This document shows positions 1 through 64,000 of a DNA stretch of 64,000 nt, one piece after another (positions within the stretch are counted from its first letter, which is position 1; every line of letters begins with the position of its first letter). This DNA comes from Euglena gracilis (lineage: Eukaryota). Location of the stretch: the NCBI GenBank assembly GCA_039621445.1, contig CP154954.1, positions 2,914,001-2,978,000 on the forward strand, in the 5' to 3' direction. A program made the translations under genes and the position numbers. The notes under the pieces were generated by a model that was given only the letters and a program-made list of their open reading frames with translations, was not told where the DNA came from and did not search any database.

Positions 1-151
1 AGATGCAGGCACCGGAGGGTCAAAAGTCACCAAAAATTTGCCTGAAGCAACAAAAAATAGTTGAAAAAGTGTTTCCGAAAATTGAATAAAAGTGACCAAA
101 CAAGGGCCAAAAGGATTTTATGCCGCATTTCTCACCCATATAATCCTGTAT

Positions 152-3100
152 AGCGACCAAACAGTGGCCAAAAGGATTTTCTGCCGCATTTCTCACCCGC
201 ACAAATCCGTATAATTGCCGCATAATCCGAATCATTCCCCCCCCGCATAATTTCGACAATTATTGCCTTGTTTACCGACAATGCATAAAGGATAAGTGAC
301 ATGCAGTCTGTCCCCTACACCCATTTCATGTTTGAGAGGCTTTCAGCTCCATTTCAGCATCTTGGACCTCCCACATCTGCAGCCCTACCCCAGACCACTT
401 CGCCGCCTGTGGTTGCTCTCCACTGGTTCCTATATCCGGCGGCCTCCACTTCCCTCTGCACATCTCCTCTGGACCAGAGATTTTTTTTTTCAGTTTGGTG
501 ACCCGGGGGGGGGTTCCAGACCACCCCCGTTCTTAAAGAAAATTCCTGGTCCCACAAGCAGTGTGCTGGTCTACTCGGCCCACTTACGACCGACCGCCTT
601 TGTTCTTTTTTTGAAGACGATGATGCAAGATTGCGAAAGGTGCCAAAGTGAAAAGGCCAAAGGTGCTGAAAAAGCTATTTGGGGAGTTGTTGGAGTGTCT
701 GTGGCTTTTTGCAGTCAGTTTCAACAGCTTTGGATCCCCTCCACTCTCTTGGCCCCCATAATCTCCACATGCAAATTTGGCCCAAAAGTTGGCCTTCGGC
801 CGTGCAACCTTGTCCCCCCATTAGGCTTTTTTGGCTTATTTATCATGGCCTAAATTTTTAACATTCGACTTTCCCCCCAAATTGCCCTCGGGGCCGTACC
901 TTCATTTGTGGCCCGTGCCAAGCGCCCAGGAAGGGATGGATGGATGAGTTCATTCTCCATTCTCAAACTCAAACTCCATTTGAGTTTCCTTTGTTTGCTT
1001 AATCAACGGTCACAAAAATTTAGTACGTTTTAACGATTCCTTAACTGCAAAAATGAATTTGACAGAATTTGACAGGAAATTTTATGTTTTGTTTTCTTTT
1101 TATTTATTTATTTTATATCATTTCATTTTACTTTACTTTACTTTATTTTATTTTTGCCAATTGCCTTTCCTTCATTTTTGAATTTCTTTTGGCCAACAAA
1201 TTGCATTTTGTCGAAGTCAGAGCGCAATTTTTTTTTGGAATTCATACCTGTCGAATTCCCATTCCTTGTGTTTTTTGTGGCTTTATTTGTTTATTTGCGT
1301 TTTGTTCTGTTGCATTTGTTGAGACTCCAGTTGAAGCGCAACCCCCCCACAGTTATGAACCACACACTTAAGGTGTCCACGTATGGTCTACATCGCTCAG
1401 CTTGGGGGGGATGCACACCCTCCTTGGTCATTGATAGCATGTTTGGCAGATGTCGATCGGTTTCAACGGCAGTCAATGGCAGTCAATTAGTTTCAATGCC
1501 CTGTAGCAGGTGTACGTACAGAATGCACATAGTTACCAAAGGCGTTTTTTTAAAAAAAATTGGTGCCCGGTGCTGGAAGGGGGTTTTTTTCTCCTGTTTT
1601 TGGGACAAAGCCCGAATTTTCGACCCATCATCGAAAATCAACTCACAGAAGAGGTCGCCGAAGGGGAAGCCCTCCCGCCCCCCAGGCCCAGGGGTTATAC
1701 CCCCCCCCCCCAGGAGGAGAACTGAAAGCCGCCGGGGACAATTTTTTTTCGGCTGCAAACCACCCAAAAACTGATTTTTTGTCATTTTCTTGAGACCGAC
1801 CATTATCAAAAATGACATTTTGACCAAATTTGCCGAAAATTTCGTTGTTGGCGTTTTGTCTGTTTGTCTTTTTTTTTTGCTGCGGCTGCCTCCACCAAAG
1901 CCAAAAGCGGGTTCTCGCCGTCCTCTCCGAACCCCAATGCATATATCAAGGAAGTTTATTACTATTTCAAACCGAGCCTGCTTTGGTGGGAGCGGTCGGG
2001 GAGAGCGGCCTGCTCGCTTCTGATTTGGGGCATTCTTTGGTTTCCAGTTTAATCAGCCCCTTTTTTATTGACCCCCGGGTCCCTCAGCAATCCTCTGACT
2101 CATTTCATTTAGGCCTTTGATGGGATGGGTTACACAACTCAAAGCAAATCAGCAGGACAGAACCTTTGGGCACGGTCGCCCAACAGTGCCAAAAACAGTG
2201 GATCCCTGCGACCACTACCAAAGGCTGCAGGTCAGAGGGTTTGCATGACCCTCAGGGAAAAGACTTTATTTTGCCTTTGGATTTTTTTTTCCATTCTGAC
2301 TACATCAAAGAGGGCGAATGGTATGCCTTTGTCCATCCAGCTGGAACCGGCCACCGAAAATCCAGCAAAGGCTGGTTTGGGGGTTTCCAGCTAAAATTTA
2401 GAGGTATAACGGCCAAAATCCTCAAAATACCATTTTTGCCCCCCCCCCTTTCTTACAAAGATTTTTGCTGTTTCAAAGTTCGATGCCTGGCTCAGAAGCT
2501 TTTCTTCCCCTCGGGGGAGAAAACCCACTTTTGGGTAACTCTATTTTTGGGTCAAACCTCCCTGAACCCTTCACACCCGAGCCAAGAACCCCTGAGTGTG
2601 AATTTCTTTTGGCAAGTAAGCAAATTTTTCCACAGTCCGTCACAGCAGAATGTTGATAATCTGTTTTTTCTTCTTCCAGAAGTCAGTGTATGTCAGTGCA
2701 TGCCTTTTTGCAGTTGTGTGTACTTGTGTGCGGTTTTATACAGTGATTTTTTTTTGCCTGCCCGTGTGGATGTTTTGCCCCCCCCCCCCCCCTGGGTGTC
2801 CCCCCACTTTTCCATTTTTCCCCAAGGCACACATTTTTAGGCCAATGTTTTCATGCAAACTTTAGGAATAGCTGGGGGCCCTCACCCCCCCCCCCCCATT
2901 CTGGCTTGGAGGTACCTGACCACCCCCCCACCCATCAGGCGTTTCGGTGTGGCCCTGTTGATGTTGATATGGCGGCTTGGCCACAAGCCCAGAGAGGGGA
3001 CAGTTGGCCCAAAACCCCAACGGCTTCCACCCGCAACACAGGGCCACAGGGCCCCTCCCTGACCCACTTCTTGCCTCCCAAGTGGATGGCGAGTGGATGT

Positions 3101-4000
3101 CCGTCATGCGCAGGCATCCCGATGCGCTGCAGCCCCTGCAATGTGGTCTGCGACAGAACTATGTGTGCGTGGGCTTTGTTGTCGGATTGTGTGTTTATTG
3201 CGGAACGAGTTGGGAGGAGAACGAGCGACCCGAGCTTCCTGAAAACAGCTGGATTCTTTTCCACCAACAGCAATTTTGAGAGACAGACCAGTTTTGAGAG
3301 GGGGAATTAAAATGGCAGTCAAAACAAATTGATGGTGAAGATATCACGGCAGCTGTTTTTTGTTGCACCCACCAATGGGTTCAAGCACCCCCAACCCAGC
3401 CCCAGGCGCTTGGCTCCACTCCTCCTTGCATGTGCACCTGTCCCCCTAAAGTTGGCTTCAGCCTTCCCTTGCCACCTTGGCCGCCCATTTTTTAAGGTTT
3501 TTGGCCCATTTTGTGCATGGCCTGCCGAAATTCTGAACATGCAAACTTGGCCCCCTAAGTTGGCCCTCCCGGCCTTGCCATCACAATTGACGGCAAGGCC
3601 AGGGTTCCAACCTTCGGGACAAGCGCAGCCAAGTCGGGGGCCAAGTGCCCAGTATGCAATTTGCCCCCCTTTCAATCATGGCTTGGGCAAATCCCCCGGC
3701 TGGGGGGGTGTGGCCGATTTGGGCCACAGAAATGAACCAAGATATTGGCCCGGAGGAGGTCAGGCAGATGGAAGGAGGGGTCCCGGACCTCCCAAGTGAA
3801 GTCATCAATGAACATTCATTGGGGAGGGGTACCCTCGGCCGGTGAACCTCACCAGTTTGAGGCTCAGGGGTGAAATTTTGATGTGCCTTTTCTGTTGTGT
3901 ATATTTTTTTGTTCTTTTTCCACACCCCCTGCTCCAGTCCAATGTTTGGCTGGTCTAGAGGTGACCGCACGTGGACTGGCACGGGGACTTGCACCGGCAC
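152..4000 (+). repeat. Dispersed segmental duplication, copy 1 (partner 58256-62711)
   Basis: Colinear and highly similar to 58256-62711, from AGCGACCAAACAGTGGCCAAAAGG to GGGGACTTGCACCGGCAC. Many spurious ORFs recur in both copies (e.g. MGTVAQQCQKQW at 2166 and 60893). Confidence 0.95.
3401..3650 (+). repeat. Dispersed MITE-like repeat with CCAGGCGCTTGGC...GCCAAGYGCC ends and internal CATGCAAACTTGG motif
   Basis: The same motifs recur at ~735-930, 53908-54068 (inverted), 55308-55500, 57125-57345, 58850-59045 and 62104-62355. TSD not resolved. Confidence 0.55.
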
Positions 4001-5321
4001 CCGCACCGGCACTGGCACTGGCACGGGCATGGGCAATTGCACCGGAACGGGCATGGGTCCACCAACACTGGCCTTTCCAACACACATCGGTGGGTCCCAT
4101 TGAATTCTGGCGCTCCTACCTGTGAGGCACCCTCCGGGATGGTGCCTGCGCAGGGAGGGCTGGTCAAGGCCTCGGTGGCACCTTCGAGGGCCTGGACACG
4201 GCTTCCGGGGCATCCTTCTGCATAGCACTTTGCATGAGGGTGAAGGCCTCAACGGCAACACTTGGGACGGCACCTGCACAGGGGGGAGGGCTACGCATTG
4301 CCACCGGGGCACCCTCTTGGATCAAAACGCGGTTGATAGGGCTGGGCGCGTCCCCCTCGGTACCCTCCAGATTGGCTCCGGCTCCACGAGGGGGGCTGCT
4401 CGAGGCCTCACGGGGGTCCTCTGCTGTGTTCAGCTGGATGTTGGTTGGAGGTTTGGGAAATGGCTGCAAACCCTCCGAAACAAAACGGACCGCCCCGGCA
4501 ATGGTGTGTCGTCGGCCCCTGGTGCCTGTGGTGTACCGTGCGGCTCTTAGGTGTGGACCTCCTCCTCCACAACCTTGACGATGGGGGCTCCGAGAGGCAG
4601 TGTGGGGATGGCCGCCAGGGTGTTCAGGCACGAGCTGAGATCGCTCATTTGACTGCTTGGAGGTGGAACTGGGGGGGATTTGCGGGCGCGGGGGTTGTGG
4701 TCGGTGTGGGACAAAGGTCTGCCAGAACAATGGATTGTTGGCTTGCCTGATGTGTGGGGCTGGGTACCTGGGGTTTGGGGGCACGAGCTGACCCTTGGGA
4801 GCGCAGGTATTGAAGCATCTTCCGAAACTAGTTGTGGAGCTCCTTGGTGCGGACATCGGAGGCCGCCACCGGCGTTGCAGGAAGCAGCTCCAGACCGAAC
4901 AATCGAGTTTCTCTGGGTAGGGCGACGTTGGCGATGCTCTCTTTGAAGTCCCGCATATTGGGAGAATGCTTTCCTAGCTTGCGATGAAGCGTCCCATCAG
5001 CACCCCACCAAGCTGCGGGCGGGGTCGGTGGTGTCTCACTTGGGGTATGGAAGGGGACTCCTCCTCGCGGTCGAAGAGCGTGGTACGTAGGCGATGATGC
5101 GGCAGCGGACACCGAGGGAGAATACGTCAGCAGGGTCTGTGAGGTCTGGTTGAGGGTCATAAGTAAATTGGTCATAAGTAAGGGTACGTTTTGTGCAAAA
5201 GTACATCAATGTGGTGACCTTTGGCTCAAAGCACTGGTAGGAACAAATCCACGTTTTTGGATTGTGGTCTTGGACCTGACCTGGAAAATCGGTGCACAGG
5301 ATGCGATTTGGGTGCTGTGCC

Positions 5322-5641
5322 CAGGGCGGTCCTTACGGGACAGGAAATTTCCTTAAGGAATTTTAAATTTCCTTAAGGGCCGCCTCCCATTCAGCCAAAG
5401 GGCCGGCTAAGGGCCAGACTGGGAATTGAACGGGGACAAAAATTAAACAGTCAAAAAAACACAGTTTTTGATGATTTGGGTGGATGGACGATGGTCCAAG
5501 GGTGCCAGGAATCATTTTTTTGCCTGATGTCGACCTGTTCTCGCTGTAAATGCCAAAATTTCGCCCATTTTCCTGTGTATTTTTCACTGAGTGTGCTGGG
5601 ACAGCGGAGTTTTTTTTTTTATTTGCTTAAGGACCGCCCTG
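5322..5641 (+). mobile_element. hAT-type MITE (320 bp)
   Basis: TIR CAGGGCGGTCCTTA...TAAGGACCGCCCTG; perfect 8-bp TSD GCTGTGCC (5314-5321, 5642-5649); same family as 36666-36976. Confidence 0.92.
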
Positions 5642-5689
5642 GCTGTGCCCAGCGTGTCGGCTTCCACAGAAACCCCAGATGTACGCCTG

Positions 5690-8600
5690 CTCTCTTCTGA
5701 CAGGGTTCTCCGGAAGTCTTTGCCCCGGCCCCCCTCCCAAATATGGCCGCCCCGTTCAGCCTCTTGCAGCAGCTCCCCGGCAAGTCCGACCTGTGGCTGC
5801 AGCTGCGCGGCTCCGAAGCGGCTCGGACTGCGCCCAGACCACATCACACGGTAGACCCTGAAGATCGTTGCCTGCCACCCTGTGAAGTTGCCTTCATCCC
5901 CTGGCCTCATATCCAATCTTGACCATGCACATGGGGGGAAGAAACCCGGTTTTGTGATATTGATTGGAGAGGCACGGGAACTTTTGCCGGACCCCGGTGT
6001 GTCCAGCCAGCCAGCCAGCCTGCGTCTTTTCCCAGCCTCGGACCCCGTCCCCTGCATAGCCCGGTTTTAATCTCTGTCCAGCCCCCGAAGGGCGGCTGCA
6101 GTGTAGTGTATTTTTTCTTCAAATGCAAAGTGCATGGGTCAAAACGGGGCAAACAAACGGGGGAAAATTTGTAAGAATCGGTCGGATATGGCCTGCCTAG
6201 CTCAAAAATTGGTCAAAATCAAATGGTCAAATTGGTCAAATTTTTTTACATGATTTGCAGATGGCTTTTTTTCCTTCAGTTTCGATATTCTTCTAATGCC
6301 TGGCTCAACCCCACATCAAGCCTGTTCCATCCGGGAGACTCTACGACAGACGGGTTGGTAGCAACATTTCGCTGACCGATATTGCGGCCTGCCCCCGCTC
6401 TCCGTCTTGCAGGCTCATCATACTCTCGTTGTGGCAGGAGGCATTGCTGGCTGACAAACTTGCAAGGGTGGACGGACCCATGAGCGCCAGCGGGAATGCT
6501 TTTGAATCGGTCACACCAGCGAATGATAAAACTGGCAGTAGTTGCCACGTTCTCGCATGCATTGACGACGTCTGCCGTATGATGCAAAAAAGTTAGTCGA
6601 TGATTTTGGGAAAGCGGCCGAAACCGATGAGGTATTTGGGCAATGGAAGGGTGCGTGCCGTCCACAGTCCCCGTGTTTTGGCTGTGGGGTGGCAGCAGAG
6701 AGATTCACCCTACCTGAGATGGAGGGCAGGTTGCTTTCAATTCAGCGGGCTTTCCGGCCACCTAATATTTAATGTTTCAGACCAGCGCTGCGCAGGCAAG
6801 GCTGAAAACTGGTCGTATGGCCATGGTCATAACACTCTGTCCATCCTCTTATGGATCCCGGAGTTTACCGGACGCCCACCCTGTTGTAGGTAAAGCCCTG
6901 CTTTCAGGCATTATTTTTTAAGTCAAATAACTTGAAACATTTCCAAGGTTTTAAAGTAGGCATTTTGCAGGGTTGCTTTAGTTTTTTTTCCTTCGGATTT
7001 TCTTTCTTTGGGGTTTTTGGTGTTTTAGGATTCTTTAGATTCCCAGGATATAGAGAGGCCGCCTGGGCATCAAACGGGGTCCAAAATTACTAAGGTGAAA
7101 CCCGTTTTCCTCAGTTAGAGTGGTGCCATAAATTCTTTTTTCCCGGAGTTGGTTTGCTTTTTTGTTTTTGCAACATCATTTTTGCTCGGTCAGAAACAAG
7201 CTTTGCCAGAATGATTTCTAAGAGTTTTTTTTATATAGAGTTTTAAGGCTTTTTTCAAAATTTGGCCATTTTTTCTGGTTTTTTAAGGTTTCCCCAGCAC
7301 TGCTCCCAAGTCCCGACCCGTCCAAACCTGGGGGCCCTCTCCCCCCTCGTCGTTCCCCCAAGTCCCCCTACGGTTCCCAGTCCTCTCCTCCGCTGCCGTG
7401 GAGCACTATTGGCGGCCTCGATATCAGCCTGCGAGGCCGGATTCCCATGTGATTTTTTGTAAGTTTTGCCTGACATTGGCAGACGTGGACAATTGAACAT
7501 TGGACAGAGATTCTATTTTGGAACGTTCCAACGTTGCTGTGCGGGGGGGGTCAGTAGCTGCGTTACACTACAGGCCCGCGCCTTTGGGGGACAGGGCTGC
7601 CAGCTCCCTGCCCGCCCCCGAACCCCTGGCCCCCGGGGTGCTGGACTGCTGCCCCCCGCACTGCGGGCTGCAGCTCGCCGGGGCTCCCCGGGCTGACTGG
7701 GCGGCGGGCCCGTCGGCGCCGCTCACCCGCCCGTCCCCGCACCGTGCTGCCGGATGTGGGGACGTGCAGGGTTGCTTATGCCTGCCCTCCCCCTCCTGAC
7801 TGCTTTTTTTTTGGTCTGTTGGTTTGGGGAAACCGATTAACCCCTTTTGGCAGGGCGTCTGGTTTCTGGCGTCTGCGTTTCTGTTGACGTTGTTTTGTGT
7901 GGTTTTGTTTTGGGGGGGAGTTTGTATTTTTGCCCCAAAACCTGACTTGTCCAGCGTACCTCCCGAGTGCGTGCTTGCCACCAAGCACCTATGAAATGAC
8001 CGGGGGTGAGCGGGCATGACTGGGTCTGGGTTTCTGGATGACTGTGGGTGCTTGCCTGCTACTCATTCCAGCCAAGCAATTGCATGGGTGGGACTGTCTC
8101 ACTGGCAGAGCCCGGCATTATCATCGCTGACGTGCCGCTCTCCCACGCACTCCTGCGGCCCGAGGTACATGGCGGCCAGGCAGATCCTCTGACAGACGGG
8201 CAACTGATGCCGCGGTGAGGGTCTGCCTGCCTCTGATCCCCCTCTGATGGGTCCCAGCCTACCTCCCCCCATGTCGCCCAGGAAGGCGGCAGCCCACCAT
8301 ACGGTGCACAATCCGTACTCCTTTGACGGTGCTTTGGCAATGTTCAGTTTGCTGTACAGCAGTGTGTGTGTCTGGGGGGCAGGGGATGTTCAGCTTTCGT
8401 CTAACTCCCGGAGTAAACGACGCGAGTCAAGAAGGAAAGCGCTCATTTCTTGATTCACCATTTCAATCATTGTTCTGTTCATTTTATTGGATTTCCCATG
8501 AAAGTCTTCCAGAATTGCACATTTCTGGGTTTTAGCAGTTGGAAGTTGTCCACATTGAGGACTGCAGCCCCATTTCAAGGCCGCACTCTTTTTATTCGGT

Positions 8601-9078
8601 CCTCCAAGGTTTAGGGCCAATAGGTCTTCCTCGTTTCTAAACCTGGCCCCAGGACCCTTGCGATGGCCCTCAATGTGTGGTCCACGTTGGCTCGTGATCA
8701 ACTCAAAAGTCTGACAACCCGTACCCAGACTTTCCCCTCCCTCCTCCCTCCCTCCCTCCCTCCCTCGCTACACCTTTTGTGCACCTGTGCACTCTGCCCC
8801 TCGGACTGGTTGTAGTCCACGTGCAGCACGTCCAGCTTTGTCCCCGTCGACAGCACCCACTGCTTCACCTCCTCCTTGTACACCTCCGCGATGGGCAGGT
8901 TGCGGGAGGTACTGCGGGGGCGGATCCGCCCCGGCTTGGCGGCGGGCTTCGGCTCCTGCGCTGCAGCGGCCTCAGCTGGGGCGGGCTCCGCTCCAGCCTC
9001 CGCCGCCTCGGTCCCGGACTCCGCCTGCCCGGGGACGGCAGCCTCCCCCTCTGGGGGGACAGCAACAGGGTCGGCCAT
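5690..9078 (-). pseudogene. Decayed multi-segment gene of unknown function, copy 1 (starts MADPVAVPPEGE...)
   Basis: GC-rich first segment 9078-8698 preceded by CCTCAG|GTCACACACC-ATG. The frame reads through a TGA into SRANVDHTLRAIARVLG. Blocks at ~5700, 5910, 6390, 7295, 7580, 8080 and 8440 have colinear diverged counterparts in 17385-23520. Confidence 0.55.
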
Positions 9079-9622
9079 GGTGTGTGACCTGAGGCAAGGC
9101 GCCGTTTCAAAAAGGGGGGGAATGTGACCAGTGACTGAACTGCACGTGCAACAACTGAATTCAGCACATTGAAATGCCTTCTAACCTACGGCAAGCAATC
9201 CGCGCAAATTATGACAAAAAATCATCCGACTTAGGCATTTTCAGGCAAAAAATGGAAAAAGTGTGAAACGTTCTGACGGGACGCACAAAATGGATTATTC
9301 TGGTCCGTAACAACGGGGGGTATGGATATGCTACGTTTTCGTAATCTTTCATGGCGTATCTGTGTCAAAAACTGCCGAACACAAACCGGGGGTGACACAT
9401 CACGCATTCGGGTCGCGAAACAGTTAACACACTGGCGGTTTACTGTTGGACATCCGTAGGCCTGCTTTTTTGGAAATCCAGAAGGTGTCTAGAGGGGAGT
9501 TGTCAACTTTTTTCTTTTGGCGAACATGCACCTGGTTATGGCGCATCGAATGATCCATAAAATAAAGTGTGGTGTGACTTGTATCAAAAGTTACTAAACC
9601 GTCGCCTCATCAGCAAATCCGC

Positions 9623-10690
9623 TCAGTCGGACCCCTCGAAGGGGTCCGCCGGGACGTACACACGAGCCGCCCTCGGCGGCACCGTGTCCCGACTGCTGGT
9701 GGCCGCCCCACGCCCTGCGGGGTCCGCCGGTACCCGCCCGCCCGCCCGCGGAGGTGACTCGTCGCCCGCTGGTGATTCGAATCGCGACCGTCGAGTCGGT
9801 CGCTCAGGCAGGGACCCCTCGGACGAGGACTCGGCAGCCACGGACAACGGCAGATTCGCGGTGCGCCTCCAGCGGGCGTGCGCTGATCTCCGAGACCAGC
9901 TCCAGGAACGCCGGCAGGTCGCTCCGCACCAGCCGTGCGGACACCCGGTGGATGCGGCCCAGCAGCTGCTCCAGCGACGGGTACCCCAGGTACTCCGGGA
10001 TGGCGTCCACCGCCGTCCGCATCATGGCCATCACGCAGCAGTCGTGGGTGCGGATCACCATCCGGGGGTTCGACGTCATGGCCCTCTTCCAGAAGTTGTC
10101 GAACCACAGGACGCAGCTCCGCCCCTCCGACTGCTGCCACAGGTCCTCCAGCCGCTAACAGGCCCGCTGTCGCCGCCACTGCCGGTTCCACATCGGCTCC
10201 TCCGGCAGGATCCCACTGGGCCGCAGCAGCCGGCTGGCCGCCCGGTGCCTGGCCAGCAGCGCCTCGTGCTCCTCCGCCACCACCCGCTGCGCCGACCGCG
10301 GGCAGGCGTGCTGCCGCAGCGCCCGGTACACCGCCCAGGCGTCCTTGAGCAGCAGCTCAATCCGCGGCCGCCGCGGCTCCCGGGCCAGCTCCTCCAGCAG
10401 CGCCGCGCCCCCCTCCGTCCGCAGCGGCACCCGGGTGTGGGCCACCTGCACCACCAGGGTCTGCAGCGGGTGGCCGCGCTGCACCACCGCCGCCACAAAC
10501 TCCTCGTAGCTGGTGGCGAAGTGGGCCTTCACCAGCTGGCCCAGCACCTTCCTGGCCTCCGCGGCCAAGGCGGCCTCCTCGCTGTAGCCCTCGTAGCCAC
10601 GGCGGCGGGAGTGGGTGCTGCTGGCCTGCAAGGACTCCATTCAGTCCTCCCCAGGTCTGCCGGCACGCCGCCTTTTCACCACCACCTCAA
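9623..10690 (-). pseudogene. 'CVLWFDNFWK' family protein, putative DDE-type transposase fragment
   Basis: ORFs 10640-10155 and 10079-9804 are in the same frame, separated by one TAG (10157-10155). Very GC-rich. Aligns by eye with 30330-32380 and 42631-42950 (ELLLKDAWAVYR..HACP vs ELLLRDA*VLYRTVRHRDCP; CVLWFDNFWK vs CVLWYDNFWK). Confidence 0.65.
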
Positions 10691-13600
10691 ATCTGTTAAC
10701 TTCACACCCCCGTTGTCGCCACCCTGTCCACATCACTCATACAGACACATTACACGCTACATATCCCACAATCCTGTGTGTCATTTCTTTTATTTGGAAC
10801 TGTTTGTGCGCGCAAAATGCGCAAGTCAACAAACAAAAAAGCACACATTAATACACCGCTGTACCCTGCCTGGCCATCCCCCATGTACGTCAACTCCAGA
10901 CAGGGGATACCGGCCATACACCACCATAGAGCCTTAGCCACCCAGCACGTAACACACACTCTCAAATGGTGAGCAGCGTAGCTTCCCATGGGTCATAGCG
11001 TCTCCACCAGCCATACAAATCACACCCCCACTGACACAACGAGTGAATGACAACGTGCAGGTCAATAGACTGGCAGCACAACGCCCTCTGGGTCGTTAAA
11101 CAACCACTTTTCATTTCTGACACAATCTGGGGCGTCAACCACCCTCTCAGCAGCACAGTCAATCACAGTGGGAATAATCGTTTGATGCGCGCATTTGCCC
11201 AAGTGTGCAGTGCGCCACAAACAAAATTTATTCCGTACACCAATTAGAAAGTTCCAATCACCAGGCATTTCTTCGCCCTTGTCCAAAACAGGGTGTCACA
11301 CCCCTCTCCAGACACACCCAATTACATTGTAATTCATAAGTCATGGCACCCAACACACCATCACAATAATTTCGAAATTCATCAAGGGTGTCTGATTTCA
11401 TCGCCCGGCAAACGTTCAGTATCCACAGGTCACATTTGGACACCCAAAAGTCAAAAACCGTACGCCGTCAGATCTGGCCAGTTGGGTGCCGCGGGGTGGT
11501 GTGGGGTGGAAGAGGGTGTCGGCGGGTGTCCCACGGACAGTGTGCAGACAACCATCTGCGGAGAGGGAGGTACAAATGTTCGCGCGCCCGTTTGTATTCG
11601 AAGGGGTTCGAATTGCCCAGCCCTAACGAGTTCCGTCCGCGATCACAAAAATTTCTTTTGGCAGGCAGGGTACAGGGTCCCAGGGGTTACAAAAAAATGG
11701 TTACATTTGCGCAAATGCGCCCATCCTAAAGGGAAAACCCTTAAGTGCGAATTCGGCTGCCTAAGCCCCGGCCCAGAACCCAAAATTGTCATTGTTAAAA
11801 AAAATGTGAAATGCAATTTTTTTTGGCCCCCCAATTTTTCTGGCGCTTTGAGCAGAAAAAAAATTGTTTGTTCGGGGGAGGGGGGTCCTGACTATACCAT
11901 TGCTTAAGGTTTGTCTGACCCCCAGGGGGGTGATTGGCTGGTTTTTTAGGAGTGGTTTTTGGCTCCAGACGCCCCCCCCCCCCGGGAGGTTGGCCACGAA
12001 TGCTCGAAAGTGGCCACCCGGCGCGGAAGCCACGGGAATTTTTTTGAAGTTTCTGGCCTTTTCGGCCCGAGTGCCCCTGTGTGCACTGTGGCTTTTTGTT
12101 TGGTGCCTTTTATCCCTTCTTCTGTTCCCTTCTTCTGGCTGTTTTTCGCCTCTGAACCTTTTTTCTGTGTACGTGGAGGTGGCCGGAGCCTGGCGGGACT
12201 TACCTTTTGTTTACTTCTATGTCCCACCCTTAAAACACTCAAACCCGCCGCAGTTCAGCCACTTTCATCTCACCCAAGCCCTTGTGGGACACTGTGGTGG
12301 CATGGTGGATGGAGACCCTTGATGGCAGGTGCGTCCAAAAATCCAACAGACATGGAGGGAAGGTGATCGATCGGCAGCCTTCAAAACACCTTCACAAACT
12401 TCCCCCCAAATAATATACCCCGCCCCTGGCCTGCGATTTCAGCTGCCCAAATAATGTACCCCCAGCCACACTCCTTTATATAAATCAAGCAAAGCGGAAG
12501 CTCATCAAATTCCCTCTGAAAAAAAGCATATTTTAAAATTATGCTCGGTACAACAAACCTACCAAGGCCCTACTGGTGCGACCCTCGCCCAGTGAAACCC
12601 CTCCCCCAAATGGTATACCTGGTGGTGTTTTATTATACAGGTATCCAAAACTTGGGCCCAGGGTGGGTACTTGAGTCGGGGGGGGTGTATTATTGGGGAA
12701 ATTCTTCAAGCTCAAAAAGACACCCAGAGTTCCCCTTTTCACATAATATCTGGACTTTTCATATTTCTCCTTTTATTTTACGTGATCTCCCATTTGCCCA
12801 CCATTTGGAACCTGGCGATGCATCATGCATCATGCGCCGAAAGCCTGGTGCCTGATGGCTGCCCCCTCCCTCCTGATGTACACGTCTCGGGACAGGTGAT
12901 GCATTGGTCCATTGGGTCCATGTGCTTTTCCCCCAAGGGCAGGTCGGTCAATGGGGCAGTGCATTTTTTTTAAGGACTGCCCCATTATGGACCGTCTTAG
13001 GACTAAGGACCTGCCAATGGCCGGTCTGGGCGTTGAACAGGGTTGAAAATGAAAAATTATGAAATAAAAAACCCCGCATTTTTTGACTTTTTGGGTGGAT
13101 GAGCGATGGCCTTTCTTCAATGGGAATGAAAACTTCAGATTATCACCATGACCCCTGCCCCGTTCCCAAATTTTTTCCCAATCGCGAGCGATTGGATCCC
13201 GGCTTTCTGAACCACTTCTGGTTGGCCCCTAACTCCCACCAGGTCCGAGGTATTCAGCCAACAATGGGTGCAAACTGGGTAGGATTTGTCACCCCCCCCT
13301 CTGGTATTCAACAAACAAAGGAGGAGGCAAACAAGGTGTTGTCCCTCCTTGGTTGCATTTTAGTATTGAGAATGATGTGCTGGAAGAGGTTCGTTATATG
13401 CATTTGCCGCTTCCCTGCCCTGCTTTTTTTGTTATTGTGGCTGCCTGTTCCAAAGCCAAGGCGGTTCTTCCCCACTCATCTAATATCAAAAAGTGACATA
13501 TTTGAACCGGGTCTGTTCGCCTGGGAGCCATTGGGGATGAACCTTGTTTTACCCTCAGGGAACTCCACATCCTGGGGCACCAAATCCATCACGCATTTAT

Positions 13601-15028
13601 TATTATTTTTTCTCATCAAGGGGCCAAACCTTTTGCGACGGTCTGAAAATTTCCACCTTTTGCAGCTGGCCTTCGCTGATCTGTGGTGATTCGCTGTGCC
13701 CCGAAAAGCCACTCGGACAGCATTGAACAATGCCCAGTACAATGGAGAGGGCACCCCCCCCCCCCCCCCCCCCCCAAACCCCCACCAAAAAACCTGGCGG
13801 GGTGCCAGGTTACCAAAAACGATCATTTTTTTTTTTGCCCCCCCCCCCCCCCGTAGGTTATTCGGGCATTCACAGGGTCAAGGACCTGTGAATGTCCATG
13901 TTAATTTACCGGGATTTCATGCAGACTTGTCGTTGCAGATTGAGCCATTTCTTAAGGTTTTTGAGCTACTTGTGTGTGGGACCCGAAATTTGTAACATAT
14001 CAAGTGCCCTGGACGAGTTATGGCTTTGGCCTTTTTGTTAGCAAAGCTCGGGACTTAAAGGGACTCGTCTCACGTATCTCAAATTTGAAGCTGTGGCCGT
14101 TTTATGGTGTTTTTGAATCATCGGATTTATTCATTTATTCATTTTCCTTCTATTTTTTGAATTTTTGTTATTTTCCACCATCTTGGTGAAAATTGATTTA
14201 TTGCATGGTAAAAAGTGTGTTTACTGCAACTTTGAGGGGTTTTGAAGGAATGCCGCCCAACACTGTACTCTGGCCGTTTGCTTCTTTGCAGAAAGCAACC
14301 AATTTTAACCAAATTCTGGTCAAATTTTCTTAAGCAACGCCCTGCTGCATACCTTGTGCACTTTTTCTGTTGTTAGATTACAAAATCTTTGACAAGAGCG
14401 AGTTTTATTTTTTTCCAGCCGCCTGAAAAGTGGCTGGTCAGTAACAGATTTTCGCTTTTGGGGGTCCAAAAATGGGCCAAAATGGGTCAAAAATGGGGGA
14501 AATGGGTCGCAAAAGGGATCGTCAGGGCAAATTTGGGGTCGAAAAATCGATATTTTTTTTGCATAATTGGCAGTTTTTTTTTGGACATTTTTGCGCTTTC
14601 AATTTTGTGATACCCGTTTCGACCCCGGGTCGGGCTTAGCTCCAGCCCTGGCACCCCCAAGGGGGTAAGCCAACAGCCTTTTTCCAACCAGCCCAAGCTC
14701 TCCAGCCTCTGAGCTGGACCCCCCATGGGTCCTAAAGGAACGCCCTTGCATGCAGAAGCCACACCACATGCGTCGGTTAAAATAGCACATGTCTCAAACC
14801 ATTAATTTTATTTGGCATGGTTTTATTGAATCCACCGACGCACTGTGCAGAGGGTGAATGGGTTTCACGGAGTGCCACACTCCGTCAGAATCCCATGTCA
14901 GCATCCCCAATGTCGTAGATGGAGAACCTGTTCTATAACATTGCAGTGAAGGGGGGGGGACCTCACTACAACATTACGTCAAACCGGTGGAGAAGAAAAG
15001 CACGTTGCTGCCCAATGGTTGCCAAGAC

Positions 15029-15216
<188 letters not shown>

Positions 15217-18200
15217 TGCACTTAACTCAAAATACCTCCCCCCCCCCCCCCCCCCCCCCGCCTGCCCCTACCCAGTCGCTCCAATCTTGCGCTGCGCATT
15301 GTGTTCCATTGCACTGCACCCCAGCGATGCCACACCTGGAGCTGTGGTGTATGGCGGGCTTCCATTGTTGTGTTATGCTCTGCTGTTGTTCTGTGTTGTG
15401 TGCTGCGCCGTGCCCATCACACGTATGGGGTGGTACCAGCCAACAGTGCCTAGGCAGTGGTGTTGTTCGATGATTCAAACAGAGGTATGCGGATAGATGT
15501 TAAGATTAAAATTATTGACCGGTAAATAATTTGGTTTTCTATATTCTCAGAGAAAGGGCGGGCTTCAGCTTCTTTTCCGCATTTGCATTCATTTCACAGA
15601 TTCATGAGCTGCAAAATGGGCTGACTGTTGCCAGGCTTAAATCCAAAACGCAAAGCCATTTGTTTCTTGCCAGCTGACACACCCCGTATCAACTGCACTT
15701 TTCCCATTCCCAAAATGCCATTTTCTTTGTGGTTCAGTGCACATGACATGGCGTGTCCATGACCCCCCCCCCCCCCCCGTGTCAACCGCACTTTCCCCAT
15801 ATTTTGGCGTGTCAGGACGGGGGGGGGGGTAGGAGGGTGGTGTGGAATGGGTTCACCCAGTTAGTCTAACGTTTATGGTAGGGTTTAGGTTTGGTGTCAC
15901 CCTCCCCTCAAATGAACCCCCCAATATAAACCACCTGGGGGCTTTGTTTGGTGACCAAGTATGACCCCCATGCCGATAAGCATCGCAGAAGCGGCACAAG
16001 ACAGGAAAAACCCCCAAAATGCATTGTTTTTTTTTCGACAGTTTTTCACGTCCTTTTTGTGGATGTTTAGACGGAAAGGTTGATTGAACTACCCACGAAA
16101 GGAACGATCGATGGAATGCCACTGATTGATGGTAATTAGTCAGCTTAGCCTCCCTGGTGCCCTTTGGACGGTATGTCTGTGTTGAGCCCCCCCCCCCCCC
16201 GCCATTTCTGAATTTGGAGTGATCCAAGGTTTGCTCTACAACAAAGACGGAATACTGCTTTTCTAGTTTCCAGGAGAAGGTCCGAGAGGCACCCCGGAAG
16301 CACCAGGTTCCAGGCAGCTGAGGTGGGTGTTTCTCCCAAGTATGTTATTCGATGTTTTCGGTCGCTGTTTCCAAAGGCCATGTTGCGTTCATCCACCCTG
16401 GTGATGAATCAGATTCCAAACATCAAATGCTTCTTAACTTTGATGTATCTTTTTTAATTTGTATATTAAGAATTCATTACCTGAATACCATCCAGCGCAC
16501 AGACAACACAGGTGCAAGGGGTGCTGCACCCATGCACCGATGTGATGTGTCGGCACGAGATTCCCCATTTGTTTTGTGAGGTGTTGGTGCTCTAACAGGA
16601 AGAAATATCGACTGGTGGGCCGGGGGGGGGTCTAATGGGGAACATCCGGGACCACATCCCAAAAAGGTCAAACTGTTTCTTCCAGCGCTTGTATTCAAAA
16701 TGCTTTTCCCATTGACGAGATTTTGTCAGGAAGTGCAAAGATTTTTTTGGACGATTTGAGCAAAAAAATTCATGTCCCAAGACAAAAAGTAATGTGGTGT
16801 CAATTTAACCAGGTCACTATTTCGGGGGGGGTGTTCCCCACCCCCTGCTCCCCTTGAGTAGTGGAGGGCATGAACCCTGGACGGGATTTCAAGACCCCCA
16901 GGGAGGATTTTATTGGGAGCTTATACTTCATCAACCCGCTTAGCTGTGCATGTGGCATTCAACACCTCCCCACCTTGCTGAGGCTGGGTTCCACTGGGGG
17001 CTCGGTTGGTTACCCAACCGCAAATTTAGTTCCCTTACTGTACACAGAGAAGCCAAACTATCGGGCGGGTGGAATCCCTGGGTGCGATATGGGTCAATGC
17101 GCAGATTTTACAAGAGGCGTCCGAAGGACATTCGCAGAAACGGTTTTCTGCACACTGGCTGCCTGCTCTTTGGGAAGGCTTCTGGATTGATTGATGGTTG
17201 TATGACCTGAGGAGGTGCGGCGGTCCCTGTCTTGTGTTGTGCATTTTTTGAATTCTCTTCTTTTGTTGAGGGTTTGGGTTTGGGTTTGGTAACAATTCTT
17301 TCCCCTAGCAAAAAGGGGGCACGGGGTGCCAGCCCGTTGGTTTCCCTGGAGACCAGAGATCTCAGGCCTAACCACCCCTGCTCTTCCCCTGACAGGGTTC
17401 TCCGGCTAGCCTCCGCCACCGGCCCCCCCCCAAACCATATGGCCGCGCCGTTCAGCCTCATGCAGCAGCTCCCCGGTAAGTCCGACCTGTGGCTGCAGCT
17501 GCGGGGCTCCGAAGCTGCCCGAACCGCACCTAGGCCACATGATTATGGTACTACCCAAACCATGACGTTTCATCTCAACCGCCTCCCACCAGTTTTCTGT
17601 GCAAAAAGTCCATCTTTTTGAGCAAAATTCCCAACAAATATCCCCTGTTCCAACGTTGTCCCTTCCATCCAACTGTTCGAATTGTTGTCCCTTACGTATC
17701 TGTTGGAGTATTTGAGCATTCCAGGCGTGAGGGCAAAAAAAAACCCAAAAAACCAAAATCGGGAAGGTTTCATTTTGATTTTTCTGGGATTCCCACATCT
17801 GGAATTTTCTCCCCCACCCGAATTCCGCCTGAATCGTCCTTTGGTTGGTTATTGGACCTGTATGGATTTCTGTCGGCCCAAAAGAGGGACGTCTGTGCAG
17901 GGGAGGGGGGGGGGTTGTAAGTTGTGCCTCAGAGTTCTCCAGAAGGTCCTCATTATGCGCTCAGTTGTTGGCGATGGAAGGCAAATAAAAATGGAAAATG
18001 GTTTTTTTCTTTTCCTTCTTTTTTTTATCCCTTCCTGGCGTCTGGCCTTTGTTCTTTTCATTTGAGGGTGCCCCCCAAATTTGTCCCCACACCCAGTCTT
18101 GTATCCAATGTTGACCAAGCGCATAGGGGGGGGGTTGCTGATTTTGTTATGATGTTTGCAGAGCAACTGCTGCATGGTTTTGGCACCAAAGGGGGTTCCA

Positions 18201-19445
18201 GCCTCGCGACCCCCCCCCCCCTTGGCCCCATCATGAAGAGAATTTTAATTCTTGTCCAGCCCCTCCGAACGCCAGCTGGACTGCAATGTATTTTGCCTTC
18301 GAAGGTGCACGCATGGGTGAAAAAAAGGGTAAAATGGGTAAAAAATCGACTGCCTCCTTCAGAATTTGAATCAAAATCGATTTTTTGTGTAATTGCTGAT
18401 TTCCAGGCCTTTTATTTTTTTTTTGAGGTGTCCAGTTCGAGCCCAAGTCGGGCCACGTTTCAACCAGGAGACCTTATTTCCGGGGGTTGATCCAGCGGCC
18501 TGTATGAACCTTTTCCAGCCTCTTGAGCGGGACCCCCCCCCCCAGTGGGGGACGCACTGTTTGGGATGCTTTCTGGAGGTTCGAATCCTGTGGTCTGCCC
18601 CCACTCTCCATCTTGCAGGCTCATCACACTCACCTGGTGGGAGGGGGCATTGCTGGCGTAAATAGCAAGCGTGGGCACGCAACTGTCAGTGGAAACATTT
18701 GAATCGCTTGTGCCGGTGCATTCAAATTGGAAGCGATTCCCCCAAATAAGACCAAGGTCTACGTTGGGTCCGTTGTTTTTAAACCCTGGGGGGTGGGCTT
18801 ATTTTTGGGAGTCAACTTTTTGTAATTTTTGTTTGAAAAACCATCCTGCGGAAGGTCAGGCCTAAAAAGGGACAATTTTTGGCCTCGAGCCAAATTTTTC
18901 CAAAATTTCCTCAAAAGGTGCCAATTTTAATGCATTCAAAAAGTGCAGAAAAGAAAATATGTCAAAGAAATGGTTGCCCATTTTGGGGAATTCTCACCGT
19001 TTTTGAAGGCGCTTCCGAAAATCCCGAGAGCAGGGTAGTTTTTTTTTTTTGCTGAAAAGCTGCACCACGGGTGGATTTTTCGGGGGGCTAATTTTGGAGT
19101 GTCTTAATTTTTTTTTTGCAATGTGTTCGAAGAAACTGAGAAAGCCAAGTCGGGCTGTGGGCAGCGACTAACCTTGTGCTAGAAAGTTTGTTTACTTTTT
19201 GGGAAAAAGGCACTTCTTCAAAATTTGAATGCAAAATAGCCGAAAAGTTTGACATATCCCAGGGTGTTCCTGGTCTTTGTGCCGTCCACGCTTCCGGTCA
19301 TGGATCCCTCAAGACATCATTGCAACTGACTTTCAAATGACAAAAGGTGAGGGTGCTTCAGCTGGCTGGCAGGACCCACTGATTCTGAAGCCAACAAATG
19401 GGTTGGTTCTTCTGAGCTGCTGCAGCCAAAAGTGAGGGGCTGCGG

Positions 19446-20029
19446 CAGGGCAGAACGGGAATCGGCCGAACAGCCAGGGTGGTGGGTGGGGGGGGGGTCG
19501 TTCCCCCCCACCTCTTCCCGTATTTCCAGGAGCACCAATTTTTGGACCCGAAAAAGATTTTCCGGCGCCGGGTGTTTTTTTGACTCATTTTGGGACCCAT
19601 ATAGGGGGTCCCCCCCCAAACCCCCCAAAACCCCATTTTTTCACACCTTCCAAAAATTCAACATTTTCTCAAAAATGTTGATTTTGAGAGGTTTTTGAAG
19701 CAAAAAATGCCTTCGAAAGTCCAAAAAAATTTCAACGAGAAAAAATGTCAGTAAAATTTGACTGTGCCAAAATTTGTCCGCTTTTTTTGACCTTCGTTTT
19801 TTTCACCCCCCCCTAAAAACAACCAATTTTTAACCCTGAAATTTTTGAGATTTTTTTTTGCGAAAAAAAATGTGGGTTTCCATCAAAAAATCATGTGTTT
19901 TGGGTTCATTTTTCAAAAAAATTTCAAAGATTTTCCCGGCCAATCCCCGTTTTCCTGAAATCGGTGAAAGTGCTGTGGTGGGTGGGGGTTTCGACCCCCC
20001 CCCCCACCAGGCCTTCCCGTTCTGCCCTG
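19446..20029 (+). mobile_element. hAT-type MITE (584 bp)
   Basis: 15-bp perfect TIR CAGGGCAGAACGGGA...TCCCGTTCTGCCCTG; 8-bp TSD GGCTGCGG/GGTTGCGG (7/8). Confidence 0.88.
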
Positions 20030-21049
20030 GGTTGCGGGAAGCAAGCGTCCCCCTCCTCTTCTAAAACACTTTCGGTGCTTGCCTGAAACTTCTTTTTGCA
20101 AAGAAATTCAGGTGTGTCTTTTTATGTTTCAGACCAGGGCTGCACGCCGGGTCCGAATGATCGCACCGTTGTTTCGTTGGTGTGGGTGTCCCCTCCATGA
20201 AACCAAAGGGGGTTTCTGGACCCCCCACACTCGTGCGTTGGCCACCCGCTTAGGGACGAAAGACGCCTTTTTGTTGGCAGGGAGTTGGATTCTGTGTCTT
20301 TCAGAGGGCAGCGTGGTGCCCAGCACTGCACCCAAGTCCCGACCAATCCAAACAAAGAGGACCTCTTCCCCCTCGTCGTTTCCCCAACTCCCCTTACGGC
20401 TTTCAGTCCTTTCCTCCATTCTGGACCTTGGGGGGCCCGATATCAGCAGGCTAACTCGAAGTTTACATGGTCCGAGCCCCAGGGGGTGCAACTTGCATGT
20501 GGACTTGGCTTTTCTGAATCGGTTGACTACCAATCTCCCCACCCCCAGCTTAAGTCCATAGCCGCCAAAGTGGTTGAAATTACGAAAAAGAGGCCAAAAA
20601 CATCCAAAATGGCCATATACCCCTTTCTTGTGGCCAGGGGGCCGAAAAAAAATGAGGGAATCCATTTCCACTGACCCCGGGTGGAAAAAAAAACAAGCCA
20701 TCTATTCACACCGAACCCCTCTCCTCCGCTGCCGTCCCTCAAACATTTCAGAGACAACCAGGGCTTTGGCGCCACACCAGCCACGGACAGTCTGCCGCGG
20801 CTCCGTCACGACGATTTAGTTTCTCCGAGGACTTTGGCGTGCTTGTCTGGATTCCTTTGGTACTGTCCACTTTCCGCAAACGGACGGGGGGTTTGGATGG
20901 CTTATCGAAATCTCTGTCATTTTAGGAATAGGGGTTAGAGTTGCAATTGTCGTTCAGAAGAGGGCCAAAGTTAAATTTGGCCAAATTGGCTCTAAATTTA
21001 GCTGAATTAGGCCTAATTTTTGTCGAATTTTAGTCTTAACGGGATGAAT

Positions 21050-21122
21050 CCTAACCCTAACCTTCCTAACCCTGACACTGACCCCATCCCGAACCAATAA
21101 CCCAAAACCCTAACCCTAAACC
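21050..21122 (+). repeat. Degenerate interstitial (CCCTAA)n telomere-like tract
   Basis: CCTAACCCTAACCTTCCTAACCCTGA...AAACCCTAACCCTAAACC. Confidence 0.6.
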
Positions 21123-21908
21123 TGGAGTTGGGATGCCAGTAGGTATTGCACATTTGTCCTGGATCTCCAGTGGGGAGTTCAAAAACACAGAGAATGTGGC
21201 TTCGGGCTCTCTTGTTGACGCAGGGACGGTCCGACCCTCCCCCTGCTTTTTCAAACCCCATCCCTGGGAGTGTGAAGCAGAGCACGTTCATACGGTCTGC
21301 AGCACACAGACAAGAGTATTCAGCACACAGTCAGCAGTCATAGATAGACAGTCATAGATCGTGGCTGGCTGGTTTTCCGAAAGAGAGTGGCTGACTGGTT
21401 TTTAAAAAAGTGGAGTGACCCCCCCTCCCCCCCGGGGGTCGGTAAAAAATTGTTTGGTGGGTATCACAAGTTCACAATTTAAGAGTCGCAAGAACCTGTT
21501 GTACAGAGAAAATCCTGTGAAATATTGCTGTGGTAGGAACCGCGTTCCCCTGGAAAGCATAGAATATGAAAGCATTCTTGCCGCCGTTCAGACAAGAGCG
21601 TCCGAACCACTTGCACCCTCCCCAAAGCCATTCTTGCTCAAAATGGACTTTGATTTTGTTTCAAGTTCACCGCGGTGCCCGAAAATTCCAAGAGCTCTCG
21701 ACTGGCCCATCCCTAAGGACCGTCCCCTTGTCTGACACAAGTGCCCTTGACACCCCCCCCCCCCCGTGTCAACGCACATTCCTGGAACATTTCTGTGCCT
21801 TGGGGGTTAGCAGCCTTGCTGCCTTCGGAGGACAGGACTGCCAGCTCCCTCCCCTCCCCAGAGCCGACACACCCTGGGGTGCTGGACTGCTGCCCGCCGC
21901 AATGGGCG

Positions 21909-22145
21909 CAGGGAATTTCTTAAGCTGGACCCCACCCTATCCCGGGGGGGGGGGCGTCCGGTTTAGCTGGCCGGTCAGCCAGCCAGCCAGCCAGCCAGTC
22001 AGCCAGCCGGTTACCACTCGACCCCCCTCCCCTGGGGGGGGGGGGAGTGGTAATAAAGTAAAACAAAGTAATGAGGGGGTCCAGCCAGCATTTTTTTCCA
22101 GCCAGCCATTTGGACCCCGCGAGGGGGTTCTCAAGAAATTCGCTG
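21909..22145 (+). mobile_element. hAT-type MITE (237 bp) with (CAGC)n internal repeats
   Basis: TIR CAGGGAATTTCTTAAG...CTCAAGAAATTCGCTG; TSD AATGGGCG/AATGGGCC; absent from the paralogous position near 7660. Confidence 0.82.
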
Positions 22146-22412
22146 AATGGGCCCCCTCCGAGGGCACCCAGGCTAACTGCGCTGCGTTCCCATCGGCTCC
22201 ACTCGCCCGCCGATCCCTGCTTCATGTGGTCGGACATGGGAACATGCAAGGTTGCTTATTCCTGCCTCCCCTCCTGACTGCCTTTTTTTTGAACCCTCAT
22301 CCCTTCTCTTGGCCTCTTTGTCTGGTTTCTTTTTGGGGGCATGGCCTTTGGATTTTTGTCCCAAATCTGGTGGTTTACCCTTTGTACCTGCCCAGGGAGA
22401 ACCCCACCAAAC

Positions 22413-22715
22413 CAGGCTTGTGCTTAGTCGGGTGCCTACCCCACGGGGGAGTGGGTGGGTGCTAGGGGCAGGCACCCCATGGCACCCGATCCGACCCCCC
22501 CCCCCCAGGGGGGTTAGGGTTTTGGGGGGTGCCTGCCCCTAGCAGGCAACCCCCCTCTGACCCCGGCGCCGAAGGTGCTGGGGGCCTGGGAAAGGCCATT
22601 TTCAATGAAGATTTTCTGGCCCCCCCGGACCCCCCCCCCCCGGGGGGTGCCTGCTAGGGGCAGGCACTCTATAGCACCCACCCACCCTCCCCCCTGGTCG
22701 GTAAGCACAAGCATG
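22413..22715 (+). mobile_element. hAT-type MITE (303 bp)
   Basis: TIR CAGGCTTGTGCTTA...TAAGCACAAGCATG; TSD CACCAAAC/CACCAAAT; paralog near 7979 (CACCAAGCACCTATG) lacks it. Confidence 0.82.
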
Positions 22716-25481
22716 CACCAAATACCTGTGGCATGACTGGGCGTAAGCACCAATTTGCTAGGCAACTGTATGGATGGGATTGGATCTCGGGCAGAGCACA
22801 GCATTGCTGTAGCTGCAACTGACGTGGTCCTCTCCCACGCACCCCTGTTGCATCACGTACGTGGCGGCCAGGCAGATGCTCTGAAAGATGGGGAACTGAT
22901 GTCGCAGTGAGGGTCTGCCTGCCCCTGATCCCCCTCAGATGGGTCCCAGCCTGCCTCCCCCTGTGTCACCCGGAAGTAAGCCAGCCTACCATACGGTGCA
23001 CAATCCGTACTCTTTTGAAGGTCCTTGGGCCATATACCGGAGGGTTTTCAAACTACTTGCAGAGTAACGGAGGCATTGTTAAAAGAAGGAATGGATTCAT
23101 TTCCTGAATCACCATTTCAATCTGTGTTCCTTTAATTTACTGATTCATAGGATTTTTGTCACCCAATGAATTGGGTTTTGTCTGCCAGAACTGCACATCC
23201 CTGTTACACATTGAGGACCACAGCACCTCCTCATGTCAAGGAAACTGCCTTTTTTTGTATCCCCGCCAGAATTAAGTGCCAATGGCTCTTCCTCGTTTCC
23301 TAACCGCCCAGGGACCCTTGCGATGGCCCTCAATACGTGGTCCAAGCGACCTCGTGATTGAGTCCAAGGACCAACAGCCTGCGCAATCATCTTCCTCTTG
23401 TGGAGGCCATGGTTTTTGGGTGATCAAACCGCAGTGAGAAAAACATTACCATGGTATCGTGCCGTTGAAACAGCGGTTGTTGAGACCCCCCCTGTCAAGG
23501 GCACTTTCCTTGAACACTTGGCTTGTCTTGGACAAGAGGGGGAGGGTACCTGTTAAGTGCTGAGTTTAAACTATCGAGTGTATTTTTCACTGGTCCTTGA
23601 GGGGGGGGGGGTCCCACAATTATCAGCATTTTGACCAATTGTTTGGAATCGTGTTTTTGCGTCCGAAAGCCTCCTGGTGCACCAGGTTGGTGGACACCCA
23701 GCCTTTTGACCTCAAAGCTCTGGTCACTTGCAAAAAAAAGTCCCACATCATCTTAAGCATCTATCGTGGCTTATTGTGCTTGGGAGTGGGGTGCACTTTC
23801 GCAAAAAGTCATACCAGAGGTGGGAATTTGGGGTTGAAGAAAAGATTGGATGAGCAAAAAAATGGCCTTAAAAAGGATGGGTGGTGTTGGCCAAAGTCGC
23901 AATCATACTCGGAGACCAGAACGCTCTGAAAAAAGGGGATAGAATTTTTTTTAAAAAAAAATGTGGAAGACAAGCTGTGTGGTTATCTCCAGCGTGCCCA
24001 TAAATTCTCATACCCACGTCCACAGAGAACTTTCATCCCCTGAAAAAAGAAATGGGGAAAAAGAATGGCACCCCACATTCCACAGAACCATGCCGAAGAA
24101 CCTCAGAGTTGCGAGTACCGGTGGAGCACTTGGACAGGCATTTGCGACTGCTTAGAACTGAGTAGCACCACCTCAAAGTGAGGTCATGCCAAACCCCAGG
24201 GTTTACCCCCAGCTCCCTCGAAAGAAACCCATCAAGTCCCTACAAGCACATCAACCTGCCAATTCTTGCTCGCAGTTAGAAAACACTCTGACTGCACAAC
24301 ATCCGACCTGCAACTGGTGCGCGTGCTCAATGGGGTTAAAATCAGAGCCTGTTTTTTTTCTTTCAAGTGGAGTGTTCGCAGTGGATGGGGTCACCAATTT
24401 CACCAAGATTTCACTTGTGAGAAGGCCAATAAAATACGCCCAAACGCGATCCATTTCGACAATTTTATGTCTCTGCATCTGTATCTGTATCACTCGATGC
24501 CAAACCATATTTCTGCAATCCCGCAGCGGTGCAACCTGGAGTAAGCAGTTGCAATTGCCCGACAAAGCACCAATCCACCAGGCGCAACTCTGAGATGGGA
24601 TTTGGGCTGGTTCTGTGGAATGTGCGGGGCCATCATCGCACATACCTGGGAAAACGTCCCCTGTGCCAACCCTGAACCGCCTTCAAAGGAACCTGCCACC
24701 TACCTTGTAAACCAGGTTTTGTGCTGAGCTCTTCATATGTCTGATGGTGCCATGCTGCAGCAGACGTTTGAGGCTTGTGGCAGCCAGGGCGGCCCAGCCT
24801 GGCCCCAGGGTTGTATGGGAAGCTCTGCAGACACGAGGAAGGTGATAGGGGGGAGTCGCTGAGCTATTATCCCTTTATGGGTAAGAGCGAAGCTTACCCC
24901 TGGGGATATGGGGGGGTTCAACCCCCCCCCCCCCCCCCCCCGAGTCGGGGCCACCTCAGGAACTGGCGGATTATCACCATGATCCCAGCTCCGTTCCCGG
25001 AATTTTTTTTCCAGTCACGACTGGATTTCTAGTTTCCAAATCACCTCCGTTTGACCCCCAACTCCCCGCCAGGCCCAAGTTATTCAGCCGCGAAGGGGTC
25101 CAAACTGGGTAGGATTGGCCCGCGCCGCCCCCTCTTCCGACTCTGCCATTTCGCCAGGGTCCAAAAATGGGTCACCCGTCGGTCAAAAATTCGATTTTTC
25201 GAAAATATCTCGAGAAAGCGTACATTATTTCCGGAAATGCGGTCTGACGAAATGTACCCCCGGAGGCCCTCCATCGCCCCCCCCCCCCTTCACCGTTTTG
25301 GCCGCCGACACGCCTGGCCCGTGTTCCGGCACGCTTTTGCGGCGGCCCAAAATGGCCATTTTGGGTGTTTTTTTTGTGCCGTTTTTTTGGTCAAAAATCG
25401 ATTTTTCCAAATTATCTCGACAATGAAGAAAAATCAAAGAAAATGTCCGCAGAGTAAAAATGAAGCCCTTGGAATTCCCTA

Positions 25482-25937
25482 ACCCCCCCCAAAATAAGAC
25501 CCGGGTCTTATTTTTGGGTCCGTTGCTGGAAGCCTCCAGGGGGGGTCTTATTTTGGGTTGGGTCTTATTTTTGGATTTTTTCTTGACCGACCCGGGTCCG
25601 AAAAAAACACCATTTTTTAGGTTCCCAAGAGGACTAAAATTTCTCTTTCGGCGCCTCGCGCCATGTGAAAATTGGTGTAAATTGACATTTACCGTGTTTT
25701 TTGAACTTCAAAAATCCGAAAATTTTTGAAATTTCATCATTTTTGTGTATGAAATTGGGTTTTTTGGTCATTTTTCAGGGGAAAAGTTCACCGTCCCCGG
25801 CGCTTCGCGCCGTAAAGGGGGGTCTTATTTATTGGGGGGGGGTCTTATTTTTTGGATTTTTGCTCGATCGGCCCAGGGGCGGTCTTATTTTTTGGGGGGG
25901 TCTTATTTTTTGGGGGGTCTTATTTTGGGGGGGGGTT
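25482..25937 (+). mobile_element. TA-flanked MITE (Tc1/mariner/pogo-type) with AAATAAGACC / GGTCTTATTTT repeats
   Basis: Ends ACCCCCCCCAAAATAAGACC...GGTCTTATTTTGGGGGGGGGTT, flanked by TA on both sides. The local paralog at ~26130-26155 (GGAATGCCC-TA-TCTAA) shows the empty site. A related decayed copy lies at ~18740-19110. Confidence 0.78.
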
Positions 25938-26398
25938 TATCCAACCGTGTTTTTTTCTTTTTCCCCCCAACTCTTCGTGTAGCCGTAGAGTTACGGCATT
26001 TTTTTTCGGCCAATTTCGGCTCATTTCTGGGCCATTTTGGGCTTTTTTGGGGGGCCAAAAAAATCGATGTTTCCAAAATATCTCGGAAATGAAGCGAAAT
26101 CAGAGGAAATGTCCAGAGACCTAAATTGAAGCCCGTGGAATGCCCTATCTAATGGTATTTTGATCTCCCGATATCTTCCTGCCAAACCCCGAGATGTGGC
26201 TGATTTATGGCATAAAACAGCATGGCAGGCTTCCGATTCTGCCGTTTTCGGCCATTTTTCGGGGAAAAAAATCAAAAAAATTTCCCCAAACAATCATTTT
26301 GGGCTTTCCAGACCGGCTGCCTGTTGCTGCTTCATTTTTCCTTCTGGGGGTGGTAAAAGGCATGGTTTGGTAGTTGGGCCCAATGGGGGGGGTATAAG

Positions 26399-26768
26399 CA
26401 GGGGGGGGGGAATGCAACTTGCATAACTTGCATTCCCATTTTTTGCATAATCAGGTTTTCCCGAAATTTGCATTTTTATGCTTTTTTTTTGCATTTTTTG
26501 CATAAAATATTTTGCCCTGGAAAAAAATTTTGTAGTTGGTTGGCATATGTTTGGATTTTTTTGCATTTTTTTGCGTTTTTTTGCATAAAATATTTTGCCC
26601 TGGAAATTTTTTTGATTTTAGGCACAAAGCTCTGTCATATTCCAGCCTTTTCTCAAGGTTTTCATGCAAGTTGCATTTTTTTGCATTTTTTTGCATTTTT
26701 TTTTGCATTTTTTTGCATTTTTTTTTGACTTGCATAATTTGCAGGGCCAAGTTGCATTTCCCCCCCTG
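26399..26768 (+). mobile_element. Non-autonomous MITE (370 bp) of the CGGBP-like hAT family
   Basis: TIR CAGGGGGGGG(G)AATGCAACTTG...CAAGTTGCATTTCCCCCCCTG and TTTTGCA subterminal repeats match the ends of 39378-41564; perfect 7-bp TSD GTATAAG (26392-26398, 26769-26775). Confidence 0.92.
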
Positions 26769-26994
26769 GTATAAGTGGGGGGGTTATGGGATGGGGCAGG
26801 CAGACCTGTACCTATATTTTTTGAAATTTTTCACATTCTTGTTGAAAAATCACATTTCCCGAGTCGAAAAAAAAATGCTTGCATTTCTGTGGCTGCTGAT
26901 CGCAAATGTGTGGAAAAACCACATTTTCGAATTTTTTGTGTTGGCTACCCGGACTAGCACTGCACCTTTGACCTATCTTTATAGGGTATATAAA

Positions 26995-27252
26995 GATATA
27001 TATGTATGTTCTATGTACTATATATATATTCTCTCTATATATATATCTATATATATATATATATTAATATAATATATATACTCCTAATATATATATATCT
27101 CATATTCTCTATCTATATCTTCTCTTCTCTCTAGCTATTACTCCTCGCTCTAGCTCTCTCTCCGTCTCTCTATCTCTTAATCCTCATCTATCTCTCTCTC
27201 TCTCTCTCATTCTCTCTCTATCTCCTCATCCTCGCTTCTCTCTTCTTCCTCT
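26995..27252. repeat. Noisy (TA)n/(CT)n low-complexity tract
   Basis: Direct reading. The irregularity suggests poor consensus quality. Confidence 0.85.
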
Positions 27253-27512
27253 GGCAGCTCCTCAACTATCGGAGGGCCCCCCCCCCAAAATCGTTTTTTA
27301 TTTGCGTTAATGGATGTAATAGGGTTAGGTGCGCGACTTAGGCTTAGGGTTAGGCCTAACTTGTACACCTAACACCCGCCTATAAGTTAGGCCTAACCCT
27401 AAGCCTAAGTCGCGCACCTAACCCTATTCCATCATTAACGCAAAAAAAATTATCTTGACCCCCACTCCCCACTTAATGGCCCCCCTCCCTGGGGGGCCAT
27501 TAAGTGGGGAGC

Positions 27513-27516
<4 letters not shown>
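27253..27516. mobile_element. Foldback element with telomere-like palindrome, embedded in a microsatellite
   Basis: Ends GGCAGCTCC...GGAGCTGCC; 45-bp perfect inverted repeat 27318-27362/27384-27428 built of TTAGGG/TTAGGC units; 21-bp stem 27465-27485/27491-27511. Confidence 0.75.
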
Positions 27517-27566
<50 letters not shown>

Positions 27567-27600
27567 GTGTATATATATAATATATATATATATATATATC
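27517..27600. repeat. (TA)n microsatellite
   Basis: Direct reading. Confidence 0.95.
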
Positions 27601-28792
27601 CTTATATATCCTTATATACAGGGACCTGTCACCTCCCTCTGTACTCACTAATTTGACAGGTGACAGTTTCCCGAAAATTGATAATTTACCGGGCACACTG
27701 TAGATTTATTGAATATGTTAAGGTTTTTCATCTGTGTACAAGGATTATATACAAGGATATACAAGAAAAAAATTGGGAGTTACCTAAGGAGCCCAATTGC
27801 CTGAGAGCATTGGACATTCACAGGTTGCCCCACTCTCCTCGTTTGTTTCAGGGTCTGCTCTTGCTTTTGGATTGTCCCATCCCTGATTGCCAGCAGAAGT
27901 CGGCAACCGCTGCTGCAGGATGGTTGCTGCCATGGAGTCTTATCCTTCCGCTGAGCCATGTCGCACCCACAATCTTTATATTGGGTGAACTAGGGCAGCT
28001 CTCAACACGTGCACTTCATTTTAGTTATGGTGAGGGCGCCAACTCCCCATTGTAGCCCTGATCTATGAAGCTCCCCACCTCTGTGAGGGGTCTCTGAAGA
28101 TTTTTTTTGTAGTTGCAAAACCTCAATTAGCTGCTTTTTTTGCAGTTTTTATGAAATGAATGAATGAATGCTGTTTTGACCAGTTTCTCTCCGCAAAAAA
28201 TATCACGGATTTTCCCATTTCTGCCTGGATGTTTGTTTGTTTGTCAATATGTGTGTCTGAGTGTCTGTATCTGTGTCTTTTGGACGTCTTCAGGGAAAAA
28301 GTGTGCAAAAGTGTGCTAAAAAAATGCAAAGAAAAATCCTGAAAAATAAAAAAAATGAAAAAATGAGAGATTTGGGAAAAAAGAATTAAAGGGAAAAACA
28401 CAAAAAAGCCATACAAATGCAAAACTCTTCCAAAAATGCAAAAAAGTGTGCAAAACGGAAGAAAATTTGCAAGTGAATGGAGGAGTACTGCTTTCCACTG
28501 CAGAAAAAGGGCAATTGACCACGCCAGGACCTCACCAGCAGGTGGGGCCCTGGTTTAAGGGTCTTTAGGTTGGGGTTTGGTTTGAGCTAGGGTTTGGGTT
28601 ACGTTCAGGTTTGTCGGTCGATGCCACATTTAATCCTATCTAATCCATGGCATAATCATCCTTGCCCTGATTCATAAAGCAGCAGGCAAGTCAAATCTGG
28701 ACAGCTGAAAGGGCGGTTTGGAAAATCAGATTCCTTGTTAAATCAGGGATTTCTTGAAGATTGGACTCAGGGGGGGGGGGGCACTCAGGGGG

Positions 28793-29235
28793 AAATTCCA
28801 CAGAAAAGGTTTGTCAAATAGGAGTAATGTGCGGTGTGTGTGCGTGTGCAATTTTTTTGTCGGCTTATGATGGGCCCTGGGGCATCATTTCTCGGCCTTT
28901 TTGCCTGTTCCCCGAGTGTTAACGACCCAAGGCATCGTTTTGCTTGGTAAATGGTTGGGGAGCGATGGCAAAGGTTGGCTGTTTCAAAGGGAAAATGGGC
29001 ACCGAGCCCGCCAATGCTTTTTCAGGGTCGCTCTTTTGTGTGACCGAACCTGAAAGAAACCAGCAGCATCGACCTCCCACACCTCCCCCTCGATCGAAAG
29101 TTTGTGATTTTTGCCCGCAGTATCGAAAATTCCACAGAAAAAAATTATCAAACGGGAGTAATGTCCGTGTGCGTGTGTGTGCACTCTTTTTCGGCTTGTA
29201 ATGGGCCCTGGGGCGTCATCCCTCGGCCTTTTTGG
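28793..29235 (+). repeat. Pair of ~115-bp diverged direct repeats (28793-28905 and 29127-29235)
   Basis: AAATTCCACAGAAAA...GGAGTAATGT...ATGGGCCCTGGGGC...CTCGGCCTTTTTG occurs twice. Confidence 0.85.
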
Positions 29236-29504
29236 GGGCGGGTTTGTTGTTATTTTGTTTTTGGCTCGAGCTCAAAGTGAGAGATGGCGTGAAGTGGTGC
29301 ACCCACAGTACCCCCCCCCCTCCACACCCCCCACACCTTACCCCCCCCCTGCTGCTACCCCACACACACCCCTTCGCTGCCACCCCCCCCCTGCCACCCT
29401 ACACTTGGACCTCATTGAATGCCAAGCTTTTGGCATGCAATTAACTTTTTGTGGGCACCTTTTTTGGCGTCATTTTTTGACACCAGCCTCGTCTGGGGGA
29501 GGGG

Positions 29505-29912
29505 CAGGGTTCGATATAAGGAGGGCGTACATGGTTTAGGTGGGGGGTGTCCCCCCCACCCCCCCCTCCTGGCCCGCAGGGGGGGTCCGGACCACCCCCC
29601 CCACCTGCAAGGGGGGTCCGGACCGACCCTCGGGGGGTACCCGGGACCCCCCCCAAAAAGGGTCAATTTTTTCCTCCGGCGCTTTGCGTCGATTTTTTTT
29701 TGCATTTTTGGCCAATGTTTGCCCAAAAAGTGCCCAAAATGGCACTTTTGGTCGTTTTGGGGGTCAAAAATTTTCGGCCCGGCGCTTCGCGCCGGGCCAA
29801 AAATCGATCACCCTGACCGCGCCACTGTTTAAGGGGGGGGTGTCAGCCCCCCCCCCCTCCTGGCCTGCAGGGGGGGGTTCGGACCCCCCCCCTCTCCTTA
29901 TATCAAACCCTG
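29505..29912 (+). mobile_element. hAT-type MITE (408 bp)
   Basis: TIR CAGGGTTCGATATAAGGAG...CTCCTTATATCAAACCCTG; TSD GGAGGGG (7 bp; length uncertain because of G-runs). Confidence 0.85.
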
Positions 29913-30893
29913 GGAGGGGATGCCCCCCAGAACAAAAATGGCATCACTACTCTGTGCAAGGTCAGGCTCAAATGTCTTTTTGCGTTCCATTTTTTTGAGA
30001 TCTTCCGTTCATTTCCATGTGTCTTGCCATGCTCTGGCAAATTGGTCACCTGAGCCTCCACAGAGCCTCTGAGGAGCCGCTGTGGAGGCTGGTTGTTTGG
30101 AGCCTTTGCGGAGCCTCTGTGGAGACTGGTTACCCAGATCCTCCACGGAGCCTCCACGGGGGCTCCGCGGAGGCAACCCAAAAAAAATGCACGATTCAGA
30201 TTTTGTTGTCGAGCCATCCCTTACTCGAACTGTCTAACCCTAACCCAAACATTCATTGAAACATTAGAATCACAATTGCGCAAACGGTGCCTGTGAAGGC
30301 TTGTAAAGACAATTTGCGCGAACCAGTTGTTACCACAAAGCTTGCACATCCGCAATTCTGCCAGCAATCCACTGAAAATTATTGTTTTTCACGTCATATG
30401 GCATGAGAAAGAAGAACCAAAGTCCTGAGTGTACTGATTGGGAACGTCCACGCTTTGCCATCCAGCGGGGACACCGCGATGTCGGTGATGCTGCACGAAG
30501 TCCGCCAGGACTGAGTGCACTGGGCGCCTGGCCACCAGCGGGATGTAGCACAGCACCCTCTCCACGGAAGGGCACTTTGGGTACTCCGGGATGGCCACCA
30601 GGGTCGTCTGCACGATGGCCACGATGGCTATGGCGGTGCAGTCCTGGGTGCGGACAGGTTCATAAGGGGTGGAGCGCATCTGGTGCTTCCAGAAGTTGTC
30701 GTACCACAGCACGCAGACTTTCCCCGCCCTCTGCTGCCGCAGTTCCACCCGACACCCGTCCACTCGCTCCTCGTGACGACTGATTTCAGTCGGGTTCAGT
30801 CAGGTGGATGCTGCCGGGACTCAGGTGTCTGCTGAATGACTCCTTCATCTGCATTGGACGTCCTCAGGGGCCACGATGGGCTGTTGCGCCATA

Positions 30894-32077
30894 CAGGTTG
30901 CCAACACAAAAAACATACCCGCCAAAAAGCAAATTCCCCTTTCCATTTTGTCCCCAGTTGCTCTCATGCCCCCAAAACTGAGCACTGCCGACAGAGCGGC
31001 TTTGCGCAAGCGCGTGGAGACGTATCTCTCTTTTGTTCCACCCTGGTTGCTCAATAAGATTGCAAAATCACGAGAAAATATCCAAAGCTACAGTGCAAGG
31101 TATATACCCGGCTTGTACACAATTCACACCAGCCACTTATCCCAGGTATGGCATCCAGATTCAAAGAACGTTGCACGCTTGATCGCAAAGTTGGATCGGG
31201 ATCCAATCAGCAAAAGGCAAAGAAATATTCAGCACGGTGTGCGACGTTTGCAATAAATTATATTCCATTCCGAAATTCCCACAGGTTTCGAAGAGGTATA
31301 TTAAAAATGGCAATGAAAAACCCTTTTTGGAGTTGCAAACAAATCGCCGACGAGCATTTCCTCCGAGTTAGCACCGCATTGTTAGCCCGCCCAGCAGGGG
31401 CAGTGGTTAAGGCGTGTTTGTCAATCGTTATGCTTATGCTTTTTTTGTGTGAATTTCAGATACCGCCAATTCAGAATTCATCCGTACAATCCTACGGAAG
31501 GCGGGCTTGTGCTGCCAAACCGCAGCAAGGAAGCCATTACTGTCCTCGGTGAACAAGCGGAAACGCCTGGTGTTTGCACGCCAATATCCATTGTGCAGGA
31601 CTGCGGGCTACCGCTTCCAGCAGGACGGGGCTTCTCCCCACCGTGCGCGGAGTACCACAGCGTGGATGAGGTGGAAGCGAGTGCTGCACTTCAACGGAGG
31701 GGTTTGGCCACCACAGTCGCCAGACCTTAACCCCATTGAACATTTGTGGCCCATGGTGCTGCACAAGTTGCGTGGGCATGCGTTTGCGGGCAAAGACCAG
31801 TTGTGGTTGGCTTTGCAAGCTGCCTTCGCAGAAATCTCCCCCGAACAGGTCAAAGCATTTTATGACAGCATGCCTAACTGCATGCGGGCTGTCATTGCGG
31901 CTCGCGGTGGACAAACCCGCTACTGACCTTCCCATACCCCGCCCTTTTGCATGACGGTTGCATTCGCGGCAAATCCAGCGCTTGATTGGCCGCATTGCTG
32001 CTGATAGCTTTACTCACCAGATGGGGGGTATGTTTTTTGTGCTGTCAGGGGGGTATGTTTTTTGTGTTGGCAACCTG
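30894..32077 (+). mobile_element. Tc1/mariner-superfamily DNA transposon (DD37E spacing), internal-deletion derivative
   Basis: 27-bp perfect TIR CAGGTTGCCAACACAAAAAACATACCC...GGGTATGTTTTTTGTGTTGGCAACCTG; TA TSD (30892-93, 32078-79); transposase remnants inside. Confidence 0.95.
30966..31926 (+). pseudogene. Tc1-like transposase, intron-containing, first catalytic D region deleted
   Basis: Removing GT-AG introns 31022-31058, 31100-31145 and 31237-31284 gives MPPKL...ISKATVQGMASRFKERCTLDRKVGSG...NPFWSCKQIA. Then IRTILRKAGL..AARKPLL..RLVFARQY is joined directly to FQQDGASPH...WPPQSPDLNPIEHLW...ARGGQTRY*. Confidence 0.88.
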
Positions 32078-34622
32078 TAGGGCAGTCGCGGTGGCGCACT
32101 GTATGGTACAGGGGCATCCCGCAGCAGCAACTCTTGGAATGTTTGTGCTATGTTCTTTTGTGCAATTGCGCAAAGGAACATGGATTTTATCGCATCAGAG
32201 AACTTTTGCCGGCACAACAGAATAAGAGCGTTCGATTTGGCACCATCTCAGCTTAATTTGCATAACGGGACAATTACTCAGGATGCGTGGAAAAAATCTG
32301 CTCATTACAACCCAAAGAATGATTTTAACAACAGAAGCTCGGGCATTTTCTGTTGACAGAACAGTGGTGGAGTACACGTGCTAGGTTTCAAAGGATGGTG
32401 CATTTCCGCAGTGGTTCAGTTGCAAATGAATAGTCAGTCTGTTCAACCCGACTTTTAGCGGAAGAAGAAACCCGTCGCTGTTCTGATCACATCCCGTAAT
32501 TGTGAGGCCAATCAAACAGAAAGTTGTTTTTTTCTTGCTCTTCATCCACACACTATGCATGAGCTCTTTTGATCCTCCTGCAACAGACACAGAATCCATG
32601 CCAGTGTAAGGTCCAAATCGTGACACCGTCAAAATCGCCCACCCCCTGCCATGGCTCCCAGCTCCCTGGGGGAAGGTGCAAGCTTCCTTCAAAAATCTTG
32701 GAAGGGTCATTCGTCAGTGAAGAGGCAATACACAACACAGCAACAGAAAATAGACGCCGACACACCAGCGTTGAGGCAGAAGTTGACGCCATCCCAGCTC
32801 AAGCAAGGTCAGGTATTTTGATATGTCTACATTATACTGCTGCTCCGACAGCGCCTGGGTTAAGTAGTTCTGCAATAAAATTGGCTAGGTGGTCCTGACC
32901 TCCCCCACCGGTACAGGTAAGCGCTTTTTTTTTTATTACAGGACGAACCCCCCCCCCCTTCACCAGAGTTGGTAAACAGAAGCCTGCTAGGCATCCTCCC
33001 CCCAGAGTTTGGTAAAAAGGAGCTTGGAATTATTTCCCATCTTTCCCCCTAATTTTTCCCTGTGGGGATGTAGCTTACGCCTGGTCCAGTGGAGAGCTGC
33101 TGTGCAATGTCCAACCCCTCTCCGACGCGCGGCTCATTCACGTGCATATGATGCCTGTCATGGCCCTGTTATATGTTTTCTCTCCCAGAGAACAGAGTGC
33201 GATTGGTGGGCAACCTAACATGCCTTTTGAGCGCTCTCCTTCCTTGCAACCAGACCTGACTTGGAAATGGGGGTGGTGGTGGTGCTCTGGTTAGTGGCGG
33301 TTTGCAGAGGCTGGAAAAAAATGTCCGTGAGGTTTTTCCAACCCATTCTGGCTGGAAGGTGTAAAGTTGCAGCAAGGGCATGATGCAGAATTTCCAAAGT
33401 TTTGGAGCTTGGTTGCAGAAAGACGTTTCCAGAAATGGGTCGAAGAATTGGCCGTCACCCCCCTCTCAGTAAGCTGTCATGACCGAGAACCTGTCAGCAG
33501 CCCACCAGCGAAACTGCCAGGTCCCCAGGTACTGGCCAACATGTCGAGGTCAAAATTCAATGAAGTTCCTTTGAAAGACCCTGAGGTTGGAATCCCCCCC
33601 AGGGAGCCTGTTCTCTTCCCTCCATATTCGCCAACCTGTCTTCATTGGGGGCACCTGTCCTCCTCTCTCCCCGCACCTTGTCTCCCAACGATTGTTTGAA
33701 AATTTTCATTTTTTTCTTGAAGAAGCAGATTCCTGAGTTGAAAAAAACTCTGAACATTGCTTTCAAGCTTATCCCAAACTTGCGAAAAATTGTGTTGTCG
33801 GATTTTCTGTCTGCCGGCGGTCGAATTTTTTTTGACTTTTTTTCCCTGTCACCCAGCCCCACCCCTCCCCCCATTCCGTATTTGCTGACCTGCCTCCTAC
33901 ATCGATGCTTGCTGATTTGTCTGGGGACATTTTCCGGAGTGGGGAGGCTGGGTAAAGATGGAACCAAGGGGCAGGAAAGGATGGCGTGAGATCCTCTCCC
34001 AACGCTTTCCAGCTTGCTGAGGCTTCCTCAGGCTGTCTGCGAGGTGACCCACCCCAGAGTGTATTTTCCCAACTGGTTATTTTCATGTGAGGGAGGTGGC
34101 TGACCGATGTGATGATTTTTTTTTTAAATCTCTGAGCGACTGACTCGTTTGTCACCCTCTCTCATGCTGAAGTGGTGGCTTCTGTCTGCAGGAATTATTT
34201 TTTTTATCCCATTGTTCTCTCCCCTGTGCTGAAGTGGTGGTTTCTGTTTTGGCGAATTTTTTTTAATCCATTGTTTTCGTTCGAACTGAAAATGTCAGGA
34301 CATTAACGTGAGGCAGAAAAATGACTGCTGAAAATCTGGACAACTAGATGTTCCTCCAGCCAAATTTATTACGCAAGCATTCATACACTGGCGCCTTATT
34401 GGCCGCATTTCACCCGTATTTTGGCGTGTCAAGTTCAAGGGGGAGAAGGTGCAACCGAGGGGGGGGGTGCCTCCTTGGATAGCACCCAGAATTCCGCTCC
34501 CCACCCCTTGGTTTGTGAGAATCAGGCTCCTGGGCACCACATTAGGCACACTGACGGGTTTGCTACAGCACCACTCAGAAAATGTGCACATTTTGGCACT
34601 GAACTTCCAACTTCCTCCAGGT

Positions 34623-34879
34623 CAGGGGTTTTTTTTGTCGTGGACCCCCGGGAGGGGTAGGGTGGGTGGGTCCGGCTGAGCCCCCCCCCCCCCCCGGGTC
34701 CCTAGGGGGGAGTGGGATATACTTTTCGGTGCCGAAGGCGCCGAGAGTTTTTGAAAAGGTGCTATTTTTGGAATTTCCCGCAATTTTTGAGTGGCTCCGA
34801 ACCCCCCCCCCCCCGGGGGGGGCCAGGGGGTGGGTGGGCGCGGGGGACCCCCCTCCCCCCGGTCTTAAAAAAACCTCTG
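34623..34879 (+). mobile_element. hAT-type MITE (257 bp)
   Basis: Ends CAGGGGTTTTTTT...AAAAAAACCTCTG; TSD CTCCAGGT/CTCCAAGT (CTCCAGGT in unit B, where the left half is deleted). Confidence 0.8.
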
Positions 34880-35045
34880 CTCCAAGTTCATTGGCCCAGT
34901 CCGGATTGCCCGGCACCCAACACCACCCCCTCCCCCCCAAACCCGGGTCAAGCATCTCCCTGCCCTACGGTCTGGAGCCTGCCCTGCGCAGCCAAACCCA
35001 GGCTTCAGTGGCCTGGTTAGGATTAACTGGCGTGGGGTTCCTGCC

Positions 35046-36413
35046 CAGACATTCATTTAGTGTGGTACACCAAGGTTGCCATTTTGTGGTTCACTGTGGA
35101 CACCAAAAATTTTTGTGGTTCACGTATGGACACCAAAAATTTTTTTGTGGTTCACCTGTGGACACCAAAAAATTTTTTGCGGTTCACATGTGGACACCAA
35201 GAAAATTTCCCACCGCCTGCTGACATTTGTATTGTTACCTTTCTCCTCAACAGCGGTGAAGCAATCTTCTTTGAACATGTTTGCCCAACAGCGTTCGCAC
35301 CATTTTGAGAGGAAAAGGAGCAATTAATTAACCCATCAAAAATTCACCCCCACCATCAAAAACAATGAAGTTTATCGGTGAACTTCACCGGTGAACTACA
35401 CCGCCGAAAGTACCCCCCCCCCCTGGTGAACATTGGAAGTTCGGCAGCCACCCCCCCCCCCTGGTGGTCGGACCCCCTCGGCATGGAAAAATGGGGACCC
35501 CCCTGGTCAGCCAAGCCCCTCGGCACGGCATGCCGAACCATACCAATGAATTTGGTATGGAATCCTTTGGGAAATTCCGGCTGTCCGCCACGGTGGACCC
35601 CCCCCCTGGGGGACTGACCCCCTCGGCACGGCAAAATGGGACCCCCCCCCTGGTTGCCGAGGGTCCTCGTCAGACGTGCCGAACCTCCATTCACCGGTGA
35701 AGTCCACAGCCGCCCCCCCCCGTACTGCCTAACCTCCCATGTTTTGCTGCCCGAAGGGCGGCGAGACAGTAGCGATATCCAAAAGCAAAAATAGCCCAAA
35801 AGTTCAATGAAAGTTGAATTCTTAAGTTTTTGACCATTCTTGTGATGAACTTCACTGGTGGGTTCGCCGTGAAGTTCACCGTTGGGTTCGGCAGAGGGGG
35901 GGGTGGAGGGGGTCCGGCCCTGGTGAATTTTCAAACGGTGAATTTCAGCTAGGGATCTGGAGGCTGACCTTCTCCAAAGAAAAACAAAACCTCTTTTCCC
36001 ATATCGAAAAGAATATGGGCATAAGTTTCGACCCGCATGTCAAAATAACTGAGATTGGTTGAATTATGATCCAAACATTGGAATGTGGTGTTCGGTTTGC
36101 CATCAATTTGGCAGCATCCAAAGGTTTCAGGTGCTGAAAAAAAGGGAATGTGCTTGCGATGCCAACTATTCAATACAGGACTCGCACTGTCACAACACAT
36201 GAGAATTGAATTTTTTTTCCATCCTCAATCAAGTTCTGGCGCAACAAAAATTTTTGTGGACACCAAATTTTTTTTGTGGTTCACATGTGGACACCAAAAA
36301 ATATTTTGTGGTTCACCTGTGGACACCAAAAATTTTTTTGTGGTACACCTGTGGACACCAAAAAAAATTTGTGGTTCACACGACTTATGTGAACCACACT
36401 AAATGAATGTCTG
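35046..36413 (+). mobile_element. Non-autonomous hAT element (1368 bp) with ~30-bp subterminal tandem repeats
   Basis: 21-bp perfect TIR CAGACATTCATTTAGTGTGGT...ACCACACTAAATGAATGTCTG; perfect 8-bp TSD TTCCTGCC; empty site TTCCCGCC at 45263-45270; GTGGTTCACCTGTGGACACCAAAAATTTTT arrays at both ends. Confidence 0.95.
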
Positions 36414-36665
36414 TTCCTGCCTAGCGGGCACTTCGCAGCCCTCTCGCCTGCAGTCACCACACACACAGTCGCACCGTTTGGCCCCTTTTGGCCAATTTTG
36501 AATTGGTCAACTCACACCACAAGCAGAGAGAGAAGACGGCAGGGTTGCTTCGCCGGATTGCAAAATGCTGTTTCCTGGCCCGAAATCCCCCCCCCTTGTG
36601 TGAATGGCACCGCACCCGCGGTGGTTTCAATACTTTTGCTGCACCAACTGTCCCCTTGTCTGGAC

Positions 36666-36976
36666 CAGGGCGGTCTTTAAGGGACAGAAAAAAATTTTTT
36701 TTTCCTTAAGGACCGCCCCCCTTTCGGCCAAAGGGCCGACCAAGGGCCGGACTGGGACTTGAACGGGGTCCAAAATTAAAAAGTCCAAAAAACACAGTTT
36801 TTGATGATTTGGGTGGATGGGCGATGGTCCAAGGATGCCAAGAACCAGTTTTTTTCCCTGGTGTCGACCTGTTCTCACCGAATAATGCCAAATTTATTTG
36901 CCCATTTTCCTGTATATTTTTATTGAGTCTGCTGGGACAGCGGAGTTTTTTTTTTATTTGCTTAAGGACCGCCCTG
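36666..36976 (+). mobile_element. hAT-type MITE (311 bp), same family as 5322-5641
   Basis: TIR CAGGGCGGTCTTTAAG...CTTAAGGACCGCCCTG; perfect 8-bp TSD GTCTGGAC; absent from unit B (~45499). Confidence 0.93.
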
Positions 36977-37646
36977 GTCTGGACTGGAGACAGCGCTTGG
37001 TTTTCCTGGATTTGCTCTTTCGGGTTCCATTCACAGGGGTGAGGCTGGACGGGGAAAGGAATGGTGTTTTGTTGTCTGCTTTAATTCTTCAGATATGAAA
37101 TATTTGATTCTGGACGATGTATTGTAATGAATGGACGATGCATTCTCTGATGAAACTCTGAATAATGTATTCTGAAAAGTGGTGTCACCAGAATTTCGGC
37201 GAAAATCAAAATTCTTTTCCAGATGTTCACCCAAAGAAACATCAGCCACCCGTTCTGAAGGCTTTCCCCAACTCTTCAGCAATTATGAAAAATGTTTTGC
37301 TAATACTTGTGATGTTCAATTTCTACGTTCGTGCGCTGTTCTTTTTTGCCTCCATGCAGGCGGACCAGCATGCAACCTACAGTTGGCATGCTGGGGTGGG
37401 CAGGACCACCACTGAACACTGCTCAAGCGGAAGCATTGCTCGCTTCAATCAGAAACGATTCCTCCAAATGTCCTCAGAATTAAGTCACCAGTTTTTTTGG
37501 AGAGAGCTAATTCTTTTCGCACCGACCTACCCCCATGCTTTTTTAAGTTTTCTGGTGATGTGATTTATTTGTAATTGGAAAAGTAATTTTTCCTTCTTGG
37601 TGATGATGTGAAACGAAGAGAATCGTTTTTCAACGGCGTAAAAGCA

Positions 37647-37897
37647 TAGGGATCCTTCCACTTCCTAAAAAGGAAATTAATGAAATTCATGGAGGATCAC
37701 GGAAAAAAGGCGCGAGGCCATTTTTACAGAAATCACAAAAATTCACGGATATTCACGGATGAGGCAGAGGGATATGATTTGATATGGAATATGGTTTTTG
37801 ACTTTTTAAAAAAAATAAAAAAGGAAATAGACGGAAAATCACGGAAAATCACGGATACATTTTGGCCTCGGCCAGCACGGAAACCGGAGAAACCCTG
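37647..37897 (+). mobile_element. Old hAT-like MITE with AATCACGGA subterminal repeats (also in unit B ~46157-46414)
   Basis: Ends (C/T)AGGGATCC...GAAACCCTG, flanks AAAAGCA/AAAGGCA; repeated ATCACGGA/TTCACGGA motifs. Confidence 0.5.
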
Positions 37898-39789
37898 AAA
37901 GGCAATGCACAGGCACTGGGGTGGCAAATTGCAAATTTTGCATATGAATATGAGACAAGCCAACCCTGTGCTGCCACTGTGCCAACCCATGTGGTTCTGT
38001 CTCTCTTGCCTCTCCCCCACCAGTATTGGCTTTTTTTTTTGACCCATTAGCGCCCCGCCCTGTGCCACGCGTGGCCTGTCCACCGTGCCAGGACAGCCGG
38101 TCTTGCTGAGAACCCCAGCCACTCCTCGAATCCGCAGGGGAAATTTCCCTTTCCGAGGATTCTGGGCAGCAATGTTGGCTCCCTTCTGCGATTACTTCCC
38201 TTTGGCCTCTCCCCATCCGATGGACGGTGTGGGCCACACTTGTTATTTCACACCAACATAAAACAGGGCACCACTGTGTCGACACGGTCGTCAGGACACC
38301 GCAGCAAGGTCAGGCATTTAGTATCGGTAGTAGTAGGGCCTTGCGATACCTTGGGTTTTGTGTCCGTCGCAAAGTTGCTCATCAGAATTGTGCAAAATCA
38401 GCAGATTAGTTTTTTTTTTGGAGGAAAGGAGAAGGTGGATCGGTCGTCCACGCCACCAGGCAGATGCTGATAGTGTCCATGGAAAAATCAATGTGAGGTT
38501 GTTTCTGGGGACCTCCGCAACTCCTCGGGGACATTGACGCCCCCCCCCCAAATGAATTGTCAAAAATCTATTTCCGGCCCGACTGTATTGACCCTGAGTG
38601 CACCTCAGTCTTGGGGGGGGTTCCAGTGACCCAAACTTTCTCAGACACCATCACCTGCATCAAACCCTACAGGATACCCAGAGATCCCACCAAACAGGAC
38701 AGATTCTCCCTACTGGCTTTTCACGTCAGTTTTCTTTTTTTTTTGACAAAATGTTTCCTCCAAAAAGTCTGATGGACACCAATAACCCGAAATGCTGTAA
38801 TTTTTTGTTGTCCTCTGAAATAGAAGCCATTTGACACCAAATTACTTTTCCAAAGCGCATTGAATAGATCCATGGATGTTTTTTGGATACTGCCAAGGTG
38901 CCAAAAAAGATTGGCCCAGAAAGTTTACAGGGGGTCAGTCCAAACCCCATCCTCCCAAGGGGTAGGTGTCTAATCCATGCCAGTCACCTGGCCTGGGCAA
39001 TTGGGACGACGGTTTGTTGGCGTGGCTGGCCCCACATTATCTTCCCCTCGCCCTCGGCGGCACCCCAAAACCAAACCTCTCCCACCCCCCTCCCCTGGTG
39101 TCTGCTACAGCTGCCTGTGGCCTGCAAGGTGCTGCCTTCATGTTTGACCGACGATGACAGCACCAAAGCAGTGACATTGGCCAGGCGTCTTCGACGTTGG
39201 GCAGACAGTGTGGTGAGGCAGGCTTACTGAGCTTCAAAGTGAGTGGCCCTTTGTGCAGAATGTGGTGAGACCACGTACACCTCCAGGCGGATTGCCTCCC
39301 AAAAAACTGATTGAAACATTCACAATTTTGCACATTTATTGCTTATTATGGGTTGTTGTTGGAGATAGGTATTAATGCAGGGGGGGGGAAATGCAACTTG
39401 CATAATTTGCATTTTTTTGCATAATCGGCTTTTCCCGAAATTTGCATTTTTTTGCATTTTTTTGCATTTTTTTGCATAAAATATTTTGTCCTGGAAAATT
39501 TTTTTTTGTTGTTGGTCGCCATGGTCCGTGGTCCCTCTGCAGTTGCCTGGGGTCTTTGATACTTTCACCCTATTAAAAGGCAGCTTTGCAGAGGAGTGGA
39601 TGTTTTCCGAGCTTGTTTTTGTCATTTCAGCTTGCATCATGGCCGACACTCAAGTGGAAGCAATTCTGGAAGGAGGTTTGGTGGACGAGGGTGAAGTCCC
39701 CCCTGAAGAAGAAGAAGAAGAAGAAGAGGAAGATTCACGTCAAAAGAAGAGGAAGTTCAATTACGGAGCGAAGTCAACTCCAAGCTCCC

Positions 39790-39849
39790 GTACATATTCC
39801 GGCTCCAAAAAACGTGTGGAAAATTTGGGTGGAGCCAGAATATGCTGCT
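39790..39849 (+). other. Predicted intermediate/non-conventional intron (GT...CT, 60 nt)
   Basis: Stem CATATTCCGGCTCC (39793-39806) / GGAGCCAGAATATG (39831-39844); +4..+6 CAT pairs with -8..-6 ATG; removal gives TPSSRCKQF. Confidence 0.75.
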
Positions 39850-41113
39850 GTTGCAAGCAATTCCCATTTGGTATTTTTGAAGTCCGAGGTGAGTCAATGT
39901 GGTGTGTGGCTTGCCAGAAGCCCATTGACCACCGCCGGAAGAGTGTTGCAAATCAACACGTGAAGCAAGCTGGCCATGTTGAATTGGCAAAGAAGAAGGC
40001 AACAAGACCAAAAGCTCCCTATGTATTTTTTTTTGTGTCTGACGACCGCTTCCTCACTTTCAGATTGCCACCCCAACGGCGGAGGTACAAGATGAAGCCT
40101 CGTCCACACAGAATCTGAATCCAAAAGTGCCTGAACGTGCAAAGGTGCGTTTTCCACATTCCATTCCAGGTAGATAATTTGTTTTTTTTTTAACAGGTTC
40201 AAGCTGATTTGAAAAAGTTGCTTACAGCAAGAACGGAAATCAACGATGTTCACGATGACCTTTGTGCTGCATTCCTAGCAGCAGGTATACTCTCCATGTT
40301 CGTAAATGTCCTGGAATGCCTCCTTTTTCTGGTAGGCATACCTTTGGAGAAGATCGCGCACCCCAGCCTGAGGGGTTTCTTTGGAAAGGCAACGAAGTTT
40401 TCAGGGTGTTATCCCAAGGACCAGAAGGACATGAAGCCTTCGGTGGAATGCGTCTACAAGGTGTTATGTTGCCCTCTCCCCCTTGTACTCTTTGACTTGT
40501 CTTTATTGGAAGTTGGTTGCATTGTTTGTGTTTCGGTTTCCGATATAAATTTTCAGTTCATGATCATTACTGTTTCCCGCACAGAGGCACGTTGCGGAGT
40601 TGCGGCGTCGTCTGGCGAACCAGGACGTGGCCGTCAGCTTCGATGAGACGACGGACAGCCGCGGACAGTCGGTGCTGCACATGATTGTCGCTTGCTGTCA
40701 AAGCTTGCAAGGGAAGGGGCCGTTTTCTCGCCACGAGTGGAGGCTTTGCTAGGAAGACTGAAAGATGGAACACCTCTGCGATCCACTTTGTATTTGGCTG
40801 CAAAAAGAGGGGCAAGGTATTGTGACACCGTCATGGACAGGTGGCCAAAGCAATGGCAATTTTATCGAGAAATTCGAATTCTCAATCCTCGGAATCTTCC
40901 GGACATGTCCCAAGATCCTGCACAATACCCCATGCTTTCGTTTCCTATGAATGATGCAGAATTTCAAGGGGATTGGCAGCGGTATTGCCGCGTGGAGCAA
41001 GTGTTCCCCTCAGATTCCGTTTCGCTTATGCAGTATTGGGCGAAGCACAGTGGTGCCCTCGCCCAAGTTGCCAAGTTTTTACTGACCATTCCCACCACCT
41101 CTGCTGACGTTGA

Positions 41114-41179
41114 AAGCACACACTTCTGCATGTGCGGAATCCAAATGTTGTGCTATAGAATGCAGAAGGGTGTGCCGCC
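41114..41179 (+). other. Predicted euglenid-type non-conventional intron (AA...CC, 66 nt)
   Basis: Stem GCACACACTTCTGCAT (41116-41131) / ATGCAGAAGGGTGTGC (41160-41175); +4..+6 CAC pairs with -8..-6 GTG; removal restores the hAT motif SADVE|RSFS. Confidence 0.88.
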
Positions 41180-41888
41180 ACGTTCGTTCAGCCTTGCTGG
41201 GTGTGTTGATACCAAATTGCGTTCCACGTTGTGTAATGAAACGCGACGTGCCGCCGCTTTGTTGATGTTCAATGGTGACCTTGAGGGACGATTTGCGTAG
41301 ATTAAACAAATCATGTTGATTTTGAAAGCTTCAGTGCTTGTTGTTGTCTCCTTGGGGGTCTTCTTTGTGAATCATTGACGGGCACGCCGGCATTGTCACA
41401 TGTTTACAGATTTAGGCAGCAAAATTCTGGTGTATTCCAGCCTTTTTTCAACAGTTTTTTTGCAAGTTGCATTTTTTTGCATTTTTTGCATTTTTTTTTG
41501 CATTTTTTTGCATTTTTTTGACTTGCATAATTTGAAGGGCCCAGTTGCATTTTTTCCCCCCCTGATTAATGTTTGGGTGTTGGTTCGGGTTTGGGTTACC
41601 CCCCCCCCAATGTCCACCCTTGATTTTTTTATTTGGGTGGGATCCAGGTATTTTCGAATGTTGAACCCCAGGGGGGAGAGTGGATGCTTCATCTAAGGTT
41701 GTCGCAAAAAAAAACAGGTGGTTATTTGCATTTGCAAACTTGACGTCCCCATACGTCTCTGACCTCAAAGTGCAATCTTGCCCGGGGCCATTTGAATTTG
41801 ACCCTATTTTTGGATATGACCTCCCGAGAATAGTGAATGTAAGTTAGGCACCCCAACATTGGCCACCCAATCCTCGTTTTCAAATGTG

Positions 41889-42267
41889 CAGGGGGGGAAC
41901 GCGTTTTTTTTTGCATTTTTTTGTTTGAGTTTGGCAAAATTTGTGTTTTTTTTGCTTTTTTTTCGTTTATGCTGGAATTTTTTTGGACAATGAAAAATTC
42001 CTCATTTTGCCCCCAATTTTCCCAATTTTGCAATTTTTTGCCAACAAATTGCATATCTTCATGCGAAATGAAAAAGTTGCCCTGACGGAGCTGAAATTTA
42101 AGCCCCTCAGGCAGAAATTGCATTTCGGAGGGGGAGAGCCGTATTCCTGGAGCTCTGCAAAGGATTTTGCATGCAATTATCGTTTTTTTTGCCTTTTTTT
42201 CACGTTTATTTTTCATTTATTTGCATCGCGTTTTTTGAGGGTCCATGTTGCGGTTATCCCCTCCCTG
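41889..42267 (+). mobile_element. hAT-type MITE (379 bp); internally deleted copy at 48447-48610
   Basis: Ends CAGGGGGGGAA...TCCCCTCCCTG; TSD CAAATGTG/CAATTGTG. Confidence 0.7.
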
Positions 42268-42630
42268 CAATTGTGGCCCGCCCCAAGTGCTGATCCCCCC
42301 AGGTCCTAAAAGAATTTGCAATCCCCGCATTACATATTTTCCATACTTTTCTTATTTTGCATATCTGCTCGGAGCTTTGCATATACCTCGGAGCTTTTTT
42401 CTCCTGGTATTTACACAAAAAATCTGTTGCATTTCAACAGATTGTCTGGGGATTCTGAAGTTGATTTTTTTTTGAATGGCCTCTGCAGAGGCTCAGGTTA
42501 CCAGGCTCCGCGCAGGCTCCAAGGAGGCTTGGGTAACCAATTTTGCCACAGAACGTGGGAGAAGTGACGGATAAGATCATGGTGCGAAACGGCAGACGGA
42601 AACAAAACTTATTGCCCCACAACCGCACAG

Positions 42631-45600
42631 TAGGGCAGTCGCGGTGGCGCACTGTACGGTACAGGACCTAGGCATCCCGCAGCAGCAACTCTTGGAATGT
42701 TTGTGCTATGTTCTTTTGTGCAATTGCGCAAAGGAACGTGGATTTTATCGCATCAGAGAACTTTTGCCGGCACAACAGAATAAGAGCGTTCGATTTGGCA
42801 CCATCTCAGCTTAATTTGCATAACGGGACAATTACTCAGGATGCGTGGAAAAAATCTGCTCGTTGCAACCCCAAAGAATGATTTTAACAACAGACGCTCG
42901 AGCATTTTCTGTTGACAGAACAGTGGTGGAGTACACGTGCCAGGTTTCAAAGGGTGCCGGATGGTTTGCCGTCAAAATTGGACGTGGCACCAGGTGAGTC
43001 GTGCAGCATTTCCGCAGTGGTTCAGTTGCAAATGAATAGTCAGTCTGTTCAACCCGGCTTTTAGCGGAAGAAGAAACCCGTCGCTGTTCTGATCGCATCC
43101 CGTAATTGTGAGGCCAATGAAACAGAAAGTTGTTTTTTTCTTGCTCTTCATCCACACACTATGCATGAGCTCTTTTGATCCTCCTGCAACAGACACAGAA
43201 TCCATGCCAGTGTAAGGTCCAAATCGTCAAAATCGCCCACCCCCTGCCATGGCTCCCAGCTCCCTGGGGGAAGTCTCAAGCTTCCTTCAAAAATCTTGGA
43301 AGGGTCATTCGTCAATGAAGAGGCAATACACAACACAGCAACAGAAAATAGACGCCGACACACCAGCGTTGAGGCAGAAGTTGACGCCATCCCAACTCAA
43401 GCAAGGTCAGGTATTTTGATATGTCTACATTATACTGCTGCTCCGACAGCGCCTGGGTTAAGTAGTTCTGCAATAAAATTGGCTAGGTGGTCCTGACCTC
43501 CCCCACCGGTACAGGTAAGCGCTTTTTTTTTATTACAGGACGAACCCCCCCCTCCCCCAGAGTTGGTAAACAGAAGCCTGCTAGGCATCCCCTCCCCCAG
43601 AGTTTGGTAAAAAGAAGCTTGTAATTATTTCCCATCTTTCCCCCTAATTTTTCCCTGTGGGGATGTAGCTTATGCCTGGTCCAGTGGAGAGCTGCTGTGC
43701 AATGTTCAACCCCTCTCCGACGCGCGGCTCATTCACGTGCATATGATGCCTGTCATGGCCCTGTTATATGTTTTCTCTCCCAGAGAACAGAGTGCGATTG
43801 GTGGGCAACCTGGCATGCCTTTTGAGCGCTCTCTTTCCTTGCAACCAGACCTGAAATGGGGGTGGCGGTGGTGGTGCTCTGGTTAGTGGCGGTTTTGCAG
43901 AAAAAATGTCCGTGAGGTTTTTTTACCAACCCATTCTGGGTGGAAGGTGTAAAGTTGGAGGGCATCATGCAGAATTTCCAAAGTTTTGGAGCTTGGTTGC
44001 AGAAAGGTGTTTCCAGAAATGGGTCGAAGAATTGGCCGTCACCCCCCTCTCAGTAAGCTGTCATGACCAAGAACCTGTCAGCAGCCCACCAGCGAAACTG
44101 CCAGGTCCCCAGGTACTGGCCAACATGTCGAGGTCAAAATTCAATGTAGTTCCTTTGAAAAACTCTGAGGTTGGAACCCCCCCCCCCAGGGAGCCTGTTC
44201 TCTTCCCTCCATATTCGCCAACCTGTCTTCATTGGGGGCACCTCCTCCTCTCTCCCCGCACCTTGTCTCCCAACGATTGTTTGAAAATTTTCACTTTTTT
44301 CTTGAAGAAGCAGATTCCTGAGTTGAAAAAAACTCTGAACATTGCTTTCAAGCTTATCTCAAACTTGCGAAAAATTGCGTTGTCGGATTTTCTGTCTGCC
44401 GGCGGTCGAATTTTTTTTGACTTTTTTTCCCTGTCACCCAGCCCCACCCCCCCTCTCCGTATTTGCTGACCTGCCTCGTACATCGGCCTTGATTTGTCTG
44501 GGGACAGTTTCCGGAGTGGGGAGGCTGGGTAAAGGTGGAACCAAGGGGCAGGAAAGGATGGCGTGAGATCCTCTCCCAACGCTTTCCAGCTTGCTGAGGC
44601 TTCCTCAGGCTGTCTGCGAGGTGACCCACCCTGGGGTGTATTTTCCCAACTGGTTATTTTCATGTGAGGGAGGTGGCTGACCGATGTGATGATTTTTTTA
44701 AATCTCTGAGCGACTGACTCGTTTGTCACCCTCTCTCATGCTGAAGTGGTGGCTTCTGTCTGCAGGAATTTTTTTTATCCCATTGTTCTCTCCCCTGTGC
44801 TGAAGTGGTGGTTTCTGTTTTGGGGAATTTTTTTTTATCCATTGTTTTCGTTCGAACCGAAAATGTCAGGACATTAACGCGAGGCAGAAAAATGACTGCT
44901 GAAAATCTGGACAACTAGATGTTCCTCCAGCCAAATTTATTATCAGGCTCGATATTAAGGTGCAAGCATTCATACATTTTTTGAAAAGGTGCTATTTTTG
45001 GAATTTTCCCCGATTTTTGAGTGGCTCCGGAACCCCCCGGGGGGGGGGCCAGGGGGTGGGTGGGTGGGGGGGACCCCCTCCCCCCGGTCTTAAAAAAACC
45101 CCTGCTCCAGGTTCATTGGCCCAGTCCGGATTGCCCGGCACCCAACACCATCCCCTCCCCCCCAAACCCGGGTCAAGCACCTCCCTGCCATACGGTCTGG
45201 AGCCTGCCCTGCGCAGCCAAACCCAGGCTTCAGTGGCCTGGTTAGGATTAACTGGTGTGGGGTTCCCGCCTAGCGGGCACTTCGCAGCCCTCTCGCCTGC
45301 AGTCACCACACACACAGTCGCACCGTTTGGCCCCTTGGCCAATTTTGACTCGGTCAACTCACACCACAGGCAGAGAGAGAAGATGGCAGGGTTGCTTCGC
45401 TGGATTGCAAAATGCTGTTTCCTGGTCCGAAATTTCCCACCTTGTGTGAATGGCACCCGCGGTGGTTTCAATACTTTTGCTGCACCAACTGTCCCCTTGT
45501 GGAATGGAGACAGCGCTTGGTTTTCCTGGATTTGTTCTTTCGGGTTCCATTCACAGGGGTGAGGCTGGACGGGGAAAGTAATGGTGTTTTGTTGTCTGCT

Positions 45601-48600
45601 TTAATTCTTCGGATATGAAATATTTGATTCTGGACAATGTATTGTAATGAATGGACGATGTATTCTCTGATGAAACTCTGAACAATGTATTCTGAAAAGT
45701 GGTGTCACCAGAATTTCGGCGAAAATCAAAATTCTTTTCCAGATGTTCACCCAAAGAAACATCAGCCACCCGTTCTGAAGGCTTTCCCCAACTCTTCAGC
45801 AATTATGAAAAATGTTTGTGATGTTCAACTTCTACGTTCGTGCGCTGTTCTTTTTTGCCTCCATGCAGGCGGACCAGCATGCACCCTACAGTTGGCATGC
45901 TGGGGTGGGCAGGACCACCACTGTACGCTGCTCAAGCGGAAGCATTGCTTGCTTCAATCAGAAACGATTCCCCCAAATGTCCTCAGAATTAAGTCACCAG
46001 TTTTTTTGGAGGAAGCTAATTCTTTTTCGCACCGACCTACCCCCATGCTTTTTTTAAGTTTTCTGGTGCTGTGCTTTATTTGTAATTGGAAAAGTAATTT
46101 TTCCTTTTGGTGATGATGTGAAACGAAGAGAATCGTTTTTCAACGGCGTAAAAGCACAGGGATCCTTCCATTTCCTGAAAAGGAAATTAAATGAAATTCA
46201 TGGAGGATCACGGAAAAATGGCGCGAGGCCATTTTTACAGAATTCACAAAAATTCACGGATATTCACGGATGAGGCAGAGGGATATGATTTGATATGGAA
46301 TATGAATTTTGACTTTTTTTTAAAGTTCAAATTCAAAGTTTAAATTCACGGAAAATCACGGAAAATCACGGATACATTTTGGCCTCGATCAGCACGGAAA
46401 CCAGAGAAACCCTGAAAGGCAATGCACAGGCACTGGGGTGGCAAATTGCAAATTTTGCATATGAATATGAGGCAAGCCAACCCTGTGCTGCCACTGTGCC
46501 AACCCATGTGGTTCTGTCTCTCTTGCCCCCCCCCCCCCCCAGCATTGGCTTTTTTTTTGACCCATTAGCGCCCCGCCCTGTGCCACGCGTGGTCTGTCCA
46601 CCGTGCCAGACTTCCGGTCTTGCTGAAAACCCCAGCCACTCCTCGAATTCACAGGGGAAATTTCCCTTTCCGAGGATTCTGGGCAGCAATGTTGGCTCCC
46701 TTCTGCGATTACTTGCCTTTGGCCTCTCCCCATCCGATGGACAGTGTGGGCCACACTTGTTATTTCACACCAACATAAAACAGGGGACCACTGTGTCGAC
46801 ACGGTAGTCAGGCCACCGCAGCAAGGTCAGACATTAGTATCGGTAGCAGTAGGTCCTTGCGATACCTTGGGTTTGTGTCTGTCGCAAAGTTGAAGGGGGG
46901 GATCAAAAGCATCTCATCAGAATTGTGCAAAATCAGCAGGTCAGTTTTTTGGAGGAGAGGAGAAGGTGGATCGATCGTCCACGCCACCAGGCAGATGCTG
47001 CTAGTGTCTGTGGAAATCAATGTGAGGTTGTTTCTGGGGACCTCCGCAACTCCTCGGGGACATCGACCCCCTCCGAAATGAATTGTCTGAAACCTCTTTC
47101 CGGCCGGACTGTATTGACCCTGAGTGCACCTCAGTCTGGGGGGAGGTTCCAGTGACCCAAACAGGATTCTTTCTCAGACACCATCACCTGCATCAAATCC
47201 CACAGGATAACCAGAGATCCTACCAAACAGGACAGATTCTCCCTACTGGCTTTTCACAGCAATTTTCTTTGACAAAATGTTTCCTCCAAAAAGTCTGATG
47301 GACACCAATAACCCGAATTGCTATAATTTTTTGTTGTCCTCTGAATAGAAGCCATTTGACACCAAATTGTTTTTCCAAAGCGCATTGAATAGATCCATGA
47401 ATGTTTTTTGGATACTGCCAAGGTGCCAAAAAAGATTGGTCCAGACATTTTACAGGGGGTCAGTCCAAACCCCATCCTCTCAAGGGGGAGGTGGGTGAAT
47501 CCATGCCAGTCACCTGGCCTGGGCAACTGGGACGACGGTTTGTTGGCGTGGCTGGCCCCACATTACCTTCCCCTCGGTGGCACCCCCAAAACCAAACCTC
47601 TCCTCCCCCTCCCTGGTGTCCGCTACAGCTGCCTGTGGCCTGCAAAGTGCTGCCTTCTTGTTTGACCGATGAAGACAGCACGGCATTGGCCAGCCGTCTT
47701 CGACGTTGGGCAGATAGTGTGGTGAGGCAGGCTGACTGAGTGGCCTTTTGTGCGGAATGTGGTAAGACGAGGTACACCTCCAGGCGGATTGCCTCCCAAA
47801 AAACTGATTGAAACATTCACAATTTTGCACATTTATTGCTTATTATGGGTTGTTGTTGGAGATAGGTATTTATATTTGGGTGTTGGTTCGGGTTTGGGTT
47901 ACCCCCCCCCCAATGTCCACCCTTGATTTTTTATTTGGGTGGGATCCAGGTATTTTCGAATGTTGAACCCCAGGGGGGAGAGTGGATGCTTCAGGGGACT
48001 TCCCTCCCCGATCTTTAAAGAACGCGCGACATGACTCCCTCACCCGTACTCACGTTGCAAAATTTTGGTGTATCTCACAAATTTCCAGAAGTTTTTCTGT
48101 CGAGTTTGCCAAATTTTGGCATGCACAACCAGTTATGAGACGTTCACGTGTTAATTGTGAATAAGAATTCGGTTGAAAGCATTTGGGGCAGGGATTTAAA
48201 TACAGAAAAGGTCTTCATTTTCTGCATCTAAGGTTGTCGCAAAAAAAAAAACAGGGTTGTCCGGAGAATTGTCAATTGGTTATTTGCATTTGCAAATTTG
48301 ACGTCCCTATACGTCTCTGACCTCAAAGTGCAATCTTGCCCGGGGCCATTTGAATTTGACCCTATTTTTGGATATGACCCCCCGAGAATAGTGAATGTAA
48401 GTTAGGCGCCCCAACGTTGGCCACCCAATCCTCGTTTTCAAATGTGCAGGGGGGGAAGGCGTTTTGCATTTCGGGGGGAGCTCCGTAGCTCCGGAGCTCT
48501 GCAAAAATTTTTACATGCAATTATCGTTTTTTTTTGCATTTTTTTACGTTTATTTTTCATTTATTTGCATCGCGTTTTTTGAGGGTCCATGTTGCGTTTC

Positions 48601-49111
48601 CCCCTGCCTGCAATTGTGGCCCGCCCCAAGTGCTGACCCCCCAGGTCGTAAAATAATTTGCAATCCCCGCATTTTTAGGCACGTTTTCAAACCAGCTTTA
48701 TTACAAACAGAGGTTGCACAACTTGCAATATTCTGGCATAAATCAAAAAAAGTATTAAAGGGAAGGAATTTGCATTTTTTTTAATAATTTGGCATTCTGC
48801 CGATGAAAGTTACATATTTTCCATACTTTTCTTATTTTGCATATCTGCTCAACCTCGGAGCTTTTTTCTCCTGGTATTTACACAAAAAATGCATTTGCAT
48901 TTCAACAGATCGTCTGGGGATTCTGAAGTTGAATATTTTCTTTTTTTTGATGAGCCTCTGCAGAGGCACAGGTTACCAGGCTCAGAGGCTCCGCGCAGGC
49001 TCCAAGGAGGCTTGGGTAACCAATTTTGCTACAGAACGTGGGAGAAGTAACGGATGAGATCATGGTGTGAAATGGCAGAGGGAAACAAAACTATTGCCCC
49101 CAACCGCACAG
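42631..49111 (+). repeat. Tandem duplication unit B
   Basis: Starts TAGGGCAGTCGCGG immediately after unit A and ends CAACCGCACAG. Lacks the insertions at 35046, 36666 and 39378. Confidence 0.95.
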
Positions 49112-49426
49112 CAGAATGCGTCCCTCACGAAATAACGCTTCCCTTTGTGTATTCCAGGGGACTCTCATTTTTTTTTCTATCAGGGATTTCTTAAAGACTG
49201 GTGGCAGGGGGTCTCCCCTCCCCCACCCCACCCCACCCCGGCGAAGGGGGTCTGGCAGACCCACTTTTTGGTCAATATTTGGGGTCAAACTTTTTCAGAA
49301 AATAGGTAAAAAGTAGATGAGAACCCCGCCTTCAGCAGGGTGTTCACTCAGCACGACCCCCCCCAAACGTACACATAGCATGATTCATTATGCAACACCA
49401 TACATTTTTTTGCACAATCAGAACAC

Positions 49427-50596
<1,170 letters not shown>

Positions 50597-50952
50597 TTTT
50601 CATTGCGACCACCGGGAACAATTTTTTTTGCAGCCTGCTGCGACTCTGAAGTATTTTTGTTTCCAGCGAGCCAGCTAGTGCCAATTCAGTTCGACCCACC
50701 CTCTGGGGGCCCTTAAGTGCAGGCTTGGCTATTCAGGTGTTTATATTTCCATATCTGCTCTTTTTTTCACATACGAGAACTCAAGCTGAATAAAAATTAC
50801 CAGTATATTTCAAATAAACAAATCAGTGTATAAATAGCCCATAATTTGAGATATAATGGATAATGCACAGGATTGGGGCAGCGGACACCTGTGCAGCCCG
50901 GACGAGCAGCATGTGCACACTGCAGGTTGCTCCCTGAGCTGGTGTGTATTAG

Positions 50953-50998
50953 TGCGTGCGTGCGTGCGTGCGTACGTGCGTGCGTGCGTGCGTGCGTG
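50953..50998. repeat. (GCGT)n microsatellite
   Basis: Direct reading. Confidence 0.95.
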
Positions 50999-52999
50999 TG
51001 TTCTGGATGCCAGGTGGCTTTGTGTAGCTGTTCCACCACACTGGAATGACCAGCCCAAGGCACCTCTCGGCCCACACTCTGTGGCGGCAGATCTTCTGGC
51101 TTTCTGAAAAGCTTAAGAGTGATGAAAAGGAGGATACCCACCCATCAATCGTCCAGACTTGAAATTTTTGGTGTCTGGAACGTTGTTTTGACAGAAAGGG
51201 GACTGTCATAACCCCAGAGATGATTGTTCAGCTGGATCTTTGGCACATATATCTCCCCTCTGAATGCGAATCCCTCCCGACCAAGCACGTTTGATGATGC
51301 AGCATCTCCCAAAGCTTGGGTACTGTTGCCGGCGGCAGGGTGATGAACGGAATTTTTTTCTTCGATAATTTCTTCGAAAACGTTCGATAATTTAAGCCAT
51401 TTTCGCCACTTTTGGCCGTTTTTGTCCATTTTTGGCTATTTTTGGCCTTTGTCGTCCTTTTTTTTTTGGCCCATTTTCGGCCATTTTTGGGGGCATTTTT
51501 GGACATTTTTGGTCGTTTTTTTTGGCTGATTTTATATATATTTGGCCCTTTGGGTGCTTTTTGGCCATTTTGGGCAGATTTTGTCTACTTTTGGCTGCTT
51601 ATGGTTGATCCATAAAATGGATCTACATATTTGTCCCTAAAATGGCCAAAATGGGATAAAAGTGGCCAAAGCAAAAAGTGGCCAAAAAATGGACCAAAAG
51701 TGGCCAAAGCGCTAATAGTGGCCAAAAGCAATCAAAAAATGGCCGAAAGAGGCCCTGAATATTTTCCAGAGAAGTCTGGTTAAAATATAAAAAGGGGGAA
51801 ACACCCAGATAAAACTGGGCATGTTTTCAAAAGTAAAAAAAAGTAGAAATACCCAGATAAAATTGGGCATGGCTTTCGTCACCCAGGGTTTCTCATTATT
51901 TGATCCTAGTAAATCCTCGAGATCGTCCGAGTAAACAGAGTTTTATTGTGCAATTGAAGCTATCCAGGAAAATTTGCAAGCTGCAACAGGTTGATTTTTC
52001 CCCCAAAAAGAAAACCAAAAATTCACACACAAGGCACAAAAGCAACAGCTTTTTTCGTTTCCATCCAATTTGTCCCGGCCGCTTTTCCGAATGTTTCCTT
52101 GCAATTTACCTCCGTGTTCTTGTTCGTTTTGAGTTTCGTGTTGCCATTAGGTTTTCTTTAACAACCCTTGGGGAGGGGGGGGGTGTTGGGCTATGGTGCA
52201 CCATGACAGGAAACCCCCTCGGGGGCTTTCGTTTGGGTATTGATACTCCCAAGAAAATTGCCATTGCAGCCAATGCTCCCTTGTGAATGGCCATTATCGG
52301 GCACGCCATGGTCAGGCAAGGGGTGTTCATTTTCGACCTCCCGTGCCCCCCGTGCCAGTATTTGGGGTGGGTAATGCTAATGGGAAGCACTCCGGGGTGA
52401 AGCTTTCTGAAAAGATGCCTAGTTGTCACAACCTGGATTCTGTCAATGATATAAATTATGCAATTTGCATTTTCTCTTCACCCCCGAAGCTTGCATTTTC
52501 CCTTATTTTGGCTTTTTTTTAAAAAAAATACAAGTTCCATGGTTCCAAAAATGCTAGAAATCGTGAAGACCTTGTTGTAGACCTTGCCCCCTCCCCGCCA
52601 CCATTCGCTTACCCTGAAAGTAGCTACCAGGGTGATTTATGGCTTGACACGTGTGCGCATGTGTGTGTGCGTGTGCGATCATTTGTGGCAACTCAGCCTT
52701 GCGCCTCTGAGCCCCTGGTTGCACCAGCGAAAGGTCTTTTCACATTGCGTATGCCGCACCGGTAGAACGGGGAGCCTTGCCCTCGCCTATTTGCTATACA
52801 CGTCCGCCACCAGCTGCCCTCTGGCTGATCTGGGGCACCGTTTCCCTGGCAACGACACCACACATATTTTTAAAGCGACTTGCAAAAAGGCTGTTTTTTT
52901 TTCAAATCCCCAGGAGCCGAACACAAGTTCAATGTTTGAACGACTTCAAGACTTCAAAGGTTCCTGTTTATCAAAAATTCAAAAACGGTGAAATTCATG

Positions 53000-53024
53000 A
53001 CACACACACACACACACACACACA

Positions 53025-53116
<92 letters not shown>

Positions 53117-53125
53117 CACACGCAC
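53000..53125. repeat. (CA)n/(GCAC)n microsatellite
   Basis: Direct reading. Confidence 0.97.
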
Positions 53126-53530
53126 CCTGTTGTCACCTTTTTCAGTTTGGTGGAGTGATGGAAAGTGAGAGGTGCATATTTCAGTGCACTGGGCCGAGAA
53201 GACATATGCAAAGCGACATATTGCATCCTGGGACCGACATGTTAGCCATTTTGGTGTTCTTTGGACTCGGGGGGGGGGGCAGCAATCGAATTTCAGCCTC
53301 TAGGAACCGTCTTGTGGGTCGTCATAGAGATTTGTCCTCCATTTTTGGATTTGCCATATTGTCAGCAAGTTGTTTATTGGGGGTAGATAAACAATTTCTT
53401 TCCCCATGGATAAACAATTCTTTCCCCATTAACGTGAATATTTAGATTAAAAGAGGCACAAGGAGCCAAAGTCCAAATTGAATCACCTATTTCGCCAAGG
53501 AAAACGTAAAACCGGGGGGTTTTTTGGAAG

Positions 53531-53587
53531 CACGAACAATCACGAACAATCACGAACAATCACGAACAATCACGAACAATCACGAAC
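53531..53587. repeat. 10-bp minisatellite (CACGAACAAT)n
   Basis: Five full units plus a partial unit. Confidence 0.95.
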
Positions 53588-53625
53588 CGGATTTCATACT
53601 TCCTAGCACGAACCGGTGGTAAACC

Positions 53626-53798
<173 letters not shown>

Positions 53799-56431
53799 AT
53801 GCTTTTTGCGGCCTTGGCAGCATCGAGACCACATCAACACAGACTTTGCATGAAATGGCTGACAAGACCATCGGTCAGTCTAGCCAAATTTTCTTCTTGC
53901 TGTCCCACCCGGGCGCTTGGCCCAGGCCATGAAGGTATGGCCAGGGGGCCAACCTTAGGGGGGCCAAGTTTGCATGTGAAGAATTTTGGCGGCCATGTGC
54001 AAAAGGCCATCCCTACAGGGGCCAAGTTTGCATGTGAGGAGGAGGGTGGCCAAACGCCACCCTGGGGGTACTGTGCATCCGGCACATTTTCTTCAAAGCA
54101 ATTGGGTGGGTGTCTCAACTAGCAGATATCCCCTCCAGTCAAGCAACCTTCAGTGCCGAAGCAATCCAACGGTGTTTTCAAAAGGACAACAGCCTGCAAG
54201 CAACGCCATCCCCAGGCTCGATTTTCCTCGAGGTCCCTGGGCTTTCACCGTGGCTGCGAAGAAGAAGTCGTGGATGGTTTAAAAAAGGTGTCACGAAACT
54301 GCTTGATCCTGATGTCAACCTTGATGCCAACAAAGTCATACCATTCCTCACTGTCTTACCAGGGGTGATTACAGATTAACTGATTGCTTTTTGGGCTCTA
54401 CACCCCCCAGGGGAGGCCAGATGACCGAAAGTGGCACCGTTGGCCCAACGAAACATTTTCCCAATAAACACCCCAATCTTGGACCACAAATGCAAATATA
54501 CTGGAAGAATTGGCACCCCCACTAGCCTTAGTGGGGGGGGGGTGGGCGGGTGTGGGGTTGGGTTGGGTTGGGATAACCAAAAAATTCGGGTGCATTTTCG
54601 GAATCACTGTGAAATGTGCTTCCTTAAGTGGGGGTAGTAATTAGTGGGACGTCCTACAGGAATTATCTAGTGGGACAGGCAAAAAAATAATTTTGTTCAA
54701 AATCTCCAATGGTCCTGCACAAGTGCAGGATCATTCTAAAATCCCTCACCAGGAACCAAAAACAATTTTCCGGCGCTTCTCGCCGGGAAAATGAAATTTT
54801 CGCCGTAGGTTTTGACCATTTTTTTTCAAAAAGTGCGCTTTTTGGGGCCTTTTTCAAGGCCCGTTTTTTTTTCCGGTGCAAAGAGCTTTACAATTTTTTT
54901 GCTCAGGGGGAGGGGGGTCCAACTCGCACACCCTCCAGGGGGTCCTACACCCCTGTCCCCGCTCATTTTTTACCCTTCCTTTCCCCCACGGTGACATTTG
55001 TGGCTTGTGTTCTGCAGTGCCCGGCAGTTGCAGGCGCAGGCCAAGCCCCGGGACCATTCTGTTGGCGTTCCCATCTGATGAATCAAGGGCCCCAATTTTT
55101 CGCGCTCTTGTTTTTATAGCTCCTTGGGAGCTATGACGCTTCCACCCTCTATAGCTCGGAAGCTCTGCAAGCTTTGCGAGTCACGTGTCGCTTGTCCTCT
55201 GCGTTGCGTGTGTAATAGCTTTGGCTCTCGCGTCTGCGGGCCAAGACTCGATCGCCCGCCCCACAGGTTCCTTGCATGGCTTGGCTGGAAATCCTTGGGT
55301 GTTGGTACCCCCCCCCAGGCGCTCCCCCCCCGGGCGCTTGCCCCCCCCCCCTCCTCCTTACATGCAAACTTGACCTTCCTAAAACTTCAGCCTTAATTTG
55401 CAACTTTGCGCCCAATTTTAGGGCGTTTTGGCTTGTTTTACGCATGGTTGGTACCCTGGCCTAACGTTCAATCGGGTCCAGGGCGCCTGGGGGGGGGCAA
55501 CCACCTTCGCTGGTGCAGTGTGATGCAGTAATTGTGGTGTCTAACTTAGACGGCTGGGAATGCACTTTTCATTTTTGGTGGTTTTTTGCGCACCTGCGCA
55601 TTCTTTTGTGTCCAGTTGTGTTGCCATCACTTGACGGGGCGGCGCACCCGTCAGCTGAAGCCCCTTGTACCAAATTGTGTACCATTACTTTCGACCCCCG
55701 TGTTTTTTTACTGGGTAAACCAACTTTTTTCGTTTTGAAATTGATGATTTAGCACCTCCGCCGACTGGGGGAAACCTCCCGTCTGCCGAAGTAGGTGCGA
55801 CACAAAACGCTGTTTCACGAGGACGAACCCTGGTCAGGTGGTAAGAGTTTCGGTAGGCTGTGCACAAATTGGCGAAAAATATTAAAATTTTGCGGCCAAG
55901 GTTGCAAGTTGTGGCTGCAGGCCAACTTTAACAAGGCCAAGTTAAAAAAGGAAAAGAAAGGACAAGTGGTGTAACGGCCCGCAGTGCCACTGGCAGTGCC
56001 ACCGCAATTCACCCCACACCTGCGTGGCACCTCCCTCCAGGGGACAGATGGGTTTTCGAGAACCAAAGCAACCAGGGGGGTGGGGGCGGGGGAGGTGCAC
56101 CATGGGCCAGTCTGTCGTGTCCCGACCGAAGGCCAGACCGGAACTTTTTTGAAAGACTTCCAGCCGAGTTTGTGTTTGTGGGAGGGTGGACCCCCCCTCC
56201 CCAACTGCCAGGGTGGTTGAGCAATTTTTTTGTGGATCCGCCCGCCAGCTGGGGAATGATTTGCGAGCTAGGGGTTTCCTGCTTTTGATAACGGCTTTCC
56301 TGGTAAAGGTTGTACTGAGCTCGAATCTCCCTGGACCCCAGTTCATGATTTTCATCCCCAGTTGTGGAAATTTTGGAAGTTCTCCACCTTATCCCGTCCA
56401 CGCCATGTTGTTGACACTCACCCCTTTCCCT

Positions 56432-56703
56432 GTTATTTGCTGTTTTCATCATTGTTACCATTCCTTTGCACCCACACCCCCCATCTGGAGCAATCAAACC
56501 GCATCAAAGGTTTCAAAGTTAATTAAGTTTGTGTTTTTACAGCTCGGCAATAAATTTATTAATTAAGTTATTTGCTGTTTTCATTATTGTTACCATTCCG
56601 TTGCACCCACACCCCCTGTCAAAGCGACATTCCTGGAGCAATCAAACCGCATCAAAGGTTTCAAGGTTAGTTAAGTTTGTATTTTTACAGCTTGGCAATA
56701 AAC
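56432..56703 (+). repeat. ~135-bp tandem duplication
   Basis: GTTATTTGCTGTTTTCAT...GGAGCAATCAAACCGCATCAAAGGTTTCAA...GGCAATAAA occurs twice in tandem. Confidence 0.92.
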
Positions 56704-57387
56704 AAAGTTTCATTAAACATATCGTCTTTTTTTCAAAATAAATTTTCAAAAATGAGTGTTTGGGGTTTTGACTTCTTCTTTTTGAAGGGGAAAAAGAGAG
56801 GTTTCTCATTTCGTTTTATGGTCCATCTTTCCAACTCGTACTTCCTCTTTGTGTGGGCAACACCACTCTGATTCATATTTTCCAATGCTTAGACCGGCTG
56901 GCCAATGCGGTTTGGGGCTGGCAAGGCGGCAGTCATTGGAAAATGATTTGCCAGCCAGGGAGTGTTCTGTGGTGTTCACTGAACTGACTCCCCGTGTTCA
57001 CTGAACTGACTCCCCTCACAACAAGCAAAACTGCTGTTGGAAGTGCCAAGAATCCGCACCGACCGCACCCCAGTTCCCCATAAGTGCATAACCCGTTGTT
57101 TTTCAGCCCATCTGCGTGGTAGGGTCCAGGCATTTGCTGCCTCCCCCCTCGCTTGCCCCCCCCCCCCGGGCATTTGTCTCACACTCCTCCTTACATGCAA
57201 ACTTGTTGGTCTTCGGCCTTAACTTGCGATCTTGCCCCCCCCCCCCTTTAATGTTCTTGGCCAATTTTGAATTTTGTGCTGGCCTGCTGAAATTCTTGAT
57301 ATGCAATTTGGTCCCCAAAAGTTGGCACCCCGGCTTTACCGTCAATTGTGGAGGAATATTCAATCCAGTTGTGTGACAGTTTCAGCC

Positions 57388-57390
<3 letters not shown>

Positions 57391-57441
<51 letters not shown>

Positions 57442-57446
57442 GTGTG
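57391..57446. repeat. (GT)n microsatellite
   Basis: Direct reading. Confidence 0.97.
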
Positions 57447-57950
57447 TTTTTATGTAGCCAGGAGGAGAATAACGGGAGAAAGCGTCCTCACAGAATGCAT
57501 TGTGCTTGCTCATGGGGTCCTCCGCAATTTGCATTGATGTCCCATTCCTGACTCACCCACAAATAGAAGAACAGGTACGCTCGTGGTGTACCGACGATGG
57601 GGGGTGCATTTTTATGTGGACACTGCGCTTGCAGCGACCCTGTGCTTCTTAAAAGGAAGGTTATGCCCCGGAGGGGGGGGACATGGCTGGGGCGATGTGT
57701 TTGGCAGGGGTAATTGAAGCATTAAGGCAGGGCCGGGAGGCATTAATCCTGCAGAATTTGCATAATTTTTGCAATAATTTTAACAACAACAACAATAATT
57801 TGTAAAAAAAATTTGCATATAATTTGCATAATAATTTTTTAGGGGACAACAAGAAAAGGGCTGGAAAGCATTTCAGAAGATTGCTGTCTGCCAATGACCC
57901 ACAGGGAACTCCCCAGCCCTTTTTTGCATTTTCGGATTTTTCGCACAATG

Positions 57951-57974
57951 CATATATTTATTATAATTATATAA

Positions 57975-58005
<31 letters not shown>

Positions 58006-58106
58006 ATGTATATATATTATATGTATATGTATATATATATACATACATATACATATACATACATATATATATATTATATATATACATACATATACACACA
58101 CACACC

Positions 58107-58165
<59 letters not shown>

Positions 58166-58186
58166 ATATATATATCTCTATATATC

Positions 58187-58255
<69 letters not shown>
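57951..58255. repeat. (TA)n-rich compound microsatellite
   Basis: Direct reading. Confidence 0.97.
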
Positions 58256-58257
<2 letters not shown>

Positions 58258-61200
58258 CGACCAAACAGTGGCCAAAAGGATTTTATGCCGCATTTCTCAC
58301 CCGCACAAATCCGTATAATTGCCGCATAATCCGAATTATCCCCCCCCCCCGCATAATTCCGACAATTATTGCCTTGCCGACAATGCATTAAGGATAACTG
58401 ACATGCAGTCTGTCCCCTGCACTCATTTCATGTTTGGGAGGCCCTGGGCTTTCAGCTCCATTTCAGCATCTTGGACCTCCCACATCTGCAGCCCTACCCC
58501 AGACCACTTCGCCGCCTGTGGTTGCTATCCACTGGTTCCTATATCCGGCGGCCTCCCCTTCCCTCTGTACATCGCCTGTACATGGACCAGAGATTTTTTT
58601 TCCTTCAGTTTGGTGACCGGGGTGGGGGTTCCAGACCCCCCCCCTTAAAAAAATTCCTGCTCCGACAAGCAGTGTGCTGGTCCACTCAGCCCACTTACGA
58701 CCGCCTTTGTACTTTTTTTGCAGGCGATGACACAAGATTGCGAAAGGTGCCAAAGTGAAAAGGCCAAAGGTGCTGAAAAAGCTATTTGGGTGGAGTTGTT
58801 GGAGTGTCTGTGGCCTTTTGCGGTCAGTTTCAATAGCTTTGGATCCCCTCCACACTCTTGGCCGCCATATTCCCTACATGCAAAGTTGGCCCAAAAGTTG
58901 GCCTTCGGCCGTGACGTGCAATCTTGTCACCCCGTTAGGCTCTTTTGGCTTATTTATCATGGCCTAAATTCTTAACACTCGACTTTTCCCCAAAATTGCC
59001 CTCGGGGCCGTACCTTCAATCGTGGCCCGTGCCAAGTGCCTAGGAAAGGATGGATGGATGGGTTCCAACTCCATTTGAGTTCCCTTTGTTTGCTTAATCA
59101 ACGATCCCAAAAATTTAGAATCTTTTAACGATTCCTTAATTCTGCAAAAATGAATTTGGCAAAGGAAATTTTATTTTTTGTTTTCTTTTTATTTATTTAT
59201 TTTTATCTTGTTATATTTTATTTCACTTAATTTTTTTTTGCCAATTGCCTTTCATTCATTTTCGAATTTCTTTTAGGCAACAAATTGCATTTGTCGAAGT
59301 CAGAGCGCAAAAAAGTTTTGTGGCACTCATACCTGTCGAATTCCCATTCCTTGTGTTTTTTTGTGGTTTATTTGTTTATTTGCGTTCTGTTGCATTTGTT
59401 GAGACTCCCTGTTGAATCTCAACCCCTCCACAGTTATGAACCACACACTTACAGTGTCCACGTATGGTCTACATCGCTCAGCTTGGGGGGATGCACCCTC
59501 TCCTTGGTCATTGATCGCATGTTTGGCAGACTTCGGTCAGTTTCAATGGCAGCCAATGGCAGTCAATTAGCTTCAATGCCCTGTAGCAGGTGTACGCACA
59601 GAACGCACACAGTTACCAGAGGCCTTTTTTTCCTTCAAATTGGTGCCTGGTGCTGGAAGGGGGTTTTTTTATCCTGTTTTTTTGGGACAAAAAAGCCCGA
59701 ATTTTCGACCCATCATCGAAAACCAACTCACAGAGGGGGTCGCCGAAGGGAAGCCCTCCCGCTCCCCCAGGCCCGGGTTATACCCCCCCCCCCGGAAGAA
59801 AAATGAAAGCCGCCGGGGACGATTTTTTCGGCCGCAAACCACCCAAAACTGATTTTTTTGTCTTTTTTTTGAGACCGAGACCAGTATCAAAAATGTCATT
59901 TTGACCAAATTTGCCGAAAATTTCGGGGTCATTTTGGGGGGTCCAAAACCATCTTCACTTGCTTTTCTGGCACAACACATTCGTTTTTTTTCTTTTTTAG
60001 CTTTCCAGCCAACACAAGATGATGGAAATTTTTTGAAATCCCCCCCCCCCTGTACGAAGAAAGGTACGCAGGAAAGGTCAGTCGCACCAAAAAGGACACC
60101 AAATCAAAATGCATAGGGGTTCATGTTCTTGCCAAAGATGAACAACATCTCACCAAATCAAGCCAGAAAAGATTCTGTTCTCTTTTTCCTGAGAAAATAG
60201 CTTGATGGAAGCGCACAAGAAGCACAAAAAAAATGAAATAAAAGTGAGACGACGTCAAGGAAAATATCTGAGGATTTTTTGGAACCCATTGAGTCTGCCT
60301 TCACCCACCCACTACTCTAAGTCCAGGTTTGGTTGGTGGGAGGGGGGGTTACAAGTGAGGTGAGTTTACAAGTGGGGGGGGTTAGAGGGGAAGGGAAATT
60401 GTTCGTGTTTGGTTCACCCTCCTTCGCATGAATGGCAGCAGAAGCTCTTTCAAAGCAGAGCTTTTATTTGTTGACTTTTTGGCCGTCTGTCTTTTTTTTT
60501 TGCGGCGGCCGCCTCCGCCAAAGCCAAAAGCCGGTTCTCGCCGTCCTCTCCAAACCCCAATGCATATATCAAGGAAGTTTATTACTATTTCAAACCGAGC
60601 TTGCTTTGGTGGGAGCGGTCGGGGAGAGCGGCCTGCTCGCTTCTGCTTTGGGGCATTCTTTGGTTTCCAGTTTAACCAGCCCCTTTTTTATTGACCCCCG
60701 GGTCCCTCAGCAATCCTCTGACTCATTTCACTTAAACCCCCCCCAATTAGAAGCCCCCCCCCCCCCCAAATAACAACCCCCCCCAAATAGAAGCCCCCCC
60801 CCCCTCAGGTTTCCCGCCAAAAATCCAAATAACATTTCATTTAGGACTGTGATGGGTCACACAACTCAAAACAAATCAGCAGGACAGAACCTTTGGGCAC
60901 GGTGGCCCAACAGTGCCAAAAACAATGGATCCCTGCGACCACTACTAAAGGCTGCAGGTCAGAGGGTTTGCATGACCCTCAGGGAAAAGACTTTATTTTG
61001 CCTTTGGAATTTTTTTTCCAGTCTGGCTACATCAAAGAGGGCGAATGGTGTGCGTTTGTCCATCCAGCTGGAACCGGCCACCGAAAATCCAGCAAAGGCT
61101 GGTTTGTGGGTTTCCAGCTAAAATTTAGAGGTATAACGGCCAAAATCCTCAAAATACCATTTTTGCCCCCCTTTCCTACAAAGATTTTTGCTGTTTCAAA

Positions 61201-62711
61201 GTTCGATGCCTGGCTCAGAAGCTTTTCTTCCCCTCGGGGGAGAAAACCCACTTTTGGTTAACTCTATTTTTGGGTCAAACCTCCCTGAACCCTTCACACC
61301 TGAGCCAAGAACCCCTGAGTGTGAATTTCTTTTGGCAAAGAAGCAAATTTTTCCAAAGTCTTTTACAGCAGAATGTTGACAATCTGTTTTTTTCTTCTTC
61401 CAGAAGTCAGTGTATGTCAGTGCATGCCTTTTTGCAGTTGTGTGTACTTGTGTGCGGTTTTATACAGTGATTTTTTTTTTGCCTGCCCGTGTGGATATTT
61501 TGCACCCCCCCCCTGGGTGTCCCCCCACTTTTCCATTTTTCCCCAAGGCACACATATTTAGGCCAATGTTTTCATGCAAACTTTAGGAATAGCTGGGGGC
61601 CCTCACCCCCCCCCATTCTGGCTTGGAGGTACCTGACCACCCCCCACCCATCAGGTGTTTCGGTGTGGCCCTGTTGATGTTGATATGGCGGCTTGTCCAC
61701 AAGCCCAGAGAGGGGACAGTTGGCCCAAAACCCCAACGGCTTCCACCCGCAACACGGCCACTCCCTGACCCACTCCTTGCCTCCCAAGTGGATGGCGAGT
61801 GGATGTCCGTCATGCGCAGGCATCCCGATGCGCTGCAGCCCCTGCAATGTGGTCTGCGACAGAACTATGTGTGCGTGGGCTTTGTTGTCAGATTGTGTGT
61901 TTATTGCGGACCGAGCTGGGAGGAGAACCAGCGACCCGAGCTTCCTGAAAACAGCTGGATTCTTTTCCACCGACAGCAATTTTGAGAGACAGACCAGTTT
62001 TGAGAGGGGGAATTAAAATGGCAGTCAAAACAAATTGATGGTGAAGATATCACGGCAGCTGTTTTTTGTTGCACCCACCAATGGGTTCAAGCACCCCCCC
62101 AGCCCCAGGCGCTTGGCTCCACTCCTCCTTGCATGCGCACCTGTCCCCCTAAAGTTGGGCTTCAGCCTTCCCTTGCCACCTTGGCCGCCCATTTTTTAAG
62201 GTTTTTGGCCCAGTTTGTGCATGGCCTGCCGAAATTCTGAACATGCAAACTTGGCCCCCTAAGTTTGGCCCTCCCGGCCTTGCCATCACAGTTGACGGCA
62301 AGGCCAGGGTTCCAACCTTCGGTACAAGCGCAGCCAAGTCGGGGGCCAAGCGCCCAGTATGCAATTTGCCCCCTTTCAATCGTGGCTTGGGCAAATCCCC
62401 CGGCTGGGGGGGGGGTGGCCGATTTGGGCCACAGAAATGAACCAAGATATTGGCCCGGAGGAGGTCAGGCAGATGGAAGGGGGTCCCGGACCTCCCAAGT
62501 AAAGTCATCGATGACCATTCACTGGGGAGGGGTACCCTCGGCCGGTGAACCTCACCAGTTTGAGGCCCAGGGGTGAAATTTTGATGTGCCTCTTCTGTTG
62601 CGTATATTTTTTTTTGTTCTTTTTCCACACCCCCTGCTCAGCCTGCAGTCCAATTTTTGGCTGGTCTAGAGGTGACCCCACGTGGACTGGCACGGGGACT
62701 TGCACCGGCAC
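58256..62711 (+). repeat. Dispersed segmental duplication, copy 2 (partner 152-4000)
   Basis: Colinear with 152-4000; carries extra segments ~59925-60467 and ~60731-60839. Confidence 0.95.
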
Positions 62712-64000
62712 AGTGTGGAAGCTGCCCCTGCAGCTCGCTTCGCTCGGAGCCCCCCCTCTTGATGACCTTCCCCCTAGACTCCACCGCCACGCTCCGTGGG
62801 TCTGCGATCGAGGAGATTGCCGCCCTTGTCGTCTTCCTCCCCCTGGCGCCCGCCCCGCCTGCCCGGTGGTCTCTCAGCCGGAGGGCCCGTAACCGGCGGC
62901 AGCACGCACTACACGGAAACCCCCCGGCTGAGCAGCGGCGACCCCCACGCGGCGGCCGTCAGCCGGAGCTCAACCAGCGGCAGCTTCAAGAGTTACAGGA
63001 GGCGAGGACGCTGCGCGCTGCGGGATGGACAATACCGGCTTCGGTGGAGGACACGTCCCTCGTGCGGGTGTACGACACCCGCCTCTCGGTGGACTGGTTG
63101 CGCGACGTGGCCGCGGAGGTACGGCTCATCGACGACCCGGACACGGTCGTGGTGGTGGGGGGCGATTTTGCCTCCCAGGCAGACATCTGTGATGCATCAG
63201 CGCTCGCACCGGCGGTACCGCGGAGGTGGGGCCAGCGCCCCTCCCACATCATCATCCCGCCGCGGGAGCACCTCGGCGTCTGGATCCAGCGGCTGCGCAG
63301 TCAGCTCGATTTGGAGGACCCTTCCACCGTGTACAGCATCGCCGCGGTGGTGGACCGGGACAGCTGTCCCCAGGAGCTCAACGCCATGGCCCTGCGTCGG
63401 CTCCTTCCCGCGGCTGGCCCGCTCTTCGATGACCGGCGGGTATCCGTGGAGGCGGTGGCGGTAGCCGAGCGGCCACCCCTCTTGCGCGTGCCCGCCTCTG
63501 AACGTCGGCTGCCCCCGGAGGAGTGGGAGAGGGCTTTCCTCGCCCGCAACAAGGTCCTCATGCTGCTGCATGTCCGGCGCCTGCCTCAGGCCATTCCGGC
63601 CACGGCTGATCCACTGATGCCAACGGGAAGGTGGATCCGCGGCTCGTTACCGGATCCGGAGCCCAACCACCTCGAGCTCCTCCGAGTGGAATTTGAGCTG
63701 CCCCCGGCGACGCGGCAACGCAACGCGGAGCGGGAGCGGCGGCGCGCGCGCTGTCGAAGGTGGCGGGCGCGGTGGGGGTGGTCTTCGGCCCCGCTCACCA
63801 GCTGCGGGGCATCCAGCCCACCCATGGCGGAGTACTGGCCCTGCTGGCCGTACCGCGGCCGGAGGCGCTGCGCTGGTTGAAGGGAAGCGGCTGTGGAGGC
63901 CTCTTCGTGAGACCCTTCTGGACCCGCGATACGTGTCTTTCACTTCAGCGGCAGCAGTTCAATCTGTTGTACCTCAAGAACAGGCGTGCGGAGGCTGCTC
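62712..64000 (+). mobile_element. 5' end of a GC-rich inserted element, probably a non-LTR retrotransposon
   Basis: Homology to copy 1 stops abruptly after GCACCGGCAC (62711), with an abrupt rise in GC/CpG and a long ORF starting 50 nt later. No RT or endonuclease domain within the window. Confidence 0.65.
62762..64000 (+). CDS. Putative LINE ORF1 / polyprotein N-terminus (partial; one frameshift near 63735)
   Basis: MTFPLDS...RRARNRRQHALHGNPP...RVEFELPPATRQRNAER, continuing in another frame as AARALSKVAG...WLKGSGCGGLFVRPFWTRDT...RRAEAA, open to the window end; strong GC3 bias. Confidence 0.65.

What the first reader, a model, noticed from the sequence alone, without database searches (positions are those of the whole stretch)
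9623..10690. Unassigned repeated gene family with a CVLW[FY]DNFWK motif: candidate novel transposase
Seen: three diverged minus-strand copies (9623-10690; 30330-32380; N-terminal part only at 42631-42950). Shared blocks are ELLL[KR]DA..Y....CP, AAS.LL.P.[GE]I, CVLW[FY]DNFWK, RT.DC and IPEY...PS[LV]E. The similarity is clearer in protein than in DNA, implying past selection. Inference only: a hydrophobic strand ending in DNF resembles the first catalytic Asp of RNase H-fold transposases such as Academ-like groups. I cannot assign it to a named family, and the C-terminal catalytic residues are not evident here.
Basis: partly seen in the sequence, partly recalled or inferred. Interest (0 to 1): 0.75.

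Follow-up and report, generated by a model that had tools for sequence, protein, structure and literature searches.

The report
Dead fragments of an orphan transposase-like family
The window holds two decayed, truncated copies, plus a local duplicate of part of one, of a large unnamed protein family from uncultured or poorly annotated eukaryotes whose full-length members carry an Asp/Asp/His/Glu pattern like that of cut-and-paste transposases, but neither the fold nor mobility could be tested.

Summary
The repeated coding similarity is real. Copy 1 (9807-10640, minus) and copy 2 (about 30392-30893 plus 32080-32133, minus) match each other at E 4e-21. They also match an independent family profile at E 1e-13 to 1e-22. 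Copy 3 is only a 20-34 residue block. It lies inside a 91-93% identical tandem duplication of the DNA next to copy 2, so it is not an independent member.

Both real copies are pseudogenes holding only the first third of a 700-890 aa protein. Copy 1 has one in-frame TAG. Copy 2 has three stops, frameshifts and a 1184-bp Tc1/mariner insertion.

A full library search found 662 relatives at the 50%-identity cluster level. None matched a family consistently in Pfam, NCBIfam, PHROGs, PDB sequences or the ESM Atlas.

Full-length relatives show ordered, near-invariant residues: W-x-D165-N, R-x-P-L-D251, L-V-D302, W-H338, E379 and EE..EA. This fits a DDE (RNase H-like) transposase of an unassigned superfamily.

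The fold could not be tested, because every structure job failed or was not accepted. No inverted terminal repeats or target-site duplications were found around copy 1. Copy 1's codon bias (GC3 0.95) looks like a host gene, not like the resident transposons.

Verdict: real, unnamed, plausibly transposase-derived, unproven.

The parts
9807..10640 (-). Copy 1: a 278-codon frame (P0001) that covers only residues 16-243 (up to about 256) of the 842-aa relative P0003. It retains CVLWFDNFWK, IPEY, PSLE and RPLEAHR. GC by codon position is 0.73/0.49/0.95.
10155..10157 (-). In-frame TAG, the only disabling lesion inside copy 1. It lies at a position that varies among relatives.
9610..9806 (-). GC-rich tail (70-81% GC) downstream of copy 1's stop codon. 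It has no detectable similarity to any part of the family. It belongs to the same sharply bounded GC island.
30392..30893 (-). Copy 2, downstream part, covering family residues about 110-285. It holds CVLWYDNFWK, IPEY and PSVE. SPLDGK...W.FP.S is readable in a shifted frame. There are three in-frame stops. GC3 is 0.76.
30894..32077 (+). Tc1/mariner-like element inserted into copy 2. Its terminal inverted repeats start CAGGTTGCCAACAC. TA duplications lie at 30892-30893 and 32078-32079. The decayed transposase frame is at 31453-31923.
32080..32133 (-). Copy 2, upstream part (ELLLRDA..Y...HRDCP). It is collinear with the downstream part once the mariner is removed. One frameshift comes from a 5-nt deletion relative to copy 3.
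42632..42691 (-). Copy 3: the block ELLLRDA*VLYRTVRHRDCP only, with TAG at the conserved Trp position. Homology to copy 2 ends at the same TA where the mariner sits in copy 2.
32078..49114 (.). Tandem segmental duplication. Unit A is 32078-42629 and carries a hAT-like insertion at 39378-41564 plus other indels. Unit B is 42630-49114. The units are 91-93% identical. This duplication is what produced copy 3.

Best explanation
The window contains pseudogene relics of a large, unnamed eukaryotic protein family whose members are about 700-890 aa.

Shown:
- There are two independent copies. Each is truncated to the N-terminal third.
- Copy 1 is young: one stop codon and codon bias still intact.
- Copy 2 is old: stops, frameshifts, a mariner insertion, and later a partial duplication as 'copy 3' by a local tandem duplication.

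Inferred: the intact protein is a DDE-type (RNase H-like) nuclease/transposase of a superfamily not yet assigned.
- The hydrophobic stretch ending in W-x-D165-N-F would be strand beta-1 carrying the first catalytic Asp.
- L-L-V-D302 would be the end of beta-4 carrying the second Asp.
- G-[VI]-W-H338-x-Y-K would follow beta-5, in the place of the (C/D)xxH motif of hAT and MULE enzymes.
- The third carboxylate would be either the invariant E379 or a Glu of the EE..EA.LS helix, about 230 residues after D302. The second case would imply a hAT/RAG1-like insertion domain.

Such an enzyme would bind element ends through its N-terminal region, cut DNA with two metal ions held by the acidic triad, and reinsert the element. 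The window copies lack D302, H338 and every candidate Glu, so they could not catalyse anything.
For: Family size and orphan status:
- 662 representatives at E <= 1e-3, 333 at <= 1e-10 and 83 at <= 1e-30, from 1.84 billion cluster representatives.
- 0 of 32 long relatives (518-821 aa) match any Pfam family at E <= 0.01.
- No Pfam family is matched by more than 2 of 37 members at E <= 5.

Motif order and spacing:
- 40 of 48 relatives of at least 650 aa carry W.DN / P.D..R / hhD.N / WH.Y / EE..E[AS] in that order.
- Spacing D1 to D2 is 131-146, D2 to His is 36-37, and D2 to EE is 198-331.

Conservation in 81 rows: D302, W337, H338 and E379 are each 81 of 81. D165 is 74 of 77. D251 is 78 of 80. 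R247 is 78 of 79. R254 is 79 of 80.

Secondary structure: a crude Chou-Fasman profile puts strands at 159-163 and 332-336, directly before D165 and H338. It also puts a strand at 185-192 and a helix over the EE..EA motif. Around D302 the prediction is mixed (E/H at 299-302).

The expected topology and residue placement are taken from passages of PMC5499845 read by term search.

Other points consistent with a mobile element:
- Several decayed copies lie in one 64-kb window, and one is hit by another transposon.
- Relatives appear as single uninterrupted reading frames on contigs of 2-11 kb.
- No prokaryotic relative was found: 18 pattern matches, none confirmed.
Against: The fold is untested. 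No structure job returned a model: jobs failed, were not accepted, or the machine did not answer.

No sequence or profile link to any transposase model or solved transposase was found.

No terminal inverted repeats flank copy 1. The longest direct repeat between its flanks is 8 nt and of low complexity.

Outside the coding similarity, the flanks of copies 1 and 2 share no DNA.

Copy 1 has GC3 of 0.95. The window's genuine transposon reading frames have GC3 of 0.48-0.50 (hAT-like) and 0.64 (mariner). Copy 1's composition therefore looks like a strongly codon-biased cellular gene, or a recent arrival.

No N-terminal zinc-finger pattern is present in any of 48 relatives. No DNA-binding domain was recognised, apart from a weak HTH_91 hit in 2 of 37 members at E 0.019.

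There are four or more conserved acidic positions, so the choice of a 'triad' is an interpretation.
Confidence: 0.42

Rival explanations
1. The family is an ordinary, non-mobile, multi-copy cellular gene family of a marine protist lineage. It could be an enzyme of another kind or a long-domesticated transposase. On this reading the window copies are duplicated or retro-copied pseudogene fragments, not transposon relics.
For: - Copy 1 has a host-gene-like codon pattern (0.73/0.49/0.95). It forms a sharply bounded 1.1-kb GC island within flanks of 37-50% GC.
- Two other open frames in the window also have high GC3, 0.77-0.80. The resident transposons do not.
- No terminal repeats or target duplications were found.
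- Relatives come from 1-4 kb contigs that look like transcripts, each with one long reading frame.
- Retroposition is described as rampant in dinoflagellates (PMC11453091, abstract and passages). However, the window's organism was not identified.
Against: - Retro-copies are usually truncated at the 5' end. These copies keep the 5' part and lack the 3' two-thirds.
- There is no convincing poly-A tract, only AAAAGAAAAAA near 9515-9526.
- 662 clusters at the 50% level, with deep branches, is unusually diverse for a housekeeping family.
- The D/D/H/E motif pattern still needs an explanation.
Confidence: 0.35
2. A short, N-terminal-only form of about 230-280 aa exists as a unit of its own. It could be a truncated paralogue, an internal-deletion derivative, or a repressor-like product. 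Copies 1 and 2 would descend from that short form rather than each having been cut down separately.
For: - Copy 1, copy 2 and the relative P0002 (231 aa on a 1208-nt contig) all end within about 70 residues of one another.
- They group together in the tree. Copy 1 and copy 2 are sisters with SH-aLRT 89, inside a clade with P0002 and P0004 at 95 (quick method, 122 columns).
- Copy 1's GC island (about 1.1 kb) is close in size to P0002's contig.
Against: - The same clade holds a full-length member, P0004 (799 aa).
- P0002 diverges from the family before its stop codon, as a frameshifted fragment would.
- The end points of the three differ.
- The tree rests on few columns.
Confidence: 0.12
3. The family derives from an integrated virus or virus-like element of protists, and is not a cut-and-paste transposon.
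For: Only indirect evidence: an orphan family, abundant in environmental contigs, with composition foreign to its surroundings.
Against: - No capsid, polymerase or other viral gene was seen among 95 window open frames scanned against Pfam.
- No recurrent PHROG hit was found.
- Viral structure libraries could not be used because no model was obtained.
Confidence: 0.05

Closest known systems
hAT / MULE-type DDE transposases (Hermes, Muta1)
   Same: - A hydrophobic strand ends in the first Asp.
- A second Asp follows a short hydrophobic strand.
- A conserved His lies shortly after the next strand.
- Conserved Trp residues are present.
- There may be a long alpha-helical insertion before a Glu-bearing helix.

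The comparison uses the topology and the (C/D)(2)H and Trp features quoted from PMC5499845 passages.
   Different: - The residue three positions before the His is Gly, not Cys or Asp. It is G335 in 126 of 141 rows.
- No Pfam hAT or MULE model matches.
- No BED, WRKY or other zinc finger is present.
- The D1 to D2 spacing, about 135 residues, is long.
- No 8-9 bp target duplications could be looked for.
CMC / Transib / RAG1 clade (CMCT)
   Same: - A long spacing between the second Asp and a distal Glu motif, median 231 residues.
- An H(3-4)H pattern occurs in 31 of 40 full-length members between D302 and the EE motif.
   Different: The C(2)C motif that defines the clade (PMC12730594 passages) occurs in only 3 of 40 members. 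No Pfam CACTA-type model matches.
Kyakuja-Dileera-Zisupton (KDZ) transposases of fungi and animals
   Same: From my recollection only, and not from any call: KDZ motifs of the style D-G-N-F..R, Y-D-x-x-C, H...H and G-E..E-R.W-S resemble D-N-F..R, V-D-x-N, W-H.Y-K and E-E..E-A.L-S here, in both order and spacing.
   Different: - No Pfam hit of any kind appeared at E <= 5 in 37 members.
- No CxC zinc-chelating region is present.
- The resemblance is unverified, because the defining papers were not held.
Academ superfamily
   Same: Both would be large DDE transposases without a Pfam home.

Membership tests
DDE (RNase H-like) cut-and-paste transposases in general | RNase H-like fold, beta1-beta2-beta3-alpha1-beta4-alpha2/3-beta5-alpha4, with D on beta1, D just after beta4 and E on alpha4 (PMC5499845 passages) | not testable with these tools
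   No structure job returned a model (not accepted; no answer). Only a crude Chou-Fasman profile is available, and it is compatible with the fold. A coupling analysis on 106 sequences gave noise.
DDE (RNase H-like) cut-and-paste transposases in general | Three conserved acidic residues in the order D, D, E/D | tested here: met
   D165 is present in 74 of 77 rows, D302 in 81 of 81 and E379 in 81 of 81. D251 is also conserved (78 of 80), as are E615/616/619 at 82-85%. Which of these are catalytic is inferred.
DDE (RNase H-like) cut-and-paste transposases in general | Terminal inverted repeats and target-site duplications around copies | tested here: inconclusive
   None were found around copy 1. 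Both window copies are truncated and decayed.
DDE (RNase H-like) cut-and-paste transposases in general | Several dispersed, diverged copies within one genome | tested here: met
   Two independent copies lie 20 kb apart and share 46% amino-acid identity. A third copy is a duplicated piece of copy 2. Only one 64-kb window was seen.
CMC/Transib clade | [quoted passage not shown] | tested here: not met
   C(2)C occurs in 3 of 40 full-length members and H(3-4)H in 31 of 40.
hAT / MULE | (C/D)(2)H motif after the second D, plus sequence similarity to the family models | tested here: not met
   The motif here is G-[VI]-W-H, with Gly at position -3. No Pfam family matched at E <= 0.01 in 32 relatives, and none recurred at E <= 5 in 37 members.
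Academ | Similarity to Academ transposase cores | not tested
Tc1/mariner (the element inserted in copy 2, not the family itself) | TA target duplication, terminal inverted repeats, HTH plus a DDE_3-type transposase | tested here: met
   The repeat arms are 44 nt and 89% complementary. TA flanks both ends. HTH_Tnp_Tc3_2 matched at 3.7e-9, above its cut-off. DDE_3 matched at 3e-6, with 27.6 bits against a cut-off of 28.6.

The most novel reading that the evidence does not exclude
The family is a previously undescribed superfamily of eukaryotic DDE cut-and-paste transposases, or a lineage-wide domesticated descendant of one. It would be highly diversified in marine protists and invisible to all current domain libraries. 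Its active site would be built from D165, D302, H338 and E379 or the EE..EA helix.
Probability: 0.33. Interest if true: 0.72.

Novelty: new variant of a known kind. Interest (0 to 1): 0.5.

Why it matters
A paper read here by term search cites 24 DNA-transposon superfamilies in Repbase (PMC12730594). A preprint that counts 19 DDE superfamilies calls haptophytes, stramenopiles, alveolates and rhizarians minor hosts (10.1101/2021.09.26.461848).

A family of at least 662 clusters at the 50%-identity level, with an invariant Asp/Asp/His/Glu signature and no domain assignment, would have two consequences if it proves to be a transposase. It would add a superfamily. It would also show that protist mobile elements are under-sampled by current libraries.

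It would give annotators a profile to mask or name hundreds of 'hypothetical proteins' in marine transcriptomes.

If the family turns out to be a cellular family instead, it is still one of the larger unnamed enzyme-like families and would be worth a structure.

The window copies themselves have no function.

Tried and rejected
Domain and sequence searches that found nothing:
- Pfam on P0001, P0002 and P0003 gave only a sub-threshold 'Frey' hit. Pfam on 32 relatives and on 37 alignment members gave nothing consistent.
- NCBIfam and PHROGs found nothing consistent.
- PDB sequence profiles built from A1 and A6 gave only coiled-coil noise.
- The ESM Atlas gave no usable hit, for the whole protein or for the core restricted to named clusters.
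- The scan of prokaryotic genome contigs gave 18 pattern matches, none confirmed. The first attempt, with A1, was rejected for lacking a conserved stretch.

Searches of the window:
- Spliced-leader relic: 0 matches.
- Rfam and tRNA scans: 0.
- Terminal repeats and target duplications around copy 1: none.
- Similarity of copy 1's GC-rich tail, of its upstream flank, or of the DNA downstream of copy 2 to any family member: none below E about 1.

Methods that failed:
- A mean-field coupling analysis on 106 core sequences was dominated by gap patterns and is uninformative.
- Structure prediction never returned a model, so fold search was never run.
- Complex prediction (two copies of the core) found the queue full and then was declared unavailable. 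Nothing was folded.

Literature:
- Eight word searches found no description of this family. An unnamed family cannot really be searched by words, so this is weak evidence that it is unpublished.
- Yuan & Wessler 2011 and Iyer et al. 2014 were not held.

Considered and rejected:
- An alternative genetic code to explain the TAG. There is a single stop at a variable position, and copy 2 has three stops of its own.
- Introns to explain the missing two-thirds. No later exon lies anywhere in the 64 kb, and relatives are uninterrupted frames on contigs of up to 11 kb.

Full report
WHAT IS THERE.

On the minus strand, an open frame starts at ATG 10640 and ends at TGA 9804-9806. It has 278 codons and is broken by a single TAG at 10155-10157. 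This is copy 1.

Copy 1 sits in a sharply bounded island of 63-81% GC, at about 9610-10720, between flanks of 37-50% GC. Its GC content by codon position is 0.73/0.49/0.95.

Copy 2 is the frame 30392-30799(-). It matches copy 1 at E 4e-21, with 38 of 85 residues identical.

I built a family HMM from 36 relatives without the window's own protein and ran it over 2225 six-frame segments. It found three segments and nothing else below E 0.6: 10158-10640 (3.9e-22), 9807-10154 (2.2e-21) and 30392-30799 (3.2e-13).

The DNA word for W[FY]DNFWK occurs twice without mismatch, at 10086-10106 and 30686-30706. It did not occur in any of 100 shuffles. The repeated coding similarity is therefore real and far beyond chance.

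COPY 2 IS BROKEN BY A TRANSPOSON.

An inverted repeat of 44 nt (89% complementary) at 30888-30931 and 32040-32083 frames a 1184-bp element at 30894-32077, flanked by TA on both sides. Its decayed reading frame hits HTH_Tnp_Tc3_2 at 3.7e-9 and DDE_3 at 3e-6.

When that element and one TA are left out, a single frame aligns to relatives from 32108 across the junction to 30488 (P0164 residues 128-265, E 5.2e-21). It contains three in-frame stops. The ELLLRDA block lies in another frame.

By eye, the R-x-P-L-D and W-x-F-P-x-S motifs are readable in a further shifted frame, near 30400-30470.

COPY 3 IS NOT AN INDEPENDENT MEMBER.

Self-comparison of the window shows 32077-34371 matching 42630-44942 at 93%. 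The match continues, with indels, to 39376 matching 47873 at 91%, and then to 42633 matching 49114. This is a tandem duplication. Unit A is 32078-42629 and carries a hAT-like insertion at 39378-41564. Unit B is 42630-49114.

Copy 3 is the 20-residue block ELLLRDA*VLYRTVRHRDCP at 42632-42691. It is 70% identical to P0007 (E 0.01 against a set of 168 proteins) and scores E 0.043 by tblastn. The HMM did not detect it.

The left edge of the duplicated unit coincides exactly with the right end of the mariner in copy 2. I cannot explain this.

BOTH COPIES ARE TRUNCATED.

Against the 842-aa relative P0003, copy 1 covers residues 16-243 by tblastn. In the alignment it reaches RPLEAHR, which corresponds to R247-x-P-L-D251-x-x-R254. 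Copy 2 ends about 20-30 residues later.

No segment of the window matches any later part of the family.

Introns are an unlikely reason. Relatives are single uninterrupted frames on contigs of up to 10-11 kb.

In a quick tree (112 rows, 122 columns) copy 1 and copy 2 are sisters with SH-aLRT 89. They sit inside a clade with P0002 (231 aa, also N-terminal only) and the full-length P0004, supported at 95.

THE FAMILY.

Word-indexed searches found only P0002 (55% identity) and P0003 (45%). A full HMMER pass with P0003 over 1.84 billion cluster representatives found 662 proteins at E <= 1e-3, 333 at <= 1e-10 and 83 at <= 1e-30. Only the best 150 were listed.

The members that I looked up come from ENA or JGI contigs of 1-11 kb.

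Nothing recognises them:
- Pfam: 0 of 32 at E <= 0.01. No family is matched by more than 2 of 37 members at E <= 5.
- NCBIfam and PHROGs: no family is matched by more than one member.
- PDB sequence profiles: only coiled-coil noise.
- ESM Atlas: no usable hit.
- Prokaryotic genomes: 18 pattern matches, none confirmed.

The organism of the window was not identified. Besides the two transposons, none of 95 further open frames has a Pfam hit that reaches its curated cut-off. There are no tRNA or Rfam hits. My impression that this is a marine protist with a large repeat-rich genome, perhaps a dinoflagellate, is a guess from composition and from the kind of contigs that hold the relatives.

WHAT THE FULL-LENGTH PROTEIN LOOKS LIKE.

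The alignments show the following, in P0003 numbering:
- h-h-h-W163-x-D165-N166-[FYW]...R
- R247-x-P-L-D251-x-x-R254.......W262
- P-L-L-V-D302-x-N-x-x-Y-R-x-x-K-L-x-Y
- G335-[VI]-W337-H338-x-Y-K
- E379
- V-R513-x-C-x-W517
- [FY]-x-E-E-x-x-E-A-x-L-S-R-L near residues 613-625

In 81 rows, D302, W337, H338 and E379 are invariant. D165 is present in 74 of 77 rows and D251 in 78 of 80.

40 of 48 relatives of at least 650 aa carry five of these motifs in order. The spacings are tight: D1 to D2 131-146, D2 to His 36-37, D2 to EE 198-331. The other eight are near-misses of my regular expressions.

A crude Chou-Fasman profile of the alignment puts strands at 159-163 and 332-336, directly before D165 and H338. 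It also puts a strand at 185-192 and a helix over the EE..EA motif. Around D302 it is mixed (E/H at 299-302).

This is the arrangement expected of an RNase H-like DDE enzyme: D on beta-1, D just after beta-4, E on alpha-4. MULE and hAT enzymes add a (C/D)(2)H motif and a key Trp. I take both points from passages of PMC5499845 read by term search.

WHAT SPEAKS AGAINST, OR IS MISSING.

- The fold was never tested. One job was interrupted. Two accepted jobs, with deep alignments, were interrupted.
- No terminal inverted repeats or target-site duplications flank copy 1.
- The two copies share no non-coding DNA.
- Copy 1's GC3 of 0.95 contrasts with 0.48-0.50 for the hAT-like frames and 0.64 for the mariner frame in the same window. 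Two other GC-rich open frames have GC3 of 0.77-0.80. This looks like a codon-biased cellular gene or a very recent arrival, not a long-resident transposon.
- The pairwise pN/pS ratio between the copies is about 1 (0.341 against 0.325 over 82 codons). The retained motifs are, however, exactly the family-wide conserved ones.

COMPARISON WITH KNOWN GROUPS.

[quoted passage not shown] Here C(2)C occurs in 3 of 40 members, so the criterion is not met.
- hAT/MULE: the His is present, but the residue three positions before it is Gly. No family model matches.
- KDZ: I recall motifs of similar style and spacing. This comes from memory only, and the defining papers were not held.

I therefore file the family under no superfamily.

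VERDICT.

The objects in the window are dead, truncated pseudogenes. What is of interest is the family they reveal. It is large, unnamed and enzyme-like, and its D/D/H/E signature fits a DDE transposase best (my estimate is about 0.4).

The strongest rival is a codon-biased cellular, or domesticated, family of the same ancestry or of another fold (about 0.35).

A structure prediction, together with the genomic context of intact copies, would settle the question.

Noticed in passing
30894-32077: A Tc1/mariner-like element of 1184 bp. Its terminal inverted repeats start CAGGTTGCCAACAC, and TA duplications lie on both sides. It has a decayed transposase frame at 31453-31923 (HTH_Tnp_Tc3_2 3.7e-9, DDE_3 3e-6). 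It is inserted inside copy 2.
   Followed up: yes
39378-41564 and 26398-26768: A hAT-like element of about 2.19 kb. Its inverted ends read CAGGGGGGGGGAAATGCAACT, and ATTAAT lies on both flanks. Its frames at 39480-41297 are in three pieces. The hAT dimerisation domain matches at 1.1e-3, below the cut-off. A 370-bp miniature copy with the same ends lies at 26398-26768 (19-nt arms, 95% complementary).
   Followed up: partly
32078-42629 and 42630-49114: A tandem segmental duplication at 91-93% identity. Its left edge is exactly the right end of the mariner in copy 2. A break induced at the transposon end is one possible cause, but this is unexplained.
   Followed up: partly
152-4000 and 58256-62711: A dispersed duplication of about 3.8 kb at 88-95% identity near the two ends of the window.
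   Followed up: no
62585-63877 (+) and 8701-9078 (-): GC-rich open frames of 431 and 126 codons with a coding-like GC pattern (GC3 0.77 and 0.80). Neither has a Pfam match. They may be exons or further pseudogenes of other unnamed families.
   Followed up: partly
49441-50596; 53003-53795; 57952-58255; 15029-15216: Long microsatellites: (CAC)43, (CAA)263, (CACG)31, (CA)84, (AT)155 and (GATA)47.
   Followed up: no
8076-8698 and 22762-23358; 5321-5642 and 36665-36977; 5683-5844 and 17374-17540: Further short dispersed repeats at 73-85% identity. They are probably other unclassified repeat families.
   Followed up: no

Follow-up and report, generated by a model that had tools for sequence, protein, structure and literature searches.

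A hairpin-forming 60-nt segment in a hAT-like transposon gene of Euglena gracilis resembles a short nonconventional intron

Nonconventional (NC) introns are the majority class of introns in Euglena, and a sequence code for them was defined only in 2025. To our knowledge, the machinery that removes these introns has not been described. The segment at 39790-39849 of the 64,000-nucleotide stretch of DNA analyzed here (the window) raises the question of what kind of intron it represents, or whether it is an intron at all. It had been annotated initially as a second structured intron of a transposase gene, with a GT donor and no AG acceptor, and was placed among the 'intermediate' euglenid introns that have one canonical border. 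As a candidate NC intron, it lies on the plus strand, is 60 nt long and in phase 1, and has the borders GT...CT.

The letters of the window at 39790-39849 are GTACATATTC...ATATGCTGCT, so that the segment starts with GTACAT and ends with ATGCTGCT. The segment is in frame, as had been claimed, and begins at the second base of codon 51 of an ORF with its ATG at 39639. This ORF is open through the whole segment and reads ...NYGAKSTPSSR, 20 further residues and then CKQFPFGIFEVRGESMWCVACQKP... The upstream coding part (39639-39789, plus strand) carries the ATG, an acidic/basic stretch, NYGAKSTPSS and the first base of the R codon, and the downstream coding part (39850-40022, plus strand) encodes a family-conserved zinc-finger region, xQFP...EVRGESMWCxxC...H...H. 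The expected change in the product was also reproduced: the read-through ORF gives TPSSR, 20 residues and CKQF, and removal of the 60 nt gives R-C-K-Q-F-P. The borders of the candidate are slidable by 2 nt, as GT is found at 39790-39791 and again at 39850-39851 (a GT/GT direct repeat). No stop is present in any of the three frames of the segment, and thus its sole coincidence with coding is a length that is a multiple of three.

The segment folds into a hairpin, which consists of a 5' stem arm at 39793-39807 (positions +4 to +18), a 22-nt loop at 39808-39829, in which positions 39819, 39824 and 39825 vary among genomic copies, and a 3' stem arm at 39830-39844 (positions -20 to -6) followed by a 5-nt spacer at 39845-39849, all on the plus strand. 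The 14-bp stem of the initial annotation was recovered, since the two arms pair at 14 of 15 positions, with C39800/A39837 as the single mismatch. The same was true of the register: at +4..+6/-8..-6, CAT pairs with ATG (C-G, A-T, T-A), and 11 of 12 further pairs follow. RNAfold, which added three weaker pairs at the extreme ends of the segment, gave a folding energy of -22.3 kcal/mol, as compared to a mean of -11.95 for shuffled sequences (z = -3.71), and 1 of 200 shuffles folded as well. When hairpins were counted that had at least 14/15 Watson-Crick pairs, a loop of at most 60 nt and arms that were not of low complexity, 9 loci were found in the 64-kb window versus none in each of 10 block shuffles. 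The hairpin segment at 39790-39849 is not a chance occurrence. A search for Rfam matches returned none.

We used protein alignments to compare the gene with its relatives. The 128-residue read-through ORF served as the query, and its matches included 2 of near-equal length, 3 longer ones and 52 representative ones, with identities of 28-53%. With P0013 excluded as a low-complexity match, the alignment set comprised 54 relatives, of which P0043 starts downstream of the site, leaving 53 that span it. A gap of 20 residues was located exactly at the site of the segment in 51 of these 53 relatives, and the same gap was present in all five relatives of a smaller alignment made with MAFFT. The family shares the motif TPxxR(A/V)xQ(F/Y)P...EVRGExMWCxxC...KSxAxxHxKxxxH. 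Without the 60 nt, the spacing of R-C-K-Q-F-P equals that of R-A-R-Q-Y-P in the relatives, which restores the family pattern R-x-x-Q-F/Y-P, and the local alignment score against P0011 increased from 425 to 454. P0020 and P0050, both of one subfamily, deviate from this pattern in that each has 11 unrelated residues at approximately this position, between R(A) and xQFP. It is possible that this 11-residue stretch is a short intron that has been read through, at the same position in another lineage. As judged from these alignments, the segment at 39790-39849 is a discrete insertion that is absent from 51 of the 53 spanning relatives. A search of metagenome contigs for the exact 24-nt exon word beside the 3' junction gave no matches, and a pattern search for related loci gave 618 pattern matches, none of which was confirmed by tblastn.

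The features of this insertion were compared with those published for NC introns. The report by Milanowski et al. (2016; PMC4770533) describes 55 introns, in all of which positions +5 and +6 are paired with -8 and -7. CAG/CTG was found in 33 of them, a purine at the intron start in 51 and at the start of the downstream exon in 55, and a pyrimidine at the end of the upstream exon in 49 and at the end of the intron in 49; positions 2 and 3 of the downstream exon were more commonly A and C. The candidate resembles euglenid NC introns in several respects. These introns have at least one border that is not GT/AG, and the candidate has GT...CT; its +4..+6 are paired with -8..-6, and the stem runs on inward from there. 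The spacers of the candidate are 3 nt (GTA) and 5 nt (CTGCT) long, the lengths established genetically in PMC12501133, and add up to the 8-nt difference between the 60-nt segment and its 52-nt hairpin. Both junctions are of the type pyrimidine|purine (C|G and T|G), with a purine at the start of the downstream exon. The candidate further shares with NC introns a short border repeat (GT/GT), the lack of a polypyrimidine tract and the presence of GT-AG introns in the same gene. Positions 2 and 3 of its downstream exon are T and T.

The likeness does not extend to the paired triplets. In Nomura et al. (2025; PMC12501133), the genetically defined code is given as 5'-N3CDG.../...CH'GN5-6|R, a stem behind the triplets is required, and the code covers 61.2% of E. 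agilis NC introns. The test intron of that study was no longer spliced when single bases of CAG or CTG were substituted, and even paired changes at the middle position mostly failed. The candidate has CAT/ATG, in contrast to CAG/CTG or the accepted CGG/CCG, CGG/CTG and CTG/CAG, and falls outside the CDG/CH'G code at its third pair, which is T-A and not G-C. As a CAT/ATG intron, it would belong to the 'unclassified' class, which in Dataset S8 of the same paper holds 187,325 of 649,158 E. agilis introns (28.9%). The candidate also differs from described NC introns in being very short (60 nt, at the short edge) and in lying within a transposon gene. According to Gao et al. (2024; PMC11170887), NC introns of less than 60 bp make up 0.9-1.25% of E. 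gracilis NC introns. Border slidability, by means of short direct repeats, was reported for 84% of E. agilis introns (PMC12501133).

A second comparison concerned the pairing of the intron ends. Gao et al. (PMC11170887) joined the terminal 10 nt of each end via U7 and folded them, and found mostly -10 to -2 kcal/mol for NC introns, whereas the same terminal fold was zero for 35% of GT-AG introns. By this 10+U7+10 method, the value was -3.2 kcal/mol for the candidate, whereas of the four GT-AG introns in its gene three gave 0 and one gave -1.5 kcal/mol.

A second structured insertion was found further downstream in the same gene, at 41114-41179 on the plus strand. It is 66 nt long and in frame, with borders AA...CC that are slidable by 1 nt. 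In BLASTP of the C-terminal ORF against P0022, ...VE and RSFSLAG were separated by a single gap, of exactly 22 residues, so that this insertion splits the hAT C-terminal motif E|RSFS. Its stem is formed by 41116-41130 and 41161-41175, starting at +3/+4 and ending at -5/-6, and the triplets are CAC at +4..+6 and GTG at -8..-6. The terminal pairing amounts to -9.3 kcal/mol and the fold of the whole segment to -27.3 kcal/mol. The 3' junction (C|A) fits the pyrimidine|purine rule, and the 5' junction (A|A) misfits on the exon side. Position 41128 is T in other copies, by which one apical pair of the stem is weakened. Conserved motifs of one gene are thus interrupted by two independent hairpin insertions, both in the NC register. 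No further copy of the 60-nt or the 66-nt insertion was found elsewhere in the 64-kb window.

Four GT-AG introns had been predicted in this gene, all on the plus strand: 40023-40063 (41 nt), 40145-40196 (52 nt), 40285-40335 (51 nt) and 40461-40584 (124 nt). Each has the predicted borders, and removal of all four together with the 60-nt segment leaves 261 codons open. The first two were assigned from their borders and the open spliced frame, and P0011 aligns unbroken over the junctions of the last two (AAG|IPL in the case of 40285-40335). The 261-codon spliced frame aligns with residues 34 to 252 of the 428-residue P0011. The homology ends after about 40690, and P0011 extends at least 176 residues beyond it. 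We observed a frame break at 40690-40760, after which the hAT C-terminal block is in another frame. This break looks like an internal deletion rather than an intron, as far as the alignment can tell, with most of the transposase core absent. Thus, what had been named a 'transposase' is an internally deleted copy, which loses its homology to P0011 after about 40690.

Domain searches with Pfam gave weak hAT signals. The C-terminal ORF contains the hAT block RSFSLAG...NGD.E.RFA, which aligns with P0022, and matched Pfam Dimer_Tnp_hAT (PF05699) with E = 0.0011 and 19.2 bits, under the cut-off of 21.4, the motif being split by 41114-41179. DUF659 was matched weakly (E = 0.017). The zinc finger was likened to zf-C2H2_12 / zf-BED clusters in the Protein Atlas, which we take as a lead. 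A search for longer relatives of the C-terminal ORF yielded 550 candidates, none of them at E <= 0.01. Pfam was scanned with 130 of the 170 window ORFs of at least 110 aa; the 40 omitted were the element's own ORFs, which were scanned separately, and some overlapping ones. Among the 130 ORFs scanned, no host gene was found that could serve as a positive control, and the only Pfam match was a Tc1/mariner-type transposase fragment at 31453-31923 (HTH_Tnp_Tc3_2, E = 3.7e-9; DDE_3, E = 3e-6).

The gene is carried by a hAT-like non-autonomous element of 2,187 bp (39378-41564, plus strand) with inverted ends and a flanking duplication. Imperfect terminal inverted repeats of 21-22 nt, of the form CA-G(7-9)-A(3-6)-TGCAACT, are located at 39378-39398 and 41543-41564, and an exact 7-bp duplication, ATTAATG, is located at 39371-39377 and 41565-41571. 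The sequences flanking the element (39300-39376 and 41565-41691) adjoin each other at a paralogous empty site at 47797-47993 on the plus strand, which indicates that 39378-41564 is an inserted element. The element resembles the hAT superfamily in its terminal inverted repeats, its flanking duplication, its N-terminal BED-like zinc finger and its C-terminal hAT dimerization motif, as well as in the numerous internally deleted copies of its family. In contrast to the 8-bp duplication that hAT elements make, the duplication here is 7 bp; the dimerization domain scores below the cut-off, and this copy has lost the greater part of its catalytic core. On the basis of its structure, we classify the window copy as an internally deleted, non-autonomous hAT-like element. 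The element has GCAAAAAAA-type subterminal repeats, and it is inserted into another repeat, of which an empty copy is found 8 kb downstream.

Genomic copies of the element were examined in two DNA runs, X1 and X2; the GT-AG introns are kept in their contigs, which identifies both runs as DNA. These runs contain many further deletion derivatives, with joints that skip 376-1665 nt. Word depth at the ends of the element was up to about 100 times that of its interior; in X2, it was 6,000-20,000 at 39550-39669 and 41230-41349 versus about 130-470 inside. The end-heavy depth and the many joints indicate that most members of the family are short, MITE-like deletion derivatives; some of these show low-level transcription. 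Over 39790-39849, word depth was similar to that of the flanks. Together with the lack of another copy in the window, this indicates that the 60-nt segment is not itself a dispersed repeat family.

Contigs of X1 and X2 over 39794-39904 revealed one form that was near-identical to the window and two diverged forms. The changes listed within the segment were an A inserted after 39819, T to A or C at 39824, T to C or G at 39825 and a G inserted after 39825; in the diverged variants, the last base, 39849, is changed from T to C and is still a pyrimidine. The stem had been expected to be conserved in other copies, and among the differences listed for the two diverged variants, none falls in the 29 stem positions covered. 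This comparison is a small sample of the best-supported differences, with 22 more beyond those listed. None of the DNA contigs listed joins 39789 to 39850, and the contigs show presence of the segment only.

We also placed RNA reads on the element, using about 5% of each of two raw runs, X21 and X22. This sample gave 34 reads from X21 and 31 from X22, most of them 90-95% alike and located at the ends of the family. In these 34 + 31 reads, depth was zero over 39850-40209, and neither 39789/39850 nor any GT-AG intron was bridged by a joint. Three X22 reads over 39776-39821 were unspliced and had foreign sequence on both sides; they come from a rearranged transcribed copy without the 3' arm and are thus uninformative on splicing. 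In three X21 reads, 41112 is linked to 41194 via 10 letters of other sequence. This joined form was not seen in the two DNA runs. It lacks 5 nt relative to the product predicted for splicing of the second insertion and thus may represent a diverged paralog rather than a splicing product.

From these observations, we lean toward the view, with modest confidence, that 39790-39849 is a short NC intron of the euglenid type that merely starts with GT, and that it would be 'intermediate/nonconventional' in name only. According to Milanowski et al. (PMC4770533), a 5' GT in these introns is a preserved purine and does not mark kinship with spliceosomal introns, and 'intermediate' introns are no separate type. 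The initial label thus fits in part: the register and the junction rules agree with NC introns, whereas a separate intermediate type is not upheld by that source and CAT/ATG lies outside the code. The accompanying claim, that different intron types coexist in this gene, is borne out to the extent that GT-AG introns and a second hairpin insertion without GT-AG borders share it. In the segment itself, the description of a GT donor without an AG acceptor was accurate, as it ends with CT and no AG acceptor yields an in-frame product.

We regard it as quite possible, if on balance doubtful, that the segment is instead a palindromic DNA insertion that was never spliced and that either adds 20 residues or lies idle in a dead transposon copy. 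Double-strand-break repair, template switching or a very small foldback element could have produced such a palindrome. With a length divisible by three and no stop, the segment could simply be translated, and the second insertion is in frame too; CAT/ATG fails the CDG/CH'G code tested in PMC12501133; the window copy is internally deleted; and the three X22 reads over 39776-39821 are unspliced, but these are from the rearranged copy that lacks the 3' arm. Against a translated insertion, the 60 nt split a motif that is kept in 51 of 53 relatives and the 66 nt split the hAT E|RSFS motif, and translated insertions at both sites would probably harm the protein. A never-spliced palindrome also leaves unexplained the exact margins of 3 + 5 nt, the pyrimidine|purine steps at both junctions and the purine at the exon start, and, among the differences listed, the stems are unchanged in two diverged variants in which the loop is changed.

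A conventional spliceosomal intron with a GT donor and a cryptic or non-AG acceptor would agree with the GT start and with the short GT-AG introns (41-52 nt) of the same gene. We consider it very improbable. The last two letters of the segment are CT, and use of the nearest AGs as acceptors (39837-39838 or 39856-39857) would make the intron 49 or 68 nt long and, in either case, put the conserved zinc finger out of frame. No polypyrimidine tract precedes 39849, and the GT-AG introns of the gene all begin differently from GTACAT (with GTATTT, GTGCGT, GTATAC and GTGTTA). Moreover, ss-invariant introns that start with GT carry the NC consensus and not the conventional one, according to PMC11170887. 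That the segment is a chance hairpin in ordinary coding sequence is scarcely credible: the open frame speaks for it and nothing else does, whereas no comparable hairpin arose in any of 10 shuffles, the fold has a z of -3.71 and the gap is clean in 51 of 53 relatives.

Transposon-derived introns (introner elements, MITE-like; PMC11282704) offer another comparison. They are similar to the present case in being short insertions with inverted-repeat ends and a flanking direct repeat, and in that the segment is absent from related genes. They differ from it in that the 60-nt and 66-nt segments have no other copies in the window and do not form a dispersed family. The literature searched contained no report of NC introns in hAT elements of Euglena.

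If the segment is a short NC intron, its history and removal may be pictured as follows. A hairpin-forming insertion would have entered the N-terminal zinc-finger region of a hAT-like transposase gene, presumably after this lineage split from the sampled relatives. By analogy with published Euglena work, the 15-bp stem from +4 to -6 would bring the two pyrimidine|purine junctions together in the pre-mRNA. The non-spliceosomal NC pathway would then remove the 60 nt, probably as a circle, and joining of ...AGCTCCC to GTTGCAAG... would restore the family motif. Full-length circular products of NC introns are reported in PMC11282704, with reference to Guminska et al. (2021). In this copy, the predicted intron is inherited baggage that is not under selection, and given that the copy is a deletion derivative, nothing requires the segment to be spliceable.

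The possible consequences depend on splicing. Conventional and NC introns together in one gene are already described as common by Nomura et al. (PMC12501133), and their coexistence here is thus of modest interest unless the segment is spliced despite the broken triplet rule. Were it spliced, the 60-nt element would be a naturally occurring substrate of near-minimal size that departs from the CDG/CH'G rule in its third pair, and it would allow a test of the extent to which structure can stand in for sequence. The gain would also be a dated one, with the intron found in one transposon lineage and missing from about 50 of the relatives sampled, a point of relevance to the idea that hairpin-forming insertions are the starting point of NC introns. 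Without splicing, the segment is no more than a palindromic scar in a dead transposon. A broader proposal, that both the 60-nt and the 66-nt segments are NC introns gained in a hAT transposon after divergence and that both are spliced despite having no G-C third pair, seems unlikely to us and is put forward tentatively. If this were true, the NC machinery would accept CAN/N'TG given a long stem behind it, partial retention of the in-frame segments would produce alternative forms of the transposase, and amplification of the transposon would spread NC introns through the genome.

We also scanned the whole window for candidates that comply with the NC code, using the pattern N3-CDG...CH'G-N5-6-R with 9/10 pairs and G-U allowed. 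The 3064 matches, versus 1659-1841 in five shuffles, were set aside, as the scan was too permissive and confounded by repeats. By the stricter hairpin count described above, seven of the nine loci are additional hairpins elsewhere in the window, at 22459-22545, 25487-25574, 27329-27417, 27464-27512, 29770-29804, 36325-36375 and 36668-36718, and the remaining one, at 41116-41175, lies within the same gene as 39790-39849.

Follow-up and report, generated by a model that had tools for sequence, protein, structure and literature searches.

Euglenid nonconventional introns are the subject of Milanowski et al. (2014 and 2016), and the signals behind their removal have been dissected in knock-in experiments (Nomura et al. 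2025, PMC12501133). The knock-in work yielded the pattern 5'-N3 CDG ... CH'G N5-6 | purine, together with pairing behind the two trinucleotides, in which the 5' spacer is strictly 3 nt and the 3' spacer 5 or 6 nt (PMC12501133). Any single substitution in CAG or CTG abolished splicing, and the CDG/CHG signature covers 61.2% of the annotated nonconventional introns (PMC12501133); constructs with the third pair swapped are not among the experiments in the main text of that paper. The E. gracilis consensus is CCAGG at +3..+7 and CCTG at -9..-6, most nonconventional introns of this species give -10 to -2 kcal/mol in a test of terminal pairing, and their lengths run from 30-36 nt for the shortest, with about 1% below 60 nt, to a mean of about 520-540 nt (PMC11170887). 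Euglenid nonconventional introns are reported to be excised as full-length circular RNA (review PMC11282704). In E. agilis, 71.8% of introns are nonconventional.

Among hAT transposons the target-site duplication usually measures 8 bp. For the transposase of one of them, Hermes, we take E572 to be the catalytic DDE glutamate and the distance between D180 and E572 to be 392 residues.

In this study, a 66-nt insert within a hAT transposase sequence was analysed in a stretch of 64,000 nt of Euglena gracilis DNA, which is referred to as the window. The insert is most probably (we would put it at about 0.7) a nonconventional intron of the euglenid type, inherited by one hAT clade and splitting, in phase 2, the codon of the catalytic-position glutamate. 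We favour this reading because the geometry fits, because inserts of variable length that cannot be aligned with each other occupy one and the same site, because the exons around them are open and conserved, and because a transcript of the clade is contiguous at this site. The nonconventional splicing machinery would then excise exactly 41114-41179, and excision would restore ...SADVE-RSFSLAG...

Sequence, boundaries and fold of the insert

The insert and its two stem arms are:

41114-41179, + strand: candidate nonconventional intron, 66 nt (41115-41180 is equivalent), from the fold, the register and an HMM deletion scan
41116-41131, + strand: 5' stem arm (+3..+18), from inverted-repeat detection and the register
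41160-41175, + strand: 3' stem arm (-20..-5), from inverted-repeat detection and the register

The frame 40647-41300 reads ...IPTTSADVE, then 22 additional residues, then RSFSLAG...NGDLEGRFA and a stop codon, with the glutamate codon split in phase 2 (GA | A). The 22-residue stretch is absent from all 20 relatives in one alignment and from all 11 in another. The ends of the insert are AA...CC (AG...CA if slid by 1 nt), and GT-AG, GC-AG and AT-AC are all excluded. In a deletion scan scored with an HMM made from 20 relatives that are contiguous between glutamate and arginine (hereafter E|R), removal of 41114-41179 (41115-41180 gives the same product) ranked first of 1084 in-frame, stop-free deletions, with 211.9 bits vs 191.2 for the uncut frame. 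Since protein homology singles out this deletion among 1084, the boundaries are fixed except for the 1-nt slide.

The same scan bears on a conventional explanation, namely a cryptic intron of 57 nt running from GT at 41109 to AG at 41164-41165. Such a GT...AG pair is indeed present and its removal keeps the frame, but the product drops V-E of the motif and retains five foreign residues; the deletion lay within the scanned ranges and is absent from the 12 best, of which 41114-41179 is the first. Its donor, GTTGAA, is moreover unlike those of the introns upstream (GTATTT, GTGCGT, GTATAC and GTGTTA), and we consider a cryptic conventional intron very improbable.

Each arm of the stem has 16 nt; the two are 94% complementary, pair at 15 of 16 positions and enclose a loop region of 28 nt. 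Position +k pairs with -(k+2) at +3..+8 and +10..+18, leaving a single mismatch at +9, and in this register CAC at +4..+6 is paired with GTG at -8..-6. The minimum free energy of the insert RNA is -27.3 kcal/mol, compared with -16.09 +/- 2.78 in dinucleotide shuffles (z = -4.03; 0/200 as good), and the hairpin persists when folded inside 146 nt of context. An earlier note on this DNA, made from the letters of the sequence, had described 22 extra codons between E and R of the hAT motif, ends other than GT/AG with a 16-position stem carrying one mismatch, and the boundaries GA|aagCAC...GTGccgcc|A with +4..+6 opposite -8..-6. All of this was borne out at 41114-41179, with 15 pairs in the stem and the boundaries ambiguous by the 1-nt slide, and the predicted fold withstood the comparison with shuffled sequences. 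A search of the window for the stem-arm sequence with up to 3 mismatches gave 3 hits, two of them the arms themselves, and found no copy elsewhere; Rfam gave no match anywhere in the window at gathering thresholds.

The pentamer ACGTT, which contains the self-complementary ACGT, occurs at 41107-41111, leaving 2 nt between it and the insert, and at 41180-41184, where it adjoins the insert. Both ACGT copies pair with each other in the centroid fold and lengthen the helix into both exons. They resemble the short direct repeats reported at most Euglena intron borders (PMC12501133). ACGTT was considered as a target duplication of the insert and rejected, as loss of one repeat together with the insert deletes the conserved glutamate.

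Comparison with the rules for nonconventional introns

The insert agrees with the structural side of the broad definition of the class, having borders that are neither GT/GC-AG nor AT-AC and a stable RNA structure that joins both ends. In the narrower code, the 5' spacer is 3 nt (AAG), after which +4 pairs with -6, and the 3' spacer is 5 nt (CCGCC), with a pyrimidine at the intron end and a purine, A at 41180, as the first base of the exon. Pairing behind the trinucleotides extends to +18:-20 with the one mismatch at +9. The terminal fold (first 10 nt, seven U and last 10 nt) gave -9.3 kcal/mol, which is within the published E. gracilis range, and in a sample of 5000 segments of 66 nt drawn at random from the window, just 1.5% reached -9 kcal/mol or lower. 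The length of 66 nt lies near the short end for nonconventional introns of E. gracilis. The departure from the code is in the trinucleotides: +4..+6 is CAC and not CDG, with C as the third base, and -8..-6 is GTG and not CH'G, with G as the first base, the middle T being complementary to A at +5. The earlier note had assigned the insert the geometry of euglenid nonconventional introns, and this stands for the spacers, the pairing and the purine at the exon start and fails for CAC/GTG, which is not CDG/CHG.

The insert thus shares with euglenid nonconventional introns (i) ends other than GT/AG, (ii) a terminal helix, (iii) N3/N5 spacers, (iv) a 3' exon that begins with a purine, (v) C:G and A:T as the first two motif pairs, (vi) further pairing and (vii) a gene that also holds GT-AG introns. 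Unlike the introns that conform to the code, it has C:G instead of G:C as the third pair, it resides in a transposon and not in a host gene, and its excision is putative; we infer both the excision and its tolerance of CAC/GTG in place of CAG/CTG. One alternative that does conform to the code was tried, with an inner CTG (41126-41128) and CAG (41163-41165) and N3/N6 spacers; it removes 41123-41171 (49 nt), breaks the frame and leaves the motif unrestored, and it was dropped.

The failure of CAC/GTG against the CDG/CHG code is what would be expected if the 66 nt were a dead insertion, that is a foldback or MITE-like palindrome that entered an ancestral element, from which a non-autonomous subfamily descends, and that is kept in RNA. 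On this view, intact relatives supplied in trans the activity that spread the copies, and the intron-like geometry is coincidental. We regard this as unlikely, if worth weighing at each step below. The inverted repeat starts at +3 and ends at -5, short of the insert ends, and its arms have no flanking target duplication, nor is the arm sequence repeated elsewhere in the window; all of this speaks against a palindrome that inserted itself. The inverted repeat ends 2 nt (5') and 4 nt (3') inside the insert, an asymmetry that the intron code demands and that would be unexpected of an insertion with terminal inverted repeats and a target duplication.

A further comparison is with transposon-derived introns (introners and MITE-like elements), as they are described in PMC11282704 and PMC12501133. 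The insert is like these in having inverted repeats within coding sequence, a 1-nt slide and the ACGTT repeats. It is unlike them in being an intron inside a transposon and not a transposon turned intron, and 66-nt copies are absent from the rest of the window. The analysis yielded no evidence of the insert moving on its own.

The host element

The following features were assigned to the element that carries the insert:

39378-41564, + strand: hAT-type DNA transposon, 2187 bp, internally deleted, non-autonomous, from flank comparison, its ends, a C-terminal hAT domain and a match to Hermes
39371-39377, no strand: left target-site duplication ATTAATG, with identical 7 nt after the right end
39378-39398, + strand: left terminal inverted repeat (CAG, G run, AAATGCAACT), matched to the reverse-complemented right end
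41543-41564, - strand: right terminal inverted repeat, from the end alignment
39414-39476, + strand: subterminal TTTTTGCA repeats, 4 copies, from motif positions
41457-41512, + strand: subterminal TTTTTGCA repeats, 5 copies in unchanged orientation, from motif positions
39639-40022, + strand: putative exon 1 from conceptual splicing, with start codon, acidic tract and a Cys/His zinc-finger-like segment (weak zf-C2H2_2, E 0.014)
40023-40063, + strand: putative GT-AG intron, 41 nt, from conceptual splicing
40145-40196, + strand: putative GT-AG intron, 52 nt, from conceptual splicing
40285-40335, + strand: putative GT-AG intron, 51 nt, from conceptual splicing
40461-40584, + strand: putative GT-AG intron, 124 nt, from conceptual splicing
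40585-40700, + strand: end of the N-terminal half (...VSFDETTD...VLHMIVA), probable strand of the first catalytic Asp (weak DUF659, E 0.0074)
40701-41113, + strand: C-terminal hAT region up to the insert, its last two bases being the GA that opens the glutamate codon; frame different from that of the N-terminal half
41180-41300, + strand: final coding piece, which completes the glutamate codon with its third base and continues through RSFSLAG...NGDLEGRFA to the stop, from the alignment of relatives

Judged by its ends, flanks and protein, 39378-41564 is a bounded DNA transposon of the hAT superfamily. The flanks (39002-39376 and 41565-41907) match 47528-48465, where the 2.2 kb are lacking, and at the paralogous unoccupied-like site (about 47858-47885) a single 7-nt stretch stands between the matching flanks. 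The element ends in CAG...CTG, with inverted repeats of 21-22 nt, and the target duplication is either 7 nt and perfect or 8 nt with one mismatch. One copy of the element is present in the window.

The C-terminal region provides the superfamily assignment. On the uninterrupted open reading frame, the Pfam hAT-dimerisation match is weak (E 0.0011; 19.2 bits with a cutoff of 21.4) and covers residues 118-172, stopping within the insert (residues 157-178); the same domain, PF05699, is annotated on two relatives, P0078 and P0080. A PDB search with the single sequence gave a chance match only (E 1.5), and Hermes was reached by the family profile alone, at E 1.5e-6 to 6e-6, with the E before RSFS aligned to residue 572 (8edg_A, full-length chain). 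This agrees with the earlier note, which placed the insert inside a hAT element and in the codon of its catalytic glutamate, here the residue aligned with E572 of Hermes. Upstream of the insert, relatives align with the frame 40647-41300 from about residue 20 to the glutamate (residue 156), and the final coding piece is 51-72% identical to 14 relatives over 39 residues.

Conceptual removal of the four GT-AG introns gives one frame of 281 codons, from the ATG at 39639 to ...VSFDETTD...VLHMIVA. The frame changes right after VLHMIVA, and a deletion breakpoint probably lies at about 40690-40715. From the putative first Asp to the Glu there are at most about 157 codons in the element, and the DDE core is incomplete: the copy has neither a second catalytic Asp nor an insertion domain. 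Because the frame breaks after VLHMIVA and the Asp-Glu distance is far below that of Hermes, the element is regarded as internally deleted and non-autonomous. Its treatment as a transposase gene in the earlier note cannot be kept for this copy, which is frame-broken and not working; as a consequence, the insert is here a relic that is carried along and may already decay freely. A broken deletion derivative is also what would be expected of the dead insertion outlined above.

With hAT transposons (Hermes, Ac, hobo) the element shares the C-terminal dimerisation region, inverted ends (CAG...CTG) with subterminal repeats inside them and a short target duplication, and with deletion derivatives (such as Ds relative to Ac) the missing middle of the transposase. 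It differs from hAT elements in its duplication (7 nt and perfect, or 8 nt with one mismatch), in the absence of the second Asp and the insertion domain, and in a Glu codon split by a non-canonical insert.

The element sits within another repeat, of which a second, unoccupied-like copy lies 8 kb downstream (87-98% identity). Its outer approximately 150 nt (39378-39520 and 41420-41564) have a word depth of about 14,000-20,000 in sequencing run X1 (14,665-20,201 in the left subterminal repeat region) and above 2 million in run X2, while the depth of the interior is only about 10-25 in X1 and about 380-3000 in X2. Many contigs link both element ends, omitting about 2 kb, and 41411-41564 matches 26617-26768 at 88%. 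The ends seem to be common to a very abundant short (MITE-like) family or to a simple repeat.

Interruption at one site in one clade

With a cutoff of E <= 0.001, an exhaustive HMMER search gave 72 relatives, and names are attached only to the E. gracilis transcripts EG_transcript_12786, 17274 and 26019 and to one Eutreptiella MMETSP transcript. Among 80 database relatives, whose alignment rows were read by eye, 23 lack the motif region and 44 are contiguous at E|R. Several others depart from the alignment at that very junction: (i) in P0001, P0003, P0004, P0073 and P0074 unrelated residues follow the E and a stop codon comes within 9-17 codons; (ii) in P0036, P0040 and P0042 homology starts exactly at R; (iii) P0079 reads through an unrelated insert of 50 residues (150 nt); and (iv) P0018 has an insert of 125 nt, after which the 3' exon is picked up in the +1 frame, a reading compatible with 32 of 37 positions (13 for the next-best offset; median 8). 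P0006 shows a minor local deviation at the junction. P0050, which runs from E into unrelated residues with a stop after 29 codons, was dropped as an interrupted copy, because in the tree its neighbour is a contiguous relative, away from the clade described below, and it has more the look of a frameshifted copy.

In a maximum-likelihood tree built from the 110 residues upstream of E (29 rows; P0029 and proteins that were too short or lacked the motif were left out), one clade with support 98/97 unites the window sequence with P0018, P0003, P0079, P0004, P0074, P0001 and P0078. The seven members of this clade that derive from contigs, the window sequence included, are all interrupted exactly at E|R, by 66, 125 and 150 nt where a length was measurable. 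The interrupted database proteins come from ENA/Logan contigs of 736-1132 nt, which may be DNA or RNA assemblies. The remaining member, P0078 (E. gracilis EG_transcript_17274), is both the sole contiguous member and the sole transcript of the clade. Other clades are contiguous at E|R on large genomic contigs (P0046, 815 kb; P0012, 186 kb; P0006, 85 kb), and for this reason a contiguous transcript alone is no proof of splicing. A search for a near-identical contig-derived partner of P0078 found none, its best other match being 47% identical. A protein search for full-length relatives likewise found none, the longest clade member having 222 residues, and no related loci were found in metagenome, viral or prokaryote genome contigs.

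The inserts of the clade cannot be aligned with each other, differ in length and in some cases contain stops, and the flanking frames are open, with about 50-60% protein identity. A 3' exon that stays open and conserved behind such differing, stop-bearing inserts argues that it is still translated in frame. Back-translation of the insert termini of P0018 and P0079 placed the -(k+2) register best of 11 tried, with 4 certain pairs each and 0 (P0018) and 1 (P0079) impossible pairs; the base at +6 is T in both inserts, again off CDG. With a third of the bases undefined by back-translation, this apparently shared register is suggestive only.

The same relatives bear on a protein-level explanation, in which the 22 codons are translated and tolerated as a loop beside the catalytic glutamate. 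The 22 codons are in frame and open here and the 50-codon insert of P0079 is open as well, but the openness of 22 codons weighs little, as its chance would be about 0.35. The residues of the inserts are not conserved between them, five relatives run into a stop within 9-17 codons, the 125 nt of P0018 are not divisible by three, and more than half of the database relatives (44/80) do without any insertion at E|R; we give a translated loop hardly any credence. The earlier note had named two observations that would speak against an intron. The first, a conserved 22-aa insertion in homologous transposases, was found in no homologue. As to the second, transcripts that keep the insert, the three proteins derived from E. 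gracilis transcripts (P0078, P0027 and P0015) are contiguous at E|R; they are 44-50% identical to the window protein and are accordingly not transcripts of the window copy or of its close kin, and they answer this point only in part.

The earlier note had further proposed that activity of the transposon family would depend on nonconventional splicing. This was overstated: one clade is interrupted and others are contiguous on genomic contigs of 85-815 kb, and since the interruption is confined to one clade, the family as a whole is independent of splicing of the insert. Dependence would hold for the interrupted clade only, and only if it has intact members, of which none was found. The further proposal of the note, that the element could spread such introns, is speculative. 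The absence of the insert from other clades can also be counted in favour of an insertion without function. On the other side stand the open and conserved frames that flank inserts of 66, 125 and 150 nt in the clade, stop-bearing and unalignable as these are, and the precise contiguity of the clade's single transcript.

Sequencing reads and close copies

Runs X1, X2 and X15 behave as DNA, with contigs that are unbroken across the GT-AG introns. X1 and X15 contigs are also unbroken through the insert, X2 contigs cover sites within it, and the DNA-like contigs show no dip in depth there. An insert-free DNA form is not among the joints listed for these three runs. In every X1 and X2 contig 41128 is changed from G to T, with the loss of one G:C pair of the stem, and a 93%-like paralogue in X15 carries five uncompensated stem changes (41124, 41128, 41160, 41168 and 41172). 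Compensatory changes, for which the earlier note had proposed to test other genomic copies, are lacking in these nearest DNA copies, whose changes are uncompensated. The nearest copies give no sign of selection on the stem, as is expected of dead deletion derivatives, and this counts against conservation at that level; it is also a point for the view that the 66 nt are a functionless palindrome.

For RNA, some 5% of the raw reads of run X21 were analysed. These number 8 at 41081, 2 at 41124-41135 (inside the insert), 0 at the variant places 41153-41176 and 3-5 at 41192-41216, and depth is 5.21 and 4.71 in the flanking bins vs 1.74 in the bin with most of the insert, which, on the basis of some 8 reads, is a weak hint of an intron. 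Most X21 reads have their first mate on the minus strand, which corresponds to sense RNA in most stranded libraries. The joint 41113>41180 is absent among the 15 joints listed of 96, with about 8 X21 RNA reads near the site. No junction read among about 8 RNA reads, 2 of which enter the insert, is a pattern that a dead insertion retained in RNA would produce; the X21 reads are also compatible with splicing plus some unspliced RNA and are too thin to decide.

Significance of the putative intron

Nonconventional introns are the majority class in Euglena, and one of them within a Euglena gene is expected, so that the surprise at this level is modest. In the literature searched, neither hAT elements of Euglena nor transposase genes with nonconventional introns are described. 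If the intron reading holds, one hAT clade makes its catalytic glutamate motif only via splicing that is specific to its host. Through a transposon family, a single intron site becomes available in numerous diverged copies, here with three lengths and an altered third pair; if spliced, these would form a natural mutant series for the published knock-in assay and would show whether the CDG/CHG rule is one of sequence or of pairing.

A bolder reading, which we hold to be quite doubtful, is that the clade has a minimal, self-contained intron of 66 nt that is spliced without CAG/CTG, that the machinery reads the helix register and the spacer lengths and not the base of the third pair, and that, the ends of the element being shared with a very abundant repeat family, introns borne by such transposons could carry spliceable hairpin cassettes to new places in the genome. 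If this were true, the +6:-8 pairs C:G, T:? and T:A among the inserts of 66, 125 and 150 nt would be a natural compensatory series.

Other features of the window

Several further tracts were observed in the window. At 49384-50732 there is about 1.3 kb of trinucleotide-type low complexity, open in several frames, which reads as poly-His, poly-Asn, poly-Thr, poly-Pro, poly-Val, poly-Gly, poly-Cys or poly-Trp depending on the frame. Microsatellite-like tracts at 52711-54122 and 57806-58318 have frames composed of TH and HART repeats and of IY repeats. On the + strand, 9561-10937 and 62585-63880 are long open frames rich in G+C (458 and 431 residues), and these two could be parts of host genes.
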